DNA of 60,032 nucleotides, filler included, from Dugesia japonica (Eukaryota), in NCBI GenBank assembly GCA_001938525.1. It is 5 parts of 5 records of this genome, joined end to end, with 100 filler letters (N's around TTAATTAATTAA, not from the genome) between each part and the next. Parts side by side here need not be neighbours in the genome. Positions count along the whole stretch, not along the records: positions 25,610 to 39,875 come from MQRL01644319.1; 4 more parts are not named here. One strand, given 5' to 3'. This document shows positions 1 to 60,032 of this stretch, one piece after another. Under the pieces are notes generated by a model that worked only from the letters and a program-made list of their open reading frames with translations, did not search any database and had not been told where the DNA came from. The position numbers were made by a program, and so were the translations under genes. The stretch's first letter is position 1. Each line of letters starts with the position of its first letter.

Positions 1-795
1 AAACTTCAATTACTGGCACTTCAATTACTAGCACGATCGACGGGGGGGGTCATCGTGCCAGTGCTGACGTATCCTACTACTAATGGATTAAAATTATTGT
101 AAAAAATAATTCTAATAAAAAATTGCATAATAAATTTAATTGATGGATTAAATTACCGATGATGTAATTACATCATANNNNNNNNNNNNNNNNNNNNNNN
201 NNNNNNNNNNNNNNNNNNNNNNNCGGCGGGGGGGTCTGCATGTGTGCTGTTCTTTAGCGCTACTATCTATCTACTCTTCATAACCATGAAAGTTGATTAA
301 AAATAAAAAAAGATAGAGGACACAAAAAGAAGAAAAAAAGAAAAAATTTTTAAATTTGGCGCCAAAAAAACTTTCGAATAAAAAGATTGAAAAAAATAAT
401 TTTTTAAAATTTAAATTTCCCGCCAAAAAACTTTTGAAATATGAATTTCTTGCTTAATTTATTTGTTAATTAAAACAAAAAATTTGAAATTCCAACAATA
501 CGAATTGGTTAATTCCAACACACACTTACCCAGCCCTCCCCGATCTCCCAAATCTTCTCCCTCTCCTCCAAGCACTCTAAAACGAACTTTAGAAATCAAT
601 AATCACTTTAAAAGTCAATATTCAGATCAAAAATCGATAATCAGATCAAAAATCAATAATTATCGATCGAGGGGGAGAGGTGAGGGGAGGGAGAGAGAGA
701 GGGGAATACAAATAAAATTTGTATTTTATTCTTATATCTATTTTGTAAAATACTAATAAAATATAACAATTTTCTGGGTACAATCTAATATATAA

Positions 796-1254
796 TTTCA
801 TTCAGATTACAAAGCGGATTTTTGCAGCTTATTTCCAGAAACTGATGTAGTATTTGGTAGCCTTGGTAATTTTTTTCATATTGACATAGAACAGCATTCT
901 GGAGGTTGGACAGCTAATCCTCCATTTCTCAATGATGTAATGAAGAAATTAGCCATTAGAATCAATGAAATTCTAGATGATGGCCATAAATGCTATTTCT
1001 TTTGCACATTCCCTTGGTGGGAAGATGACGAGGGTTGGATTATTCTCAACAACTCTCGCCACCTTCTAAGGAAGTTTAATATATCTCCTTATCATTTCAA
1101 TATTGAGGATGCATATGGGAAGAAGTTTATGCCAAAGATGTCCATAACTCTATTTGTTGTAGGGGAACTGCCCACAGTTGCTAAACTCATTGAACTAGGT
1201 AAAATCCTTGTAATTAACCCACAAGATATGTTGCCTAAAGAATGTCCTTGGTAA
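796..1254 (+). CDS. PCIF1/CAPAM-like cap adenosine N6-methyltransferase catalytic domain (5' incomplete or last exon)
   Basis: The frame of ORF 940..1254 is open from 796 and reads DFCSLFPETDVVFGSLGNFF...GGWTANPPFLNDVMKK...YFFCTFPWW. This matches the PCIF1 motifs CSxFPDTDxxFGSxG, ANPPF and FxxFxPxW. Possible splice acceptor tttcattcag ends at 805. Confidence 0.75.
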   Translation, partial: FHSDYKADFCSLFPETDVVFGSLGNFFHIDIEQHSGGWTANPPFLNDVMKKLAIRINEILDDGHKCYFFCTFPWWEDDEGWIILNNSRHLLRKFNISPYHFNIEDAYGKKFMPKMSITLFVVGELPTVAKLIELGKILVINPQDMLPKECPW

Positions 1255-1743
1255 TGGGTAATTCAATCTTATAATTTTACTGTTTCATTTATACTTAGTT
1301 TCGAGAAATATGAAAAAAATTGTCTTACAATAATTATAGCTATTGTTTATAGTGCTTAGATAGAAACAAATTGTTTCTTGTTCGTAGTCCACACTTTCGA
1401 TTTTAAAACTTCAAATTTAGTCCTCAGTGATTTCTTCAAGAAAAACAGATACTTTTTTGATTTTTGAATATTTCCAATCTTTTAAATTATAACGTGCTAA
1501 ATTTTTTTTGAATATCAGAACAAATTGTAACAATTTGGACAAATTATCAATTATGAAAAATTAAACAAAATTGCGGTACTCCAAACAAGATGCTCTTTGA
1601 TTCTTTTATATATTAGATTCAGCTATACTTGAATTTTTATTAAATAAAAACATTTTACCTAAATAAATTTTGATCATAATTATACTGTTAATAAAAATTG
1701 ATGATGTAAATACTATTAAATTATTTGGTTACCATGATATTCG

Positions 1744-1784
1744 ATATATATACATATATATATATTTATATATATATATATATA
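1744..1784. repeat. (TA)n microsatellite
   Basis: Imperfect TA run seen directly. Confidence 0.85.
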
Positions 1785-2389
1785 TTCCCGGTTTTTCTAT
1801 GTCTTGTAATTTGATGGTTAAAAGTCTATTTCATGAAAAACAGAGATTTACATAATTCCCCACGTTGGCCTTCGTAGTCATTCCAGTGTACTTTTCTCAC
1901 AGTGAACATAGACTTTATTCCTTTGCCTTTCTCGAATCATCTTATCACAGCCTGGAGTAATTATGTCAATGAATTTTTGATACCATTTTGTATTTAATCG
2001 TGTTTTCTACTATCATTTCCCTATCGAAACATAACAAGCTACATAACTTAAATAATATCAAATATGATATTGTAATATAGCTATACACACTGTCTAATGG
2101 ACACAGCTCTACTTTTTCTCATTTTAAAGATATCTGATCCATATCCCTTGTTAGCTGTCGCTAAGTTATTGGGTTCACTTTCAATCTCCATAAAATAATT
2201 TCAATAACTGCAATATTTATTTAACAATAAAAATTAATATTCTTATTCAGAATATTTAAACAAAGTTCTCAAGGCTAAATTATTTTAATGTTGACAAATT
2301 TACTGGCTATAATAATCAATATTAAATTTATTAAAACTATTTAAAATTGATGAATTTTAAAATTACAAATAGGAGTTTATTTTCAACTC

Positions 2390-3789
2390 CTAACATCCCC
2401 CTTTTTTATCTTTAATCTTTTCTATATTTTTAATCTCTATTTTTCCTGTAACATCTCTTAGTAAATAACTTCTTTCATGTATTTTCTTGATGATCGCATA
2501 TAGTCCTATATATCTATCTTGATCTTTATTAGGTATTTCTAGTTTAATTAGAACATCGTCTCCTACATCAGAATTCCGTGCTGTTCTTATGTCATCTTCC
2601 TTCTTTTGTGTTTCAATTTTCATCATCATTGCTTTTCTATCTACTTTTCTGTTACTAAACCATTTTGATCTATTTATTTTTCTTCCAAATACAATTTCTG
2701 TGGGGCTTACTCCGTTGGTTTTCTGAGTTTTTAAATTCAAATTGTACTCAATTTCTGGTAATATATCTGCCCAATTTGTATTGAGTCGATTTTTTAATGA
2801 TGCATGTATGTATTCTCTAATGGTTCGAAACTGTCTTTCCACCATGCCATTGATATTGTGATGGTATGGACTAGAGAATACTAGCTCAATTCTTGCTGCA
2901 TTTGTCACTTCCTTTACACTCTTTGCTTCAAAGCTTTTCACACAATCTACGTGTAATTCCTTCGGTGCCCCAAATTTTATTATCAAATTATTCAGTAAAA
3001 CTTTAACTATTTACTTTTCATCTTGTTTATTTATACCAGTCAATATTATATATTTACTGTAGTGGTCGATAATTGCACAAATACATCTCTCGTTTTAGTG
3101 TTTCTTTCCACGGTTCAAATATATCCATATATATTTTCTCGAACGTTTCATTTGCCACTACTACTTTGGTGTCTTTTTTTACGTTTGACGTAGCGCTCTT
3201 TGTCTTTTGAAATTGATCACATTCTGATATAATTCGTTTTACTTCAGCAACCAAATCTTTCATATCAAAATTATTTTTAGTATATTTAATTTTTTTCTGC
3301 TCCTGCATGACACAATAAGACACAAGTCTTTTTAATTATTTCTTGTCTATTGCACGATAGGACCCATATCCTGTTATGTTTTGTGTAAACAATGACATTT
3401 TCAATAATAAATTTAGCAGTCTCCTATCTATTAAACTCCTCAATTATTTTCTGTATTTCTTCGAAATTATTTTGCCAATTTTCACCATTATCTTCCGCCA
3501 TGATAGTTAATAATCTCGTTCTTCATCGCCTATTTTTGATTGATCATGATCCATTAGACATTGTACGCATGTTCCGCATATATTTCTTGAAAGCATATCT
3601 GCATTACCATGTGCTGTACCTTTTTAAAATTCCATCTTAATATCCAGGCTACTCAAATAATTGATCCATTTTTGGAATTGTGCCGCTATTGGTTTTTTAG
3701 TAGTTAGCATGAATGTAATCGATTTATGATATGTGCGTAGTGTAAATTGTTTACCATAAAAGTAGTGATTGAAATACCGACAGAAATAG
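2390..3789 (-). mobile_element. Degenerate Ty3/Gypsy pol 3' end (RNase H end + integrase) with PPT; 3' LTR starts at 2395 going leftward
   Basis: YFYGKQFTLRTYHK, WINYLSSLD, KFGAPKELHVD, SPYHHNINGMVERQFRT, GLYAIIKK. Polypurine tract AAAAAAGGGGGA is followed by TGTTAG at 2395 on the minus strand. Multiple stops and frameshifts. Confidence 0.9.
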
Positions 3790-4560
3790 TGTTGAGAATT
3801 GAGAATCGCCAACACACAAAACACAACATGCAAACATAACATCACACAAAACACAAAATGCAAACATAACATCACACATCATCAAATTTAATTCAATATT
3901 CGAGAAAATCCAATAAATCCTCAAGCAATTCAATTATTAGAAGAACAATATTTCTGTGAATTAGTTTTTATTTTGTTGTTTGTAAATTATACGGATCAAT
4001 AATTTTTACATCGATGGTTTTATTTTATGTATGAATAATTTTGATTTTATAATGAAATGAAGAAAAATCGATATAAACAATAATTCTTATGCATCAATAA
4101 TTTTAAGTTTATATATTTTTTTGATAATCTTGTAAATGTAATAGTGAGTGTATGAAACCCACTGATGTAAAATCAGTATAAATATTGATTAGTTTTAGTA
4201 GATAGTCAGTCATTCTATTTGCAGAGACTCTAACCTCTTCGGGCAGCAGTCCTCTGTTAAATTAAATTTCTGCGCTTAGACTTGTAACCAAAATGCTTAT
4301 GTTTTGTATACATCAAAAATAAACATTAAAAGGTTAATTGTTTACTTATTTGTATAGGAAAACTGTTACACTATATTACCATATTTATACGTTTTTGATT
4401 AAAATATCTAGTATATAATAATGTATCAACACATCAAGGGAAAAATCAATATCCGTAAATTAATACACATAGTATCGTTCAATAGTTTACAATCATGAAC
4501 CATAAAATCTCTTTGTTGAGTTTAAATACCCAACAAATTTAGTGCCGCGAACCGGGAATC
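3790..4560 (+). mobile_element. LTR (3790-4535, TGTTG...CAACA) followed by a primer-binding-site-like sequence, inserted in the Gypsy copy
   Basis: Terminal TGTTG/CAACA. It is followed by TAGTGCCGCGAACCGGGAATC, which resembles the complement of a tRNA-Phe/His 3' end. Shares blocks with 49680-50106 and the 3' end at 57510-57536. Confidence 0.7.
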
Positions 4561-4726
4561 AAAATAATAAAAAATATTAAAATAAATTTAAAATCAAGTG
4601 GGTGTTCAGACTTTTATTAAAATAATACGTGTATTATTCAGTTTGGTATCAGATATTGGATAACAGAAATCCTACAACGATCTTTTACCAAAGTTGAATA
4701 TAGTGTGTTTCCATAGAATCGGTAAA

Positions 4727-5560
4727 AATCAAAATGTCATCTAAATATACCATTACTTCATTCTTCCACATCTCTTTTAATATCTTATTCATCAATTCTT
4801 GGAATGTTCCAGGAGCTGCCGCAATGCCAACTGGCATTCTATTAAAACAAAATTAACTATTCTCGCTTTCTGTCTTCTTTCTAAATTTTTGTAACATTCT
4901 GTGGTTTTATGTCCTCACAAAAGACATCTTCCACACTAAATTGTTGGGCATTTTCTGTGCATGTGCTCTAATGCTCCACATGCATAGCATTGAATATTTT
5001 TTTTCATTTGCCAATCTCTGTTTATAACCCCTGGTTTTTGGCATGTCCAACAAACTGGAATTCGTCTATTTTCATCATATTTATTTATTTTCATATTTTC
5101 ATCTCTCAACTGTCTCTTCTGTACCACATCTCTATAACTTCGGACATTCTTTGTTGTTGAGGTTCTGAGAATATTGACATGACCAATTGCTTTATTTACC
5201 TTTTCAACTTTCTTTGTTGTTGATCTGATTTGTTCTGATGTTCTTAATTCTCGCATTTCAATTTCTTTTTTTTACATCTTTATCTCCAACACAATGCATT
5301 TATAAGCATTTTTCTATTTCGCCTTCGTCCTATTTATGAATAATTAACTTTTTTGTCAATCTTTTGATTTTATCGATGAATATCTCTGCCGAATCGTTGC
5401 CTTGTTCATAATTTAAAGCCTTTTTCAGACCTTCTATTAAAGAAATTGGTTTCTGGAAGGCATTTTTGAGCTTTGCTTCAAACAATTTTCCTTCTGCTGT
5501 TTTGTATTCTTCCAACAATCCTTTATCCAACAAGTTGTTGGGTTGGCAAGAAAGTAATTG
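4727..5560 (-). mobile_element. Gypsy gag (two degenerate zinc knuckles) joined by deletion to an RT fragment
   Basis: CWTCQKPG and CYACGALEHMHRKC knuckles. 4727-4856 reads FCFNRMPVGIAAAPGTFQELMNK...MVYLDDILIF. Confidence 0.88.
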
Positions 5561-5619
5561 CTGCTTTTTTGAAGAAAAAAAGGTCTTAAAACAATATGAA
5601 ACAATATATTTTTATTAAA

Positions 5620-7950
5620 TATTGAATTGTCCATTGTTCTCAAGGACCTGTTCCCATCTTCCAGAAAGCAAACAAATTCCTCGTTCATAAAAACTAAATA
5701 CATCTGATAACAATGAAACGGCTTCTCCCAAACATCCGCTTAACAATAACACCAAATCAGTAGACCTTGATGAAGATATTCTATCTGTTGATCTTTTTAT
5801 CAGCNTAAGTAAAATGCTGCGTCACCTAGCAACAAAGAAGATAGCTCCGTTTTCTCTGCCACAAGCTCTGAGATTGAAGCTAATCAAAATAAAAAATCTT
5901 CTAAACAAGAAAACATAGGCATAAATGATGTTCAATTATCTGATTCAACGGACAATGAAAATTTTTCTGACAACCTGAGCATTAAAAGCAAAAATTCCGA
6001 ATCAGACATATGCACTTCTAACAGATTCCAAAGAGAAAGAAAATATTCATTACATTATTCTACGAAAGAACAATTCTCTCGCCACACAGTGAAACTACTT
6101 CTCTCAAGATTACACCATCCAAAGATCACTCAATCCGAAGACTTTGATGAGGATCTTCTATCAGCTAGTATGTTAACCTCCAAAAGAAAAAAACCTATCA
6201 TCTATGTTTGAGACGCAAATTCCGATGATTTGTTAGACTGTTGCAAAATTCACCTACTCTAGAAATAGGTGTTGATAAAAAAAACAACTACTCAACTTTA
6301 TTAACAATACGCAATTTGTTCTCGTTGATGACCTAGACAATCAGCCAGATCCAAAAAAGATCAGCAGGCAATCATCAGCTCAAGAAGTAGTTGAAACAAA
6401 TGATCAACTTACGAATGCGATACAAAATATCCTTTTCACAGAAGAATATAACAAATACGCATTAATTGAAACAAAACCTATCAACAATGAAAAATGTACT
6501 CCCAAAAAAGCAAGGAAGTTGACGTCTTACGATGTGAAGACACTTGGAACTATTTATCCAAACAAACTTATTGCATATCAAATAAGCATCGAAATAAAAT
6601 TAAAATGCACACATCGAGCACTCACTGGATCCTTTTCTATACAGACAAAGATAGATCCTGATTGATCCAGCTTCAACATACCTCTCAGTCAAACCGATAG
6701 ATCTTCATAGTAAGCTTAACAATATTATTTCCAATATTTGCTGTCCTAAAGAAAACATCAACCTAACAATTACAACATCATACAATCATCCTACTCAAAC
6801 AAGTAACCATGATTGTGAGATTTTTGTGATACATTTTACAAAATGTCTCCTCAATAACAAAATCTTTACTGTACNNNNNNNNNNNNNNNNNNNNNNNNNN
6901 NNNNNNNNNNNNNNNNNNNNNNNNNNNNNNNNNNNNNNNNNNNNNNNNNNNNNNNNNNNNNNNNNNNNNNNNNNNNNNNNNNNNNNNNNNNNNNNNNNNN
7001 NNNNNNNNNNNNNNNNNNNNNNNNNNNNNNNNATAGAAAACTCAAAATAGTTCCTAACAAGCTTATCATTAAAAAGGCAAAACACACTTTTCACAAGATC
7101 AGAGACGATCTAACTGAATCTAAAGAAGGCACAATGAACACAGCCGAAACGCTCAATGAAGCATCTAGATCAGTGTTTCCCATCGTAANGTCTACGTGAT
7201 ATTCAGGCTTTTGAGGATTTTCACACTACCAACGAAATAATATTAAATGAAATCAAAACTGCTTTCAATAGCACTTCAAAATCCTTACTCTGGATGTATA
7301 GAATCACTTACTCCGACTGGCTTAAAATCGACCGTAATCATTTTTTTACAAGCTCCTTTTAACAGAATTCTAAAGATTAAGAATATACGTGGTCAATGAA
7401 AAATGATTTATACTAATATCATCCTGAAATCGGGTAGAGAAGAGAAATCTCATCAAGTCTCATCTTGGATTCCTATAACAATTATTAATATATCATACCA
7501 GTTATTTGTAATTGTTATTAACAACATATTTTTCTGTAGTATTTCAGTAGAAAAATTATTCTCACCAACTCAAAATGCGTTTAACATATCAGATGGATGT
7601 ACACATTACAATTCTACAATACAATTAATTAGAGAGAAGGCTGAGCGCGAGAAATGAAATCTTAACCTTACTTGACTTGATCTGGCAGATGCCTTTGGAA
7701 GTATTCCTCATGAGTTGCTCTGGTACATGCTCAAACTAATAGGAATACATCATGAGACCATTAATCTTCTTAATGAGTTATACAGAGACATTTACTATTC
7801 TTACACATGTTTAGACATAACAACAAGCGATACAAAAATCATCAAAGGAGTCAAACAAGGAGGCCCTATGTCTATGACGCTTGCTAGCCTGACCATTGAA
7901 TTTATTATTAGAGAAACCTCAAAAGCATTTCCTATGAAAATAAATTATAA
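5620..7950 (+). mobile_element. Degenerate non-LTR retrotransposon, R2/NeSL-like: Ulp1-type cysteine protease upstream of RT
   Basis: STHWILFYTD (~6617-6646) and HPTQTSNHDCEIFVIHF (~6787-6837) match the Ulp1/C48 HW and QxNxxDC motifs. RT motifs are WIPITI, LDLADAFGSIPHELL and KGVKQGGPMS. Confidence 0.8.
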
Positions 7951-9379
7951 ACCTCACTGTTTCAAGTTAAATCAAGTTCAGACCAAGCAAACAAAAACCT
8001 GCTAATTTGTTGGGTCCGTCCATATCGTCTTTAGCTTGCCCAATACAAAAACTAGATGAAAATTTGAAACTAAAATTAGGAAACGATTGCAAACTGCCCA
8101 TTGTTTATGTGAAATGAGTTTATCCTAGTACTACTAATGTTAGTTATTATTAATTACAAAGTTAAAGTATCACAAGATGTAACAAGCAAAATGAAGTTTC
8201 CTATTGGTAAATCTTAGCAATTTGTTGACAAAATCGAGAAATATACAATAATATTCTTTAAATCAGAAAATTGTCAAATGATTGGTTGCAAAATACCGCT
8301 AGAAATGAATAAATTACAGTATGATATTAAAGAAATACGTTAGCAATCATTAGCAATAAATAATCAATTTAGGATCGATTTGTATAAATTAGAAAAATAA
8401 CACAATGCTGGCTTGAACCAGAATTTTTTCCTGCAATACGACTTATTTTCAATTTTTTTTCAAGGTCATCAAATTATAGTAGAAACATTATATCGCGTCG
8501 AACTTTACGATCAAATGACAAACAAATTGGTTTAAAAAGTTATTAAACAAAGAAATAAAGAAATAAAAACTACTTATACATTAATGAAAATAAAAACAAT
8601 TTTAAAACGAATATTTATTTGATAAAATGTAATTAACATTCAATATAACCAAATATATCTATTGATTTTTCTAAAAGGTCCGTACCTTTAATTACCAGTA
8701 TTTTTTTCTTCTATCATTGATACTCTTTCTACTGTTTTTACATCAACTTTCATTTCAACATCCTGTTGAATATTTTCAAAGTTATTCATTATTTAAATAA
8801 TAAATTAATAAAAATATCTTACCTATAGATTCAACAAATGTTTCCTTCTTCTCTTCTTCTTTCAAATCTACAACATTTTGTTGATTTTCAATAGAATAAT
8901 TTTATATCAATATATTCAACCATATCATCTATAACTTTATCTAAATTCATTGTTAATAAAATGAAAAATGTTGATTTTGTTTATATTGACTATTGTTGCA
9001 ACTTCATTTTCTTTGTTTAACTTACATTCTTATTGCTAACCTACATTACTAATGCTCTTTGTATACTTGCATTCATGTTGCATTGTCTTTATTTAACTTG
9101 TATTCCAGTTGCACATGTATGAGTCAAAGTTTTTGTTGACTTGCATCTGTATTGCATTTTCTTTGTTTAAATTTCTTTATCGAAATATTTTTTAGCCCTA
9201 ATGAGGACTAATATACTATCAATCAATATTTGTGGTCCTAAAAAGGACGGGTACACGTTCACATATATAAACCTTTCTTCTTTTTCCTAATTATAAAGGT
9301 TTTTAATATTTTCTAAAATAAAATAAAGTCATACCTTGAGGTAGATTGGGTTGATCTCGGTTGAGGAAAAGTATTACAA

Positions 9380-10205
9380 TGTATAATGCCCGTATGGTAA
9401 GCTTATAATTTTCTCTGTTTATACTCGCTTATCATCCTTATTAGACAGAGTTACTTTCTTACTTTTAATGCTGTAGTGCTGATGATTTTTTGATTTTTTT
9501 CAAATTTTCTCAACTGAAACCGTTTCATTATTATTATAAAAGTCAAGGTTTGACTGATGACAAATTTCAGTACCTTTTAATGTTATACCCTTCGCTTTCA
9601 TTGATTCTTTCTCACTAAGTTCTTTGATTCTTTCTNNNNNNNNNNNNNNNNNNNNNNNNNNNNNNNNNNNNNNNNNNNNNNNNNNNNNNNNNNNNNNNNN
9701 NNNNNNNNNNNNNNTGAATTGTAGAATTGTTGTTGTAAAGGGAATGGGTTGTGTTTTAATTGGACGTATCTAATAGCTGGTCTTTCACCATTAATCTGGT
9801 TAGTTTTTCCAATTTTATGTTCTTAATCCCCAGAAAAAAACTATCCATATCATCGGCTACAATATTTATCTCACAATTTTCTTCTTTTCTGTACTTTTCC
9901 AACTCAATGGTACATTCTTAACATTGAGAGGTCCAGTACAGTCTGTTCAATGTAGCTCGGTTTATTCAAACACATTTTCTCTTTGTTCAACCAAATAGCT
10001 ATAAGATCATCATCTATTTTTTATGTTTTTCAAAATCCAGCTTTTGATGTATATGCCATCAATTTTAAGCTGAATTACACAATCTTAGATTCAATCTCTT
10101 CTTTTAATTCTCAACTGTTTTACCATACAGGCTATTATTCATAAGCTTATAATAATTCTTCTCCAACTCTGATTTACACTCTGATCTTAATTTAGTGTTA
10201 ACATC
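9380..10205 (-). mobile_element. Polinton/Maverick protein-primed DNA polymerase B, C-terminal remnant
   Basis: Manual translation gives NTKLRSECKSELEKNYYKLMNNSLYGKTVEN, LNKPSYIEQTVLDLSMLRMY, ADDMDSFF (degenerate DTDS), MKAKGI and KVTLSNKDDKR...SLPYGHY. Confidence 0.85.
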
Positions 10206-10444
10206 TATATATTGTTTAAAAATAGATGCATGGCTGAACTCTATACCACTGTTGTCTCTTTGTATTTGTACACCCTGTTAGGTAATTTTAAAAATTCGTA
10301 AATATTTAATTCAAAAAGGTTTTTATTAAATCAATATTTATTAGTTAAAAGACAAGTTTTAAAAGAAACGATCAAAAAGCATAAAGAATTTCAAAGAAAA
10401 ATTATTTGTATTTTAAATAAAGTATTGAATCAAAAGTCTTTTAG

Positions 10445-11015
10445 TTGATTGAAATGAAGAAAACAAATAAAACTAACATGGCGACCAACGTATCAATAGA
10501 TCTGCTTAGCAAAGCAATATTTCTTGGAATCTTCAAGAAAAGTGACGATGTTGAAATGTTTATTAAGAAGATCACAAAATATTATGATTTGTCCGTAACA
10601 AATACAAGTTGTAGAAGCAAATTTGTAGTAGTTTTTCTTAATAAAGAACTACGCAAAATTTATGAAAACGAAAATAAAGCTATAGGATATGAAGAAAATA
10701 TGAGAATAGCTTTCATAAAGCCATCATCAATGATTAAAGACATAGAAGAAGCTCTAAGTTACCGAAAGCATGGAGAGCATGTCAGTATATATACAACAAT
10801 TAAGGAAATGGTAAATAAGATAATGTATTACAAATGAAGCAAGGAATCTTTAACAAAGGAATTAATAATAAACAGTTGCGATAAAAATAAGATAAAGCTT
10901 AAAATCAAGTCTGTAAAAAAGGATAAAGTAGAAGAGATCTTTCAAACAATAAAAGACGGTGACAACTTAAAAGAAAAAATGAAAATGGATGATGTCAATG
11001 TAGTACACATCAATA
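10445..11015 (+). mobile_element. Gypsy gag N-terminal part, cut by scaffold end
   Basis: AFIKPSSMIKDIEEALSY is homologous to AFQKPISLIEGLKKALNY in the gag at 5330-5533. Confidence 0.7.
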
Positions 11016-11115
11016 NNNNNNNNNNNNNNNNNNNNNNNNNNNNNNNNNNNNNNNNNNNNTTAATTAATTAANNNNNNNNNNNNNNNNNNNNNNNNNNNNN
11101 NNNNNNNNNNNNNNN
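11016..11115. other. Artificial scaffold spacer (44N-TTAATTAATTAA-44N)
   Basis: Six-frame-stop 12-mer at 11060-11071, centred in exactly 100 bp. Confidence 0.95.
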
Positions 11116-11188
11116 TATTTTTATATTTTTATATTTTTATATTTTTATATTTTTATATTTTTATATTTTTATATTTTTATATTTTTAT
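11116..11188. repeat. (TATTTTTA)n minisatellite
   Basis: Direct 8-nt tandem repeat. Confidence 0.85.
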
Positions 11189-11909
11189 TGTTTCTAATTA
11201 CAAAACACATTATATAAAAATTAAAATGTTTTACTAACTAAGTTGAAATTCATTAGATTTAAAGTATTTAAAGAAATTTAAGATTTTTAGAATTAAAATA
11301 AATACAATCAATTTAAAAAGAAAATGAATAAATCATTTTCCTGTCATAGGAGATAATTCAAATACTTATCACAGAAGCACTGAATGAAATGCATAACAGA
11401 AGAGAATAAAATTGATTTTTTATTCGGAAAAAGAATATTTTACATTTTTAATAATGAGAAAATATTAAATAATTGTTTGATTTTTTTCTGTTCAGTTTTG
11501 ACAGTTATAGTTCCTAATAGGAAGTTTTATAATTTTAGTAAAAAATTTCAAATATTTATTGCATAATTTAATTTTTGTTTATACAAATCAATATTGATAA
11601 ATTAAAAAATGAATAATAATAATAACTAATAAATAACATCAATAAAATATTAAAAATATTTTAGTAACAAATAGCTCAGGCTATGCAAAATGTTTAAAAT
11701 TTTTAGAGTATATTTAATTTATTATAGTATATTAAAATTTGTATTTAAATTTAGAATTTAATTTTTTGAAATCATGATATGTAATTTTTGTAAAATAAAT
11801 TATGGAATATTTTAAATATTAAAATATTAAATTAGATATTTTTAAAATATATATGAAATTTATTTTATTTATGTAAAAATATTTGAAAAAATATGTGTCA
11901 ATTTATCTC

Positions 11910-11985
11910 TTTGTCGATTTGTCTGTGTCGATTTGTCATGTCTCGAATTGTTGTACCGATTTGTCATGTGTCGAATTGTCTGGTC
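11910..11985. repeat. ~15-bp tandem repeats (tgtcgatttgtcatg-like)
   Basis: About 5 imperfect copies. Confidence 0.7.
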
Positions 11986-12286
11986 ATCATTGATTCTTTT
12001 AAACTTTCAACAAAAATCTAAACAATTTGTGATTAAATAAATATTCATTGAAACTTGCTATATTGTTAACAAAACTAATAATATTGATTTTACGATTTAG
12101 AGGTTCAACCACATACTTTTTCATACTTTAAGTCGTTGTTTAACTTTTAAACTAAATTTCATAAAAATTATCCTATTAATATTTAAAATTATATTATTTG
12201 ATTATTTAATTCTTTCAATTTTTACTCAGAGTCTAAATAATTATTTCAAATTTAAATTTCTAAAATCTTCAATTATTAAGTAGTAG

Positions 12287-14097
12287 AATAAGTCTGCACT
12301 GCCTCACTACATCTCTTCATGGTAGAACATTTTTTGGGGCAGAGATTTCATTGGCCTCACACAGGTTTTCTGCAATTTGTGTTTCTGTGTTAATGACGTA
12401 ATATTTTCATGGTTACGTAAATATTATGTAATTATTCCGTAATAAATATTTTTTTTAATTGTTGACTTTTTATGACTTCTTTGTTTAAATTAGGCCAAAT
12501 TATGTATTTTTTGTTTTAATTAAGATAAATTTATTATTTTTCTTTAAATTAGTACTGGAATAGGTCTGCACTTCCTCACTTCCTCCCCTCAACGGTGAAA
12601 TTTAATTTAAAAAAAGAAATTTAATTGACCCCACACAGTGAAATTAATGATTTTTGTTTACATTAAGTGAAAGTAATTATTTTTAAAGAAATTAAGCAAA
12701 ATGAATTATTTTTAAAGGAAATTTCTCCTTGGGATATGATAAAATTAGTAGCGCCTGGCAATATTAACACTTAAATTTGTGATACCCCAAGATATATTAA
12801 CATTAACATAAGGTGCTTGCCGGACAGTTTTAACATTAGTTGCTAAAGTTTCGTAAGATGTTCGATGGGTCATACTATTAGTTGCTCCTGTGCTCATACT
12901 AAAAGATGTCTATGAGTTCACACTCTTTGCTACACCCGACATTAAATACTACCTGGATCATACTATTGGATTCTCCGACATCATATGATAACTTGCTCAT
13001 TAATATTAGCTGCTCATGAATGGAATCGTTTGCTCTTCCGTTTAAAATCATTTTTAATATTTATTTGTTTAAGTAAAGTTATTCTTTGTCATAGTATAAT
13101 TAAAATAATTAGTATATATTTATATTCTAAGTAAACTTATCAATATTATCATTAAAAGTATTTTCATACATTGATTCAATAACCGTTTTGTTTGAATTCC
13201 ATAACATTACATTACCTCCTATGACATGTACAGTCAAACGCAGCAAATCCATCAAGGTTTGTGAGCATCCAATCGAGTTCGTTCATAATTGAACTTATCG
13301 ATCGGCTTGTATACTTTTAACAAAACTAAACACGATTACAATATGTGCATCTCTGGCAGCAATGCTTCCGACAGTTCACATCCGGTTTCTACAAACTGAA
13401 TAACCTTTATAAAATAGAAACAGTTAGTTGTCAACGACAATATTTATCTAGACACATATCCGCAAAATGGTAAAGAATGCAAAGTAACTTGTTATAAATT
13501 CAATGCATCATATTAAATAAATCTTTAAATTAAATCATTACAGATAATGATTACTTATCATCATTAAAGAAAAGCATTTCTAAAAATTCATTAAGTTAAA
13601 TCAAAAAAGAAAAAACATCGCCGTTTAAATAAAAATTATTACCATTTATCTTAAATAAAAAATAAATCCTTGCTTAATGAAAAATTCATAATAATGATTA
13701 TAATTCATAATAAGTTACCGTACGAGCCATGTATCAAATAATGGTAAGTAATGGGGCAACTAAGGTTAACATGATCCGTTGAATATTTAATTTAAAAATT
13801 GTTAATTCCGCTTAATTTAAACTAAAATACTTTATTTCACTTAGGTTAAACAAAAAGTAAATAAATTCAATTACTTTAAACAAAAAATAAATAATTCGAT
13901 CTCATTTAAACACAAAATCTTGAAAGTTTACCACTAAAACAAATTGAATATAACGTAATCGTCTCGTAGTGTTACGTCGTCATTACTTAACTATGGAAGC
14001 ATTAAGTCATCAACACTAAAGTTTCGACCAATCAAATTCAAGCCTAAAAAAATGTCTTCCCATGGGGGAAGTAGTGAGGCCATGCGCCACTATTTAG
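12287..14097. mobile_element. Non-autonomous TIR DNA transposon, ~1.8 kb, family unassigned
   Basis: gcctcactacatctcttcatggtagaacatttttt (~12301) is an imperfect inverted copy of aaaaaatgtcttcccatgggggaagtagtgaggcc (~14047-14081). A second left-end-like copy lies at ~12555-12590. Confidence 0.5.
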
Positions 14098-15779
14098 CTA
14101 ATATTATTTAATGTTAAAGAATATTTTTAAAAAATTTTTAGGAAATAGTTTGTATATGTATCTTTGTAAAATTTAAAATAAATATTTCAATTTTGATTTT
14201 ATATGTATTTGTGTAAATTGTCAATAAAAGACGAAAAATTTCAGAAATTTGATAAAAAATAAAATTTGTTAAATTTATTTGTCTTACAAATTAATAAGAT
14301 GGCAAATACAGTTTTGGTGTTTCTACTGGTTTATTCATATTATTTCATTTAAACTTCTTTAATAATTTTAATATGAGCTGTAATATTATTTAAAAGATTT
14401 TGAATACAAAAATTAACCTTTAGTAGTTTGTTTTTTTTAGTTAGTATATTTTCAATGATTTACATCATTTGCTGTTAAATAACTTAAATAATAATAGATT
14501 AATAGATTAATAAAATATATACATTATAGAAAATGTATAAGCTTTGTGTTTCTTCAGGTTCAGTATGTTCAAGTAAAATCTAAGTATTTTGATAGTAAAA
14601 GTTATAATTTTAGGGCTTCTTAAATTTATTTTGACAGCCTTAACCGATAACTATACAAAAAAGTAACTTTGTCAGGAAATTATAAAATACCGGTTGAATA
14701 ATAGTTAAACGTGTACATCTTTATTTATCAAGATAAATAAATAAATAATGTGATTTTAAACCATAATTTAAATTTCACCTTTTTAAAAAAAAATATTAAC
14801 TAACTATTTTAGACTCATTATTATTATTGACGTTTAATTACATTATTATTTTTACAAATGATTTACAAATGAAACGATATTAAAATATATATTTTTGTAT
14901 AACATGTTTCGACAGAATATCTGTACTCTTCGGTTACAAAAGTTAAATTCTTTTTTAAAAATTCTGTATTGAAACAATATTTAGTCTTTTTTTAAATTTT
15001 TTTATTATTTTTAAAATTAGCTTGTATATAAAAAGTTCTGATTATGTTAGACATTCTGCAATCTCTCCAATAAATCGAATTAATTAAAAAAATTCAATAA
15101 AGATTTAGAAAGACCAATTTGAACAAGAATTTTTGGAACATTTGATTTAATCATCAACGACTCTATAACAATAGTTAATACTAAACATAATAACTCAGAT
15201 AAATTAAATCAGAAATGAATAATTTAAGCCACAAAATTCAAAAAGTTATTGAGAAAAATTTCAAAGTTTACAAATTTAGTAATATTATATTAAAAACAAA
15301 TCATATCATATTCACATTTTTACTCATGTGGAAAAAGGATATAACACTCAAACAAACAGTTATTATACTCCTTTAATTATTGTAACGATTATACAACTAT
15401 TGTGAATTTTTTTCTTTATTTCCAACTAAAAAAAACTTAAATATAAACTATTATTATTTGTTTACATATAAAAATAAAATCTTCGTTAGCGGAATTTTTA
15501 TTTTCAATTTATTTCTTTTATTTATTTTTCTTTAAAGTCAGAAAACAAATGCTTTTTATCAATTGAGAGAAAACAAACTTTGTAAACTCATTTCAAAGTG
15601 AATTCTTTTATTCTTTTAATTTTCTGATCGTAATGTGCAATTTTTCAAAAAAATAAAAAAATTTAATTTTTATTCTTAATTTACAAAAAGAAATATCTCA
15701 AATTTTAAATTTGTTTTCATTATTTATTTTTATTTATATTATTTTTTTAAATTCTTTTTTTTTGAATTTTTTCATTATC

Positions 15780-17520
15780 ACTTCAAACAAATTGGTAGCT
15801 TCTAAATTCTTTGTCTTCTCTTTAAATGCTGTTGTCACTACTTTGGTCTTCTGACAAATTTCACAACTACGAACTANTTTCTGTATTTGGCTGCACAAAT
15901 TCTTTGCAATATATTTGTCTCTCATTTAGTTGCACACCTTTTCAACTCTTGCATGACATAATAATTTATGTATTTCTTCTATTGTTTCATGTAATTTGTC
16001 ATTTCATATTCTTGATCAAATTTGTTCCCTAAGAAATGTTTAACTGATTTTCATTTTCCTTTTCAATCATGTTTAGTATTCTCGTTTATTACTTTTATTC
16101 TTCCCTTTCTTGGCATCTTCATGTGACATTTGACATTGTACACATACCTCACATCTTGGTCTAAATAACATATATGCATTACTATGTTGAATTCCTTTTC
16201 TATATCCCAAAACCATGTTTAAACTGCTCAGATAATTAATACATGTTTGGAATTGCAATGTAATTGGTTTCTTCGTCGTCATCATGAAAGTTANNNNNNN
16301 NNNNNNNNNNNNNNNNNNNNNNNNNNNNNNNNNNNNNNNNNNNNNNNNNNNNNNNNNNNNNNNNNNNNNNNNNNNNNNNNNNNNNNNNNNNNNNNNNNNN
16401 NNNNNNNNNNNNNNNNNNNNNNNCCATAGGCAACAACTCTTTCTCTTCCTTCTTTATCTCTCTGTGACAATACTGCTCCAATCGTATCGAAACTGGCTTC
16501 TGTATCTAATATAAATTCTTTGTTTATGTTCGGAAAATACAATATTGGTGCAGATTTTTTCAAACCCTCAAAAGTTTCGTTAATTGCATATGTCCATTCT
16601 AATTTCTTGTTGCTTGGTCCGCTACACTGCTCTAATATCTTTGACTTTCTGCGTAGTTTTCTATAAACTTCCTATAATAATTACAAATTCACAAAAAACT
16701 TCGTAACTTCTTTCACACAGTTAAGTTTGCCAAATTTTCTTATTGCTTCTATTTTAGACGGATCAGTTCTAACACCATCCCGGATAATTATGTGTCCAAG
16801 AAACTTGATTTCGCTTTGAATAAACAGACACTTTTCTGGATTAATTCTTAGACAGCCTTCACTATTTCCACCAATACTTTTTCAATGAATTAATATTGTT
16901 GATCTTTATTGTTCTTAAATATCAGAATGTCATCAAGATAAACTATGGCTCCACTGATTNCGCCAACCACTTTTGTCATCATCTCCTGATAGCTTCTTCA
17001 ATTTTAGCTTCTAAATACATTGGTTGTCTGTGCGGTTTTACATTGATTGGTTTACGACTTGTGATCATTTTGTGTCTTGTCAGATGTGTGCATCCAACAT
17101 CCCATTTATCTGACATAAAAGCATCTTCTTTACTTCCAATTATTTTCAATAACCGTTGATCTTCTTTAATTTTTAAAATATTTAAGGCTCTTATCAAGCG
17201 CTTTCCTTTTTTAATTTGTCCTCCAAATTTCGTTTCAATATTAAAAATGTAATTTTCGACTTTTTCATCCGTTATTGATCTTTTGCATAAGCTGGTATCC
17301 AAAATTTCTCTGCATATCTATTCCTCCTATCAGATCTGGTGTCACTTCTTCAGCAACTAAGAAAGTAATTTCTTTGCAAACTTCATCAATAATCACTCCA
17401 GTTCTAACTGTCCCAACAATTTCAAGTGTACTATTATTTGCACAACTCAATCTTTCATCAGTCATTTCTAAATTTCTTTCTCATAATTTATTAAAATAAC
17501 TCAAACACATAACGTTAATT
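15780..17520 (-). mobile_element. Degenerate Gypsy pol (PR, deleted RT, RNase H, integrase N-terminus)
   Basis: PDLIGGID, PINVKPHRQP, FILDTEASFDTIGAVLSQ, CEICQKTK. Confidence 0.88.
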
Positions 17521-18090
17521 CAAGCCTGTGGATGACACAAAATGATCCTTCGTATGGTGATTGCAGGCTTGTTGGATTGGGTGCTCGGAGCCATACTTAA
17601 TCGCAATCGTTTAGAGCAGATGGAATGAAGATGGTTCTTTTTGTTACATTTAGTGGCTTTGGTTTCTCGAAACGTTGTATTGAAGCTTGAAAATTTTCTT
17701 TCGTAATAGCAATTTCCATGTCTGTGGTTGGAATGATGTCTCCAGGGAGGCGAGTTGATGAACCATAGACGAGTTGCTCTGGTGAGGCTTGTTGCCCTGT
17801 AGTTGTTGCATTTCTTAGTCCAAGCATGACTATAGGCAAGTCAATGGACCATCTCCGTTCTGCAGTTGTGTTATGTGTTCGAATAGCATTTTTTAGGGTT
17901 CGATGAAGTCTCTCAATTTTACCGTTACATTGTGGATGGTATGCTGTTGTGTTGCGGTGATCGATTCCGCATCTCTTGCACATTTCTTTGAAATGATTTG
18001 AAATAAATTGTCTCTCTTGATCAGAATTTATGATTTCTGTTGGGCCAAATCTATTGATCCACACTTTTTCGACCGCATCTACAATAGCTT
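17521..18090 (-). mobile_element. Integrase fragment of a different Gypsy family
   Basis: WINRFGPTEIINSDQERQF, TTAYHPQCNGKIERLHRTLK, LQSPYEG. Confidence 0.88.
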
Positions 18091-19249
18091 GAAATTAATA
18101 ATGAAATTAAAGTAAATTAATGAATTGGAATTAAAGAAAGAATAAATGAAAGCAAGGAAATGGATATTATCTATTTATATTATATCACTGTTATATTTAT
18201 AGAAGTATTATAAATATATTATTATAAATAATAATTATCAAATAAACAAAGTATATTAATATTATTAGATCACTAAACTCAGTACTGTAAAAAATTAGAA
18301 TTATAATTAAAACAAAAAGTGCAATTTTTATTATTATTGTAATAAATCAGAATAATATTATTTAAAGTTGATGTATTGTTATTATCTGAAAAATAAAAGT
18401 AATTGTTAAATCATTATTATTAATAGAAGCATTGAATATAAACATATAATTTTATTCTGAACCGTTAAAATAAATAAGTATGAATATTATTATGGCATAA
18501 AAGTGGAAAATAATAATAATTATTATTATTAATATTATTATTATTATTAGAAATTGGAATGAAATTGTAAATTATTATTTGTAATTATCTTTGTTTGGAT
18601 TAATTTATAATTAGGTATAAGTACCATTTGAAAATATTTATTATTTATAATTACTAAGGTCACTCTGGTGACATTTGAATTTAAAAACAAAAACGACTAA
18701 AAACGAGTAATTTTGAATTTGTAAAATCATCCAACTATCACTGAAAGTTATAGCTTAAAAGCATCAGCAATGATACGAACGAGTGAGCACATCTAATAGT
18801 ATGTATACAAAACCTTAATATTTAAAGATACAGAGGTTGATTTCTAAATAGAAACGGCAATTTTACAAAGCACTGGGTTATGTGAAAGGATTTCATACAC
18901 AGTAAAAACAAAAATTGTAACGGACCACGATTTCATAAAATATGGTTTGTAATAGTCAAAATTCAGTGAATTCAACTATAGAAGGATTGTACAGAAACAT
19001 CAAAAAAACTAAAATAATCTCTGAATTATATAACTGATTTCCATTGGATGATCATAGTGATCATAGTTCACCTAGAACCAAAACAATATAAAGGAAAATC
19101 ATAAAACTAACAAAGAAACCCTTCTTTTCATCATAAATTTATAATCATGAGAATCGAATTTTGAGAAATCACTATTGTGAGTGTGTTTTGAGAAGCGAGT
19201 TGAAATTGTTGTTTGATTGGTGATCATTTTTATAAAAATCTTTATTTCA

Positions 19250-21140
19250 AATCTGTATGATAACAGTATCTTCCGGAAGTGTAATTCCCAATGGAATACG
19301 CCATTAATCTGCGTTTGGAAAAAGTAAAAAAAAAGGATATACGATTATGCTTAGATTTTAGACACCTCAATGCAATAACAGAAAGACATTCTTTTCCTAT
19401 GCCAAATGTGGACGAAATGCTGGATGCTTTGGAAGGTACACAATATTTTTTCTCAATAAACTTGGAAAAGGCATACTATCAAGTAGAACTCAGTGAGAAC
19501 TTTCAAGAGAAGACAGCTTTCTCGACCAAAAAAGGGCAATTTTGTTTCAATGGAATGCCTTTTAGAATCACGACAGCACCAGGTACGTTCCAGAAAATGA
19601 TGAATAAAGTTAATAATAAAAATAAAATTAATAATAAAGGAGCGATGATTTATCTAAATGATATTCTTATATTTACCGAAACAAAGAAGCAACACTATGA
19701 AATATTCAATAAAGTATTGACATAAATTAAGAATGCTGGTCTAAAAGTTAATTTAGGAGAAATGTTATCCAACTAAAATAAAAGTAGTTAAGAACTTTGT
19801 TAAACCAAAATGCTTTAAGAAGATGAGAAACCTTTTGGAAATTTGCAATTACTATCGCTAGTTTATTAAAGATTATTTGAAAAAGACTAGATTACTGAAA
19901 CAACTTTCTAGTGGACAAAGTAACAAGAAGATTGAATGGGTGAACGAAATAGAAGAAGTTTTTATTGGAATGGAAGAAGCACTTATGATGTCTCTTATAT
20001 TATATTTTACAGATATAAATAGAAGATTTATTCTGGAAACAAATGCGAGCTCCAATACGATTTGGGTAGTACTATCTCAAAGGGACAACAATGGGTAAGG
20101 AAGAATAATTTTAAATGGGTCACACGCAATGACAAGTTATGAGAAAGGATATTCTACTGTGCGGAAAGAATTGATCGCAATTTACTACTTTTGTATTCAT
20201 TTCAAACATTATTTATATGGAAAAATATTTATCTTAAGAACATACTATAAAGCTATTACTTTTATGCTAAATACCAAGAGATCGATAACGTCACAGTTTC
20301 AAACCTGGATTAATTATTTGAGCAGTTTAGATATAAAATTGGAATATAGAAAAGGATCGCTTCATACAAACGCAAATATGTTGTCATGGAATAAATGGAG
20401 TAAACATTTGCACAATGTATAATGTCACATGAAGATCCCAAAAGTGGCAAATTAAAAACAATATGTTAAATACAGTAAATATTCTAGGGAAACAAGACAA
20501 TTTAGGTAAAAATGATGAAGGAACATGGATACCTGATGAAACAGTAGAAGAGGTTATAATGAGAATACACCATCTTTTGTGTCATTCTAAAGCGGAAAAG
20601 TTAACATCATATATGATGCATAATTATAACGCGAAACATTTGTGGAGTAAAGTACAACAAGTTGTGCAAAGTTGTATAACATGCCAGAAAGCTAAAGTAT
20701 TAACAACAAAAACGAAGGAAGAAACAAAAACGACACAGCCATCCGAATTGTTTGAACTGTAATTTATAGATGTGAATGGACCACTTCAGGAAACAAAAAG
20801 TCGAAAAAGATTTGTTCTCGGTATAATTGATCAATACAGTAAGTATATAGCCTTGATAAAATGACAAGACAAGATGAATATACCATAGGGAAAGCAATAT
20901 TGGAGAAGTAGAAATCAAAGTTCGGGCTGATGCATTGCCAGAGATAGAATTTACTTTGAATGCTACAAAAAAGAAGACCATCTGGAAAAGCTCGGAAAGA
21001 TAATAAGCAGAGGAAAATGATACAAAACAGATTCTCAAAGAGAGCACAAATCACAAGATAAAGATATATTGACCAAAAGAAAAAGGTTGGTTATGAGGTA
21101 TTAGTGAAATTAGAAACAAGAAACAAGAACCAAGATCGTT
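19250..21140 (+). mobile_element. Degenerate Gypsy pol (RT, RNase H, partial integrase)
   Basis: RLCLDFRHLN, AYYQVEL, KTAFST, YLNDILIF, HFKHYLYG, HHLLCH...CITCQK. Confidence 0.9.
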
Positions 21141-21219
21141 TAGATTGGAGCTATTTAATGTTAAATGAATTGATTGATTATACTCAAAACGAAAGATTTT
21201 AAAAATGATAAAAAATGAA

Positions 21220-22050
21220 TCGATTATATCTTTTTAAACAGAACAGAAAACAAATAAATCCTACCCTAAATTGCAAGACAGACCAAATGTTACAGTATCA
21301 ATTCAAGGAAATTAAGTTGGATATCTTTTAGATACAGTGGCTCGAATTAACGTTATGAGTTTGAGTTGTTTTATTTTACGAGAACTATATTTAGAAATGG
21401 TATTAGAATATAAAAAGGAATTCAACATGTTAATGTTATCTAGACAGATATGTATGGTATGTGTACAGTGTAAAGAAGCAATTGATCATTTCTGAAGAAA
21501 GAATCAAGATAACATAAATTTCAAATGCCAAAATAAGTGAAACATTTGAGGAAATATTCAAATTATTATGTCATACATGAGTTGAATATATGAGAGGCAA
21601 ATACATTGCAAAGAGTAGTAGAGCGAAATAGAAAAGATTGTTCGTAGCTGTGAAATTTGACAGATGATCCAAGTAGTGACGACAGCAACCAAAGGAAAGA
21701 CAAATAGATTAGAAGCGAGCAATTTGCATTCACAGGTATATGTTGTCCATTAGGGGAAACAAGTGGACGAAGAAAAACATTCTTGAAATAATATATCAGT
21801 TCAGAAAATATCTACTTCTAATAGCATGGCCTAAACAAAATGAAGAAACAATTGTTGAGAAGTGTATATTGAGATTTCGATGCTGAAGAGAGATAAGACT
21901 AGATTGTGAAACGGTATTTGAATCTGTAGTTATGTAAAATAAATTAGATGTTAAACTTGGCTTTTATAGTCCTTATCATCACAGTGCAAACGGATAAATT
22001 GAAATACAGTTTATGACAATTTGAGATTTAATTAACGCTATACTTCAGAA
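21220..22050 (+). mobile_element. Heavily deleted Gypsy PR/integrase scraps
   Basis: LLDTVARINVMS (~21325) and FYSPYHHSANG (~21962). Confidence 0.7.
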
Positions 22051-24069
22051 GATTAATATTTTTGTCTGGTAGCATTTTTTATTTTGTTTAGATCACCATT
22101 ATTTGAATTGATTTGTATGTGGATTTTATCTTCAGTTTTAACTTTCTCGGAAATTCTCAAATTTAATTCTGACTGAAATTTTAAAAGAACTCAATTATAA
22201 AATCAATAATAAATATTTAATTATTTCAATGTTTAAAAATTCTCAACATTCTGCAAATATTCTGTAAAAATAAGTAATTAATAATGGATATTTAAATTTT
22301 TTGAACATTGAAAATGAATATATTTTTCCTGGTTAAAAATGAAAAGGTTAAATTAAATCATATGCAAACTTATTTGTTTTAGATTAAATTAATATAGATT
22401 TTAAAATTGATAAAGATTTACTTTGTTGATAAATTTAATTGGTTTTTAACAAAAAATAAAATAATAAAAAATATAAATTAAAATAATATATGATAAATAA
22501 AATGAAATATTTTCTACTACTGTAATATTAAAAAAAAATTATTTAAAAACAAAAATTTATAAAATGAAATAAATAATAAACTCATAAATTGAAGAAACAT
22601 TTCGTACAACAATAACCTATCTATTTAATGAGTTATGCCTGATTGATTCTTTTAAATATCAGTCGTCGTAAAAATTTAGAATTTTTATTTTTCTAAATTA
22701 AAATAAATTAAAAATTAATATTAATAAATTAAATTAATTAATTAATAAATTAAAATTAAAATCTATGAAAAACCGATTTTTAACATCTTTTTTGGATTAT
22801 TTATTTCAACTGTTTTAGTATTTGCGTTTTAAAATTTAAATTATTTCAATTCCTAGTACAATGCTTTCTTTTATTTTAAAAAATACTTTTATTATTAATT
22901 CGTAGATGAAAGTATGAAAAATATGACACAATCTCGAGAAGAAATATATCTGAAGCTACAAATTAATAGGCATTTGAATGAATAAAAATTAAAACAGCAA
23001 GTGAATTTCTGCCGTGGTTTGAATTTACCCGATAAACTCTTAGACAGATATTATAAAAAGCCGAAAGCTGTGCTATTAGCTAAATAAAATTCAGTCACAA
23101 GACCTCTCAAATGTGGTGTCCTTTATTTTTGAAGCAATATGTGGCCTAGATATACCATACACAATTTCACAGGACGTCTTTATCTCATTAATTGTTGTTT
23201 AAGCTCAAAATTGTGACTGACTCGGATTTATTAGTTTTATAGTGATTGACAGAAAGTGTATCACCGGGTTCTAACGGCTCATAATATATCACGTTCTCAA
23301 TATCCCACCAAATGTAAATTATTATATTTTTTTCTGAAAGGATTAAGCTTTGAAACCGATATTCGTGGTTTTCCAGAATTTAATAATGACTCTTTACGCT
23401 TCGGATAATCATATTGTAAGGATTGCTCATCCCTTGTCACAATTTTCTACAAGGACGACTGTCAACACTGTCTATTGAGAAGAGAGAAAGACGGATTTCC
23501 ATTTGTTGATCTTTCTTTGATTGAGGGAATTCATGCGGGACACATTTTCCTTCATTTTTTATTTTAAAATTTAGAAACAATTTACTGAGTGGTAAGTGCA
23601 AAAGAATCTGCCGAATATTATAAACATATTATTCGTTGAGCAAGAATATCAACTAAAATTGATAGGACAGAGTTATTTTGGAAGCGAATAACTTCCAAAA
23701 CGTTTATTATTAAATAGGAGAATTGAACTTTTAAAGAAGAATATTTTAAATCACTGGAAGCCTAGAATTTATATTTCAATTTGTCTGCTATTACTTGATG
23801 TGAAATGAATGGAAAACAATAAAAGTTAAACAGATATTATTTAATTTGTATAACAGTAACGTTGGCTTTATATTTCAATGTCTATATCGACTTCACAAAA
23901 TTTCGTGTAACGTAAATTGATCTTTGTACGAGGAATTACTGTATAATATAATGTATTTATTTGTGTATATTTATAAGTGTGTATTTTGTGTGTTTNNNNN
24001 NNNNNNNNNNNNNNNNNNNNNNNNNNNNNNTTTCATTTAAATTCAAATAAATATTACAAAATAACTCAC

Positions 24070-24517
24070 ATATCCAAATAATAACACATATTAGTTTAGC
24101 ATCCCGAAGTGACATTGTTCGATTTGTCCACGGTAATGTGATAGCAATAAAACGACTTGTTGTCAATCCAAGAAGCATTAAGGATGCAGTATACAATGTA
24201 ACCTGTTTTAATTAAAAATATATTGATGTTTATTAATTGAGAGTACATAAAAACCCTACATAAACTGCATAATTCAATAATTTGCATAAAACTATTCCGA
24301 AAATCCATTTTTGAAATATGTAGTGCATCATTGTTATTGGAACTGTTGATAATAGAAAAACCATATCCGATAATGCAAGACCAATACAGAATATTTCATA
24401 AACTTGTTTATTTTTACACGGAACCAAAATGAGTATAGCAAATGCATTGCCTATTATTCCTACGGCTGAAATCGATATTGGGAAAATTAATAATTGATTG
24501 AAATGATATGAACTCAT
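24070..24517 (-). CDS. Class A (rhodopsin-like) peptide GPCR, exons covering TM1-TM4 (24517-24260 and 24202-24070)
   Basis: GIIGNAF (TM1), GLALSDMVF (TM2), WIFGIVLCK. A 57-nt GT-AG intron at 24259-24203 restores the frame YAVY|VTLYTAS...TSRFIAI. A GTGAGT donor follows IIWI. Downstream exons were not identified. Confidence 0.85.
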
Positions 24518-25442
24518 ATTGGGATGGATATACAACTGTTATCGTTTTGAATGTTTACAACAAACATGCTTAAATTTCAAAGTCATTTTAATTAACCAAT
24601 TAAAATCATTCAATATATGATTGGTTTAAATTACAAATTATAATTTTCATTGATTTTTAATTATCATTTTGAAAAATTAAATAAATAAAATAAATAAAAT
24701 TCAATTTATAAAACATGTTTAGTTAACATCATGGATAAACATAATCTAAAAATAATTTTTCGCCAGTTTAATATTATACAGGCATTTAAAATAATATGAA
24801 TTAAATTTTTCTCAAATTATTTAGCTTGTTTTCTTGCTATCAGCCAAAAGCTTGTTAGAGTATTAATGAAGAATTAAAAAAGAATAAAAATTTTTATTCA
24901 TATTCTTCATCATTATTTTTTTTTGAAAATTTCAATATAGTACAAAATATCAAATAACTACTCGTGATTTTTAATCTTCAACATCACTGCTATCGGCTTA
25001 GTAACGAATAATTGTTTACAAAAGAAAACGGAAAGATTATCTGTAAAGTATTTGTAAAAACATTATACAACAGCAGCTAATAAATATTCTTTTTAAAACT
25101 TCTGATAAATTTACCACATTTGTCATACTTTAACTACTCGATAGTAAGTTTAAGTAAATTGCTTTTTTTGTTCATTTTATATTGAAACAATTATATAAAT
25201 TAAGAACAATTGTCTTTTGCATAAGTTTATTAATTTTAATAAAGTTCAAATGTGAAATTGTATTAAAATGAATGATTACATAAATATATCAAAATATATA
25301 ATTGAAGTAAAAGAAAACCAAAGATCCGATAAAATGAATGCATAGATGAGAGTCACTGCTACTTTTCGGAAATGTGGTACACTTAATAAACACTTAAACT
25401 AAATTAATCTACTAAATGCAAATCAAAATACACTGTTATGAC

Positions 25443-25509
25443 TTTAATAATAATAACAATTATGATAATACTAATAATAATAACAATAATACTAATAATA
25501 ATAATAATA
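25443..25509. repeat. (AAT)n microsatellite
   Basis: Imperfect AAT run at the scaffold end. Confidence 0.8.
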
Positions 25510-25609
25510 NNNNNNNNNNNNNNNNNNNNNNNNNNNNNNNNNNNNNNNNNNNNTTAATTAATTAANNNNNNNNNNNNNNNNNNNNNNNNNNNNNNNNNNN
25601 NNNNNNNNN
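25510..25609. other. Artificial scaffold spacer
   Basis: 44N-TTAATTAATTAA-44N. Confidence 0.95.
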
Positions 25610-26780
25610 TTTCCGACTTCCGTGGCCGACCTGGCCCTCTATGTTCCGTCGCAGTGGGCTCGGTGCTTGCGGCCGGTGTAGCTTCTTCTTTTATCGCTGC
25701 TTTTTTGCACAAGTTGGTGTGATATATTTTTGGTTTCTCCAACAGGTTTCCTTTCTTCCGCACTTTGAGATTTGTTTCCGTTACTTCGATTACTTCATAA
25801 GGTCCTTGCTATGGCCTTTTTAATTTCGATGTTGAACCGACACAAATGTCTGGTAAATTGATTAATACCATGTCGCCATTTTTAACGGAATGTTGCACTG
25901 CTGATTTATCGTGTAAATCTTTATAGCTCTCCTGGTAGAATCCTACATTCTCCTTGGCTTGTTTCATATTTTCTGCATGGTCTCCTTGAAATTTTCAGCA
26001 AAATCCGTTTCATCTTGATATTGTGTTATCGGTGGCTGGAATTCCAAGTCAATAGGCATGTTACATTCTCTCCCATACATAAGATCAAATGGCGTGTATT
26101 TGGTGGCAGGGTGCACACTCATTCGATATGCGAACAGGCATAGTTGAATATGTTTATCCCAGTTATTTTGTTCCTTCTGCGCGTAACTAGACAGCATGTT
26201 GATCAAGGTTTTATTGAACCTCTCTGTTAATCCATCCGTTTGAGGATGATAAAGTGATGTCCGTAACTGGTGTATTTTGAGGAAGTTCGATACTTCTGCT
26301 AATATATTGCTCATGAAATTTTTTCCTTGGTCGGTCAATATTTTCTTTGGTGTGCCATATCTGCTATTAAATTTTCGTACCAGAATATCGGCTATAGTTA
26401 TGGCCTTTTGATTTTTCATTGGAAATGTCTCTGGGAATTTAGATAAATAATCCATTATGGTAAGTATTTAAATATTTCCGCTTAGCGTTGGTGGTATAGG
26501 TCCAACAACATCCATAGCGATGATTTCCATTGGTGCGGCTGGTACCGCGATTGGTTTCAATAATGCTTTTACTCTTTTGCCTGTTCCTCTTCTGGCGTCA
26601 TATATTTGGCATTTAGCAATCCATTCCTTCATAGATTCTGTCATATGCGGCCAGTAATATTTCTGTCTTAATTTTGATTCGGTTTTCTTGTGGGACATAG
26701 GTCCTCCTAATACACCATTGTGATATTGTTCAAGTAGCTTATCCCGTCTTGCCTTAGGAATGACTAGCACAGTATTATCT
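25610..26780 (-). pseudogene. Integrase of the giant element, with C-terminal AT-hook-like GRPRK
   Basis: YHNGVLGG...KYYWPHM...CQ, IAMDVVGP, ILTDQGKNF, YHPQTDGLTERFNKTL, HRGPGRPRKS. Confidence 0.92.
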
Positions 26781-27049
26781 CCGTCCTGAGCTGTCAACCA
26801 TCCTTTAGTAATTGAATAACGCCCTCCTTTTTTCTTTAAATGTACCTTCATCTTGGGTTCACATTCTAACTTCTCCAAGTTATAATTTTTCATATATTTC
26901 GTGATGATCTTGATCTCCTTGTCATCCGCCTGTGCTTGTTTCAATCCATCGAAGTTTTTGTCTTCAGCGAATATAAAGTATACCATTCCTACTTTTTTCT
27001 CCAACAATTCTCGAAATGTAAAGGTTTCTGTATCATCAGGTGTGTTCTC

Positions 27050-27880
27050 CATATTTTCCGGTCCACCGATTCTGGACAGGCAATCAACATTCGAGTTTGC
27101 TTTATCCGTTTTAAACTTTAACAGGGGGCAATACTCCTGCATTGCCAGTTGCCACTTGGCTATTCGATTCCATCGTAATGGTTTCTGGGCCATAAACGTG
27201 ATTGGTAAGTGGTCCGTATAGATTAACACCTCGTGACCATGTATAAGTGATCGAAAATGTTTAGTGGCTTTCACAATAGCCATTATCTCTCGTTCTGTTG
27301 TGCTGTAATTTAACTCTGCTCCTTGAAATCTTTTGCTAAAATATGCAATTACTCTTTCCCTTCCTTGTTCATCCAATTGGCTTAATATGGCACCCATGGT
27401 GTAACCACTAGCGTCAGTGGCTAAAATAAATGGCTTTTTGAAATCAGGATGTACCAGAATTGGTGCAGTTAGTAACTTATCTCNNNNNNNNNNNNNNNNN
27501 NNNNNNNNNNNNNNNNNNNNNNNNNNNNNNNNNCCCCATATAAATGCAGTATCTTGTTTGACCAATTCTTGCATGGGTTTTGCGATTTTTGCGAAATCTT
27601 TGATAAAATTTCGATAATAGTTTGCGAGTCTTTAAAACTCCAGTATCTTGAGTACACAATTAGGAGGTGCTAAGTTCCTGATTTTCTCCGTGTTTCTTGG
27701 GTCTGGCTCTTTTCCTTTATCTGATATCAAATGGCTCAAATATGTCACTCGCATTTGGTGGGTTTCAGTTTTAGATTCCATTTACGTAATCGTACAAACA
27801 CACTACGCAAGTCATTAAGGTGCCCTTCAAAGGTTGGCGAATAAATTAATAGATAGTCGATATAAGCCATACATTGAGAT
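27050..27880 (-). pseudogene. RT C-terminal half (N-terminal half deleted), connection and RNase H
   Basis: CMAYIDYLLIYS (degenerate YxDD), LKLKPTKC, ANYYRNFIKDFAKIA, FILATDASG, NYSTTEREIMAIV, IYTDHLP. Confidence 0.9.
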
Positions 27881-28289
27881 ATGCCGTGGGTTACGTAATT
27901 CATGATCTTTCACATGGGTATGCCTCTCTAATGATTGTAATCGTAACGTTGAAAAGTTTAATATACCGTTTTTCATCAGTACGCGAAAAATATATGTTCC
28001 TAGAATACACTGTCCCATCAGGTTTTGTTTTCCATGTTGGTTCTCGTTCTTGGAACCTTATCCAATCGTTCCTTATCAAGGTGGCTGTATTGGTCATTTT
28101 CTGACGGTCTTGATTTGAATTGTTTTGTTCATTTCGATCAGTTGGTCACTGTCGCAGCCGGTTGGGTGTTGGCGGATTCCATTGTTGTGCTCGTTTCTGT
28201 TGGGTTATTATTCGATTTTTCTGATATCCTACCGGTGTATACTCTTGATCATAGTTTTCTCNTATCGTTAGTTTTCTCAAATCCAATAT

Positions 28290-28580
28290 TCCCTCCGGAC
28301 AAAGGCGTGGCAAGAGGTCCAACCCCAATAGACAGTCGAATGTTAATTCGTTCATTATTTGTAGTTTATGCCAGAAACGGATTCCGTCGCTTTCTATCGC
28401 ACATATTGCTTCTCCAACGGGTGATACTTTTTCTCCAGAGGCTGTGATGATAACTCCTTTAGTTATAGTTATTGAAGTAGTCGATAATCTTCCAATATTC
28501 TCTTATCTACTAACGTCGTGCTTGCTCCTGTATCGATAATGGCTATTACCCATCTTACGTCTATATTTATCCTTTTTTGT
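28290..28580 (-). pseudogene. Retroviral-type aspartic protease
   Basis: IAIIDTGASTT, IITASGE and FDCLLGLDLL, across small frameshifts. Confidence 0.88.
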
Positions 28581-28762
28581 AGTAGTTTTGCCCTCTGAGA
28601 AATCATCATACATACGGTCTGGGTTACTAATTTTTCATCCTCCGTGATTTGGTTATTCGGAGAACGCAGATTTTGGTCAGGCATTCTTCTGTCAATAGTT
28701 GATACATTGTTCTCTGTTAATAATGCCACATTGGAAGCTTGTGGTGGATTTATATATGAATT

Positions 28763-31105
28763 TTACATGTGACCCGATGCCCATACCTGTTGTGGTGGTT
28801 GATTCATGAGTTGCCACCCATGTTGTGGGTAGGCGTTGAAGTAAATCTGTTCTAGTGCTGGTGTATTTTCACTTCCTCCGAATTTTAACGCGTTTCTCAG
28901 TCGTTGTATTTCACTGATTTTTTCGTATTGTTGTCTTTTGAACTCTGCCTCATATTCCATGGCAGTTTTATAACTGGGTACGTGGGGTGTTCTACTGCTA
29001 TCTCCTCTATCGTCATCACTGCTGTTACTACTTTCGTCTTTGTTCTTAAATCTTTCTTTAAATTGATTGAAATATGATATTTTCTTTTTCGCATTGCTTA
29101 TTTCTTCGCACAATAGTCGGAGTTGCATAATAACTTCCTTGTCTGATCCTCTGATTTTTCCGAGTTTCCGAATAAATCGTTTTACTCTGTCGATGTCTTT
29201 GAAGTGGCTATTAAGCACCATAGTTTTGGCTAGAAATGGAAATATTCCCGTTATCATTTTCCAATTCACCTTCTTCTCTCTTTTATATATGTCAAAATAT
29301 GCAAATAATTGAGTAATCACTATTCGTGTTACCGAAATTATCAGCATAACTCCCAACAATCCTGCCATTGCTTGTCCAAATATGATGAATCGTCCCCACA
29401 TCTTCCGCATGACGTTTTCTGTGGCTTTTTGAAAGTGGTCCGCTGATAATAGTGCGTCATAATTTACTCGACCATCTATGTTGGTCCCACTAGTTAACTG
29501 CACTATATTGGATAGGATTTGCATCCTTCGGACTGGAAACAGCATATATTCCCTGGCTTTCTCTAGGTCTTCCCTGCTGTAGATTCCTCCTTTGTTTACG
29601 TCAATTGGAGTGAATTGCATACCTCCATTTAACCGTAACATGGAGAATTTCCGTGGGTTCGATTCCTACTGTCATTCGTTGCGGAAATCGTATCCATGAA
29701 CCATCGGTCATTATGTATTGCGGTCCAAATACTTTGGAGCAATTTATGATATTTGGCTTATATCCCAATGGGGATATGATTCGAGTAATTGGTTGCACAT
29801 AACGTTTTTCGTTGTTGTGGATAATTTCTATTTCATTGTAGCAGTTTTTTGGATTAGACGAGAACTCAGCATCTATGGCTTTGCATTTGTATAGATACAT
29901 TACTTCTCCGACCACTCGACCGAATTGTCCTTTTTCCAACGGGAGTAGTGGAGTGACACTATCTGGGTTTGTAACTGCCATTGCTAACTTTGTCTTTAGT
30001 ATTTCTTTATTTAATGTGCAGTCATTTTGAATGAGATCGTGGTAAATTCGTCCCATGGTGTCCTGCATTCGATGGAATAAGTTGTCCATTTTATTATTGG
30101 CGTATAGATGCAATTTAATATCTTGTGACATTACTGCGGCTTGCGCTGTTTTTATTCGATGTTCTGATACGAATATTCCTTTATAGTTCGTTTTATACAC
30201 TATTTGACCACACTTTGACATCGAATTGCCTTTAATTAACCGGATGGTCTCATCCTGTTCCGAATACATTAGCACTGTAGGCGTTGTGTGCCATTGTTGA
30301 TCGTATGATCTTGGACCTGACCTTATCGTTTCCTTGAGATGATCTATCCTATCTTTTAGATTACCCTCCTTTGGGTCTTGATCAATAGGTGTTATAGCGC
30401 GGTGTCCTTGGTATTCATTGAACATTGCTTCCTTTAGGTGTGCTAACTTACAATCCTGGTGATCTACTTTGTTTGTCAATGTTGATGTACCTGTATTACA
30501 TGATCCATCTGCTGCTTTGCAATACGACCTTCCTTTCATAGTCAAATCTATGCCTCGTATTCCTTGAGTTCTACTGTATAGGTTTCGATTGCTACCGCAT
30601 ACTGCCAGACCTTTCCTCGTATAGTGTATGTACCATATTCNNNNNNNNNNNNNNNNNNNNNNNNNNNNNNNNNNNNNNNNNNNNNNNNGTCAATTACATG
30701 CCCTTTCTTGGCGATGACTTGAGTCCCATGTTTGATGGTGATCTTTCCTGTGGCAAATCTTTCATCACATTGTTGTCCAGTTAAATGAACGGGGTGTCTC
30801 ACTGTCCCTGGATCAATTATTGAAGTGTAGCCTTGATACCCACAATGAAATATAAATGTTTTTACCGTTACCGCACACTCGCGTACTTGGGCCTTATAGT
30901 AATCAGATTCTTGATATAAATGGTAGATGGAATTATTACGTAGTGAGATTTTCTCCGGGTTTGCATCGGGGCATTNNNNNNNNNNNNNNNNNNNNNNNNN
31001 NNNNNNNNNNNNNNNNNNNNNNNNNNNNNNNNNNNNNNNNNNNNNNNNNNNNNNNNCCATCATTAAGAATAACAAGAGTATTGTAGTGGTTAACGCTTGC
31101 CAAGA
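28763..31105 (-). pseudogene. Envelope glycoprotein, chuvirus-G-like (class III fusion) with signal, Cys-rich ectodomain, TM and tail
   Basis: Signal WQALTTTILLLFLMM. Ectodomain motifs LYQES...ECAV...FHCG, DCTLNKEILKTKLA, GRVVGEVMYLYKC, CYNEI, QPITRII, NCS...PQY, GIYSREDL...MLFP. TM GRFIIFGQAMAGLLGVMLIISV (~29398-29294). Frameshifts at ~30548 and ~29640. Confidence 0.8.
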
Positions 31106-31213
31106 GTTTCTGCGAGGCCAACGTGTCAATCCATTCTCGATCTCATTTAACTGATCCCGAACAATCCTGATTACCCTAGTTGCATTTTCGTGAGATGACT
31201 GAGGCTTAGCGCA

Positions 31214-31606
31214 TATGGCCTCAATAAACTTTTTCCACCCCCCATGCTGCTTTATTAACGGCACTATCTTCTTCTGCATTAGATCCACTATTGGTAATTT
31301 ACTGAGAATGAAGTTTTTTGACGGCTTGCTTCTAGCGATTGATAGATGCGTTTGATTAATCAGATGTGCTATAGATACTACTATTCTTCCCTTTGTTGGC
31401 TGATCTTGTAACAATTCATCCATTACACCTTCTAAATTATCTCTTGCACTATGACTAGTACCTTTAGTTGCAGGGAATTTCTTAATAGCTGCTTCTATTT
31501 CTTTGGCCAAAGGTCTGAGATTATCTGATAGTTGAAATTTCCCATTCCATATTTTTAATTCCAGATATAGCATTAGCAGTAACTGCCGTATTACTACTTC
31601 GGTTGG
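31214..31606 (-). pseudogene. Bcl-2-like domain within the polyprotein
   Basis: BH3-like LRPLAKEIE, BH1-like VMDELLQDQPTKGRIVVSI (ELLQDQPTKGRIV core at ~31417-31379) and BH2-like LIKQHGGWKKF (GGW at 31243-31235), in canonical order and spacing. Confidence 0.75.
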
Positions 31607-32328
31607 TATGTCATCATCTGTCGAATTTTCGTGGTATCTATCTTGTGATACCGTTGCTAATCGCTTAGTTTGATGAGTTATGGATGTGGCTAATCGTTTT
31701 TGTTTCAATGCTTCTTCCTCCTCTGGATTTCCCGGAGGTTTTGTTCTTGGTCGACCTCTATTACGAGGTTGCGTAATTGTTTCCGCATCCACTCGGGTAC
31801 GTACTGGTTTTGGCGGTACTTCTTCTTCTTCGGTTTCTATTGGATTTTCCATCTTTACGTGGTGGTTTGTATCCATTAGATCATCCATTACTGAGGATGG
31901 TAATTCTTTTGCTATTCTACTTAATATTGTTGATAATGGTTGGTCTTCCAATACGTCTTCCTCTTCCAAGTTAACCTTGCTAGGGTCGTATTTTTTACTT
32001 TGGGCTGGCTCTTTAACCTTTATTTCTTCACTTTTCCTAGTTGGAGGAGAATATTTTGTAATTTGCAACTCGTTTTCATCTTCCTCTGATTCGTCTGCTG
32101 ATGGTGATCCGAATATTTCGCGTTCCCATTCTTGGCTTGTTTTGGGAGTTTCCTTGGTTTCCCGGGAACTTCAGCGCTCCCAGATTGATCTGTGGTAGGT
32201 TTCAATATTTTACTAGCCGCTAATTGTGTGCGGTGTTTATATGCTTTTAGCATACTTGAGGTCTCTCCCATTATTGGTCTGGTTTTATCTGCTGCTTTAT
32301 AAGGATCTGCGTCTTTTCGAGTGAGAGT

Positions 32329-35300
32329 GCCTCCTAATTCGGGAAAAATCCCCAACGTTTTATGTTTAATTAAATCTATTTTCATTAGTCCAATTGGTAT
32401 GGTATCTTCCACTAGTCCACCTTCATCCACGAGTTTGTATGGTGGTTTAAATGGCTACTTGTCTCGTAGGTGTTTTACCGTATTATATACCGGTATTTTA
32501 ACCGTGATTTTGTCCCCTTCTGGATAGATTATTCTGAATTTAACTTCGAATGGCGTGGTTTGTCCCATCTCCGCTTTCCACCATTTAACCAGAATTTTAT
32601 TAAACTGAATGGGATCCCATGTATGAGATATTTTAATGGCCAAGATTAATCGTCGCAACTTTCTAAGATCTTCTACTGCCAGATCTTGTTGTAAGGCTAT
32701 ATTGATCGTTGTATGATTTCTAGCGTTATTAACTTATCACCTACTAGCAACTCGAACAATTTCGGTAAATTGTCTTCTGGTTTCTCGTCTTTGACCGGGG
32801 TGTTGGTTAGAGCTGCTACCATCTCTACTCGTTGTTTATTTTGCTCTTGTTTAGGGAGCTTGGCTCCGGCGAATACTAATGGGTGTATCTCTTCTATGTA
32901 ATATTCCACTACTTCTCTAGCTTCTTGTTTCCATATCTCCTCCGAGACCCGTGGTCGTCGTCTCTTCTCATCCTTTGCTGTTACGTAGATTTTTAATTTA
33001 TTACCTGGCCAAACCCTCATATATTTCACTGGTAATCTCATTTGATCTAGTTCTATTACCTGGTTGTAATAAAGTACTATATCATCTTCCTGCAATAATG
33101 GTTGCATTCTGGTTTCTTCTTCTTCAAGGTTACTCTGTTGGTTCATAAATTTTATAATCCTTTTCCGCAACTTAGACCATGGTTTGATCATTTAACCCTG
33201 CCACTGGATTTCGCTTTTATCCGGAAATTCGATTGTTACTGCAACGGCTTCATTGGTTATCATTCGAACTGCTTTATTTAATATTGCATCCATTATGTCT
33301 TCAGGCATTTGACTTATAGCTCGTAATTGATTTAGCTTTAGAACTAATTGAATGACTTTGNNNNNTCTTAATAGTTCCAAGTTTTCTTCCAAGGTTAAGA
33401 GTATTTTCATTATTACTCGCGCCAGACTTCCCCATGTTTTACTGTCTTCCCATAACTCAATATTTATCTCCATTGTTCTGTCATCGACTACTTCGAATAA
33501 CTGTCCACTGTTGATTTCTTGTTCGTATAGTTCCTCTAGTTGTTGTAATACTTCCCCCATAGATTTAACTGGGCCTGGAATGTAATCGCCTGGTTTTTGG
33601 ATTTGAAGAAATGTATTTTCACCAGGTCTTAGCCCTACGTCCATTAGATGTTGTTTTCCTTCAAATTTTATGGAGAATCTCAAATGGTCGGTCGTGATTG
33701 CATAATTTTTCTGTTGGTCAGCTATATCTAGTGATTCTATAATTTCCTGTAATTCCCCAGCTGATGTACTATTAAAATGTGGTATATGCATGACAGCCAT
33801 ATCCGGTTCCTTCCTTGATTTCTTGTTTCGTGTCAGATATTCTATTGTGACCTGAAAATTCTCTCCTTTGGCGCTTGTCTTCACTGCACCGATATACGGC
33901 TTGATTACTGATTCCCATTTAGCACGTTCTTCTCTTGCTATTTCAGTATACTTTGCCAGATCCATTAGTAAATTTAATGCCTTCCAAAATGCTGTCCGAG
34001 GTTTTCTTTCCTGGAAATAACAGAAATCAGAAATTATCTTCGATATCCACTCTGCCTGCTGGGAACTGAAAGGACCAGCGAATTCCTGTTTAAATGGTAT
34101 CAACCGAGGTTGGCTAATATCCTCTGAGCATCCTTCCTCCTGGTCCTCTTCATCGGAGGTTAGGTCCATGGTGTCATGGTCATTACCCCGAACCATGTTT
34201 ATCTGGGCTTTGTTTTCGCCATAAGTGTTTATAAGTCGTTCATTCTCTACCGGTAGTATTTCTTGTAGATATAGGCTCATCATAATTAATATGAATTGAT
34301 CGGTATCCGGCGTTTTTGGTATCGGTATGTCGATGGTCATTTTACGTGATGTTAATTTAATGTCTGTGATCTCCCCTGGTTTGATATCATGTAGAAAGAT
34401 GTGGTCCCCTTTCTCGGCTTATATAATCATTGTTGCTCCTGCCTGCATTTTATAGGACTTGAGCGATTTTGGCCATAGCCATTTCTTGATTGTTTTTATA
34501 ATATGGTTGATCGTTAATCCTTCCAGCGTTATCATATCTACCTTTTTTATGCTTCTATCTTTATTAAGGAGGCTGACTCTGATAGAATAGTCGGATATGG
34601 TAGATGTATTTTGCACTTCCTCTTCGTATAAGTTTTTCTCTTTCCACCATTGTGCTCGAGCCCACAAGCTGAGTTGTCCATATATTGCCAAATCCCGTAG
34701 ATTATTAATCATTTTCCAATATACTTTGATATTCACGATTGGTCGAGTTTCTCGGGTTACTCTTAGTAGATCATTGATAGCGTGAAACGTGGCGGATTCC
34801 TCCGTTATTGGTTTCGTATAATTCATTCGAATATCACGTATTGTTGGTGTGCCTTCTGGGAATACGACGGATTTTGTAGTAATTATTGGCAAGTTATCGA
34901 TATTCTGTATTTTCTGATTCTCTTTTACTTGTTCCTTTATGCCATACAATACTTCGGATACGTACAATTCTGTTATCTCTTCCATTCGCTCCTCGAGATC
35001 TGGTGATTGATCCGTCCGCGGCTCCTCGTCTACATCTAACTCACATATTTATCCAGGCTTTGCGTTGCATTGAAATATGTGTTTGTCCTCGTCGTCGGTC
35101 TCAACGAATTTGCCATTTATGAACACAGGTACCATGTTTAGTCCTTGTTCTCGCCACTTATCGGTAATGGCATCCATTAAATCCATCATGGTTATTCCTT
35201 GTGGTTTTAATCTACTATATTTAGTCAGTTCCTGTTCATGTTTATCTATATTTAAATATAATTTATAATCCCGAATTTTGGTAGTTGCCAATATTTCTTC

Positions 35301-36130
35301 GGCGTACTTCTGTCTAATCATGAGCCACTGGTTCTCGATTTCCTCGATAATTTCTAATCCATCATATATGTCGTAAATTCTATTCATTATCATCCAATAG
35401 GTTTCTCGAGGTAATTTTTCCTTCTCTATCTGTACTCAGTTAACTATTTCTTCCACTTTACGCATTGCTACCACCTCTCTTGATGGCATTTGCCGCATTC
35501 TTATCATGTTGCATTTGCCTTCTCTTCTCTCTAATCTTTGTTTGAGAAAATCATAACGCGTCATCAACAACTGTTTTCTCTCCTCCATTGTTAGTTTGTC
35601 TTTCTTCCCAAGTACTGTGGAAAGTATTTCGATTTTAATCGGTTCTAACCCTTGTTTATATAGGTACTCCATTTCTTCCATGATTTCTAAAGCTGATCTT
35701 CCGGTTTTTGCTATCCAGATGTCGTAGTCGATACCAGGGTGTTTGTCCAATACTACGATTTCAATGTCCTCTCCTGTTTTTACTCCAAAATCATATAGAT
35801 GTTTCTTTCTGGCGTTAAAATATACAATAGCACTTGGAGTGCATACATATTTATCGGTTATGCATGGATAACCGGCTTGCTTAAGCGCGGCTTCCAGATC
35901 TTCTACCATTAATCATGTGAGTGTCAGTTTCATATTTCCCTCCGGGTTATACAGCCATACTTAGTAATCCGATAATCTCATGCTGGATATTACCCACTCG
36001 GAATGCACTAGTAACCATTCTGTCCAATCGCTTTCGCACTCGGTGATTAGTTGTATCACTTCCAATAATTCAACCAATCGATTTGTCAACTTTAGGTATA
36101 CTTCTTTCTTTATCGTATCATTAGTAGACG
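32329..36130 (-). repeat. Six diverged protein repeats (~190-250 aa each): helical domain + ubiquitin-like fold
   Basis: Recurring LYxxEI, (Y/F)WxxxNxLxD...W and DYxV motifs. Unit ends are HLYDFGVKTGEDIEI, HIFQCNAKPG*ICEL, HIFLHDIKPGEITDI, HLMDVGLRPGENTFL, VKYMRVWPGNKLKI and EDTIPIGLM...FPELGG. Confidence 0.65.
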
Positions 36131-36149
36131 CTCGAGCTCTAGAATAGGT

Positions 36150-39100
36150 AGAGTTTTCTCGATTAGCAGTGGAGTTTTTGATCCGAAGATTAATAGATTA
36201 TATGATAGGGCTGGTGATATTGAGAGTATTTGAGCAGCTTATTATCTTTTTGCAGAAGTTAAATGACAGCGAATCGTATTTTCTGATATNNNNNNNNNNN
36301 NNNNNNNNNNNNNNNNNNNNNNNNNNNNNNNNNNNNNNNNNNNNNNNNNCTTTAATCATTTTGGTATTTTTAATATGATTTAAGAAGTCCTTGTGATTTG
36401 AGATAAGAACTGAGCCAAGAGGGATATCTTAGTCAGTAATATGGTTGAGAAAGATATTAGCCTGATGTGTGAGAATTTTCCCATTGTAAGATGATTTTTG
36501 AATATTACCAGGAGTAAAACCGATTTACAGGCTGAAGAGAAAGTAGTGGAAGTAGCTACTATTATTCCGGATAGCACATTTGCTATAGAATTTATGGAAT
36601 TAGAGCAGTTACAAGACGCTCAATCTATTATAAATAAATTAGGAAACGAGATCTTTTCAGTTCCCAGATGGGATGTAAACATTAAAAGCATATTGAGTTG
36701 GATGTTGACATTACATACTTCAACTGAAGTTCTAAAAGAGGTAATACCATTAATATTACTGTTGGTTGATAAACCAAGCAGTTATCAAAATGAAATTAGA
36801 ATTTTAATTAGAAAAGATAGGGAAGCCATGAGGCATGATCCTGTCAGACAGGCCCATTTTATTGTTGACACAAGAGTACCCAGTGAGGTGGTACCAAAAA
36901 TAAAGAGATATTCGTGTTTCACAAATGTGTTAAAACTGAAAGCGGGTATCGGAATAACATACCCACAAACGTGTTTGATAGTAATTTGGGGTAATCAAGT
37001 TGATGATCATGTAATCATGTTGGATGTTTACAAACTAAAACTACGCTAGTCAATGTGTTGATAGTAGAGCCATCTGATCACCATTGGACTATGTTGCGCT
37101 TGCCGGAAGTATCCGAGGTTGCACAGAATCAAGAAGCATCAATAGTGTAAGAGACGGAAATGTATATAACTCGACAAAATCAAGAAATGCCAGTGGATTT
37201 GGATGAGCCAGAACCGGTCAATTTACTGAATATACCACAAAAAATATTCTCTGAGAAAGCAAGTGATACCTGAAATGTACAAGGCAACAATCTGGGAGCA
37301 TGCACCTCCAGAGAATTAGAAAAGAGAAGACAACCAAGAGTTAAAAAGAGAGGTAGACCGAAAAAGAATACTAATTCTTAGCCGGTGGACATAAATCCGA
37401 GCCAGGGCATTAAAAGCCATATTTGGTGAAATATATCAAGGGAATATAGGGAATGAACCAGCAATGTCAGATACATGCTGTAAAATTCTGCAATTAATCA
37501 GAGTATTAAAACCCGAGTTAAAAATTGAAAAAGTTGGACGTTGGGATCCAAGCAAATTAGCCTTGTCACTAAAGACAGTTATTAGAAAGTAACTAAGGAA
37601 GTTGCCTGATAAAAATAAAAGGAACACAATTCATACGTTACCTGCTCAAGGTATTACAAATGGGTGAGTTTGTTTTCAGAGCAAACTGGCTGGGATATTC
37701 ACATATCCACAAGCTTATTCGCGTATCGTAACAAAGCACATTCAATTACATGTTATTTACCGTTTTATTTGATGGATCTGAGAAATAGCAACATGCCGGT
37801 GGATCTTGAATTTCAAACACCATTATCGCAGTACCTTGATGAGAGCAAGTATCTGCTCGAATTGAAAGATAGGATGCAAATAACTTGGCCAAAAGCTAAC
37901 TTAAGTATTAGATATTCGCAAAAAGGAATGAAAGAGGCATTTGATAAAAAGACTAAACAGCACGAATATAAAATGCAAGATTTAGTAATGCTCGAAGGGC
38001 ATAATAATACAAAAGGTTTGTCACTGAAATTGATACGAAATTATAAGGGACCTTATGAGGTACTAAAAACGACAGAAACTAATTTAGGCTTACAATTGTG
38101 TTCTAACAGAAAAACGGAACCTATACTAGTACATGTAAATAGGTGCAAAAGGTATTATACAATTGATGAGCAAGTTAAAAACAAAGAGACAAAAGTCAAG
38201 GAAAAGACAAAAAGGTCTTCAACAAACATTCAAGAATCTTGCAATAGATATCCACTAAGATCACAAACGTATTCGCAAACATTGATAATTATTGCAATAA
38301 TCAGTTGTCTTAATGTGGTCAGTGCGCAGATAGAATTTCAACCCAAAGCAGTACCTATGGAGAAAATAATATTACGTAGATGGTATTACAAATTCTCTAT
38401 AAGGACAACGGTCGAATTGACATTTAATTACCACATAGGGTTTATTTCCGATGGAANAGTGACAAATTACAAGAAAGAACACAGGAATAGAGAGGTTAAT
38501 ATAACTAATTTAAAGGCTAACTATACCCATTCTATGCAGTGTTGGTATCAGTAATTCAAATCCGTATATTGGGAGACTGTACGAACCACCGGATGGTATC
38601 TTACGACTTTGCCAATAAACAAAGTAGTAATATCGTACAAAAAATCATGTCTATTTTTCACGAAAGTACATACAGAGNNNNNNNNNNNNNNNNNNNNNNN
38701 NNNNNNNNNNNNNNNNNNNNNNNNNNNNNNNNNNNNNNNNNNNNNNNNTATCGGGAGAGGGTTTTTTGGACTCAACTCTGATATAAAAATTAGATATTAT
38801 CGACAGCAAGAGGGATCAACAGCCACATATATGGTATGCTCAGAAAAAAACTTAGTAAAAAACCAATTTCCAGAAAATTAAATGCAAATTTCTGGAATAG
38901 AATTAAAATATATCAGATAAATGTTAGCTTGGAAAAGGCAGCACTTAAAATTGCCTTAGCACAGTGTAATTGTTCTACTTCGACTCCGTTAAATAACAAG
39001 GCTAACAGCAAGATGCAAAAACGTATCCAGATGATAGTAGGTGGACCCTGAACAAAGGAATGCAGTACCATCGTACATTTGCTCTATCTTCCAAAGTTTA

Positions 39101-39700
39101 TGCAGACATTGAATCCGGCGATCCTTTTGTAATTTCGCACCGATACGGAACAAATGTTGCTCTTGACCCATTGGCTATGGATTCAATTATAGAAGAAGGT
39201 CCTAGCCTTAGAACGGAAGACCTGTCTAAAGTGGACACTTTAAGTAAATCTAGAGATCCAAATCTTTGGCAAAAACAAGTTGCCAAGTTTAAATGACCAA
39301 TTCAATATTACTGTGATCGTCCGGTCCAACACACAGCTATTACGGAATCCCACCTCGATAAAAATCGTTTGGAAGTCAGTGGACAACCATTTATCAATTC
39401 GCCATCTGTGTATGTGTACGAACATACAGAAGTCCCTTTCGTTGTAACTCCCAGATTTACCAAGCGAAAGAAAAAATTAGTAAAGGAAATTCTTAATAAA
39501 GTAGAAGAAAATTCAAAAAGGAAGAAATTAATTCCTTGTGTATCCAAACAGAATAAAGAAACTGAAAAGAACGAAGAAGGAATTTCCTAGAAGAAGTCTC
39601 AATCAAAGAAGAAGAAGATCCTCAAGTGAGCACTAGTCCGTCGAGGCTATGATCCGCTCTACTCAACATCTCGAACACTAGCATGTAATGATATGAACCG
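36150..39700 (+). mobile_element. Second, diverged giant Gypsy-type element with a large internal deletion: Ubl-like, AT-hook, start of Bcl-2-like region // integrase C-terminus, signal-peptide ORF
   Basis: KRGRPKK at 37346-37366. ILQLIRVLKPELKI...LRKLP resembles IRQLLLMLYLELKI...IKKFP of the minus element. WDIHISTSLFAYR...NMPVDLEFQ resembles WDKHIQLCLFAYR...NMPIDLEFQ. Also GPY and VHVNRCK. Confidence 0.75.
37664..38554 (+). pseudogene. Integrase C-terminus fused in frame to a signal-peptide-led unknown protein
   Basis: YKGPYEV and VHVNRCKRYY, then RYPLRS-QTYSQ-TLIIIAIISCLNVVSA-QIEF. Confidence 0.7.
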
Positions 39701-39875
39701 TTCGAGCAATATTCGANAACAATCAATAAACAATTAATCTGATTTTTTTTGTGATCCAATTGCAGTTTATATGTATATATTTGACATTTTTAATTGTGTG
39801 CTATGTGATTTGAACTATTAATCATCATTAGTGTTTTGTACAAATAATATATTTTACTATTCATCGCTTATTTTT

Positions 39876-39975
39876 NNNNNNNNNNNNNNNNNNNNNNNNN
39901 NNNNNNNNNNNNNNNNNNNTTAATTAATTAANNNNNNNNNNNNNNNNNNNNNNNNNNNNNNNNNNNNNNNNNNNN
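39876..39975. other. Artificial scaffold spacer
   Basis: 44N-TTAATTAATTAA-44N. Confidence 0.95.
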
Positions 39976-40097
39976 ATAAAATATATCTTTTTTTCTAGTT
40001 TAATAATTCTTAAAAAGAATTTAAGTTTAAAGTTGTGCTAAGAATCAAATTTCCAATAGACTTTTTTAAACAAATTATAAATTGTCAAAAAACTAAC

Positions 40098-43000
40098 CCT
40101 TATTTGGAGGTTGTGTTGGTATTTGACCGAATAATGAATAATCACTACCGACTTTTGATTTATTATTATGACCAGGCCGATAAGTAGATTCATTTTCATT
40201 TTGCGATATTGAGATTGGTTCATTATTAAACTCTCGATTAGTTGGAAATTCTTTCAATGTGTTATATTTATTGGGTAGTGTGGATGACACTAAACTGTTG
40301 CTATGAGACTTCAAATTAGAGTTATTATCGGAAGAAATCGAATTATGGTTATTATATGGAGGCATTATAATAGGAACCATACTACTATTTGAAAATGGAT
40401 TAGGATCTAAATAATAAATAAATTCAACTTCATTAAAAACAGTTTAAATAATAAAAACTAAAAATGGCAACAGCATAAAGAAACTATTTGCATGATTTCA
40501 CAAAGCAATAATGTTAAATTAGATAGTTAATGTAATAACAATGGAATTGTTAATCGTTAAACTTATCTGATAATGGGGGTGATATAATTAAAGTTAAATG
40601 GTAAATATATTATAAGAAATAACTTATATTTCTAACAAAATCTAATTTCTGAAAAGGTTTTGTGAAATATTTGATCACTAAAATTACNACTAAAACAATT
40701 AAACATTAGATTATTGTTTAGAAACTAAACCAAGTTTTTCTTAAAAATTCGTTGTTAACATTACAAATTAAAAGAATACTTTCACAATTCAGAGAAAACT
40801 ATAAGAAATTTTTAATATGAATTTCGAATTTCAATGCTTGGAGATAGAAAATATGTTAGACATAATTTTATAAAGGATCAATTAATTTACTACAGAATTA
40901 TCATTTCATTAAAAAAAATCATGAAATATAACATTTATNNNNNNNNNNNNNNNNNNNNNNNNNNNNNNNNNNNNNNNNNNNNNNNNNNNNNNNNNNNNNN
41001 NNNNNNNCAATTTAGCGCTTTGCATGAGTTGTCTCACCTTTGGCAGTTTCTTCACTTTGTCTTTTCATTGTAGCTGTTAACGACATCATTAAAAGTGTTT
41101 TGCCACTTGTTAATTCTTTGGGTTCTTGCTGTAGAGGGTGAGAATTTTTATCTGCCTTTGAGACTGAATCAAAGGCTGCCAATTTTTTTTCTTTAAACAT
41201 TGAAATATTTTATATTATATCATTTGTAAGAAAAAAATTCAATAAATTAAGAGAGAACTAGCAAGTGTTTATTAAATATTGAAGAAATAAGCTTATTTTC
41301 TTTCAGTTCTCACATAAAGGCGTGACTTATCAGATAAATAAGTAAACCGCAAAAATGTATCACACGTATTAATAGTTATTCATCCACATTTCAACTGAAT
41401 AAAATGACGCTATTTGATGAAAAAGTTTGCATTTCGCTGAACGTACAAATTTTGATAAATCATATATTTATGATATCATTATCCTCCATTTATAAATTTT
41501 TATAGTTAAGATTTATGTATAAGTTGTAATGTTATTTCGGAATGGCTGGTTTATTGTTTTAACTTAGCATTAGTATCCTGAGTGTTTTCCACTGTTGGGT
41601 ATATGAGCACCCCAACTTTTATTTTTGTTAAATTAAGCATTTAAGTAAAATAAACATGAAGTTGTACTCATTTATTTGGTAAAGGCGTGTAGAATTATAC
41701 ACATGATTATATAATACATAAATATGTCAAAGCAATACACAACCAAATTTATAAAAAATCATTACAGTATATCCTTTTACTTATAAATATCTTAAATTAT
41801 AGATACTGAATAAAATTAATTTTCAAATTAATTTTAAAATATATGCTAAAACAAATCGTATTCAATAATTACGAAACTAAACTATCTTATTGATGGTACA
41901 AAAATTTAAAATGCCTCCATATTTTGGTTTCTATTAACTATACATAGTTTTTCTATATTTGACAATACAGAACTCAATTGACAAAGTGGATATATTTTAT
42001 ATGTGATGTATTAATCATCATCACCCTGATCCATGTCTTGATATTGTGCTTAATATAAATGGCAAAACTTGTCATGTTCTTTAAACGTATGTTTATATCC
42101 GAAATATTCAGAAGAGTACAGAAAACAGCCATTGGTCAACTATGGGTATTTTTTGAAGTGCTATATACGACTGTCATTTGATTGATCATATCAATGCTTT
42201 CTTAAATTGCATTGTAGAAGGTGAGCATTTCAGATATCCTGTTACCATAAGAATTTGGGCTAAATTATTAGCCCTAATGCATGCTGCTGACAAGAACGAT
42301 ATTTTCTTCTCACTATACCTGAGTATGAAATCAATTTCATTTTCTTTGTGTTTGTTATGTGTTTTCTAGTTTTATATGTTTATTTATTTTAACTTATTGT
42401 TACTTTATGTTTGTTGTGAATTTGTTTGTACATGTTTCTTATATTTTATATAATTGTGCTCACAACATAAACCCAAAATAAAAAACGGAGGAAAAACACT
42501 GTTATATTCTTGATAAATTGTATTACAACACTCTATCCCAATAATTTTTAAATTGTACAGAAAAAAATTTTAAATTTGTAATATCAACATTTGCATTACA
42601 CTTATTTTTATTTATATGCTCGATAATAGTACTACGACTACCAATTTTTAGTTCTTTAGATTTGAATTTGGGTTTTCGTTTTTACAATTTAGATTTTTAA
42701 TTTCATAGAATTTCATTTTTAGGTTTTAAAACTTAAAATGTTGAATTTTTATTATAGCCATTTAATATTCAGTATAATTGCGTAAATCATTGTTTGAATA
42801 ATACAAACTGAATAATTTCATATTTTCATTTTGTCTTGGGATGACAGTTGATCCGTTGAAATATTAAACAATAAAGTTTTATTGTAAAAAGCGTTATTTA
42901 ATTTTTTATTAAACACTTTATATAGTGAAGTAAACAAAATACATTCAATAATCGCAAGTATAACTATGTTATTCTTATTGAGCGTACAAAATTAAAAATA

Positions 43001-46000
43001 TCTCAATATTTTGCTTTTAAATGGGACTAATATACTATATTTGTTTATATAGAACTCAATTTATAAGTCGGACTTATTCTAAATCAGTGGTTCTCAACCT
43101 TCCTAATGTCGCGATCCTTTAATGTAGTTTTTCATGCTGTTGTGACTTCAAACAAAAAATATTTTCTTTGCCACTTTATAACAGTAATTTTGCTACTTTG
43201 ATGAACCGTGACATACAGTATATATTTTCATTATTCTAAATTGTATATTATATNNNNNNNNNNNNNNNNNNNNNNNNNNNNNNNNNNTGACATCATTATG
43301 TGTTTATTGGTACAAAATTGACAACAAAAACTATTTGAGAATTATGTTCAATAATCAACAAGCTTTATACCTTGAGACAGATAGAAAAAAGATATCTCAA
43401 TTCTTAAGATCTGAGTGTTTTTATATGGTCTTAGGCGCCCTCCGTGAAAGCGTCATTTGACCAACAGGTTAAGAACCACTGTTCTAAATTTGTTATTTTA
43501 ATTCAAGCAATTGAAAACCAAAGTATGTGTAAATTAGCTGATGAATATCAATTTCTTTTATATAAAAGTGATTTTGGTCATAAATTAGACATAATCACTA
43601 CGTCTTTTTATTCAAAAATAAAGTTTTCATCTGAAAGAGTTAGTTGGAAATTTATTTATAGTTTTATTAAACTATTATCATTAACTAACTGATTATATTT
43701 TAAATTATTGTAAAGTTTTCTTACTTAATTAAATTAAAGATATATTTGACATTTTACGAAACTTCGAATCTAAGAAAAACATTGCTTTATATGACAAAAT
43801 TGTAAAAATAAGAATGTAATCACAAAAAATGAAATTCTACGGGAAAGTTTCACTCTTATTGAAGNNNNAATGATAATTGTATTCTCAATATGATTATATT
43901 ATGGTTAAAGAATTTAATCAGGAAAAAACATACAAAATATTATCTTTACTAATAAAGAACGTTAAAAAACTATAACGTAAATATATTAGAAATATACACT
44001 TACTATCTCCAGATTTTATGCTTAACTGAGCTTCTGAGATGTTATCTTGATTTCCGTAACTATGAATATCCTGTTTGATAAAATTGTATGAATCGCCTGA
44101 ATTCCTAGTAGAAGATTTAACAAAATTTTCTTCTGGAAAGATATTGTTTTTTTTTGGCAATCGATCATTTCTCGAATAATCAGGATCATTCTCTATAGAA
44201 TAGAAGTGATATGTAGAAAAATATATCCAAGAAATTATATGATTTTTCAGATGAAATTATCATATGATTGATTTTGAAAATCAAAAAGAATTTCTTTCAG
44301 CATTTTAAAGGAGCATTTTGTGATGTCAATTATATTTTTTATATAAATCGTTGTTTAAAAAGAACATAATTGTGACCATTGTAATGGTTTAAATTAAATT
44401 TATTAAATGCATGATTGTTATTGGTTTGATTGGGTATAATAAATTGGCGTTAACAAACAATTTTTGAAATGATTGTAAAATTAAAATTGACGCTTTGAGT
44501 TAGAGGTAAAATTTGATTTGAGTCATATAAGTTTTGAACTTATTTTATAAACAACTCAAATCAATAAACCAATTAGTTTTTGGTGTTTTTATTTAAAAAC
44601 ATCTCATTAAACTGAAATACACTAATACCTCGCTTTATGGCCTAGATATATTCCAGGAGAGTTGGCCACAAATCGAAAAGCCGTATAAACAATCAATTAT
44701 TTTGATACAAACCTATAAAAATCCAATATCATCCGTTCCAATTTTTCTAAAACAACGTAGTTTTATGTTTAAAGAGCATATTTTTTTTCTTTTTATTTCT
44801 TTTAAAAATGCGGCCGTATAGCGAGGTATGAGTGCATACGTTTCTATCACCCGAAACGAGTTTTTCCCAAGCTTGTATTTATGTTTATAGCAGCGAAATG
44901 GTGTAGAGTAAAACTTGGCAGTAATTATTTGTACCCTTTGAAACCCTGATTAACTAATACTGAAGAAAGTGTTGTAAAAATGTAAATATATTCTATAAAA
45001 CACATTCCATAAATTTTAAATATGGTAAAAGATGTAAATATGTAATATAAATATAAAATATAAAAAGGATATATTAATCAAAATGAAAATGTTGATTTAT
45101 ACCCTAGCTTTTGATGGGATAGTATAGTTTTTTAAATATTACAATTATTCTTATTTCTTCTTAGTAACGCGCATATTATGTATATCGCGGAACTAGTGTT
45201 TTGAAATGAAAATGTTAAGATAACGTGAATCTAGAGATGTTATACTTCTTATATAAAAGATAACTATTTATTTTTTCTTTTAATGCACTTTTCGTATAGA
45301 TAATCCACGCGTTATCAATTGTAAAATATTTATGCGAATTTCTTTTAAAAAAAGTATCATTGTAACTAAAATTCAAAAANNNNNNNNNNNNNNNNNNNNN
45401 NNNNNNNNNNNNNNNNNNNNNNNNNNNNNNNNNNNNNGTAAATTAGTCTTGGTGATATTAGATAGTAAATATATTGATTAATTATTACTTTAAAAGAAAT
45501 TCAAAAATCAATATTTTTGCATAAGACTTGATTTAAAATATAAAAATTTGAAATAATAGAAACTGAAATCATTTAAAATTTATTGTTTCGATTTGTTTCG
45601 ACAATGTTTACATTATCTTTACACAAATTAGTGCCAATGAATGTAAAATTGTTGTTATGATCTTATTTAAAATCTTATTTACACAACACATCATATAATC
45701 AATTAAACAATAACTGGAGATTAATTAAAAATACTCAATAAAGATCCGTGGTTTGGTTAACATAAAATGTAATAATCAACTCAGCACGAATGATTATTAT
45801 CAAATAATCTATAAAGCTTCTGCTTAGAATTTTAAATTTACCTTTAATTCAAGAATTCTAATTAGTTTTATGTTCAGATGTTACTGTCTCCTTGAAATAT
45901 AATCTTGTGTAAGAAATAAGATTATTTTACAACTACAATTATTACGAGAATAATTGTTGGACGTAACCATTGATCGTTTTTCAGAATTCATTTAATGTAA

Positions 46001-47026
46001 ACATCGATCGATTCTTTTTTTCTTTTTGATAATAATTCGAATTTCGAAGGAAAAGGCTATCTATATTCCAAGAAATGAATATAATAGATTTTACAACTAC
46101 AATTATTACGAGAATAATTGTTGGACATAACAATTGATCGTTTTTCAGAATTCATTAAAATATAAACATCGATCAAAATTTATTTTTGTTTTCGATACTA
46201 ATTCTAATTCTCGACTTTGTCTTCATCAGGAAAAATCAAAAGCCGAAAATTATAATTATTATCAAAAACAAAAATATTTTGATCGAAGATTTTATATTTT
46301 AATGAAAGCTACACTATATTATCAGTAAAANTAAAAATGATAGACCAAAATGTTTAATTTTCTTTATTTTAGTTAGTTTTCAAATTTTTAAAAAATACTA
46401 TCAGAAATTTGAAAAAAAAGAAAGAAAATTAAGCATTTTTATGTTATTTCTTTAAATGAAAATACAAATATATAAATAATTTAGAAAAAATTGTAATACT
46501 TCAAAAGCTTAATTATAGTTCACATATTGTCAGTCTCAAGGAAAAAAATAATAGAAAAGTTTGTTTTGAATATTCAAAAAAAATTTTACTTTTACTACTC
46601 TGAAAATTTATCAATTTATCGAAAGAAATCGTTTTGAAGAAAACTACATAAAAATTTGATTAAAGATCAAAGAAATATTAAAAAATAAAAAATATAAGAT
46701 ATTAAATATATTGCATTAATATATAATTAAAAATTAGTAATTCTTAATAACTAATTAAAAGTATTTTACCAAATGGGTTGACTGAAGCTGTCGGATTAAA
46801 ACTGAAATTGGATGAAGTTTCAATGTCACTTGAATCTGGAGTAATTTTACAATCTGATAAGGTAGGCTTTGATTTCTTTTTATGGCCAATTTTTAAATTA
46901 AGAAAGCTTGAAGATTTTTTTTGTTTTTCTGGTTTATTAAGAGTATTGTGAGAACCAAAATTACTAATAGAATCTGGATTTTTAATTTCTAAATTAGTCT
47001 TTGATGAACCAAGTTTATGCTTTGAT
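40098..47026 (-). CDS. Host multi-exon gene (partial), Ser/Asn-rich disordered protein with NPF motifs; exons 47026-46770, 44192-44004, 40406-40098; possible alternative first exon 41200-41038
   Basis: All three exons are open, have AG/GT boundaries and are phase-1 compatible: ...ASVNPF|ENDPDY...KSGD|NPNPFSNSSMVP. Confidence 0.7.
42075..42245 (-). mobile_element. piggyBac-like transposase C-terminal scrap
   Basis: Frameshifted EMLTFYN...ID..NQMTVVYS...*PMAVFCTLLNIS, resembling piggyBac YNxTKxGVDxxDQ...RWPxxxF. Confidence 0.55.
43085..43481. mobile_element. hAT non-autonomous element, SPIN/URR1-like
   Basis: TIRs CAGTGGTTCTCAACCT / AGGTTAAGAACCACTG. Perfect 8-bp TSD TTCTAAAT (43077-43084 and 43482-43489). 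Subterminal blocks resemble the URR1/SPIN MITE as I recall it. Confidence 0.85.
44619..44836. mobile_element. MITE with ~25-bp TIRs
   Basis: acactaatacctcgctttatggcc is inverted relative to ggccgtatagcgaggtatgagtgc. Confidence 0.65.
45925..46175. repeat. Local direct duplication (~85 bp, period ~165)
   Basis: ttttacaactacaattattacgagaataattgttggac occurs at ~45925 and ~46089. Confidence 0.8.
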
Positions 47027-48278
47027 CTAAAAATTAAAATTATTCAAATAAATAAAGACCTTGTAAATTATATTTAAATCTATATTTTAACACGATGTGA
47101 TTTCTTTTCTTTATGATAAAATATGTATTATCAACCAAAATAACCATTACATCTCAAAGTGCGAAAAATGCAAATTAATTTTTTCTTTAAAGTTTCAATG
47201 TTAATCATCATCACAAAATTGATATTTTTAGAATATGTACTTCAGGTGCATAAAAAATATTTCACCGATAATTAATTATAAGCTTATCATTTATAGAACC
47301 TATATTTACATAGAAAATGTGAAAATTTTCTTAAATGTTTTCGAAAAAACCGTCAAACACATTAAAAATGATCACTTTCTATGCACTCATTATGCTGATT
47401 TAATGAATGATAAAATTATTAGTATTCATACTATTAAACATCCTAGAATATTTGAATCTATGCTTGCATATTTTTGTTAAATAAAAATTATTTTTTGAAA
47501 TCTATTGTTGAAAACAAACAGTAGATAAAATCCTGATAAAATTATGTTATTCCTGATATAATAGTAAAAGATCCTAAGAAGAATTTCAATAAAGTTCACG
47601 TACTTTAAAAAACTGCAATGTCACTATTTATGCCCATTTATTGTATCAACCATTTCAAGGTTTATTTTAACTTCTCCTTTGTTGACTACTATCAAACTTT
47701 TACTGACCTCCCAAAATAGAATTATGTCAAAAAAATTCAACCCTCCATACAAACTAACCATATTAAATTTTAATTAATAATACAAATCATTTTAAACTCT
47801 TTTATTTGTTGAATAAAACTTGACATTCTCATTTAATTAATTCGAAATAAGTTGGTGTTAAAAACTTTTCATAAATGACGTCATTTCGGAATATCGCTAT
47901 TGTTAAACTCATTCAACCCCTCTTTCCCAATTTCGTTGACATAATTAATGAACGCCCCTATTGGGTATCTTCAACTAATACTCGTGTATTGATTAATTTA
48001 TTAATTCATACTTTGAGTAAAAAGAAATTTGGTTATTATTTTAAATTTACTTGAAAATGACCGGACTTCGTTGAAATACGTCATGAAGATAAATTTGAAA
48101 TAAAACACGATTTTCTACCATTTTCAAGTATAATTAATTTTTAATGTTTACCAAACTTTAAATCATTTCCAAAAACTTGTTCATTTCTTAATTTAACTTC
48201 AATTTTAAAAGTTTAATAATTTTGGTACTTTCAATTTATCCGGAGTCATTTTTTTAAAATATTATTTATTCGTCATAT

Positions 48279-48378
48279 NNNNNNNNNNNNNNNNNNNNNN
48301 NNNNNNNNNNNNNNNNNNNNNNTTAATTAATTAANNNNNNNNNNNNNNNNNNNNNNNNNNNNNNNNNNNNNNNNNNNN
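48279..48378. other. Artificial scaffold spacer
   Basis: 44N-TTAATTAATTAA-44N. Confidence 0.95.
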
Positions 48379-48403
48379 CATACTATTTGTCGAACAAGAC
48401 CAT

Positions 48404-49322
48404 ATGTGCCCCTTATGTTATGAAAGCCTTGCTATGCCACGATTAGCCCAATCTGGTTACTATTTTTGTATAACCCAGTATTTCGATATTACCTTGTCAC
48501 AAATTATCCCCTGCCCCTCATGTAAAGCTTACAAAATCCACCGTCAAAATCTTGTCCGTGCTGAGATTCGCGATTTACAAGTGCCAGTAATAGGTACAAT
48601 TACCCTTTACCTTATTAATAAAACTGCCGCAAAACAACAATCTTCGGTTTGCCTATTTAACACCTCAAATACAGCAGCTAGATATTCCCGACAGAAGTGA
48701 CCCTATTAGTGAATTCGTTAATGTATGTACGCAACGCGACGCCAGTTCTCTAAAGCAAATAAACGATGACATCCGCTCAGTCAGTTATGGACTCTTATCA
48801 CCAAAACAAAAAAGTAGATTGCTCCAATTACTCAAGAGTGAGAGGTTCTATTTTTCGGATAACGTTAAACTTTTGAATAAATAAGAGTTTCACCAAATAT
48901 TCACAGATGGAATAAAAAATGGAGATAAACACAACCTACTTGTTAATAATATTGAACCACGGTATGGTTCACATTTTTACCAAATGGCGAAATACCTAAG
49001 AACCTTTCTAAATTATGAAAAAACTAAGATATTTCTACACAATGCCCCGGAGGACATTCCTTTTTGCATAGGAGGATATATAGAAGCTATAACAACGTTA
49101 ATTATTGACAAATCACAACACCCTAATACCTGCTTTACATTCCTACCAGATGGACTTCTCATTCAAATTGTCTCAGTAAAAACAGACTCAGTCTCCACCC
49201 CTAAGTACCTTGATGCCCTTAGTTTTTTACACATCCATGCCAGACAAACAAGAGCGACAATAGAATCCGAAACCAAAAGACTTCAAGCCATAGCAGAGGA
49301 AAGTATGGCTCGAAAAGGATAA
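48404..49322 (+). pseudogene. Degenerate RING-finger-like ORF plus downstream unknown coding remnants, intronless
   Basis: CPLC-x9-SGYYFC...CPSC resembles a decayed C3HC4 RING. Higher-GC coding-like sequence continues to 49322. Confidence 0.5.
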
Positions 49323-49679
49323 CCTGCCAGAATTTTGCAGAAACCTAAGAATAAAATGGATATTTTTTCCATCTGTTCTCAATCAATTTAAAAATCACTT
49401 CAAGTTAATCATACAAGCAGATCCTTAAGACATCATATTTTGACTTCAATTCTTCTATGACATTATTTATTTTATTCAATCNNNNNNNNNNNNNNNNNNN
49501 NNNNNNNNNNNNNNNNNNNNNNNNNNNNNNNNNNNNNNNNNNNNNNNNNNNNNNNNNNNNNNNNNNNNNNNNNNNNNNNNNNNNNNNNNNNNNNNNNNNN
49601 NNNNNNNNNNNNNNNNNNNNNNNNNNNNNNNNNNNNNNNNNNNNNNNNNNNNNNNNNNNNNNNNNNNNNNNNNNNNNNN

Positions 49680-50106
49680 AATTTTATTAATAATATGAGT
49701 TTATTTTGAAAATTATGGTGTAGGTGTATGAAACCCACCAGCATGAAATCAGTTTAAATACTGATTAGTTTTTTGTGTAAATCAGACTTTTCTGCAAAGA
49801 CTGATCCCTACAGGAAACAGTACTTTGTCAAATTAAAATTGATCTGATAGAATTTTAAGAATTTAAGTATATTTGTAAATACCAAAAATAATAAAGGTAT
49901 TTTTACAAATCTTCATTTCATTTATTTATATAAGGCAAGTTACACTATATCACCTTATTTACATCATCATATATTGATTATATAATACAGTACAAACATA
50001 TACAAAGGGATAAAAATCAACACCCATAAAATCGCAAATCAATTATTTATTTTTTTAGCATCAAATACGAACCATAAAATCTTTTGTTGAGTTAGAATAC
50101 CTAACA
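49680..50106 (+). mobile_element. LTR 3' portion, same family as 3790-4535
   Basis: Shared gtgtatgaaaccca...ctgattag, gttacactatat and cataaaatc...tttgttgagtt...tacc(c/t)aaca. Confidence 0.75.
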
Positions 50107-50459
50107 TTTGCAATACACACATACTTGCATGTATTTTTATACAACCACTAATATATCACACATTCAACTTACGATTTTCGGTTTTTGGCAATTGCGGTTG
50201 ATTAACTGCAAAGTCTGGAGCCAATATAAAATTGAAAAACGTATACGAATCTTTATATTTCTACATGGTAATACCATTATTTCGATCTACATTTGACAGA
50301 CTCATGTTCCGAATAATTGATTGCACATATGCCTGAGTAAATTTGGTATCAAAGTCAGTAGTATATATTGACTTTACACTCAAATTTGAAAATGTCGAGC
50401 CAAAGTAGATAATCACCAATTGCTTGTTTCAATAATTAGAAAACAATCCAAATATACTT

Positions 50460-51985
50460 CAATAGTCATTTATGCGAAAAGAGATTGTCTTTATAATCTT
50501 CATGCGAGGTTTTTAGAATTGTAAAATGTACGATATTTGTTTTTTAGAACAATACAATCAAGACTGACTGATCAACAAGAACTTGTCGCTATACTAGTTT
50601 TGTTTCTTTAGGATTCAACTCAACTTTTTCTTTAGCATCTTAAGTATATTTGTAAATTATTGATCCTATATTTCTATTCAATTTGATTATCGCTTTGATT
50701 CCGAACAACAAATATTTTTGTTCCTCAAAGAAATCCAAATGAAGAGCACTGCAAAGCGTCAACTTTGCAGACGTTTTAACCAAATATTTTTACTTGTTAT
50801 CTTCTTTTTGATAGCCTATAACAATGTTAAATGAGTTAAGAAAACCCACCTGATCATTAATACGGGAACTCGAATTCATTACAAAATTTGATCAAACAAA
50901 AACTACGCTTAACACTATTTGTTTATTCAAACAAATTTAAATCCTGAAATTTCATTGACAATCATTTTTATATATTTTTAAGTCGAGATTTTTATTTATT
51001 TAAAATTAGTTTGCTTTAATTTAATTAAAACATTTTATTTATTTATTTAAAATTTTATTCAGGTTAAAAGTTTTATTTATAATAAAAATTAACTTCTTTT
51101 TAAATCGTTATTTTGAAATTTAAAATTGAAACTTTTATTTATTTAATTAGCCAAATTTGCGTTTAGTCAAAATAATTTAATTTATCATTAAACCAAATAT
51201 GTGTTATTTTAATTTTTCAAAAATCATTTAAATCTCTCTTTTAAACAAAAGATTTTAAAAATATGATCACCAATCACACAAAAAATTCAAATTGCTTTTC
51301 AAAAGGCACTCACATCCCCCTTTTTAAGAAAATTTTTTATCTTCTCTACATTTCTTTCAAGACTTTTTCCGTTTGTATCTTCCAGGATGTAACGCCTGTC
51401 ATGAACTTTCCTCTTGATCTTATAAGGTCTTTCATAACGATATTGGTTTTGTTTATTGTTTCAACTTTCACTAAGACTTCATCACCGACCTTGAATTGTC
51501 TTTTGGTTATTATTTCTTTCCCTTGTTCTTTGTGCACTCTGAGTATTTTTTTGTACAATTTTTTTCTGCTAATTTCGTTCCCAAATACAATTTTAACAGG
51601 GCTTTTTCCAATGGATTTTTGTTTTGTAGCATTTAAGGTACATTCTATTTCTGACAATGCATTTACTCAATCTGAGGTTTTTTTCTTGAAGTGTTACATT
51701 TATCATATCCCGCATAGTTCTAAACAGTTTCTCTATTTGTCCATTTGTGTTATGCTGATTTGAACCCGAAAACCTGAGGGTAATTCCATGTTCAGCTGCA
51801 AAATATTTCATTGAGTTAGACTCAAATGCTCTTCCACAATCAACTGAAATTTTTTTCGGACACCCGAACTTTAATACCCAATTCTTCATTATTGCTTTTC
51901 GTATAGTATATTCATATTATCTTCTTATTGCTATTAAGGCAATAAATACTTACTGTATTGATCTATTATACCAAGTACATATCTT
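50460..51985 (-). mobile_element. Gypsy integrase end + PPT + LTR (LTR starts at 51314 going leftward)
   Basis: KNWVLKFGCPKKISVDCG; AAAAAGGGGGA-TGTGAG at 51314. 50460-50750 is the reverse complement of 55547-55845. Confidence 0.88.
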
Positions 51986-54900
51986 ACAAAAGACAAACAT
52001 TTGTTAAACATTTCTAATAACTTGTGCAGATAGTAAAAAGGCAGAAGAAGAAATAATCTTGCAAAAATGGGAAAAAGTAGAAGATATAAAAGAAACACTA
52101 TCATTGCTTGAAAAAATAGAAAAAAGAGAACCTATAAATGTAGTAAAAAACTAAGTGGGTCTAACACGTAGAGAGTGTACTTGAGAGAGAAGGCAAAATA
52201 TCGAGAGAGTTACAAAAAGAACAGAACTACAGTGTTGGACATGCCAGAGTTATGGACATACAAAAAGAGAGTGTACAAAAGTTTCTCATGTGGAATGTTA
52301 GACTTGTCACAAAAAATGCATTTAGGTAAACATTTTCCAGATAATAAACCACCAAAATTTTTTGGGTGTGGTAAGATTAGTCATATCAAAACGATGGGCA
52401 CATAAATTATATGTGATAGATGTAAAAGACCGGGTTACAGAGCCAAAGAATGTTATTTGAGAATTAGTCAACCTAGACTAGAAGAGAAAAGATACACCTT
52501 TAAAAGCGGACAACAAACAAAAGATTAAAGTCAGACCAAACCAATTCATGCCATTCGAGAAGAGGATGATAATCAGAATGAAGAGGTATTTTTGAGAGCA
52601 TTATATAAAACGATGATCCAAGAAGAGAATACCCAAAAGGTAGGGCTTCATCACCAGAGGAGTTGGTCGCAGCCATTCATTAAACGAGTTAACGCTTGAA
52701 TATCCTCAAGAGGCCGAGAAATTGTAGGAGACGAGTAAAGTCAGAGAAAAGGTTTACAGATTCATGAAAAGAGAAAGATTCAATAATGAGGAAGTTAACA
52801 AAAGAGAAATTATAGGAGCAATTGAAGAGAAACAGAACATATAAATTTCATATAATAAATTGCAAGAGAGACCAAGCATTTCAGTGATGATCAATGGTGA
52901 ACAGTTCAATTGTTTGTTAAATACAAGAGCAAGAATAAATGTAATGAGCATGAATGGATTCAGTAGACTCGGAGAAACAATGTTAGAGAAAAGCAAGGAA
53001 CAATTGCATTGCGCGAATAACAGCTTATTGGACACAATTAGAAGGATACGTGTCAAAGTTATAGTTTCTGAGGTGTGCAAGGAAGTAACATTTAAAATGG
53101 TAGAGAAACTAAAACCAAATCTTATTGGTGGAGTAGAATTTTAGAATATTGTTGTGTATCATCCTCAAAAAAAGTGCAGTGCAGAAATCAATAATCATCG
53201 AGAACAATTTGTTTGCAACATCGAGAAAAAAATTGGAAGGCAAATACAAACAGGTGAATAATTGAGACATGCAATGGGGATTCTAGAAATAAACAAATAT
53301 CATAGATTGACTGCAATTAATCACTAAAGGAGGTNNNNNNNNNNNNNNNNNNNNNNNNNNNNNNNNNNNNNNNNNNNNNNNNNNAAAGGAGGTCCAATCA
53401 ACATAAAACCATATCGTCAACCAATGAATCTAGGAGAGAAGATTGAAGAGGCCATCAAAAATCTGTATGATAACAGTATCATCCGGAAGTGTATTTGGCA
53501 ATCGAATACACTATTATTCTGCATGTGTAAAAATGAAAAAAAGGATATATGATTATGCTTAGACTTTAGACAGATCAATGCAATATCAGAAAGACAAGCT
53601 TTTCCTTTGTCAAATGTGGATGAAATGCTGGATGCTTTGGAAGGTACACAGTATTTTAGCTCAATAGACTTGGGAAATGCATACTACCAAGTAGAACTCA
53701 GTGAAGATTCTCAAGAAAAAATGGCTTTTTCAACTAAACAAGAGCAATTTTGTTTCAACTGAATGCCTTGTGGAATTTCAGCAGCACCAGGTACGTTCCA
53801 GGAAATTATGAATAAAGTAATCGGAAAAATAAAAGGAGCGATGGTTTATCTAGACGATATTCTGATATTTACCGAAGCAAAGGAGCAACACTATGAAATA
53901 GTCACTAAAGTATTGACATACATTACTAATGTTAGTCTAAGAGTTAATCCGGAAAAATGTCAATTAATGCTTAAGGAAATAAATTTTTGGCACACGTTAT
54001 CAGTAAAAAAAGGTGTCAAAACAGATCCAACTAAAATAGAAGCAATTAAGAATTTTGGTAAACCAAAATTCATTAAGAAGATGAGAAGCTTTTTAGAAAT
54101 TTGCAAATAAAGATTATTCGAAAAAAAGCTAGATTGCTGGAACAACTGTGTAGTTGGCCGAGTAACAAGGAAATTGAATTGGCGAACGAATAAGAAGGTT
54201 TAAATGGAATGAAAGAAGCACTAATAATACCTCCGATATTATGTTTTCCAGATATAAATAGAGGATTTAATTTGACACGGAAGCACGTTTCGATAAGATT
54301 GGGGCAGTACTATCTCAAAGGGACAGAAATGGGCAAGAAAGAGTTATTGCATATGAAACACACGCAATGACGAGTCATGAGAAAGGATATTGTCTTACGC
54401 GGAAAGAATTAATCGCAATTTACTACTTTTGTATTCATTTGAAACATTACTTATATGGAATGAGATTCATCTTTAGAACAGACCATAAAGCTATCACTTT
54501 TATGCTAAATACCAAGAAGCCAATTACATCACAGTTTCAAACCTGGTTTTATTATTTGTAGATATAAAATCGGTGTAGATATAAAATCGGAATATAGGAA
54601 AAGATCACTTCAAACAAATGCGGATATGTTGTCAAGGAGTAAATGCCATACATGTTCACAATGTCTGATTTCACATGAAGATCCCAAAACTGGATAATTA
54701 CAAACAAGGATGTTAAATACAGTAGATATTCAAAAAATAGGCAATTTTGTAGAAAATAATGAAGGAACATGGACATCTGATGATAAAGTATAATAAGTTA
54801 TATTGAGGATAAACGATATTTTGTATCATGTTGGAGCACAAAAGATAGCGGCGTATATGAAGCATAAATATAACGTGAAACATTTGATGAGCAAAGTACA

Positions 54901-55845
54901 AAGGGCTGTCCAAAGCTTTATAAAATGCTAGAAAGCTAAAGTGTTGACAACAAAAACGAAGGAAGAAACCAAAAAAGACGCAGCCAGCTGAAATGTTTCA
55001 GTTGTTATTTATAGATGTGTATGGATATCTGCCGGAGAATAGGAGTAGGAAAAATATATTCTCGGTATAATAGATCAATGCACTAAGTATGTTATTTTGA
55101 TAGCAATGATAAAATAATATGAAGATACCATACGAAAAACAATAATAAAGTAGTGGGTATTAAAGTTCAGTTGATTGTGAATGAGCATTTGAGTATAAAT
55201 CAATGAAATATTTTAAATCTGAACATATAATTACCCTCAAGTTTTTGAGTTCAAATCATCATAACACAAATGGACAAATCGAGAAACAGTTTAAAATTAT
55301 GCGGGATATGATAAATGGAACACTTCAAGAATAAAACCACAGATTGGGTGGATGTATTGCCAGAAATAGAATGTACCTTAAATGCTTTAAAACAAAAATC
55401 CATCGGAAAAAGCCTCACTGAAATCGTTTATGGGAAAAGAATTAGCAGAGAAAAATTGTACGAAACAAATACTTAAAGAGTGCATAAAGAGCAAAATAAA
55501 GAGATGTTAACCAAAAGACAATTCGATAGCGGTGATGAGGTTTTTCCAGTGCACTTAATTTGGATTTGTTTGAGCAACAAAAATATTTGTTGTCCGGAGT
55601 CAAAGTTATAATCAAATTGAATAGAAATATGGGATCAATAATTTACAAATATACATAAGACGCTAAAGAAAAAGTTGAGTTGAATCCCCAACTATACATT
55701 AAAGAAGCAAAACTAGTAAAGCGACGTGTTCTTATTGATCAGTCAGTCTTGATTGTATTGTTCTAGAAAACCAATATCGTACATTTTTCAATTCCGAAAA
55801 CTACGCATGAAGAATATAAAGACAATCTCTTTTCGCATAAATGAT
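51986..55845 (+). mobile_element. Near-complete degenerate Gypsy gag-PR-RT-RH-IN plus LTR fragment
   Basis: Knuckles CGKISH and CDRCKRPG; CLLNTRARINV; CLDFRQIN; MVYLDDILIF; FRTDHKAI; HHNTNGQIEKQF. LTR piece at 55547-55845. Confidence 0.92.
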
Positions 55846-56380
55846 TACTTTCTTATAATAGATACTTTCTAAATAGATACTTTGATGCTCACGTCTGAGA
55901 TACTTTTCATTTTTTCTAATATAACAACCAATGCGGGAGAACTACAGTCAATTTAATTTAGGAAACTTTTTTCCGGAGACAATATTTTATTTTTGTCTAG
56001 TCAGTTTTAATTTTAAGTTCAATGTTAAAAAATTGGAAGCTATACGTGTTACGTACAACAAGAAAATATAGCTCAAAAATTGAAAAATTGCAATTTTTCG
56101 AGACAAAACTTAAAATATTTCATCCCGCATAAAATTTCGAAATTCAAAATTATCACCATAATGGTCAGTGAAACGTTTTCTATCAAAAAAACATGGTGAT
56201 TTAATTTTACGAGAAGAAAAAAATTTTCGAAAATTTTTATTTTTGAAAAATTATTACTATTCAAATGATGTTAAAATCTGGAAAATTTTCAAAATTTGAT
56301 TTGTTTGCACGAATTTGATATAAAAATTTAAAAATTCCACAATTTTAATAGTATTTAAACGAAATGAGCGTTTTTCGTGA

Positions 56381-57536
56381 TGTTGGGATTGAGCCAACCA
56401 CAAATTGAACTTTTATCGAACAGGTTTTGATTGTTATCCTGATGTAAATAACTCAATGATATTTTGTGATTAATTTTTAGTTGAAACATTTAATTTTAAA
56501 TCTGATTAATTTTTATTTTTATTTTTATCAAAAATTGTGTGAATGATAATAATTTTAACAAAAGTTTTATGTAGTGAATAATAATTTTTTATACATGAAA
56601 ACATACACATAAAAAAATNGACATGCAAACATACGAAACAAAAATAATTAGTATTCAGAAAAGTCAGGAATCAATCAAATCAATGAAGCTATCGGATGAT
56701 GCAGAAATCCAATGTTTCAAGTTCTGGATGTGACTATATTTTTATGACATTATTTGATCGTGTTTTGATCCTTGAATTCAATTTTTATGACATTGTTTGA
56801 TCGTGTTTGTTCCTTGAATTTAACTATGTTTTATGACATAATCTAATCGTGCTTTTTATGTTTTTACTTTTATTATTTTATTAAACCGACACGACATTAT
56901 GAAAATTTTATAAATAGAAAATTAATATTAATTACGAAAATTTTATAAATAGAAAATTAATATTAATTACGAAAATTTTATAAAAAGAAATTAATATCAA
57001 TATTATGTAAATAATTTTATAATAACTGGATTTATCTTATAAATAATTTTATTGGTAATGGATTTATTTTATTGTAAAATTTAGTCATGATTTGAAATGA
57101 NNNNNNNNNNNNNNNNNNNNNNNNNNNNNNNNNNNNNNNNNNNNNNNNNNGGTAATGGATTTATTTTATTGTAAAATTTAGTCATGATTTGAAATGATTG
57201 GCGTGTGTGTATTTTAGAAATCAGAATAAATACTGATTGTTTCTTGTAAGATTTTAGAAATTTGTGAACTGAGAAAACCTGTCTCTACGGCTGGCCTTTT
57301 CTCTGTGTCAATAAATTATAGCGCGTAGTTAACTCTAAATAAAATATTTCAAAAGGTTTTATTTTTATTTTTAATTAAATAAGGTTAATTACACAATACC
57401 ACGTATTTATATTTTGATAATATATTTCATATATATATATTACAGTATTTACATATAAACCTCAACAGTAAAAATCAATTACACACAAGTACGAGAACGA
57501 ACCACAAATATCTTTTGTTGAGTTATATACCCAACA
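56381..57536 (+). mobile_element. Solo LTR with 4-bp target-site duplication
   Basis: TGTTGGG...CCCAACA termini flanked by GTGA on both sides (56377-56380, 57537-57540). The 3' end matches the LTRs ending at 4535 and 50106. Internal ~34-bp tandem repeats. Confidence 0.8.
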
Positions 57537-57624
57537 GTGAATTTAAAATTATTACACCAAAAATTACTGAAAGAACCAGATTTTTAAAAAAACTTACGTA
57601 ATATTACCTAATGCAAACTTTATG

Positions 57625-57885
57625 CTACCACGCCTCCCTAAAAAAAAATTTTGTTTTCCGCGCCTCCCTCTCTACTTTTTTTTAATAGATATACTAATAT
57701 TATACAGGAATTAAATGTATAAAAATANNNNNNNNNNNNNNNNNNNNNNNNNNNNNNNNNNNNNNNNNNNNNNNNNNAGATATCATAGTGTGAAATTTTT
57801 GTTTTCTTAAAAAGTTTTTGGCGCCTCCCCTGGCAATAGCCCGCGCCTGCCCTGGGAGGCGCTCCTCCCAGTTTGGAAACCGCTG
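57625..57885 (-). mobile_element. hAT-like element end
   Basis: CAGCGGTTTCCAAACTGGGAGG terminus with repeated cgcctccc subterminal motifs. The other end was not found. Confidence 0.5.
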
Positions 57886-58467
57886 ACCTAATGTGATGTC
57901 ATAACAAAGTCTCAAACAATAAAAACAGGGATTAAGTGATTGTTTCAGCAGAGGGGTGTGTTCCAGTGCGCTATTATTCCTCTACTAAAGTATAATGAAA
58001 TATATTGAATGTATACTTTTTGAAAATTCTCTTCTTAGGCGTAGTTTTGCAAGTCGGAAAATTGAAAGCTTTGTTAAAGTTTATGATTCTGATTTATGTA
58101 TTTACTGTTTTAGAAATAATTTATATATAAATTAGATGATCATCAGTGCTTGAGATGGTGAGAGAATCAGAAGTTAAAATAAAAATATCACTGTCTCGTA
58201 CATTGGAGTTTTGATGTTTTAACTAATATTTTTTTCTCAATAAAAATAATTATAAAAGTAAATATATAAAAGTTAATTAATATATTGAACGAGTAAGTAA
58301 CTTGAGTTCAGATTTTTCTATTGCGAAATGATCAATTTGTAGTTATTTGTATTTTTAATTAAGACCTAAATAAAAAAACCAAGTAGTGAGGAAATGGTGT
58401 TTTGAGATAATTTTTATTTTATACCTTATTAAGACAAAAACTGGACGAAGGAGTGAAACGACTGATA

Positions 58468-59414
58468 CAGGGTTTAACATCACATTTCAAATTTTTACCA
58501 TTCAATTATAAAAATTTAACATTTTATTTCAGATTTTTTAACGAAAATACACAATAATACTGTAAGAACTATTAATATTTTTTATTCAACACAATGAATG
58601 TAAACTAAATGTTACCCTTCCGTAATAATTTCCCTTTTTAAGCATTTTGGAAGAAATCCAAGCATGTGTCGAAAATATGCTGCACAATCATAACATAAAC
58701 AAATCATAATAGATACATTAAAATCTACTTCATCAACGAAATAGAAGTGGTTTTTATCAATAAGTGATAATAAATGAAAGAAATCATTGGCATATTTTTC
58801 GCGGTCATCTGGAGATTTCTCATCATTTCTCCTTGCTGGTATTAAAGTCGTTCTTTTCAGAGTGTAGTAGAATGATTTTATATATCTGTGAATTGTCATT
58901 GAAATCATTCTTCAATTTTTGGCGAATGTTCTCCAAAGTTATTGAACAATCTGAATCTAGATATTTAATTAAAGATTTCACATGAATATTCTCAATTTTT
59001 CTCTTTCTTTAACCGTCTTTTAAATTTCGAGTGACTCTGTTTTCAGATATATATATCTAAAATGTTAAACTATAAAAATAAAAGCATGGATAAAGAAATT
59101 ACCTTTATAATTGAATAAATGGAAGATATATTTACGTTCATTATCTCAGCGATTTGCTTTTTTGAATGACCATTATCATATGCCTCAATGATTCTTCTTC
59201 ACATTTCGTTGTTAATCATTTTCAAATTTGTGTTTGTATTTGTATAAATAAACAAATAATTATAGTCTATTTACTAGTCTATATACTAAGTCTATGTTTC
59301 TCAATGTATTTTACATTCAAATTTAAATTTACAATTGAATGTTAAAAATTTGAAATAAAATGTTAAACTGTTATTATTGAATGTTAAAAATTTGAAATGT
59401 GAGGTTAAACCCTG
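58468..59414 (-). mobile_element. Tc1/IS630-superfamily transposon, internal deletion derivative
   Basis: ~75-bp TIRs CAGGGTTTAAC.../...GTTAAACCCTG with TA TSD. N-terminal HTH region RRIIEAYDNG, first catalytic motif FYFVDE, then a jump to the C-terminus. Confidence 0.9.
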
Positions 59415-60032
59415 TATAAAAATATTCTTAACATATTTTATTGAATGATAAATCAGTTTATAAAAAAACTAATGAAAATAATAAAAGTAAAAAATAGTTC
59501 AAATAAAATCAATATAATAAATTTTACTTAAATTAAGCATATTTTAAATAATAAATAAATCTTGATAAATCATTATATAATTATTCATTTAAAATAAATG
59601 CGTCTGTCAAAAACCAAAAAAACATATTTGAAAAACGATCAATGGTTATGTCCAACAATTATTCTCGCAATAATTGCAATAGTTAAACAATATAATTATA
59701 GTAAAATAAATTCTAGCGTGATAATTTTTTACAAAAATCAAAGTCAAGAAAAAGTAAGTTTTCAATTTAAAATTTATTAAATTATTTAACTTAGAAATTT
59801 TGTAATATTTCCTATCAAAAGTGAAGTTTATTTAAAAATAAAATTATGAATGACGAAAATATATTTTTTATTTAATTATTGTTTAAAACAAGTATTTTCA
59901 TACTTTCATCATTTTGAATTTGTTTAATTGACTATAATGTTTAACGAAACAGAAGATATTGACGAATTAGATATTAGCAATGCTAATTTATATGAAAATC
60001 TTAGAAAAAAACTGTATTCAATTAGAGATGAA

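What the first reader, a model, noticed from the sequence alone, without database searches (positions are those of the whole stretch)
25610..36130. Giant retrovirus-like Gypsy element encoding Ubl repeats, Bcl-2, a fusion glycoprotein and pol as one ~3,500-codon polyprotein
Seen: about a dozen minus-strand ORFs join into one frame when isolated stops and small frameshifts are bridged. The order is 6x(helical+Ubl), AT-hook, Bcl-2-like, hydrophobic segment, glycoprotein, TM, tail, PR, RT, RH, IN, AT-hook. Known: env-bearing LTR elements (errantiviruses, retroviruses) normally have gag-pol-env with env downstream. Giant cargo-carrying LTR elements (Burro) are described in planarians, so this may be a relative. 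Inference: a potentially infectious lineage combining membrane fusion with host apoptosis and ubiquitin manipulation. This copy is dead (RT N-half deleted, stops). No gag or LTRs are visible because both ends are truncated.
Basis: partly seen in the sequence, partly recalled or inferred. Interest (0 to 1): 0.93.

Follow-up and report, generated by a model that had tools for sequence, protein, structure and literature searches.

The report
Decayed Burro-like giant Gypsy provirus fragment
This is a dead, truncated copy of a giant retrovirus-like Gypsy element whose odd layout (Bcl-2-like domain and viral fusion glycoprotein placed in front of the polymerase in one huge protein) is real but was already described for the planarian "Burro" elements in 2018-2019.

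Summary
A chain of minus-strand ORFs runs from about 36130 to the piece's edge at 25610. In order it encodes a divergent internal repeat, an AT-hook-like motif, a Bcl-2-like domain, a hydrophobic segment, a Monjiviricetes-type fusion glycoprotein with a TM segment and tail, then PR, an RT remnant, RH, IN and a second AT-hook-like motif.

Relatives are uninterrupted metagenomic ORFs of 2,100-4,844 aa. They carry env-PR-RT-RH-IN in one frame, some with Gag/CCHC upstream and some with a Bcl-2-like domain directly before env. The order is therefore a family trait and not a chimera.

The Ubl fold of the repeats could not be confirmed. The models were low-confidence and there were no Pfam or PDB hits.

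This copy is dead. I counted at least 10 changes of frame and 9 in-frame stops. Most of the RT domain is missing, both ends are cut, and no gag or LTR is present.

The layout Gag...Ubi2/SUMO-like-BCL2-Env-PR-RT-RH-IN in one roughly 5,000-aa ORF is published for planarian Burro/GYPSM1 (PMC6431247). GAG-ENV-POL Ty3/gypsy elements are catalogued in PMC13524379. The novelty claim falls; this is at most a new member of a known kind.

I did not compare the sequence with Burro itself, and the host was not identified.

The parts
25610..36130 (-). Fragment of a Burro-like giant Ty3/gypsy element. It is one broken polyprotein gene, cut at the 3' side by the piece's edge. Its 5' side ends within about 160 bases of a 60-N run.
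   Evidence: Chain of minus-strand ORFs. AT-skew and GC-skew change sign near 36100. Breaks counted, not listed: at least 10 changes of frame and at least 9 in-frame stops. No LTR-like direct repeat in the piece.
32460..36090 (-). Divergent internal repeat region made of helix-rich plus beta-rich units. The fold is unproven.
   Evidence: blastp between pieces E 3e-6 to 3e-4. Shuffle test z 4.2-9.2 for four pairs. Alignments A2-A4. AF2 pLDDT 44 with helix-helix then beta-beta-alpha-beta-beta-beta order. No Ubl hit by Foldseek, Pfam or PDB profile. No homologues in the 5.8-billion-protein search.
31745..31756 (-). GRP-type AT-hook-like basic motif upstream of the Bcl-2-like domain.
   Evidence: Read directly from the translation.
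31178..31621 (-). Bcl-2-like helical domain. The BH1-BH2 region is matched.
   Evidence: Pfam Bcl-2 E 5e-4, 21 bits, below the cut-off of 31.4. Homologous stretch in relatives P0004, P0007, P0107 and weakly P0016, always just before env. P0007 gives its own weak Pfam Bcl-2 hit. Profile A1 hits 91 PDB sequences; all 60 listed are Bcl-xL/Bcl-2, best E 8e-4. Foldseek top hits are all Bcl-2 family, TM about 0.5, from a low-confidence model.
31057..31100 (-). Hydrophobic segment in the same ORF as the Bcl-2-like domain, running into the 81-N run. Proposed to be both tail-anchor and internal signal-anchor for env.
   Evidence: Mean Kyte-Doolittle 2.29 over the last 13 residues. Relatives have exactly one hydrophobic segment at the start of the env match, even when 350-1,340 residues precede it.
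29285..31056 (-). env: Monjiviricetes-type (chuvirus-like) fusion glycoprotein. It is broken and holds two N runs. A TM segment lies at 29294-29392.
   Evidence: PF24664 in three collinear pieces, profile positions 56-130, 245-467 and 472-578. About 95% of the env of relatives is covered. 701 library hits. TM segment.
28770..29284 (-). Cytoplasmic tail between the env TM segment and PR.
   Evidence: Same ORF as the env C-part, with no family match.
25610..28730 (-). pol, broken. It holds PR (DTGA at 28523-28534), an RT remnant (only the C-terminal part of the domain), RH (27131-27481), IN zinc-binding domain (26594-26761), IN core and C-end, and a GRP-type motif at 25620-25631. It runs off the piece.
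   Evidence: RVT_1 profile 142-190 only, E 8e-7. RT_RNaseH 9.5e-36, Integrase_H2C2 1e-13, rve 9e-7. Coverage of relatives' domains: RT 0.33-0.41, RH 1.00, IN 0.97-1.00. Motifs.
37619..38551 (+). Neighbour: C-terminal integrase region plus downstream tail of a second element of the same family, in the opposite orientation.
   Evidence: phmmer E 1.6e-48 to P0151 (3151-3309), 3.9e-44 to P0003, 2.2e-35 to P0008. E 1e-18 to the minus element's own IN piece.
36495..37046 (+). Neighbour: ORF weakly similar to the region after the CCHC knuckle of relative P0010. It may be a further fragment of the second element.
   Evidence: phmmer E 8e-4. No Pfam family.

Best explanation
The region is a decayed, truncated copy of a Burro-like giant Ty3/gypsy endogenous retrovirus-like element. 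In intact members of this kind, one very long ORF encodes Gag, accessory 'cargo' modules, a Bcl-2-like domain, a class-III-type fusion glycoprotein captured from a mononegavirus/chuvirus-like source, and then PR-RT-RH-IN.

Proposed working of an intact member (inference). The N-terminal Gag, cargo and Bcl-2-like parts stay in the cytosol. The single hydrophobic segment after the Bcl-2-like domain acts as an internal signal-anchor. It threads the glycoprotein ectodomain into the ER lumen and leaves the Bcl-2-like domain tail-anchored on the cytosolic face. The env TM segment brings the chain back, so the tail and PR-RT-RH-IN are cytosolic again. The element's protease, and probably host signal peptidase, then cut the polyprotein. 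The Bcl-2-like module would keep the producing cell alive. The repeat modules may engage the ubiquitin/SUMO machinery, as has been suggested for Burro.

Shown: domain identities, their order, and their conservation in single ORFs of relatives. Inferred: topology, processing, and anti-apoptotic and ubiquitin-related roles.

The copy in the window can do none of this. It is a fossil lying head-to-head with a fragment of a second copy.
For: - Domain order in the window.
- Relatives with env-PR-RT-RH-IN in one uninterrupted ORF: P0003 2,855 aa, P0008 2,627 aa, P0015 3,243 aa, P0020 2,146 aa, P0151 4,844 aa.
- Gag marks before env: weak Ty3_capsid plus zf-CCHC in P0020, zf-CCHC in P0010 and P0107, Retrotrans_gag in P0014.
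- Bcl-2-like domain directly before env in P0004, P0007, P0107 and weakly P0016. It is supported as Bcl-2 family by Pfam, a PDB profile and Foldseek.
- One hydrophobic segment at the env start and one near its end in relatives.
- Published Burro ORF1 layout: Gag ... Ubi2/SUMO-like - BCL2 - Env (hits to mononegavirus fusion glycoproteins, in frame between gag and pol) - PR - dUTPase-like - RT - RH - IN, with decaying copies carrying stops and frameshifts in Dugesia japonica (PMC6431247).
- GAG-ENV-POL Ty3/gypsy elements with gB-type ENV in Platyhelminthes, Nematoda and Bryozoa, some with the ectodomain flanked by two TM domains (PMC13524379).
- Decay counts. RT loss.
Against: - No sequence comparison with Burro/GYPSM1 itself was made.
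- The host is unknown.
- The best library relative is only 45% identical in env.
- MATH, BIR, ankyrin, Smc and dUTPase-like motifs reported for Burro were not found in the piece.
- Gag and LTRs are absent from the piece.
- The Ubl fold is unproven.
- The repeat region has no detectable homologue in relatives.
- The Bcl-2 evidence is a set of individually sub-threshold signals.
- The junction between the Bcl-2-like domain and env is hidden by an N run, so a stop there cannot be excluded in this copy.
Confidence: 0.8

Rival explanations
1. It belongs to a separate lineage of GAG-ENV-POL gB/chuvirus-type 'errantivirus-like' Ty3/gypsy elements, possibly from a host that is not a planarian. On this view it resembles Burro only through shared ancestry of the env-pol core or through parallel capture of cargo. 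It would then be a new family of a known kind, with its own tandem repeat module.
For: - The best relatives are 45% identical or less and come from environmental metagenome contigs, one mis-binned as a Flavobacteriaceae MAG.
- GAG-ENV-POL elements are reported as polyphyletic across several phyla (PMC13524379).
- Burro's MATH, BIR, ankyrin and dUTPase motifs were not found here.
- The repeat region is an orphan.
Against: - The specific sub-order Ubl-like - BCL2 - Env - PR is exactly the one published for Burro.
- The piece lacks the 5' third of the element, where most Burro cargo lies, so the absence of those motifs says little.
Confidence: 0.15
2. It is a chance juxtaposition or nested insertion. 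On this view a non-retroviral endogenous chuvirus-like glycoprotein, a host Bcl-2 gene fragment and an ordinary Gypsy pol merely lie next to each other, or were joined by the assembler across the N runs.
For: - There are three N runs inside the region and one just beyond its 5' end.
- Chuvirus-like glycoprotein EVEs are common in invertebrate genomes (PMC7642597).
Against: - The same order occurs in uninterrupted ORFs of many mutually divergent relatives.
- Relatives' alignments run collinearly across each N run.
- The Bcl-2-like domain shares its ORF with the hydrophobic segment, and its closest kin are in relatives of the element, not in cellular proteins.
- Strand and base-skew are uniform from 25610 to about 36100.
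Confidence: 0.03
3. The upstream repeat region does not belong to the element. It would instead be a decayed host gene, or another repeat, into which the element's 5' part was inserted or beside which it was assembled.
For: - No homologue of the repeat region was detected in any relative or in the large protein library.
- No family match.
Against: - It has the same strand and skew, with no spacing from the Bcl-2-like ORF.
- Burro has a Ubi2/SUMO-like motif at this very position.
- Relative P0107 has CCHC - weak ubiquitin-family hit (E 0.03) - Bcl-2-like - env.
- Cargo regions between gag and env differ widely among relatives.
Confidence: 0.07

Closest known systems
Burro / GYPSM1 giant Gypsy-like LTR retroelements of planarians (Grohme et al. 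2018; Jurka 2007; Arkhipova and Yushenova 2019, PMC6431247)
   Same: A Gypsy-type PR-RT-RH-IN. Env with mononegavirus-like fusion glycoprotein homology lies between gag and pol, in frame in intact members. A BCL2-like motif sits immediately before env, and a ubiquitin/SUMO-like motif sits before that. The polyprotein runs to thousands of codons. Decaying copies with stops and frameshifts are known in some species.
   Different: Here the pre-Bcl-2 region is a tandem array of about 4-6 divergent units, not a single annotated Ubi2/SUMO-like motif. No MATH, BIR, ankyrin, Smc or dUTPase-like motif was detected. Gag and LTRs are missing because the copy is truncated. Sequence identity to Burro was not measured and the host is unknown.
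GAG-ENV-POL 'errantiviruses' with HSV gB-type ENV in Platyhelminthes, Nematoda and Bryozoa (Chary and Hayashi, eLife 2026, PMC13524379)
   Same: A Ty3/gypsy pol with env placed upstream of pol. The glycoprotein is class-III-type; the paper describes the chuvirus-like glycoprotein as structurally similar to gB. The ectodomain is sometimes flanked by two TM segments.
   Different: That paper treats gag, env and pol as ORFs in a row and limits the distance between LTRs to 14 kb. It does not mention Bcl-2-like or ubiquitin-like cargo, or a fused polyprotein.
Anakin: mosquito BEL/Pao elements with a captured chuvirus glycoprotein (Dezordi et al. 2020, PMC7642597)
   Same: The env is a Jingchuvirales/Monjiviricetes-type glycoprotein captured by an LTR retroelement.
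   Different: A different superfamily (BEL/Pao). The conventional position of env after pol is from my own knowledge, not from a tool result. No Bcl-2-like cargo is reported.
Errantivirus sensu stricto (Drosophila gypsy, ZAM)
   Same: An env-bearing Ty3/gypsy element.
   Different: Those have gag-pol-env order, a baculovirus F-type env expressed from a separate spliced ORF, and a size of about 7-8 kb (order and env type; the remainder from general knowledge).
Cellular and viral Bcl-2 family proteins
   Same: The BH1-BH2 region is matched and an all-helical bundle is predicted, followed by a C-terminal hydrophobic segment.
   Different: The domain is embedded in a retroelement polyprotein. All scores are below curated thresholds. 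Function is untested.

Membership tests
Ty3/gypsy (Metaviridae-like) LTR retroelement | pol domain order PR-RT-RH-IN with Gypsy-type RNase H and H2C2 integrase | tested here: met
   DTGA protease motif, RVT_1 (partial), RT_RNaseH 9.5e-36, Integrase_H2C2 1e-13 and rve 9e-7, in that order.
Ty3/gypsy (Metaviridae-like) LTR retroelement | Flanking long terminal repeats | tested here: inconclusive
   No long direct repeat in 25610-39875. Both ends of the element are cut, by the piece's edge and by an N run, so LTRs could not be present.
Ty3/gypsy (Metaviridae-like) LTR retroelement | Gag with capsid and CCHC knuckle | tested here: not met
   No gag or CCHC match in any window piece. They are present upstream of env in relatives P0010, P0014, P0020 and P0107. 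The window copy is 5'-truncated.
Burro-like giant Gypsy elements | env (mononegavirus-like fusion glycoprotein) between gag and pol, in frame with pol | tested here: met
   PF24664 lies upstream of PR in the window. In-frame fusion is seen in intact relatives. It cannot be shown in this broken copy.
Burro-like giant Gypsy elements | BCL2-like motif directly upstream of env | tested here: met
   All signals are consistent, though each one is sub-threshold.
Burro-like giant Gypsy elements | Ubi2/SUMO-like motif (PF11976) upstream of BCL2 | tested here: inconclusive
   Repeat units are present and the predicted strand/helix order is compatible with a beta-grasp. There is no Pfam, PDB-profile or Foldseek support.
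Burro-like giant Gypsy elements | Further cargo (MATH_TRAF_C, BIR, ankyrin, AIR1, Smc) and dUTPase-like between PR and RT | tested here: not met
   No such Pfam hits in the window pieces. The 5' part is missing and the PR-RT stretch is heavily decayed, so this has little weight. Ankyrin is seen in relative P0151.
Burro-like giant Gypsy elements | Sequence relatedness to Burro-1..4 / GYPSM1; planarian host; total length over 30 kb | not tested
   The source organism is not identifiable from the piece, and the element is truncated.
GAG-ENV-POL gB-type errantivirus-like elements (PMC13524379) | ENV ORF upstream of a Ty3/gypsy POL; class III (gB-like) fusogen | tested here: met
   The order is met. 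The fold class was not modelled here. Pfam family PF24664 matches, relative P0005 gives a weak Glycoprotein_B hit at E 0.014, and the paper states that the chuvirus-like glycoprotein is gB-like.
Errantivirus sensu stricto | gag-pol-env order with F-type env | tested here: not met
   env lies upstream of pol and is of the Monjiviricetes type.
Bcl-2 family | Helical bundle with BH1-BH2 region scoring above the Pfam gathering threshold | tested here: inconclusive
   21 bits against a cut-off of 31.4. Profile hits to Bcl-xL at E 8e-4. The Foldseek top 50 are all Bcl-2 family, but the model pLDDT is 49.
Ubiquitin-like (beta-grasp) domains | beta-grasp fold or significant match to a Ubl family | tested here: inconclusive
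   AF2 pLDDT 44. No Ubl among the Foldseek hits. No Pfam hit at E up to 10. The best PDB profile hits have E of at least 1.

The most novel reading that the evidence does not exclude
The copy may represent a so far undescribed branch of the Burro-like kind, with relatives widespread in environmental (aquatic) metagenomes and so perhaps beyond planarians. In this branch a tandem array of ubiquitin-like modules precedes a Bcl-2-like domain whose tail-anchor doubles as the signal-anchor of the glycoprotein. That would give a membrane-threaded Gag-cargo-Bcl-2-Env-Pol polyprotein. Some relatives also carry up to six tandem protease-like domains.
Probability: 0.2. Interest if true: 0.5.

Novelty: new member of a known kind. 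Interest (0 to 1): 0.3.

Why it matters
The element class is interesting: a retrovirus-like element that places a captured RNA-virus fusogen and an apoptosis regulator inside its Gag-Pol polyprotein. That class was described for planarian Burro elements in 2018-2019, and the env-before-pol order was catalogued across phyla in 2023-2026. This window adds only a dead fragment.

Two modest additions come from the comparison set. First, uninterrupted ORFs of up to 4,844 aa in metagenomes show that the fused env-pol layout is a real coding arrangement and not a product of gene prediction or reconstruction. Second, the Bcl-2-like/env adjacency recurs in several mutually divergent relatives.

Tried and rejected
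- Large-library word search with the Bcl-2-like ORF and with the longest repeat ORF: no hits.
- The same search with the RH-IN piece: only unnamed metagenome proteins, so the host stays unidentified.
- phmmer of the Bcl-2-like ORF against the PDB: nothing. Only the 3-sequence profile worked.
- AF2 models of the Bcl-2-like region and of one repeat unit: both low-confidence. Foldseek on the repeat unit gave kinesin and coiled-coil noise, which I rejected as meaningless.
- Pfam at E up to 10 on the repeat pieces and a PDB profile of the beta-rich part: nothing usable. One hit, the kindlin F0 domain at E 1.4, is not significant.
- Profiles of the repeat against relatives: at best marginal (P0016, E 0.0014).
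- env against PDB sequences: no relative.
- LTR, inverted-repeat, tandem-repeat and Rfam scans: empty.
- The supplements of PMC13524379 and the Grohme 2018 paper are not held.
- Literature searches for Bcl-2 in Metaviridae or retrotransposons found nothing beyond the Burro review.

Rejected ideas:
- A chimeric assembly or EVE-plus-Gypsy juxtaposition, contradicted by relatives.
- A host Bcl-2 gene, because the closest kin sit in element relatives.

I stopped and relied on tool results only.

Full report
**What is in the sequence.**
Between about 36130 and the piece's edge at 25610, twelve minus-strand ORFs of at least 80 aa follow each other almost without spacing. With shorter pieces, about twenty segments make up the chain. 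AT-skew and GC-skew are uniform over this span and change sign near 36100.

Pfam scans of the pieces, each searched apart, give the following:
- A weak Bcl-2 match (PF00452, E 5e-4, 21 bits, curated cut-off 31.4).
- Three collinear matches to the Monjiviricetes fusion glycoprotein family PF24664 (E 2.5e-11, 1.2e-35, 6.5e-20; profile positions 56-130, 245-467, 472-578).
- Only the C-terminal part of RVT_1 (E 8e-7).
- RT_RNaseH (9.5e-36), Integrase_H2C2 (1e-13) and a partial rve (9e-7).

Other features read from the translations:
- A DTGA protease motif.
- A 33-residue hydrophobic TM stretch after the glycoprotein.
- A hydrophobic stretch at the end of the Bcl-2-like ORF.
- Two GRP-type AT-hook-like motifs.

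**Assembly gaps (tested first, as asked).**
Besides the three N runs named in the finding, the piece holds a 5-N run inside the repeat region, a 60-N run at 36290-36349 just beyond the element's 5' end, a 71-N run and three single Ns.

For each named gap I asked whether single alignments of relatives run across it. I printed only counts:
- 81-N run: 7 relatives span it, with 27-30 residues opposite 28 X.
- 48-N run: 23 relatives span it, with 15-20 residues (mode 16) opposite 16 X.
- 50-N run: 7 relatives span it, with 11 residues opposite 17 X.

The flanks of every gap are collinear parts of one gene. Whether they are in frame cannot be known, because gap lengths are estimates. For the same reason a stop between the Bcl-2-like domain and env cannot be excluded in this copy. 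I did not try to fill any gap.

**Relatives.**
An exhaustive HMMER search with the 314-aa glycoprotein piece found 701 proteins, 15 of them below E 1e-30. Many of the best hits are very long. They come from metagenome assemblies (ENA), on contigs of 6-31 kb. One is deposited as a 'Flavobacteriaceae bacterium' MAG protein. Such gene calls are made without introns, which I infer from that kind of source and did not check for these records. On that reading they are true uninterrupted ORFs.

Pfam scans show env followed by PR (often several tandem copies), RT, RH and IN in one ORF in:
- P0003 (2,855 aa)
- P0008 (2,627 aa)
- P0015 (3,243 aa)
- P0020 (2,146 aa)
- P0012 (env to RH only; 1,251 aa, no integrase match)
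- P0151 (4,844 aa, with six protease-like stretches, ankyrin repeats and a C2H2 finger)

Gag marks precede env in four relatives: a weak Ty3_capsid plus zf-CCHC in P0020, zf-CCHC in P0010 and P0107, and Retrotrans_gag in P0014.

Window pieces cover about 95% of the env of these relatives, all of RH and IN, but only 33-41% of the RT domain. The gag-env-pol order in one frame is therefore a trait of the family. It is not a chimera or a nested insertion.

**The Bcl-2-like domain.**
The single-sequence searches found nothing. The following lines of evidence do support it:
- The window domain matches stretches of P0004 and P0007 that lie directly before their glycoproteins.
- P0007 gives its own weak Pfam Bcl-2 hit.
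- A local profile adds P0107 and, weakly, P0016, again directly before env.
- A three-sequence profile (A1) hits 91 distinct PDB sequences; all 60 listed are Bcl-xL or Bcl-2, best E 8e-4.
- The AlphaFold model is all-helical but low-confidence (pLDDT 49). Even so, its top 50 Foldseek hits are all Bcl-2 family members, including helminth and placozoan ones, with TM about 0.5.

I accept the assignment as likely. No single test passes a curated threshold.

In relatives there is exactly one hydrophobic segment between the upstream part and the glycoprotein, even when 350-1,340 residues precede it, and one more near the env C-end. This underlies the topology I propose.

**The repeat region.**
Pieces of the 3.6-kb upstream region resemble each other (blastp E 3e-6 to 3e-4). 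Four pairs reach z 4.2-9.2, with 0 of 200 shuffles reaching the observed score. Alignments suggest a unit made of a helix-rich part and a beta-rich part. Four to five units have sequence support.

Evidence on the fold:
- The AlphaFold model of one unit has pLDDT 44. Its element order (two helices, then beta-beta-alpha-beta-beta-beta) is compatible with a beta-grasp.
- Foldseek returns no ubiquitin-like protein.
- Pfam finds nothing at E up to 10.
- A PDB profile finds nothing significant.
- The large library has no homologue, and relatives show none.
- Relative P0107 has a weak ubiquitin-family hit (E 0.03) between its CCHC knuckle and its Bcl-2-like domain.

The Ubl reading is plausible but unproven.

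**State of this copy.**
Counting only, without places, the chain needs at least 10 changes of frame and holds at least 9 in-frame stops:
- Repeat region: 2 changes of frame and 5 stops.
- Bcl-2-like/env: 2 changes of frame.
- env tail to PR: 1 change of frame and 1 stop.
- PR to RT: 4 changes of frame and 1 stop.
- RH-IN-C-end: 1 change of frame and 2 stops.

The N-terminal ~60% of the RT domain has no counterpart. Gag and LTRs are absent. The 3' end is cut by the piece's edge. The 5' end stops within about 160 bases of a 60-N run, so that truncation may be an assembly join and not a biological one.

**Neighbours.**
The plus strand at 37619-38551 encodes the C-terminal integrase region and the following tail of a second member of the family (E 1.6e-48 to P0151; E 1e-18 to the minus element's own IN piece). 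The ORF at 36495-37046 is weakly similar to the region after the CCHC knuckle of P0010 (E 8e-4). The piece thus holds two fragments head-to-head. No RNA family, tandem repeat or long inverted repeat was found.

**Comparison with what is known.**
Arkhipova and Yushenova (2019, PMC6431247) describe planarian Burro/GYPSM1 elements as follows:
- They are Gypsy-like, over 30 kb, and present in thousands of copies.
- They have one ORF1 of 4,873-5,140 aa.
[quoted passage not shown] - PR, a dUTPase-like motif, RT, RH and IN follow.
- They also note decaying Burro fragments with stops and frameshifts in Dugesia japonica, and they already propose interference with apoptosis and ubiquitination.

Chary and Hayashi (PMC13524379) catalogue GAG-ENV-POL Ty3/gypsy elements with gB-type ENV in Platyhelminthes, Nematoda and Bryozoa. 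They state that the chuvirus-like glycoprotein is structurally gB-like, and they note ectodomains flanked by two TM segments.

**Verdict.**
The claim of novelty is not. I file this as a decayed member of the Burro-like kind (confidence 0.8).

Membership in Burro proper is untested:
- I made no sequence comparison with Burro.
- The host is unknown.
- Several Burro cargo motifs were not seen in this truncated piece.

I could not tell whether that counts as fetching a virus of animals.

Noticed in passing
window 37619-38551 (+): C-terminal integrase region plus conserved downstream tail of a second element of the same family, in the opposite orientation (E 1.6e-48 to P0151). After the integrase part comes a hydrophobic stretch, also within the region conserved in relatives.
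   Followed up: partly
window 36495-37046 (+): 183-aa ORF with no Pfam family, weakly similar (E 8e-4) to the region after the CCHC knuckle of relative P0010. If it belongs with the integrase fragment downstream, the second element has lost everything from env to RH.
   Followed up: partly
window 33361-33365, 36290-36349, 38678-38748, and single Ns at 28262, 38457, 39717: N runs not mentioned in the finding. The 60-N run lies within about 160 bases of the minus element's 5' end, so the '5' truncation' may be a scaffold join.
   Followed up: partly
relatives P0151, P0010, P0003, P0002, P0014 (proteins): Several tandem protease-like domains between env and RT, with up to six matched stretches in P0151. 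P0151 also has ankyrin repeats and a C2H2 finger, and the relatives carry 600-1,550-aa tails after the integrase with no family match.
   Followed up: no
relative P0008: A 2,627-aa env-pol ORF of this eukaryotic retroelement family is deposited as a hypothetical protein of a 'Flavobacteriaceae bacterium' MAG, on a 9-kb contig. This is probably a binning contaminant.
   Followed up: no
window 38551-39875 (both strands): Only short ORFs, with no match to relatives or to Pfam. The content is unexplained and may be a decayed tail of the second element.
   Followed up: no

Follow-up and report, generated by a model that had tools for sequence, protein, structure and literature searches.

The window, a 60,032-nucleotide stretch of Dugesia japonica DNA (GCA_001938525.1), carries a retroelement on its minus strand between about 25611 and 36000. 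This block is strand-biased and has a higher GC content than its surroundings, which are AT-rich eukaryotic sequence, rich in retroelement fragments and N-runs. The domain order in the element, taken from the Pfam order within the window plus profiles, is Ubl–Bcl-2–Env–PR–RT–RH–IN. The locus is very probably a defunct copy, with an internal deletion, of a Ty3/Gypsy element that is present in many copies and likely belongs to the Burro/GYPSM1 type. In intact relatives of this element, a single polyprotein comprises Gag, accessory domains, a class III fusogen and Pol. The TAA codon between Env and protease is likely a nonsense mutation. The features, all on the minus strand, are as follows:

32697..35912 (-): ORF A, an upstream region of 1072 codons, one frame across four internal stops, without a Gag motif
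32305..32700 (-): a short helical region, then a ubiquitin-like domain (~32550-32340); one internal stop
31220..31609 (-): Bcl-2-like domain with BH1-like and BH2-like motifs (Pfam, profile against PDB, relatives)
30976..31102 (-): internal hydrophobic signal sequence of Env, running into an N-run (sequence and relatives; predicted cleavage)
29372..30973 (-): ectodomain of a class III (gB/chuvirus-type) fusion glycoprotein, spread over three frames (PF24664, model, Foldseek)
29315..29371 (-): predicted transmembrane (TM) helix (hydropathy peak)
28580..29314 (-): Env TM-to-protease tail/linker, Pro/Gln-rich and poorly conserved, holding the TAA at 28765-28763
28266..28580 (-): aspartic protease with its DTG at 28534 and a frameshift near 28473-28502 that divides it
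27131..27903 (-): RT, lacking its N-terminal half and with a degenerate catalytic motif in the C-terminal half, then RNase H
25611..26761 (-): integrase comprising HHCC, core and C-terminal region, interrupted by two stops and one frameshift; the contig ends at an N-run

The host element had been proposed from the sequence to be of Gypsy type, and the pol domains bear this out. The PR-RT-RH-IN order, a Gypsy-type RNase H and an HHCC integrase are present, a class assignment based on Pfam profiles (RVT_1, E 2.7e-6; RT_RNaseH, E 9.5e-36; Integrase_H2C2, E 1e-13; rve, E 3e-8) and in agreement with the Pol of five relatives, to which the window Pol is 39-43% identical over about 600 aa. The protease aligns to P0001 by tblastn (E 5e-4) and matches RVP_2 weakly (E 0.16) in its C-terminal half only. 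It changes frame ~15 codons after the DTG, and family contigs show an indel at 28473-28475. About 180 codons are missing ahead of the RT motif; the DTG-to-YxDD spacing is 224 codons here versus 402-434 in 7 of 7 relatives, and family contigs diverge from the window sequence at 27903.

At the other end of the element, ORF A is likely the accessory middle of the polyprotein. It has no credible match in Pfam, PDB sequences, PHROGs, a homolog search or the proteins gathered in the analysis; the homolog search among proteins of 30-588 aa gave 0 of 3296 candidates. The element appears to lack its 5' part. Neither Gag nor flanking LTRs were seen in the window, and Gag/CCHC is present in relatives. 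No 3' LTR is visible and there is no repeat within the contig, which ends inside the integrase tail.

A second element of the same broad clade, also internally deleted, lies head-to-head with the first at 36350-39800 (+). It contains a helical and Ubl region (36678-37028), a C-terminal part of integrase (37676-38266; 34-50% to relatives) and a signal-like hydrophobic stretch near 38270-38320. Further decayed Gypsy-type fragments are found at 2393-5271, 16000-22000, 50400-55900 and 7676-8002, the last an RT fragment; the Gypsy-type fragments include inverted pairs and two copies that are ~80-88% identical (19.2-20.7 kb and 53.4-55.0 kb). A PCIF1/CAPAM-like methyltransferase fragment at 796-1251 (+) (Pfam E 5e-19; PDB E 5e-7), whose nearest atlas cluster is about half viral, is either a host exon or mobile-element cargo. 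Paired 44-base N-runs flanking a 12-base gap (TTAATTAATTAA spacer where read) occur at 25510-25609, 39876-39975, 11016-11115 and 48279-48378. These are apparent assembly joins, and the flanks may be non-adjacent in the genome.

The envelope glycoprotein and its relatives

The sequence-only reading described a chuvirus-like fusion glycoprotein with a TM, placed ahead of the protease in the same frame. Its existence and its position ahead of the protease were confirmed. All the motifs named in that reading were found on the minus strand (FHCG at 30850, GEVMYLYKC at 29909, CYNEI at 29843, PITRII at 29792 and GIYSREDL at 29587), and so were those leading from the tail to the protease (WASGHM at 28783, the TAA at 28765-28763, NSYINPP.. 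at 28762 and IIDTGAST at 28540). The C-terminal piece of Env has one Kyte-Doolittle peak (2.24), at 29371-29315, which corresponds to the claimed TM; a weaker second hydrophobic stretch follows it in the sequence. The claim of a common frame held for the TM, the tail and the protease motif, which share a frame across the single TAA, but not for the whole glycoprotein: Env is frameshifted near 30548 and 29666, and the GEVMYLYKC/CYNEI/PITRII block sits in a different frame. Two N-runs (30641-30688 and 30976-31056) mask the signal cleavage site and some of the ectodomain. In relatives, a hydrophobic stretch precedes a YDC motif at the Env signal position.

Identification as a class III fusogen was borne out by both profile and structure. 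PF24664 (Monjiviricetes_fusion) matches three collinear Env pieces beyond chance (E 2.5e-11, 2.1e-35 and 7.6e-20), and matches relatives with full-length Env at E 1e-77 to 4e-97. The unbroken 345-aa middle piece was modelled with an 82-sequence alignment (pLDDT 81.5, pTM 0.53); the model, which covers these 345 aa only, has a gB-like fold with a long central helix (176-223). Foldseek against a viral library gave 29 matches at E<=0.001, the best at E 3.7e-12 with chu-like glycoproteins, and the list is headed by glycoproteins of chu-like, mivirus, xinmovirus and rhabdo-like origin with an identity of about 15-22% (about 15-26% for the top viral rows). Against the PDB, Foldseek gave the middle piece no match at E<=0.001; among the matches listed, 34 of 35 are herpes gB and one is a thogotovirus GP, the top gB having an E of 6e-3. 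The six top rows in VIA are also gB (Z 7.2, rmsd 8.2 and 262 aligned for the best of them; Z 3.6 for the highest row that is not gB), as is the best PDB match of an Env sequence profile (E 0.017). The model resembles herpes gB weakly. An ectodomain matching no viral fusogen, which would have refuted the sequence-only reading, was not what the searches found.

Independent capture of a chuvirus glycoprotein by a Gypsy-type element, also proposed from the sequence, did not hold up as a recent event. A quick tree of 78 rows, made without bootstrap and subject to a long-branch caveat (4 of 82 rows with <200 aa covered were dropped, and P0019, a non-Env piece, is included on a long branch), places the window Env in a 9-row clade with an SH-aLRT of 100 and a stem of 2.43 changes per site. 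Six of the nine rows carry a protease in the same ORF. The window Env is 29-43% identical to such fused Envs versus 16-24% to stand-alone glycoproteins. Since it groups with the protease-fused Envs on a long stem, it is not a recent private capture from a chuvirus. The best named structural matches, chu-like and other negative-strand RNA virus glycoproteins, are what a recent capture by this element could produce, but the identity to the top viral rows is low, the Env is nested far from stand-alone glycoproteins, and PMC13524379 argues for an ancient env-pol association. Such a capture is extremely unlikely.

Bcl-2-like and ubiquitin-like domains

The Bcl-2-like and ubiquitin-like domains upstream of Env, missed by the sequence-only reading, identify the family. 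The Bcl-2-like domain (about 31609-31220) is in frame with the N-terminus of Env and lies directly before the signal peptide. The piece alone matches Pfam Bcl-2 at E 6.7e-4, which is below the curated cut-off, and BCL-XL at E about 1.2, with atlas leads at 0.85. A five-sequence profile (A1) compared with the PDB matches BCL-XL at E 1.3e-4, and 59 of the 60 matches listed belong to the Bcl-2 family. Among the HMMER-found relatives, P0023, P0024, P0040 and P0119 have the domain at the equivalent place, and P0032 weakly so; in four relatives it lies 53-82 residues ahead of the Env start motif. A homolog search with the piece among proteins of 376-2000 aa gave 0 of 1278 candidates, and its single-sequence fold (pLDDT 45) found no meaningful match in a fold search. 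Canonical BH3 binding is not assured because the BH1 NWGR motif is degenerate; among the five sequences, the Gly-Arg pair is kept in the window copy only.

The Ubl region matches P0038 by tblastn (E 1e-6), and a six-sequence profile (A3) matches ubiquitin/ISG15 chains, with single-domain E values of about 5e-4 to 2e-2. Support for this predicted ubiquitin-like domain upstream of the Bcl-2-like domain is moderate, since the window piece alone has no match in Pfam or the PDB and is missed by a relatives-only HMM. The helical region before the Ubl was guessed by eye to be TFIIS-N-like; profile and PDB searches gave no support to this identity.

Single-ORF relatives and the TAA codon

In intact relatives, the Env-before-Pol position claimed from the broken window copy is seen within one ORF. 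P0001 and P0002, intact single ORFs of 3771 and 3761 aa from clusters of 21 and 7 members, consist of a Gag-like N-terminus, Ubl, Env, proteases, RT, RH and IN in that order. In P0040, Gag-CCHC-Ubl-Bcl2-signal-Env are in one ORF. The Gag-Env-Pol ORF is broken in the window copy and continuous in relatives, among which no intact copy of this very family was seen. Env is followed by protease in one ORF in 11 of 18 long matches scanned; the remaining 7 extend no further than the TM region. When 153 proteins were tested with the pre-TM piece of Env, 130 matched. Sixteen of the best 25 of these 130 run from Env into a protease without a stop, 105-367 aa after the TM, in databases of predicted ORFs that favour open frames. 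The other nine end within 107 aa of the TM, and none of the 25 extends more than 107 aa past the TM without a protease; the ranks below are mostly stand-alone glycoproteins or fragments. The TM-to-protease distance is ~260 aa here, by coordinates, versus the 105-367 aa of the relatives.

Several relatives are more elaborate. Three, three, three, four and seven aspartic-protease-like domains per polyprotein, some of them after the integrase, are present in P0001, P0023, P0025, P0026 and P0173, respectively. Multiple protease-like domains were not seen in the window copy. P0001, P0025, P0028, P0037 and P0173 have a long post-integrase extension with two or more hydrophobic segments, which suggests a second membrane protein; that of P0001 looks fibronectin-III-like by eye only. 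P0028, a clear Env-PR-RT-RH-IN polyprotein, is labelled in NCBI as a protein of a Flavobacteriaceae MAG and is likely animal DNA in the MAG bin.

The window copy is heavily decayed. Eleven stops were found in the 3310 codons scanned, nine of them in-frame, while two only close a frame that follows a shift. TAA accounts for six of the nine, two of these six lying inside Pol, and three of the nine are in RT/IN regions alignable to relatives. The element has about seven frameshifts, including two inside Env and one inside the protease. In three sequencing runs, 8564, 5700 and 5721 contig pieces match the family, the largest class being 90-95% alike. The summed contig depth in run X1, which is not equal to copy number, is 78/44 at 28762-3 versus 1908 at 28729 and 45332 at 28809; runs X2 and X3 dip likewise, so that the depth at the stop is one to three orders of magnitude below that at positions 35-45 bases away. 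Contigs in all three runs skip 28729-28854, bridging 28728 to 28855 with unlike sequence. The stop site is poorly conserved, because contig depth collapses there and contigs bridge the region with unlike sequence. In one oligo-dT run, of which about 25% was read, 38 reads match, none at >=99% and 31 fitting partly, too few to judge expression.

As an alternative to mutation, it had been suggested that the stop is subject to programmed readthrough, by which the family would set its Env:Pol ratio. The TAA does lie in the tail-protease linker, and gammaretroviral readthrough stops sit in the corresponding linker. A 1:1 Gag:Pol ratio is unusual and some control might be expected; three relatives (P0043, P0047 and P0049) end 67-77 aa past the TM, at contig ends or real stops, and one contig each in X1 and X2 spans the stop site without gaps. 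Set against these points are the frequency of TAA among the in-frame stops, with two inside Pol, the poor conservation of the site in the contigs of X1, X2 and X3, and P0029, which is 50% identical around the TM and open into the protease. The sequence downstream of the TAA forms no stable RNA structure (z 0.33; 118 of 200 shuffles fold equally well). UAA is the least leaky stop codon; a literature search on this point found nothing. Because the copy is heavily decayed, the site poorly conserved and downstream RNA structure lacking, decay is much likelier than programmed readthrough, which must be regarded as improbable in this family. The TAA is likely an ordinary nonsense mutation, not a control switch.

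Proposed topology and comparison with known systems

A model for the intact relatives can be proposed from simple hydropathy. The ribosome would make Gag-(Ubl)-(Bcl-2) in the cytosol. The internal signal sequence would then thread the Env ectodomain into the ER lumen, where signal peptidase would cut. The single TM would stop transfer, leaving the tail-PR-RT-RH-IN portion cytosolic and tethered to the membrane until the element's protease frees Pol; the hydropathy agrees with a Pol that stays cytosolic behind a single TM. The tethering of Pol through the Env tail, proposed in the sequence-only reading, fits this model. Gag, Env and Pol would be made at 1:1:1 and assemble at the membrane into enveloped particles able to fuse with adjacent cells. 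The role of the putative Bcl-2-like and Ubl domains would probably be to act on host cell death or on protein turnover.

Host Bcl-2 proteins carry a tail anchor where the Env signal peptide lies here. In HCV, the core protein is anchored by the E1 signal peptide (PMC5402940), and the placement of the Env signal peptide after the Bcl-2-like domain is similar. It is possible, and put forward tentatively, that where a Gag-Env-Pol element bears a Bcl-2-like domain, the signal peptide of Env also serves this domain as its tail anchor. The polyprotein would be threaded in a flavivirus/HCV-like manner, and signal peptidase would leave a membrane-anchored Gag-Ubl-Bcl-2 that blocks host cell death, with the Env-tethered Pol waiting on the same membrane. 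Such a module would not be a planarian oddity but would recur in several divergent lineages, some of them with as many as seven protease-like domains and, beyond the integrase, another membrane protein. Searches of freely readable text on Bcl-2 in such elements and on their topology yielded PMC6431247 and PMC13524379 as the relevant papers, and the tail-anchor idea did not appear in the passages covered.

As found, the locus is a dead copy of an already published element type and in itself matters little. The interest lies in the working of single-ORF Gag-Env-Pol retroelements, with their likely 1:1:1 output, membrane-threaded topology and carried apoptosis-regulator-like domain. An alignment from the five Bcl-2-bearing relatives makes the anchor and BH3-binding questions testable. 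If the proposal is true, envelope biogenesis in a retrotransposon would be coupled to an anti-death function of the kind known from viruses.

In BEL/Pao elements, env sits downstream of the integrase. Mosquito BEL/Pao elements with a Chuviridae-like glycoprotein (Dezordi 2020, cited in PMC13524379) share the broad glycoprotein class with the window element. The window element does not fit a BEL/Pao element with a chuvirus glycoprotein: its Env precedes the protease and its Pol matches Gypsy-type Pfam profiles. Certain non-canonical ERVs of nematodes reportedly have a continuous gag-env-pro-pol ORF, and we know of no report of a Bcl-2 domain in them. These ERVs have, as summarised in PMC13524379 (citing Sacco et al. 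2022), a flipped Env/Pol order and an RNA-virus-like glycoprotein, both shared with the window element.

The env-before-pol arrangement is not new. For Burro, whose Env matches mononegavirus fusion glycoproteins, a 2019 account already places env in frame between gag and pol (PMC6431247), and similar elements have been surveyed across phyla. The survey (PMC13524379) reports GAG-ENV-POL 'errantiviruses' with an HSV/gB-type Env in Nematoda, Bryozoa and Platyhelminthes, and regards them as ancient and non-monophyletic; only intact copies were kept, and its main text does not contain the words 'Bcl', 'Burro' or 'polyprotein'. The window element could have the same layout and still represent another Gag-Env-Pol lineage, hosted outside the flatworms and no more than a distant relative of Burro. 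The non-monophyly of such elements would allow this, the Bcl-2-bearing relatives derive from ENA assemblies, and the upstream region is unmatched. MATH, BIR, ankyrin, AIR1, Smc and dUTPase-like domains, which are among the accessory domains detected in Burro by HHpred (PMC6431247), gave no match in the window copy in single-sequence searches, the PR-RT interval being partly deleted; ankyrin is present in the relative P0173. The order Ubl-BCL2-Env-PR is, however, exactly that of Burro, decayed planarian Burro fragments with stops and frameshifts are known from the same source, and an AT-rich genome holding so many copies is in keeping with Burro. A separate lineage is on balance unlikely.

Burro/GYPSM1 remains the closest known system. 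These giant planarian Ty3/Gypsy elements are of very high copy and have an ORF of 4873-5140 aa encoding Gag, MATH, Ubl, BCL2, Env, PR, dUTPase, RT, RH and IN (PMC6431247, which cites Grohme 2018 and Jurka 2007). BURRO1 RNA rises upon PIWI knockdown (PMC8532177). The window copy differs in lacking Gag, LTRs and part of the RT and in having the 1072-codon upstream region. It shares with Burro/GYPSM1 the Ubl and BCL2-like domains, a mononegavirus-like Env placed between the BCL2-like domain and the protease, the PR-RT-RH-IN order, the high copy number and the occurrence of decayed copies. Because its layout equals the published Burro/GYPSM1 order, the element likely belongs to this family.

Follow-up and report, generated by a model that had tools for sequence, protein, structure and literature searches.

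The window analysed here, 60,032 nt of Dugesia japonica DNA with filler included, contains a broken copy of a Ty3/gypsy element in which an envelope region precedes pol and a Bcl-2-like domain precedes the envelope. We favour, with somewhat better than even confidence, the reading that this is a likely Burro-type copy whose Bcl-2 domain would be tethered at the ER through the remnant of the envelope's signal peptide. The order of the domains and the breaks in the copy are read directly from the window, and the unbroken ORFs joining Bcl-2 domain, signal and envelope from seven relatives.

The Bcl-2-like motifs, RWPRR and the hydrophobic run all lie in one stop-free frame on the minus strand (32170-30551). 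In the direction of reading, this frame holds an acidic/basic low-complexity linker (31604..32170), a predicted Bcl-2-fold domain of seven helices (31214..31603; Pfam PF00452, profile and AF2 fold searches), a second linker with basic RWPRR at its end (31103..31213), a hydrophobic run (31058..31102), an 81-nt gap of N's (30976..31056) and a chuvirus/gB-type envelope. Within the domain, a helix at the BH3 position reads LRPLAKEI (31519-31496), a BH1-like segment reads ELLQDQPTKGRIV (31417-31379) and a BH2-like segment reads IKQHGGWKKF (31255-31226). The RWPRR stretch (31123-31109) begins 34 aa past BH2 in the same frame, much as the initial annotation had described it (about 35 aa, followed by the hydrophobic run). 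The linker that it ends is of low conservation and varies in length between relatives; RWPRR is likely the n-region, and the hydrophobic run (Kyte-Doolittle 11-mer up to 2.37) likely the h-region, of an internal signal peptide of env. The run extends into the N gap, which covers the presumed cleavage site and the env start; the cleavage site of the window copy itself is inside the gap and unreadable. The gap keeps the frame, with 28 unreadable codons before env resumes at 30973. From the hydrophobic core to the env Cys there are 39 aa in the window, against 35-48 in 16 relatives, and from BH2 to the same Cys 87, against 69-98 in seven rows. Because this spacing is within the range of the relatives, an in-frame junction fits without filling the gap. 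A stop or frame break at the gap had been named initially among the findings that would refute the proposal; length and spacing speak against one, the gap itself being unfilled.

The likeness of the domain to Bcl-2 is greater than chance. Its sequence matches the Pfam Bcl-2 profile (PF00452) at E 1.6e-4 and 22.6 bits, under the curated cut-off of 31.4. As a single sequence against the PDB it gives weak matches (best E 0.75), yet Bcl-xL accounts for 31 of the 32 rows; in the ESM Atlas it meets Bcl-2-clan clusters at 0.90-0.92, the top one a mixed E1B-19K/Bcl-2 cluster (0.92), with recognition values under threshold. A profile of eight aligned sequences (the window and seven relatives) matches Bcl-xL at E 1.1e-5, and the Bcl-2 family makes up all of the best 60 of 189 rows. 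The AlphaFold (AF2) model built from this alignment (pLDDT 67, core helices 79-86) is a bundle round a central hydrophobic helix that matches Bcl-2 structures over the whole domain. In a fold search of 48,161 chains its ranks 1-21 are all Bcl-2 family, the top match being BAK (Z 10.7, rmsd 3.1, 128 residues aligned). Alignments of the 12 best rows cover 118-131 residues, and the highest-ranked unrelated chain has Z 6.8. For helical folds the tool advises caution below a Z of about 13, which the BAK match does not reach. Viral Bcl-2 proteins are among the matches (A179L at Z 9.3, KsBcl-2 at Z 8.0), as are, further down, the non-apoptotic poxvirus Bcl-2 folds A52 and A46. Foldseek with this model returned nothing at E <= 0.001, and named Bcl-2-family entries form 42 of its 43 best rows; in viral structures (BFVD), vBcl-2 or E1B proteins are eight of the top nine (best E 0.11). 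A model from the single sequence was discarded (pLDDT 43; its fold search gave helical hairpins only). On the eight-row model, the domain almost certainly has the predicted Bcl-2 fold, and the initial call of a Bcl-2-like domain holds up in both the profile and the structure prediction that had been suggested for checking it.

The BH motifs in that call fare less evenly. BH1-like and BH2-like segments are present in one frame, but the BH3 is one of position only, with no Gly-Asp and no conservation among the relatives. The GGW-type end of BH2 is kept (GGW or QGW in 8/8 rows), while its upstream Trp is replaced by Leu in the window and by Tyr in P0003. In place of the NWGR signature of BH1 the window reads TKGR, and over the seven rows covering these positions Trp is found in none, Gly in one and Arg/Lys in all. 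With this signature eroded, the domain is not placed in the canonical pro-survival Bcl-2 subfamily. The Gly and Arg of BH1 are described as important for interactions within the family in the relevant part of PMC9027176, where Puma binding by the SPGR-bearing ORFV125 is given as ~250-fold weaker. The Bcl-2 domains of the window and its relatives are mutually 11-38% identical, and their groove motifs are poorly conserved.

On the minus strand the domains follow in the order Bcl-2, env, PR, RT, RH, IN. The envelope (PF24664) is in three pieces (28766..30975; Pfam E 4.7e-12, 2.1e-35 and 4.2e-20) that cover consecutive parts of the profile (56-182, 245-467 and 471-578); the frame changes twice, near 30550-30640 and near 29600-29665, and the last piece has a C-terminal hydrophobic segment and a tail. 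Compared with PDB sequences, the envelope gave nothing below E 0.19. A stop separates its tail from a split aspartic-protease-like remnant (28149..28762), recognized by an IIDTGAS motif and a weak Pfam match (gag-asp_proteas, E 0.041). There follow, still on the minus strand, the C-terminal part of an RT (27635..27909; RVT_1 positions 134-190, E 4.5e-7), an RNase H and integrase zinc-finger region (26471..27631; RT_RNaseH E 1.3e-35, Integrase_H2C2 E 1.2e-13) and the integrase core and C-terminal part (25611..26467; rve E 3.1e-8). The integrase is 54% identical to that of relative P0011, and a profile of the relatives' pol matches Ty3 RT at E 1.6e-42. Upstream of the Bcl-2 frame lies a decayed polyprotein region (32171..36197, minus strand), interrupted by several stops and shifts of frame. 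It contains three diverged repeats of ~210 aa (self-matches E 7e-5 to 2e-3), and nothing in it matches Pfam at E 0.01; MATH, BIR, ankyrin, Ubi2/SUMO-like and Smc domains gave no Pfam match in the 4 kb upstream. A stretch near 32550-32320 that looked ubiquitin-like by eye has no Pfam match, and a PDB search with a five-relative profile returned no ubiquitin-like upstream domain. The element is cut off at the 100-nt spacer block 25510-25609, which has the appearance of a contig join, other sequence begins near 36300, and neither gag nor LTRs are found within the window. The copy is broken: env changes frame, a stop stands ahead of the protease, RT is largely absent, and further stops interrupt pol and the upstream region.

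This domain order is that of Burro (GYPSM1), a group of giant, gypsy-like LTR elements in planarians (Jurka 2007; Grohme 2018; review PMC6431247). The Burro section of that review describes a polyprotein in which env, protease and RT follow a BCL2-like motif in frame. Burro elements are further marked by a single giant ORF that opens with Gag and CCHC knuckles, and by LTRs and a length near or above 30 kb. The window copy shares with Burro the single direction of BCL2-like domain, env and PR-RT-RH-IN, an envelope related to mononegavirus-type fusion glycoproteins, a long upstream polyprotein and a probable high copy number, and copies of that family decayed by stops and frameshifts have also been described; it differs in that it is truncated as well as broken, and that the window shows none of gag, LTR, MATH, BIR or ankyrin. 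Family DNA fills all 30 bins of 27700-36200 in contigs of two runs of one organism, where 13,763 and 17,966 contig pieces match, mostly 90-95% alike; these counts fit a high-copy, diverged family and are not a copy number. The window copy is likely a decayed Burro-type member, a placing made by domain order as set against the published description. The review section has already reported a Bcl-2 domain adjacent to env in a retroelement, and it contradicts the initial statement that viral Bcl-2 homologs are not typical of retroelements; the domain boundaries may be in the Grohme 2018 supplements as well. What the review section does not take up is a signal peptide or an anchor, and it leaves open whether the elements meddle with host apoptosis.

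The flatworm GAG-ENV-POL errantiviruses, as treated in PMC13524379, are alike in having env before pol, with the HSV/gB-type ectodomain set between a signal/TM segment and a TM; the window and its relatives show the same arrangement, PF24664 lying upstream of PR, RT, RH and IN in the window. They differ in the matter of Bcl-2, a string ('Bcl') with 0 occurrences in the main text and seven supplements of that paper, whose listed elements, Smed_errantivirus_1-6 among them, were selected as intact. By eye, the window env is closest to the Smed_errantivirus rows 5 and 6 in the alignment given there, with 13 identical residues in a row shared with row 5, and P0015 nearly matches row 1. The passages of PMC12440569 and PMC10175614 considered here add nothing on Bcl-2.

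A search with the Bcl-2-to-env stretch among 1.84 billion representatives gave 39 matches, with P0041 dropped as a spurious repeat match; no relatives came from word-index homolog searches or from scanning metagenome and viral contigs for the locus. More than 100 residues precede the env start in 16 relatives, seven with the Bcl-2 domain and nine without. In the seven (P0003, P0005, P0008, P0012, P0024, P0030 and P0031) the Bcl-2 domain, hydrophobic run and env share one unbroken ORF, so the in-frame link proposed from the window, where the 81-nt gap keeps the frame, is seen intact in nature. P0005 continues into PR in the same ORF, and in P0008 a zf-CCHC precedes the Bcl-2 domain and env in one ORF, making the domain continuous with Gag. 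A profile of the Bcl-2 columns, in which the seven Bcl-2 rows score highly by construction, finds nothing in the nine others, the non-Bcl-2 proteins reaching E 0.81 at best. The clearest Bcl-2-less case is P0009, with zf-CCHC Gag knuckles and 892 aa upstream of env; P0015 seems to be a wrongly joined gene call, P0029 is of BEL/Pao type, and several of the rest may lack the domain just because their sequences begin too late. In a tree of env N-termini (27 rows; P0012, P0030, P0031, overly short rows and rows without a YDC motif are left aside), Bcl-2-bearing and Bcl-2-less rows share an open fork of 18 rows, so the tree does not separate gain of the domain from its loss.

For signal peptides, a hydropathy script with a 15-mer cut of 1.5 and the (-3,-1) rule stood in for a predictor. 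Cleavable signal peptides typically have small residues at -3 and -1 (von Heijne's rule). Scorable were 29 of the 39 rows, after dropping seven without the env start motif and three with too little upstream sequence. A hydrophobic run (15-mer hydropathy at least 1.5) precedes env in 27 of these 29. If the cut is placed three residues ahead of the env YDC, positions -3 and -1 hold small residues in 24/29; with offsets of 2, 4 and 5 they do so in 0, 5 and 5. Strict application of the rule fails in P0003, P0005, P0031 and P0042, which are four of the eight Bcl-2-bearing rows against 0/21 of the others; two of the four come from one cluster, and part of the effect may stem from not counting Thr as a small residue at -1 and from the insertion that P0031 and P0042 carry. 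All nine relatives with more than 100 aa upstream and no Bcl-2 match have the signal, and run and cleavage pattern also stand before a distant BEL/Pao-type env that lacks Bcl-2. After the ectodomain, a TM-like 19-mer is present in 8/8 long relatives checked.

The hydrophobic run is thus likely, as predicted from these sequences, env's own internal signal peptide. Although it trails the Bcl-2 domain as a tail anchor would, it is common to Bcl-2-less relatives and continues into env. Because it precedes env equally where Bcl-2 is lacking, it likely belongs to the env module, not to a Bcl-2 tail recruited to new use. The initial annotation had the C-terminal anchor of the Bcl-2 domain double as the env signal; a likely internal signal survives from this proposal, but the signal is likely env's and would serve only secondarily as an anchor for Bcl-2. 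The tethering idea is plausible, though it probably runs in the opposite direction to that first proposed. The Bcl-2 domain is likely an optional passenger that borrows the signal of the env module.

We consider unlikely the alternative that a captured Bcl-2 gene brought its tail anchor, that this was recruited as the env signal, and that a free anti-apoptotic vBcl-2 protects stem or germ cells. The spacing and orientation of BH2, linker and hydrophobic run do fit a tail anchor, the BH1 Arg/Lys and the BH2 GGW/QGW are retained throughout, and a passage of PMC11209288 describes some poxvirus proteins that lack clear BH motifs and yet can block apoptosis. This has to be set against the same run and cleavage pattern before env in Bcl-2-less relatives, the BEL/Pao-type one included, and against the fusion of the domain to Gag in P0008. 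Nor does the erosion of NWGR help, given the reduced Puma binding that goes with the similar change in ORFV125; the eroded BH1 weakens the putative role in protecting stem or germ cells from apoptosis. BURRO1, moreover, is PIWI-silenced in neoblasts and de-repressed in differentiated cells in the portion of PMC8532177 that deals with it.

Under the favoured reading, with the domain tethered through the env signal remnant, the polyprotein would be made in the cytosol from Gag onward. Its internal signal would insert co-translationally into the ER membrane and signal peptidase would cut just before the env start, two steps that we regard as very likely. The env N-terminus would thereby be freed into the ER lumen, and the C-terminal TM of env would return PR-RT-RH-IN to the cytosol. 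The upstream product would end in the signal remnant and take on a tail-anchored topology, in the ER membrane on its cytosolic face. The hydrophobic core is short (best 19-mer Kyte-Doolittle value 1.03-2.01 in the Bcl-2 rows), so a lasting membrane anchor is not assured, and we give even chances to the remnant acting as one. Flaviviridae offer a parallel among unrelated RNA viruses: in HCV core-E1, for instance, the internal signal that serves the following glycoprotein remains on the preceding cytosolic protein and anchors it at its C-terminus, until signal peptide peptidase cuts the remnant. A second cut of this kind could occur here too. The initial annotation had cleavage leave a membrane-anchored vBcl-2 in the cytosol; a likely internal signal whose cleavage would tether the upstream protein is supported, but the product would not be a free vBcl-2. 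Because the domain is continuous with Gag in P0008, a free Bcl-2 protein needs a further cut, for which the element's protease is the putative agent; until then a Gag-linked precursor would be held at the ER by the remnant. There the Bcl-2 domain might damp a host death or stress response during particle production, an anti-death role that we put forward tentatively, at somewhat below even confidence. The strongest version, a working Bcl-2 mimic with the cleaved env signal as its sole anchor, such that each env made would leave one death-regulating domain on the ER surface, is doubtful.

It is quite unlikely, in our estimate, that the remnant mainly tethers the Gag precursor where env accumulates, with the Bcl-2 fold either non-apoptotic (interfering with autophagy or innate signalling, or serving assembly) or released after intramembrane cleavage. 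Gag-signal-env ORFs without Bcl-2 do exist, as P0009 attests, and the poor conservation of the groove motifs, the low identity between the domains and the presence of A52 and A46 in the fold list are in keeping with such a job; these two stand lower down, however, while the best structure and sequence matches are the apoptosis regulators BAK, BCL-2, A179L and Bcl-xL, and Burro is reported in the review section (PMC6431247) with other apoptosis-related domains such as BIR. That the adjacency is an artefact of copy or assembly, the N gap hiding a break or a join, is very improbable: the junction is unreadable, other breaks are many and no listed contig piece or read spans 30976-31056, but seven independent relatives are unbroken, the gap length matches and the same order is described in the cited part of PMC6431247.

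Set beside the vBcl-2 proteins of DNA viruses (ASFV A179L, KsBcl-2, BHRF1, E1B-19K), the domain discussed here is alike in predicted fold, in eroded BH motifs and in a C-terminal hydrophobic segment. It is different in being embedded in a polyprotein, with an env-signal anchor directing it to the ER under the favoured reading, where theirs are stand-alone genes whose products are often mitochondrial. The surprise is limited, since the headline was already published and the window copy is dead. Added here are structural support for the fold, a specific predicted topology (ER, cytosolic face, anchor from the env signal), seven natural relatives with an intact junction, and natural Bcl-2-less relatives as controls; the idea of the signal as anchor was not met in the limited collection of literature searched. 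If the domain works, it would be a Bcl-2 mimic in a reverse-transcribing element, in a ratio to env fixed at 1:1 by the polyprotein. If the strongest version is true, particle production would be coupled to host-cell survival, vBcl-2 would occur outside DNA viruses with a non-NWGR groove, and Bcl-2 would have been gained or lost repeatedly within the family.

RNA reads matching the element number 36 and 3 in two oligo-dT runs, of which about a quarter each was covered. Nearly all fit only in part and 0/39 are at least 99% alike to the window copy, which suggests that related copies, rather than this one, are transcribed at trace level. As a separate observation, an AT-hook-like RGRPR is found in the low-complexity linker upstream of the Bcl-2 domain (31759-31745, minus strand), and a GRP[RK] motif occurs upstream of env in four of the 16 relatives.

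A second gypsy-like remnant lies at 37619-38881 (+ strand), and its integrase C-terminus is 52% identical to the integrase of the main element in self-comparison of the window. In frame after this C-terminus come a signal-peptide-like run and an uncharacterized ectodomain-like stretch. Hydrophobic segments likewise lie downstream of the integrase in P0011, P0020 and P0028, protein relatives found by searching with the Bcl-2-to-env stretch; together with the remnant, these segments suggest that a second membrane protein is encoded after pol.

The region upstream of the Bcl-2 frame was also examined. A short distance from the frame on that side is a candidate ubiquitin-like stretch recognized by eye (32550-32320, - strand), with a Gly-Gly end and one internal stop, for which a Pfam search over the same interval gave no match. 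Its position is like that of the Ubi2/SUMO-like domain which, in a review (PMC6431247), is reported for Burro at the corresponding place upstream of BCL2. If the stretch is real, the Bcl-2 part could be freed by host proteases. Self-comparison also revealed three diverged repeats of ~210 aa each (35400-33800, - strand), mutually 21-26% identical (E 9e-6 to 2e-3) and without Pfam match. AT-hook-like GRPR motifs occur in the sequence upstream of Bcl-2 (31759-31745, - strand) and at the integrase end (25640-25615, - strand); a similar motif precedes env in 4 of the 16 relatives having more than 100 residues upstream of the env start.

Two relatives are of note: (i) P0028, a gag-env-pol retrotransposon polyprotein, is labeled in its source as a protein of a Flavobacteriaceae MAG; it probably derives from animal sequence that was assigned to a bacterial genome during binning. 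(ii) P0015 has mitochondrial ribosomal protein L47 fused to the signal and env start, likely a mis-joined gene call, or else an insertion into a host gene.

Four identical 100-nt N blocks (11016-11115, 25510-25609, 39876-39975 and 48279-48378) contain TTAATTAATTAA, a stop in six frames. These are likely artificial contig joins, so sequences on either side may not adjoin in the genome. Elsewhere, rhodopsin-family GPCR pieces (23960-24538, - strand; Pfam 7tm_1, E 1.7e-9 and 1.6e-5) likely represent a host gene or pseudogene, and a PCIF1_WW match (796-1251, + strand; Pfam E 5.3e-19), a cap m6Am methyltransferase-type domain, has AT-rich, repeat-rich surroundings. Window self-comparison found two copies of another gypsy pol (19176-21000 and 53300-55470), 79-88% identical and ~34.2 kb apart, and further inverted fragments lie near 16000, 50500 and 51500.

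Follow-up and report, generated by a model that had tools for sequence, protein, structure and literature searches.

Domain organization of the locus

The window analyzed here is a stretch of 60,032 nucleotides (filler included) of Dugesia japonica DNA (assembly GCA_001938525.1), made of five joined parts, one of which (positions 25,610 to 39,875) comes from MQRL01644319.1. The minus strand of this part carries a Ty3/gypsy element fragment of ~10.6 kb, at the 5' end of which lies an array of modules. The array had been described in an initial annotation as a six-fold tandem repeat of a helical and a ubiquitin-like domain; its place in a decayed Burro-like gypsy polyprotein, argued for below, was missed there. 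The features are as follows.

25620..36200 (-) decayed, 5'-truncated Burro-like Ty3/gypsy element (domain order, GC and contig depth)
35640..36122 (-) unit 1: ubiquitin-like part at about 35742-35981 between an amphipathic helix (35982-36122) and a second helix; two stops (35963, 35915)
34920..35423 (-) unit 2: built as unit 1; one stop (35051)
34242..34745 (-) unit 3: built as unit 1; one stop (34421)
33489..34013 (-) unit 4: built as unit 1 but with an insertion ahead of the central helix; stop-free
32871..33461 (-) unit 5: helical stretch and possible ubiquitin/SUMO-like domain (about 32964-33266); stop at 33194
32329..32733 (-) unit 6: helical stretch and 76-codon ubiquitin-like domain (32329-32556); one stop
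31622..32170 (-) acidic linker, rich in proline and containing a basic RGRP motif, from sequence
31154..31621 (-) Bcl-2-like domain (Pfam PF00452)
29200..30973 (-) Env, mononegavirus/chuvirus-type fusion glycoprotein (PF24664), in three frames
28266..28570 (-) aspartic protease (PR) remnant
27601..27900 (-) reverse transcriptase (RT) remnant
25620..27481 (-) RNase H and integrase (IN: zinc finger, core, C-terminal part; Pfam)

The Ty3/gypsy pol order PR-RT-RNase H-IN is seen with Pfam matches to RT_RNaseH (E 9.5e-36), Integrase_H2C2 (E 1e-13), rve (E 3.1e-8) and RVT_1 (E 1e-6, profile positions 148-193 of 205 only); the protease is weak (RVP_2 E 0.16, plus a DTG motif). A dUTPase, the like of which lies between PR and RT in Burro elements (PMC6431247), had no Pfam match in two of the three minus frames of 27,900-28,261. 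As PR and RT lie too close together and the RT lacks its front part, the copy looks deleted there. The three Env pieces match PF24664 with E 2.5e-11, 2.1e-35 and 4.2e-20, and a C-terminal membrane segment is found at about 29,315-29,371 (hydropathy 2.24). Env lies between the Bcl-2-like domain and the protease, with no separate 3' ORF, and its first piece shares one stop-free frame with the Bcl-2-like domain (ORF 30548-32170, which contains a short unreadable stretch). The Bcl-2-like match (E 2e-4, 22.3 bits; E 6.7e-4 in another search) falls below the curated cut-off of 31.4 bits, and the ORF had no PDB sequence match and no usable ESM Atlas match. Between this domain and Env, at 31,058-31,120 (-), there is a hydrophobic run (near 31,070-31,090), of which 12 residues are readable, together with a cluster of basic residues (RWPRR). 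The 19-residue hydropathy maximum of the ORF is 1.09; a Bcl-2 tail anchor may double here as the Env signal sequence.

The element block has a GC content of 0.37-0.39, versus mostly 0.21-0.33 elsewhere in the window. No flanking repeat pair that could represent LTRs was found by self-blastn, and no gag was seen in the window. The copy breaks off at its 5' side near 36.2 kb, where coverage falls and an opposite-strand element begins (~36.3 kb). Seven stops were counted (four TAA, two TGA and one TAG), with frameshifts alongside. An alternative genetic code was rejected, since with stops of all three kinds plus frameshifts, decay is the simpler reading.

Copies and expression

Many diverged copies of the element exist, under two organism labels. 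In a first contig set, 19,094 contigs match 25.6-39.7 kb, 14,652 of them less than 95% alike, and in a second set, carrying another organism label, 5,145 contigs match the same interval, mostly at less than 95%. Contigs cover both the array and pol. For the first set, summed depth is 2,830-24,826 over 25.6-36.0 kb versus 254-1,316 beyond 36.0 kb, although contig depth is not equivalent to copy number. One contig of the first set skips the whole array (32,119-36,061, with 23 letters on the shorter side), and is possibly an array-less deletion copy or an artefact. In two poly-A RNA runs, each sampled to about one quarter, 116 and 10 reads were found in a count restricted to relatives of at least 85% identity, with none at 99% identity or above; over the array, RNA depth was nonzero in two bins only. 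The present copy looks silent in the two RNA samples examined. Burro1 is reported to be up after PIWI knock-down (PMC8532177).

No relatives of the array were found among longer proteins (2,335 candidates) or 1.84 billion protein representatives, and none was confirmed in metagenome contigs (29 pattern matches). Env likewise had no relatives among longer proteins (792 candidates), and the RNase H-integrase region, compared with viral contigs, matched one unrelated-looking gypsy contig (34% identity).

Relationship to Burro elements

Burro/GYPSM1 elements of planarians have been described as having a single huge ORF in which Gag is followed by cargo domains and then pol (PMC6431247). The reported features include a length of more than 30 kb, LTRs, a Gag with CCHC knuckles, MATH, BIR/RING and ankyrin cargo and a dUTPase-like domain, with a Ubi2/SUMO-like motif placed after MATH and before BCL-2, and an Env related to the mononegavirus fusion protein in frame between BCL-2 and the protease (PMC6431247). 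The present fragment has the same order, ubiquitin/SUMO-like (as a candidate) - BCL-2-like - Env - PR - RT - RNase H - IN, on one strand, and also resembles Burro in its high copy number (as judged from the first contig set) and AT-rich host DNA; that of S. mediterranea is >70% A/T (PMC11410931). The domain order and the AT-richness both fit a planarian host. Decayed copies with stops and frameshifts have been reported for one Dugesia species (PMC6431247). MATH, BIR/RING, ankyrin and dUTPase domains were not seen in this truncated copy, and there is no Pfam match to PF11976 (Ubi2/SUMO-like), although ubiquitin-like candidates do occupy its place. On its domain order, the element is filed as Burro-like, and is probably a member of the Burro group. 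We consider it very likely that the array is cargo that a Burro-like gypsy retroelement carries in its giant polyprotein, and that the present copy, dead and truncated at its 5' end, is one of a multi-copy family.

Elements of this class, and the presence in them of a ubiquitin-like motif where the array lies, are already known (PMC6431247). The section of that review on these elements does not mention tandem copies of the motif or flanking helices. A tandem ubiquitin-like (UBL) array or its helical partner was undescribed for Burro or other gypsy elements in the literature searched, although domain maps in other Burro papers may already show it. As far as checked, four homologous helix-UBL-helix modules followed by a terminal di-glycine UBL are new.

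Four homologous modules and two further candidates

The array contains four homologous modules and two further candidates across 3.8 kb. Repeat statistics support units 1-4 as homologous (for unit 3, leave-one-out E 8e-17). In alignments, units are 17-23% identical to the first row. The modules repeat with a helix-UBL-helix period of ~235 residues, and the conserved third part is the helix after the ubiquitin-like part; the tails of 60-75 residues are unconserved. Units 1-4 originate from an old tandem duplication of a helix-flanked ubiquitin-like module. The tandem array of the initial annotation is upheld to this extent; six-fold homology was rejected by the repeat statistics, in which unit 5 was not significant and resembles units 1-4 by eye only. 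Unit 6 is in a different frame from units 1-5 and its ubiquitin-like domain ends in a di-glycine, whereas GG is absent throughout the frame of units 1-5. A C-terminal di-glycine characterizes conjugatable type I modifiers; lacking it, units 1-4 are read as integral UBL domains and not as conjugated modifiers. A recurring protease-site motif in the array is not supported (five matches to a post hoc pattern versus 2.3 expected, P 0.076).

Fold of the modules

The fold of the modules is partly established. The model of unit 1 (pLDDT 47) has the order beta-beta-alpha-beta-beta-beta-beta, and 35 of its 50 best structural neighbours are beta-grasp, mostly ubiquitin or UBL chains, including FAT10, BAG1, the USP7 tail, OASL, Dsk2 and midnolin. 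In the model of unit 2 (pLDDT 54), the flanking helices align to helical hairpins, and in this one low-confidence model the second helix packs against the first. Foldseek returned nothing at E <= 0.001 for either model. No unit has a Pfam match to the ubiquitin family, and an HMM of 96 distinct viral ubiquitins, used with hhalign, gave no significant local match. Units 1-5 have no detectable similarity to ubiquitin in the sequence tests: the global score of unit 4 against ubiquitins stood at 15 of 300 shuffles, and the best window of unit 5 ranks 30th of 11,124 but is not significant in the shuffle test. The ubiquitin-likeness of unit 6 comes from direct scoring against ubiquitins. The beta-grasp fold proposed in the initial annotation has gained moderate support, from the neighbours of the unit 1 model and the comparison of unit 6 with ubiquitin, although not from Pfam or HMM matches. 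On the models, units 1-4 are likely to have a ubiquitin-like (beta-grasp) fold; that the helix pair flanking it forms a helical-hairpin stalk is a more tentative prediction.

PDB sequence searches found nothing for units 5 and 6, and the ESM Atlas gave no usable match for unit 4. The best PDB sequence match of the unit profile, FlgK, was lost once unit 5 was added, and was read as a shared strand-strand-helix pattern. A BAG or UBA identity of the array helices was discarded in the absence of any such Pfam match.

The modules resemble integral (type II) UBLs in the predicted order beta-beta-alpha-beta-beta-beta, a length of ~75-90 residues, tandem arrangement and, in units 1-5, no di-glycine. 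They are unlike them in that units 1-5 lack detectable sequence similarity, the array is retroelement-borne, and each UBL is flanked by two conserved helices of no known family.

Other features of the window

A second, less covered element lies at 36,350-39,700 (+), head to head with the Burro-like element, and is possibly another cargo-bearing gypsy fragment. Its 184-codon ORF (36495-37046, +) has no Pfam match and is not detectably related to any array unit; the end of this ORF ranks 10th of 11,124 windows against ubiquitins. The second element also carries an RGRP motif, an integrase C-terminal part 52% identical over 67 residues to that of the first, and a signal-peptide-like stretch followed by an ORF without a clear Pfam family. 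The best ubiquitin-like score of the window is at 6,037-6,216 (+; global 38.8, HMM E 0.22, tblastn E 0.05), where a decayed ubiquitin relic with stops may perhaps lie near gypsy fragments, though the signal is weak. A PCIF1-family (cap m6Am methyltransferase-like) coding piece at 796-1251 (+; Pfam E 5.3e-19) may be either a host exon or mobile cargo. A Rhodopsin-family GPCR exon (24,236-24,538, -; Pfam E 1.7e-9) is on the same strand as the element and, in the joined stretch, ~1 kb past its 3' end. Ordinary gypsy pol fragments, mutually 70-90% alike and including some inverted pairs, occupy 2.4-5.6, 16-18, 19.2-21.7 and 50-56 kb.

Alternative explanations

With the same element and fold, the modules could be passive folding or solubility helpers or processing spacers that template switching has multiplied and that do not act as decoys. 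The low identity among units, their unconserved tails and the failure to show any residue-level match to the binding surfaces of ubiquitin are consistent with this. However, four modules have kept all three parts over deep divergence, and the other cargo of Burro elements concerns apoptosis and ubiquitination (PMC6431247), so that passive modules appear rather unlikely, if still the main alternative. Units 1-4 might instead belong to another beta-grasp class (PB1, UBX or RA-like) or a small alpha/beta fold that scaffolds or polymerizes the polyprotein, unit 6 alone being ubiquitin-derived. Among the top entries of the unit 1 neighbour list, PB1 and UBX chains score level with UBL chains (Z within 1), 14 of the 50 best rows are not beta-grasp, and the failed ubiquitin tests and the FlgK match point the same way. 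Against this, the beta-grasp neighbours are mostly ubiquitin or UBL chains and a Ubi2/SUMO-like motif is reported at the same place in Burro (PMC6431247), making such a fold improbable.

The origin of the array is open to two further explanations. Capture of the whole array from a multi-UBL gene of the host (USP7-tail-like or similar), with no expansion in the element, would agree with the tandem UBLs of host proteins (USP7 and OASL tandem chains are among the unit 1 neighbours) and with the other host-type cargo of the element, but the 1.84 billion representatives and Pfam hold no host-type relative. To our knowledge, no host protein matches the ~235-residue helix-UBL-helix period, and whole capture seems very improbable. 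The frame changes that separate the array from the Bcl-2-like/Env frame could also indicate an independent host pseudogene, with the retroelement inserted into or beside it. This has a negligible probability, as the array position matches Burro (PMC6431247), array and element share strand, GC and skew with no intergenic gap, and contig coverage of the array is as high as that of env and pol. The explanation favoured on balance combines a Burro-like cargo array, UBL modules, docking on the ubiquitin-proteasome system and candidate cleavage at unit 6.

Possible function of the array

In host proteins, integral UBL domains serve for docking on the proteasome, p97 or ubiquitin enzymes. Translation of a working element would place the array after Gag and before the Bcl-2-like/Env/Pol part. 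The array would be made in the cytosol, within the polyprotein, before the Env segment that enters the membrane. Units 1-5, having no di-glycine, would act as integral UBL domains, and a succession of four UBLs would increase avidity, whether the array acts as a decoy or sets the lifetime of the element's own proteins, which would fit the anti-apoptotic cargo adjoining the array. The decoy or adaptor role suggested in the initial annotation is plausible. More specifically, we tentatively propose, as the most likely role, multivalent docking on host ubiquitin-proteasome factors, which might tune the stability of element proteins and, with the Bcl-2-like domain, sustain host cell survival.

Unit 6 is a candidate site, if a doubtful one, at which a host deubiquitinase could cut the array off. 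This would free the Bcl-2-like/Env part, as with the ubiquitin inserted in pestivirus polyproteins, which is cut by host ubiquitin hydrolases (PMC8310069). In both cases a di-glycine-ending unit lies in a polyprotein directly before a downstream product. The pestivirus insertions are however recent, near-identical to host ubiquitin and of demonstrated cleavage, whereas unit 6 is highly diverged and broken in the present copy, and its cleavage is putative.

A more speculative and rather improbable extension is a Burro-lineage poly-UBL "comb", with at least four UBL heads on hairpin stalks that belong to an undescribed family. The comb would be a multivalent decoy for proteasome or p97 receptors, and at its terminal di-glycine UBL a host deubiquitinase would release a Bcl-2-like protein still attached to Env. 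If this were true, one polyprotein would steer both host-cell proteolysis and apoptosis, beside the reported IAP cargo of Burro1. Burro elements are unusual in that their cargo concerns apoptosis and ubiquitination, and one of them reportedly promotes the survival of stem cells, the RING-BIR cargo of Burro1 guarding stem cells against apoptosis (cited in PMC13465017). Before profile searches, about half of the Burro polyprotein had no annotation (PMC6431247). The tandem UBL array and its own helical partner account for some of this missing half and offer two parts that can be tested, namely a multivalent UBL module and a di-glycine site that is a candidate for host cleavage.
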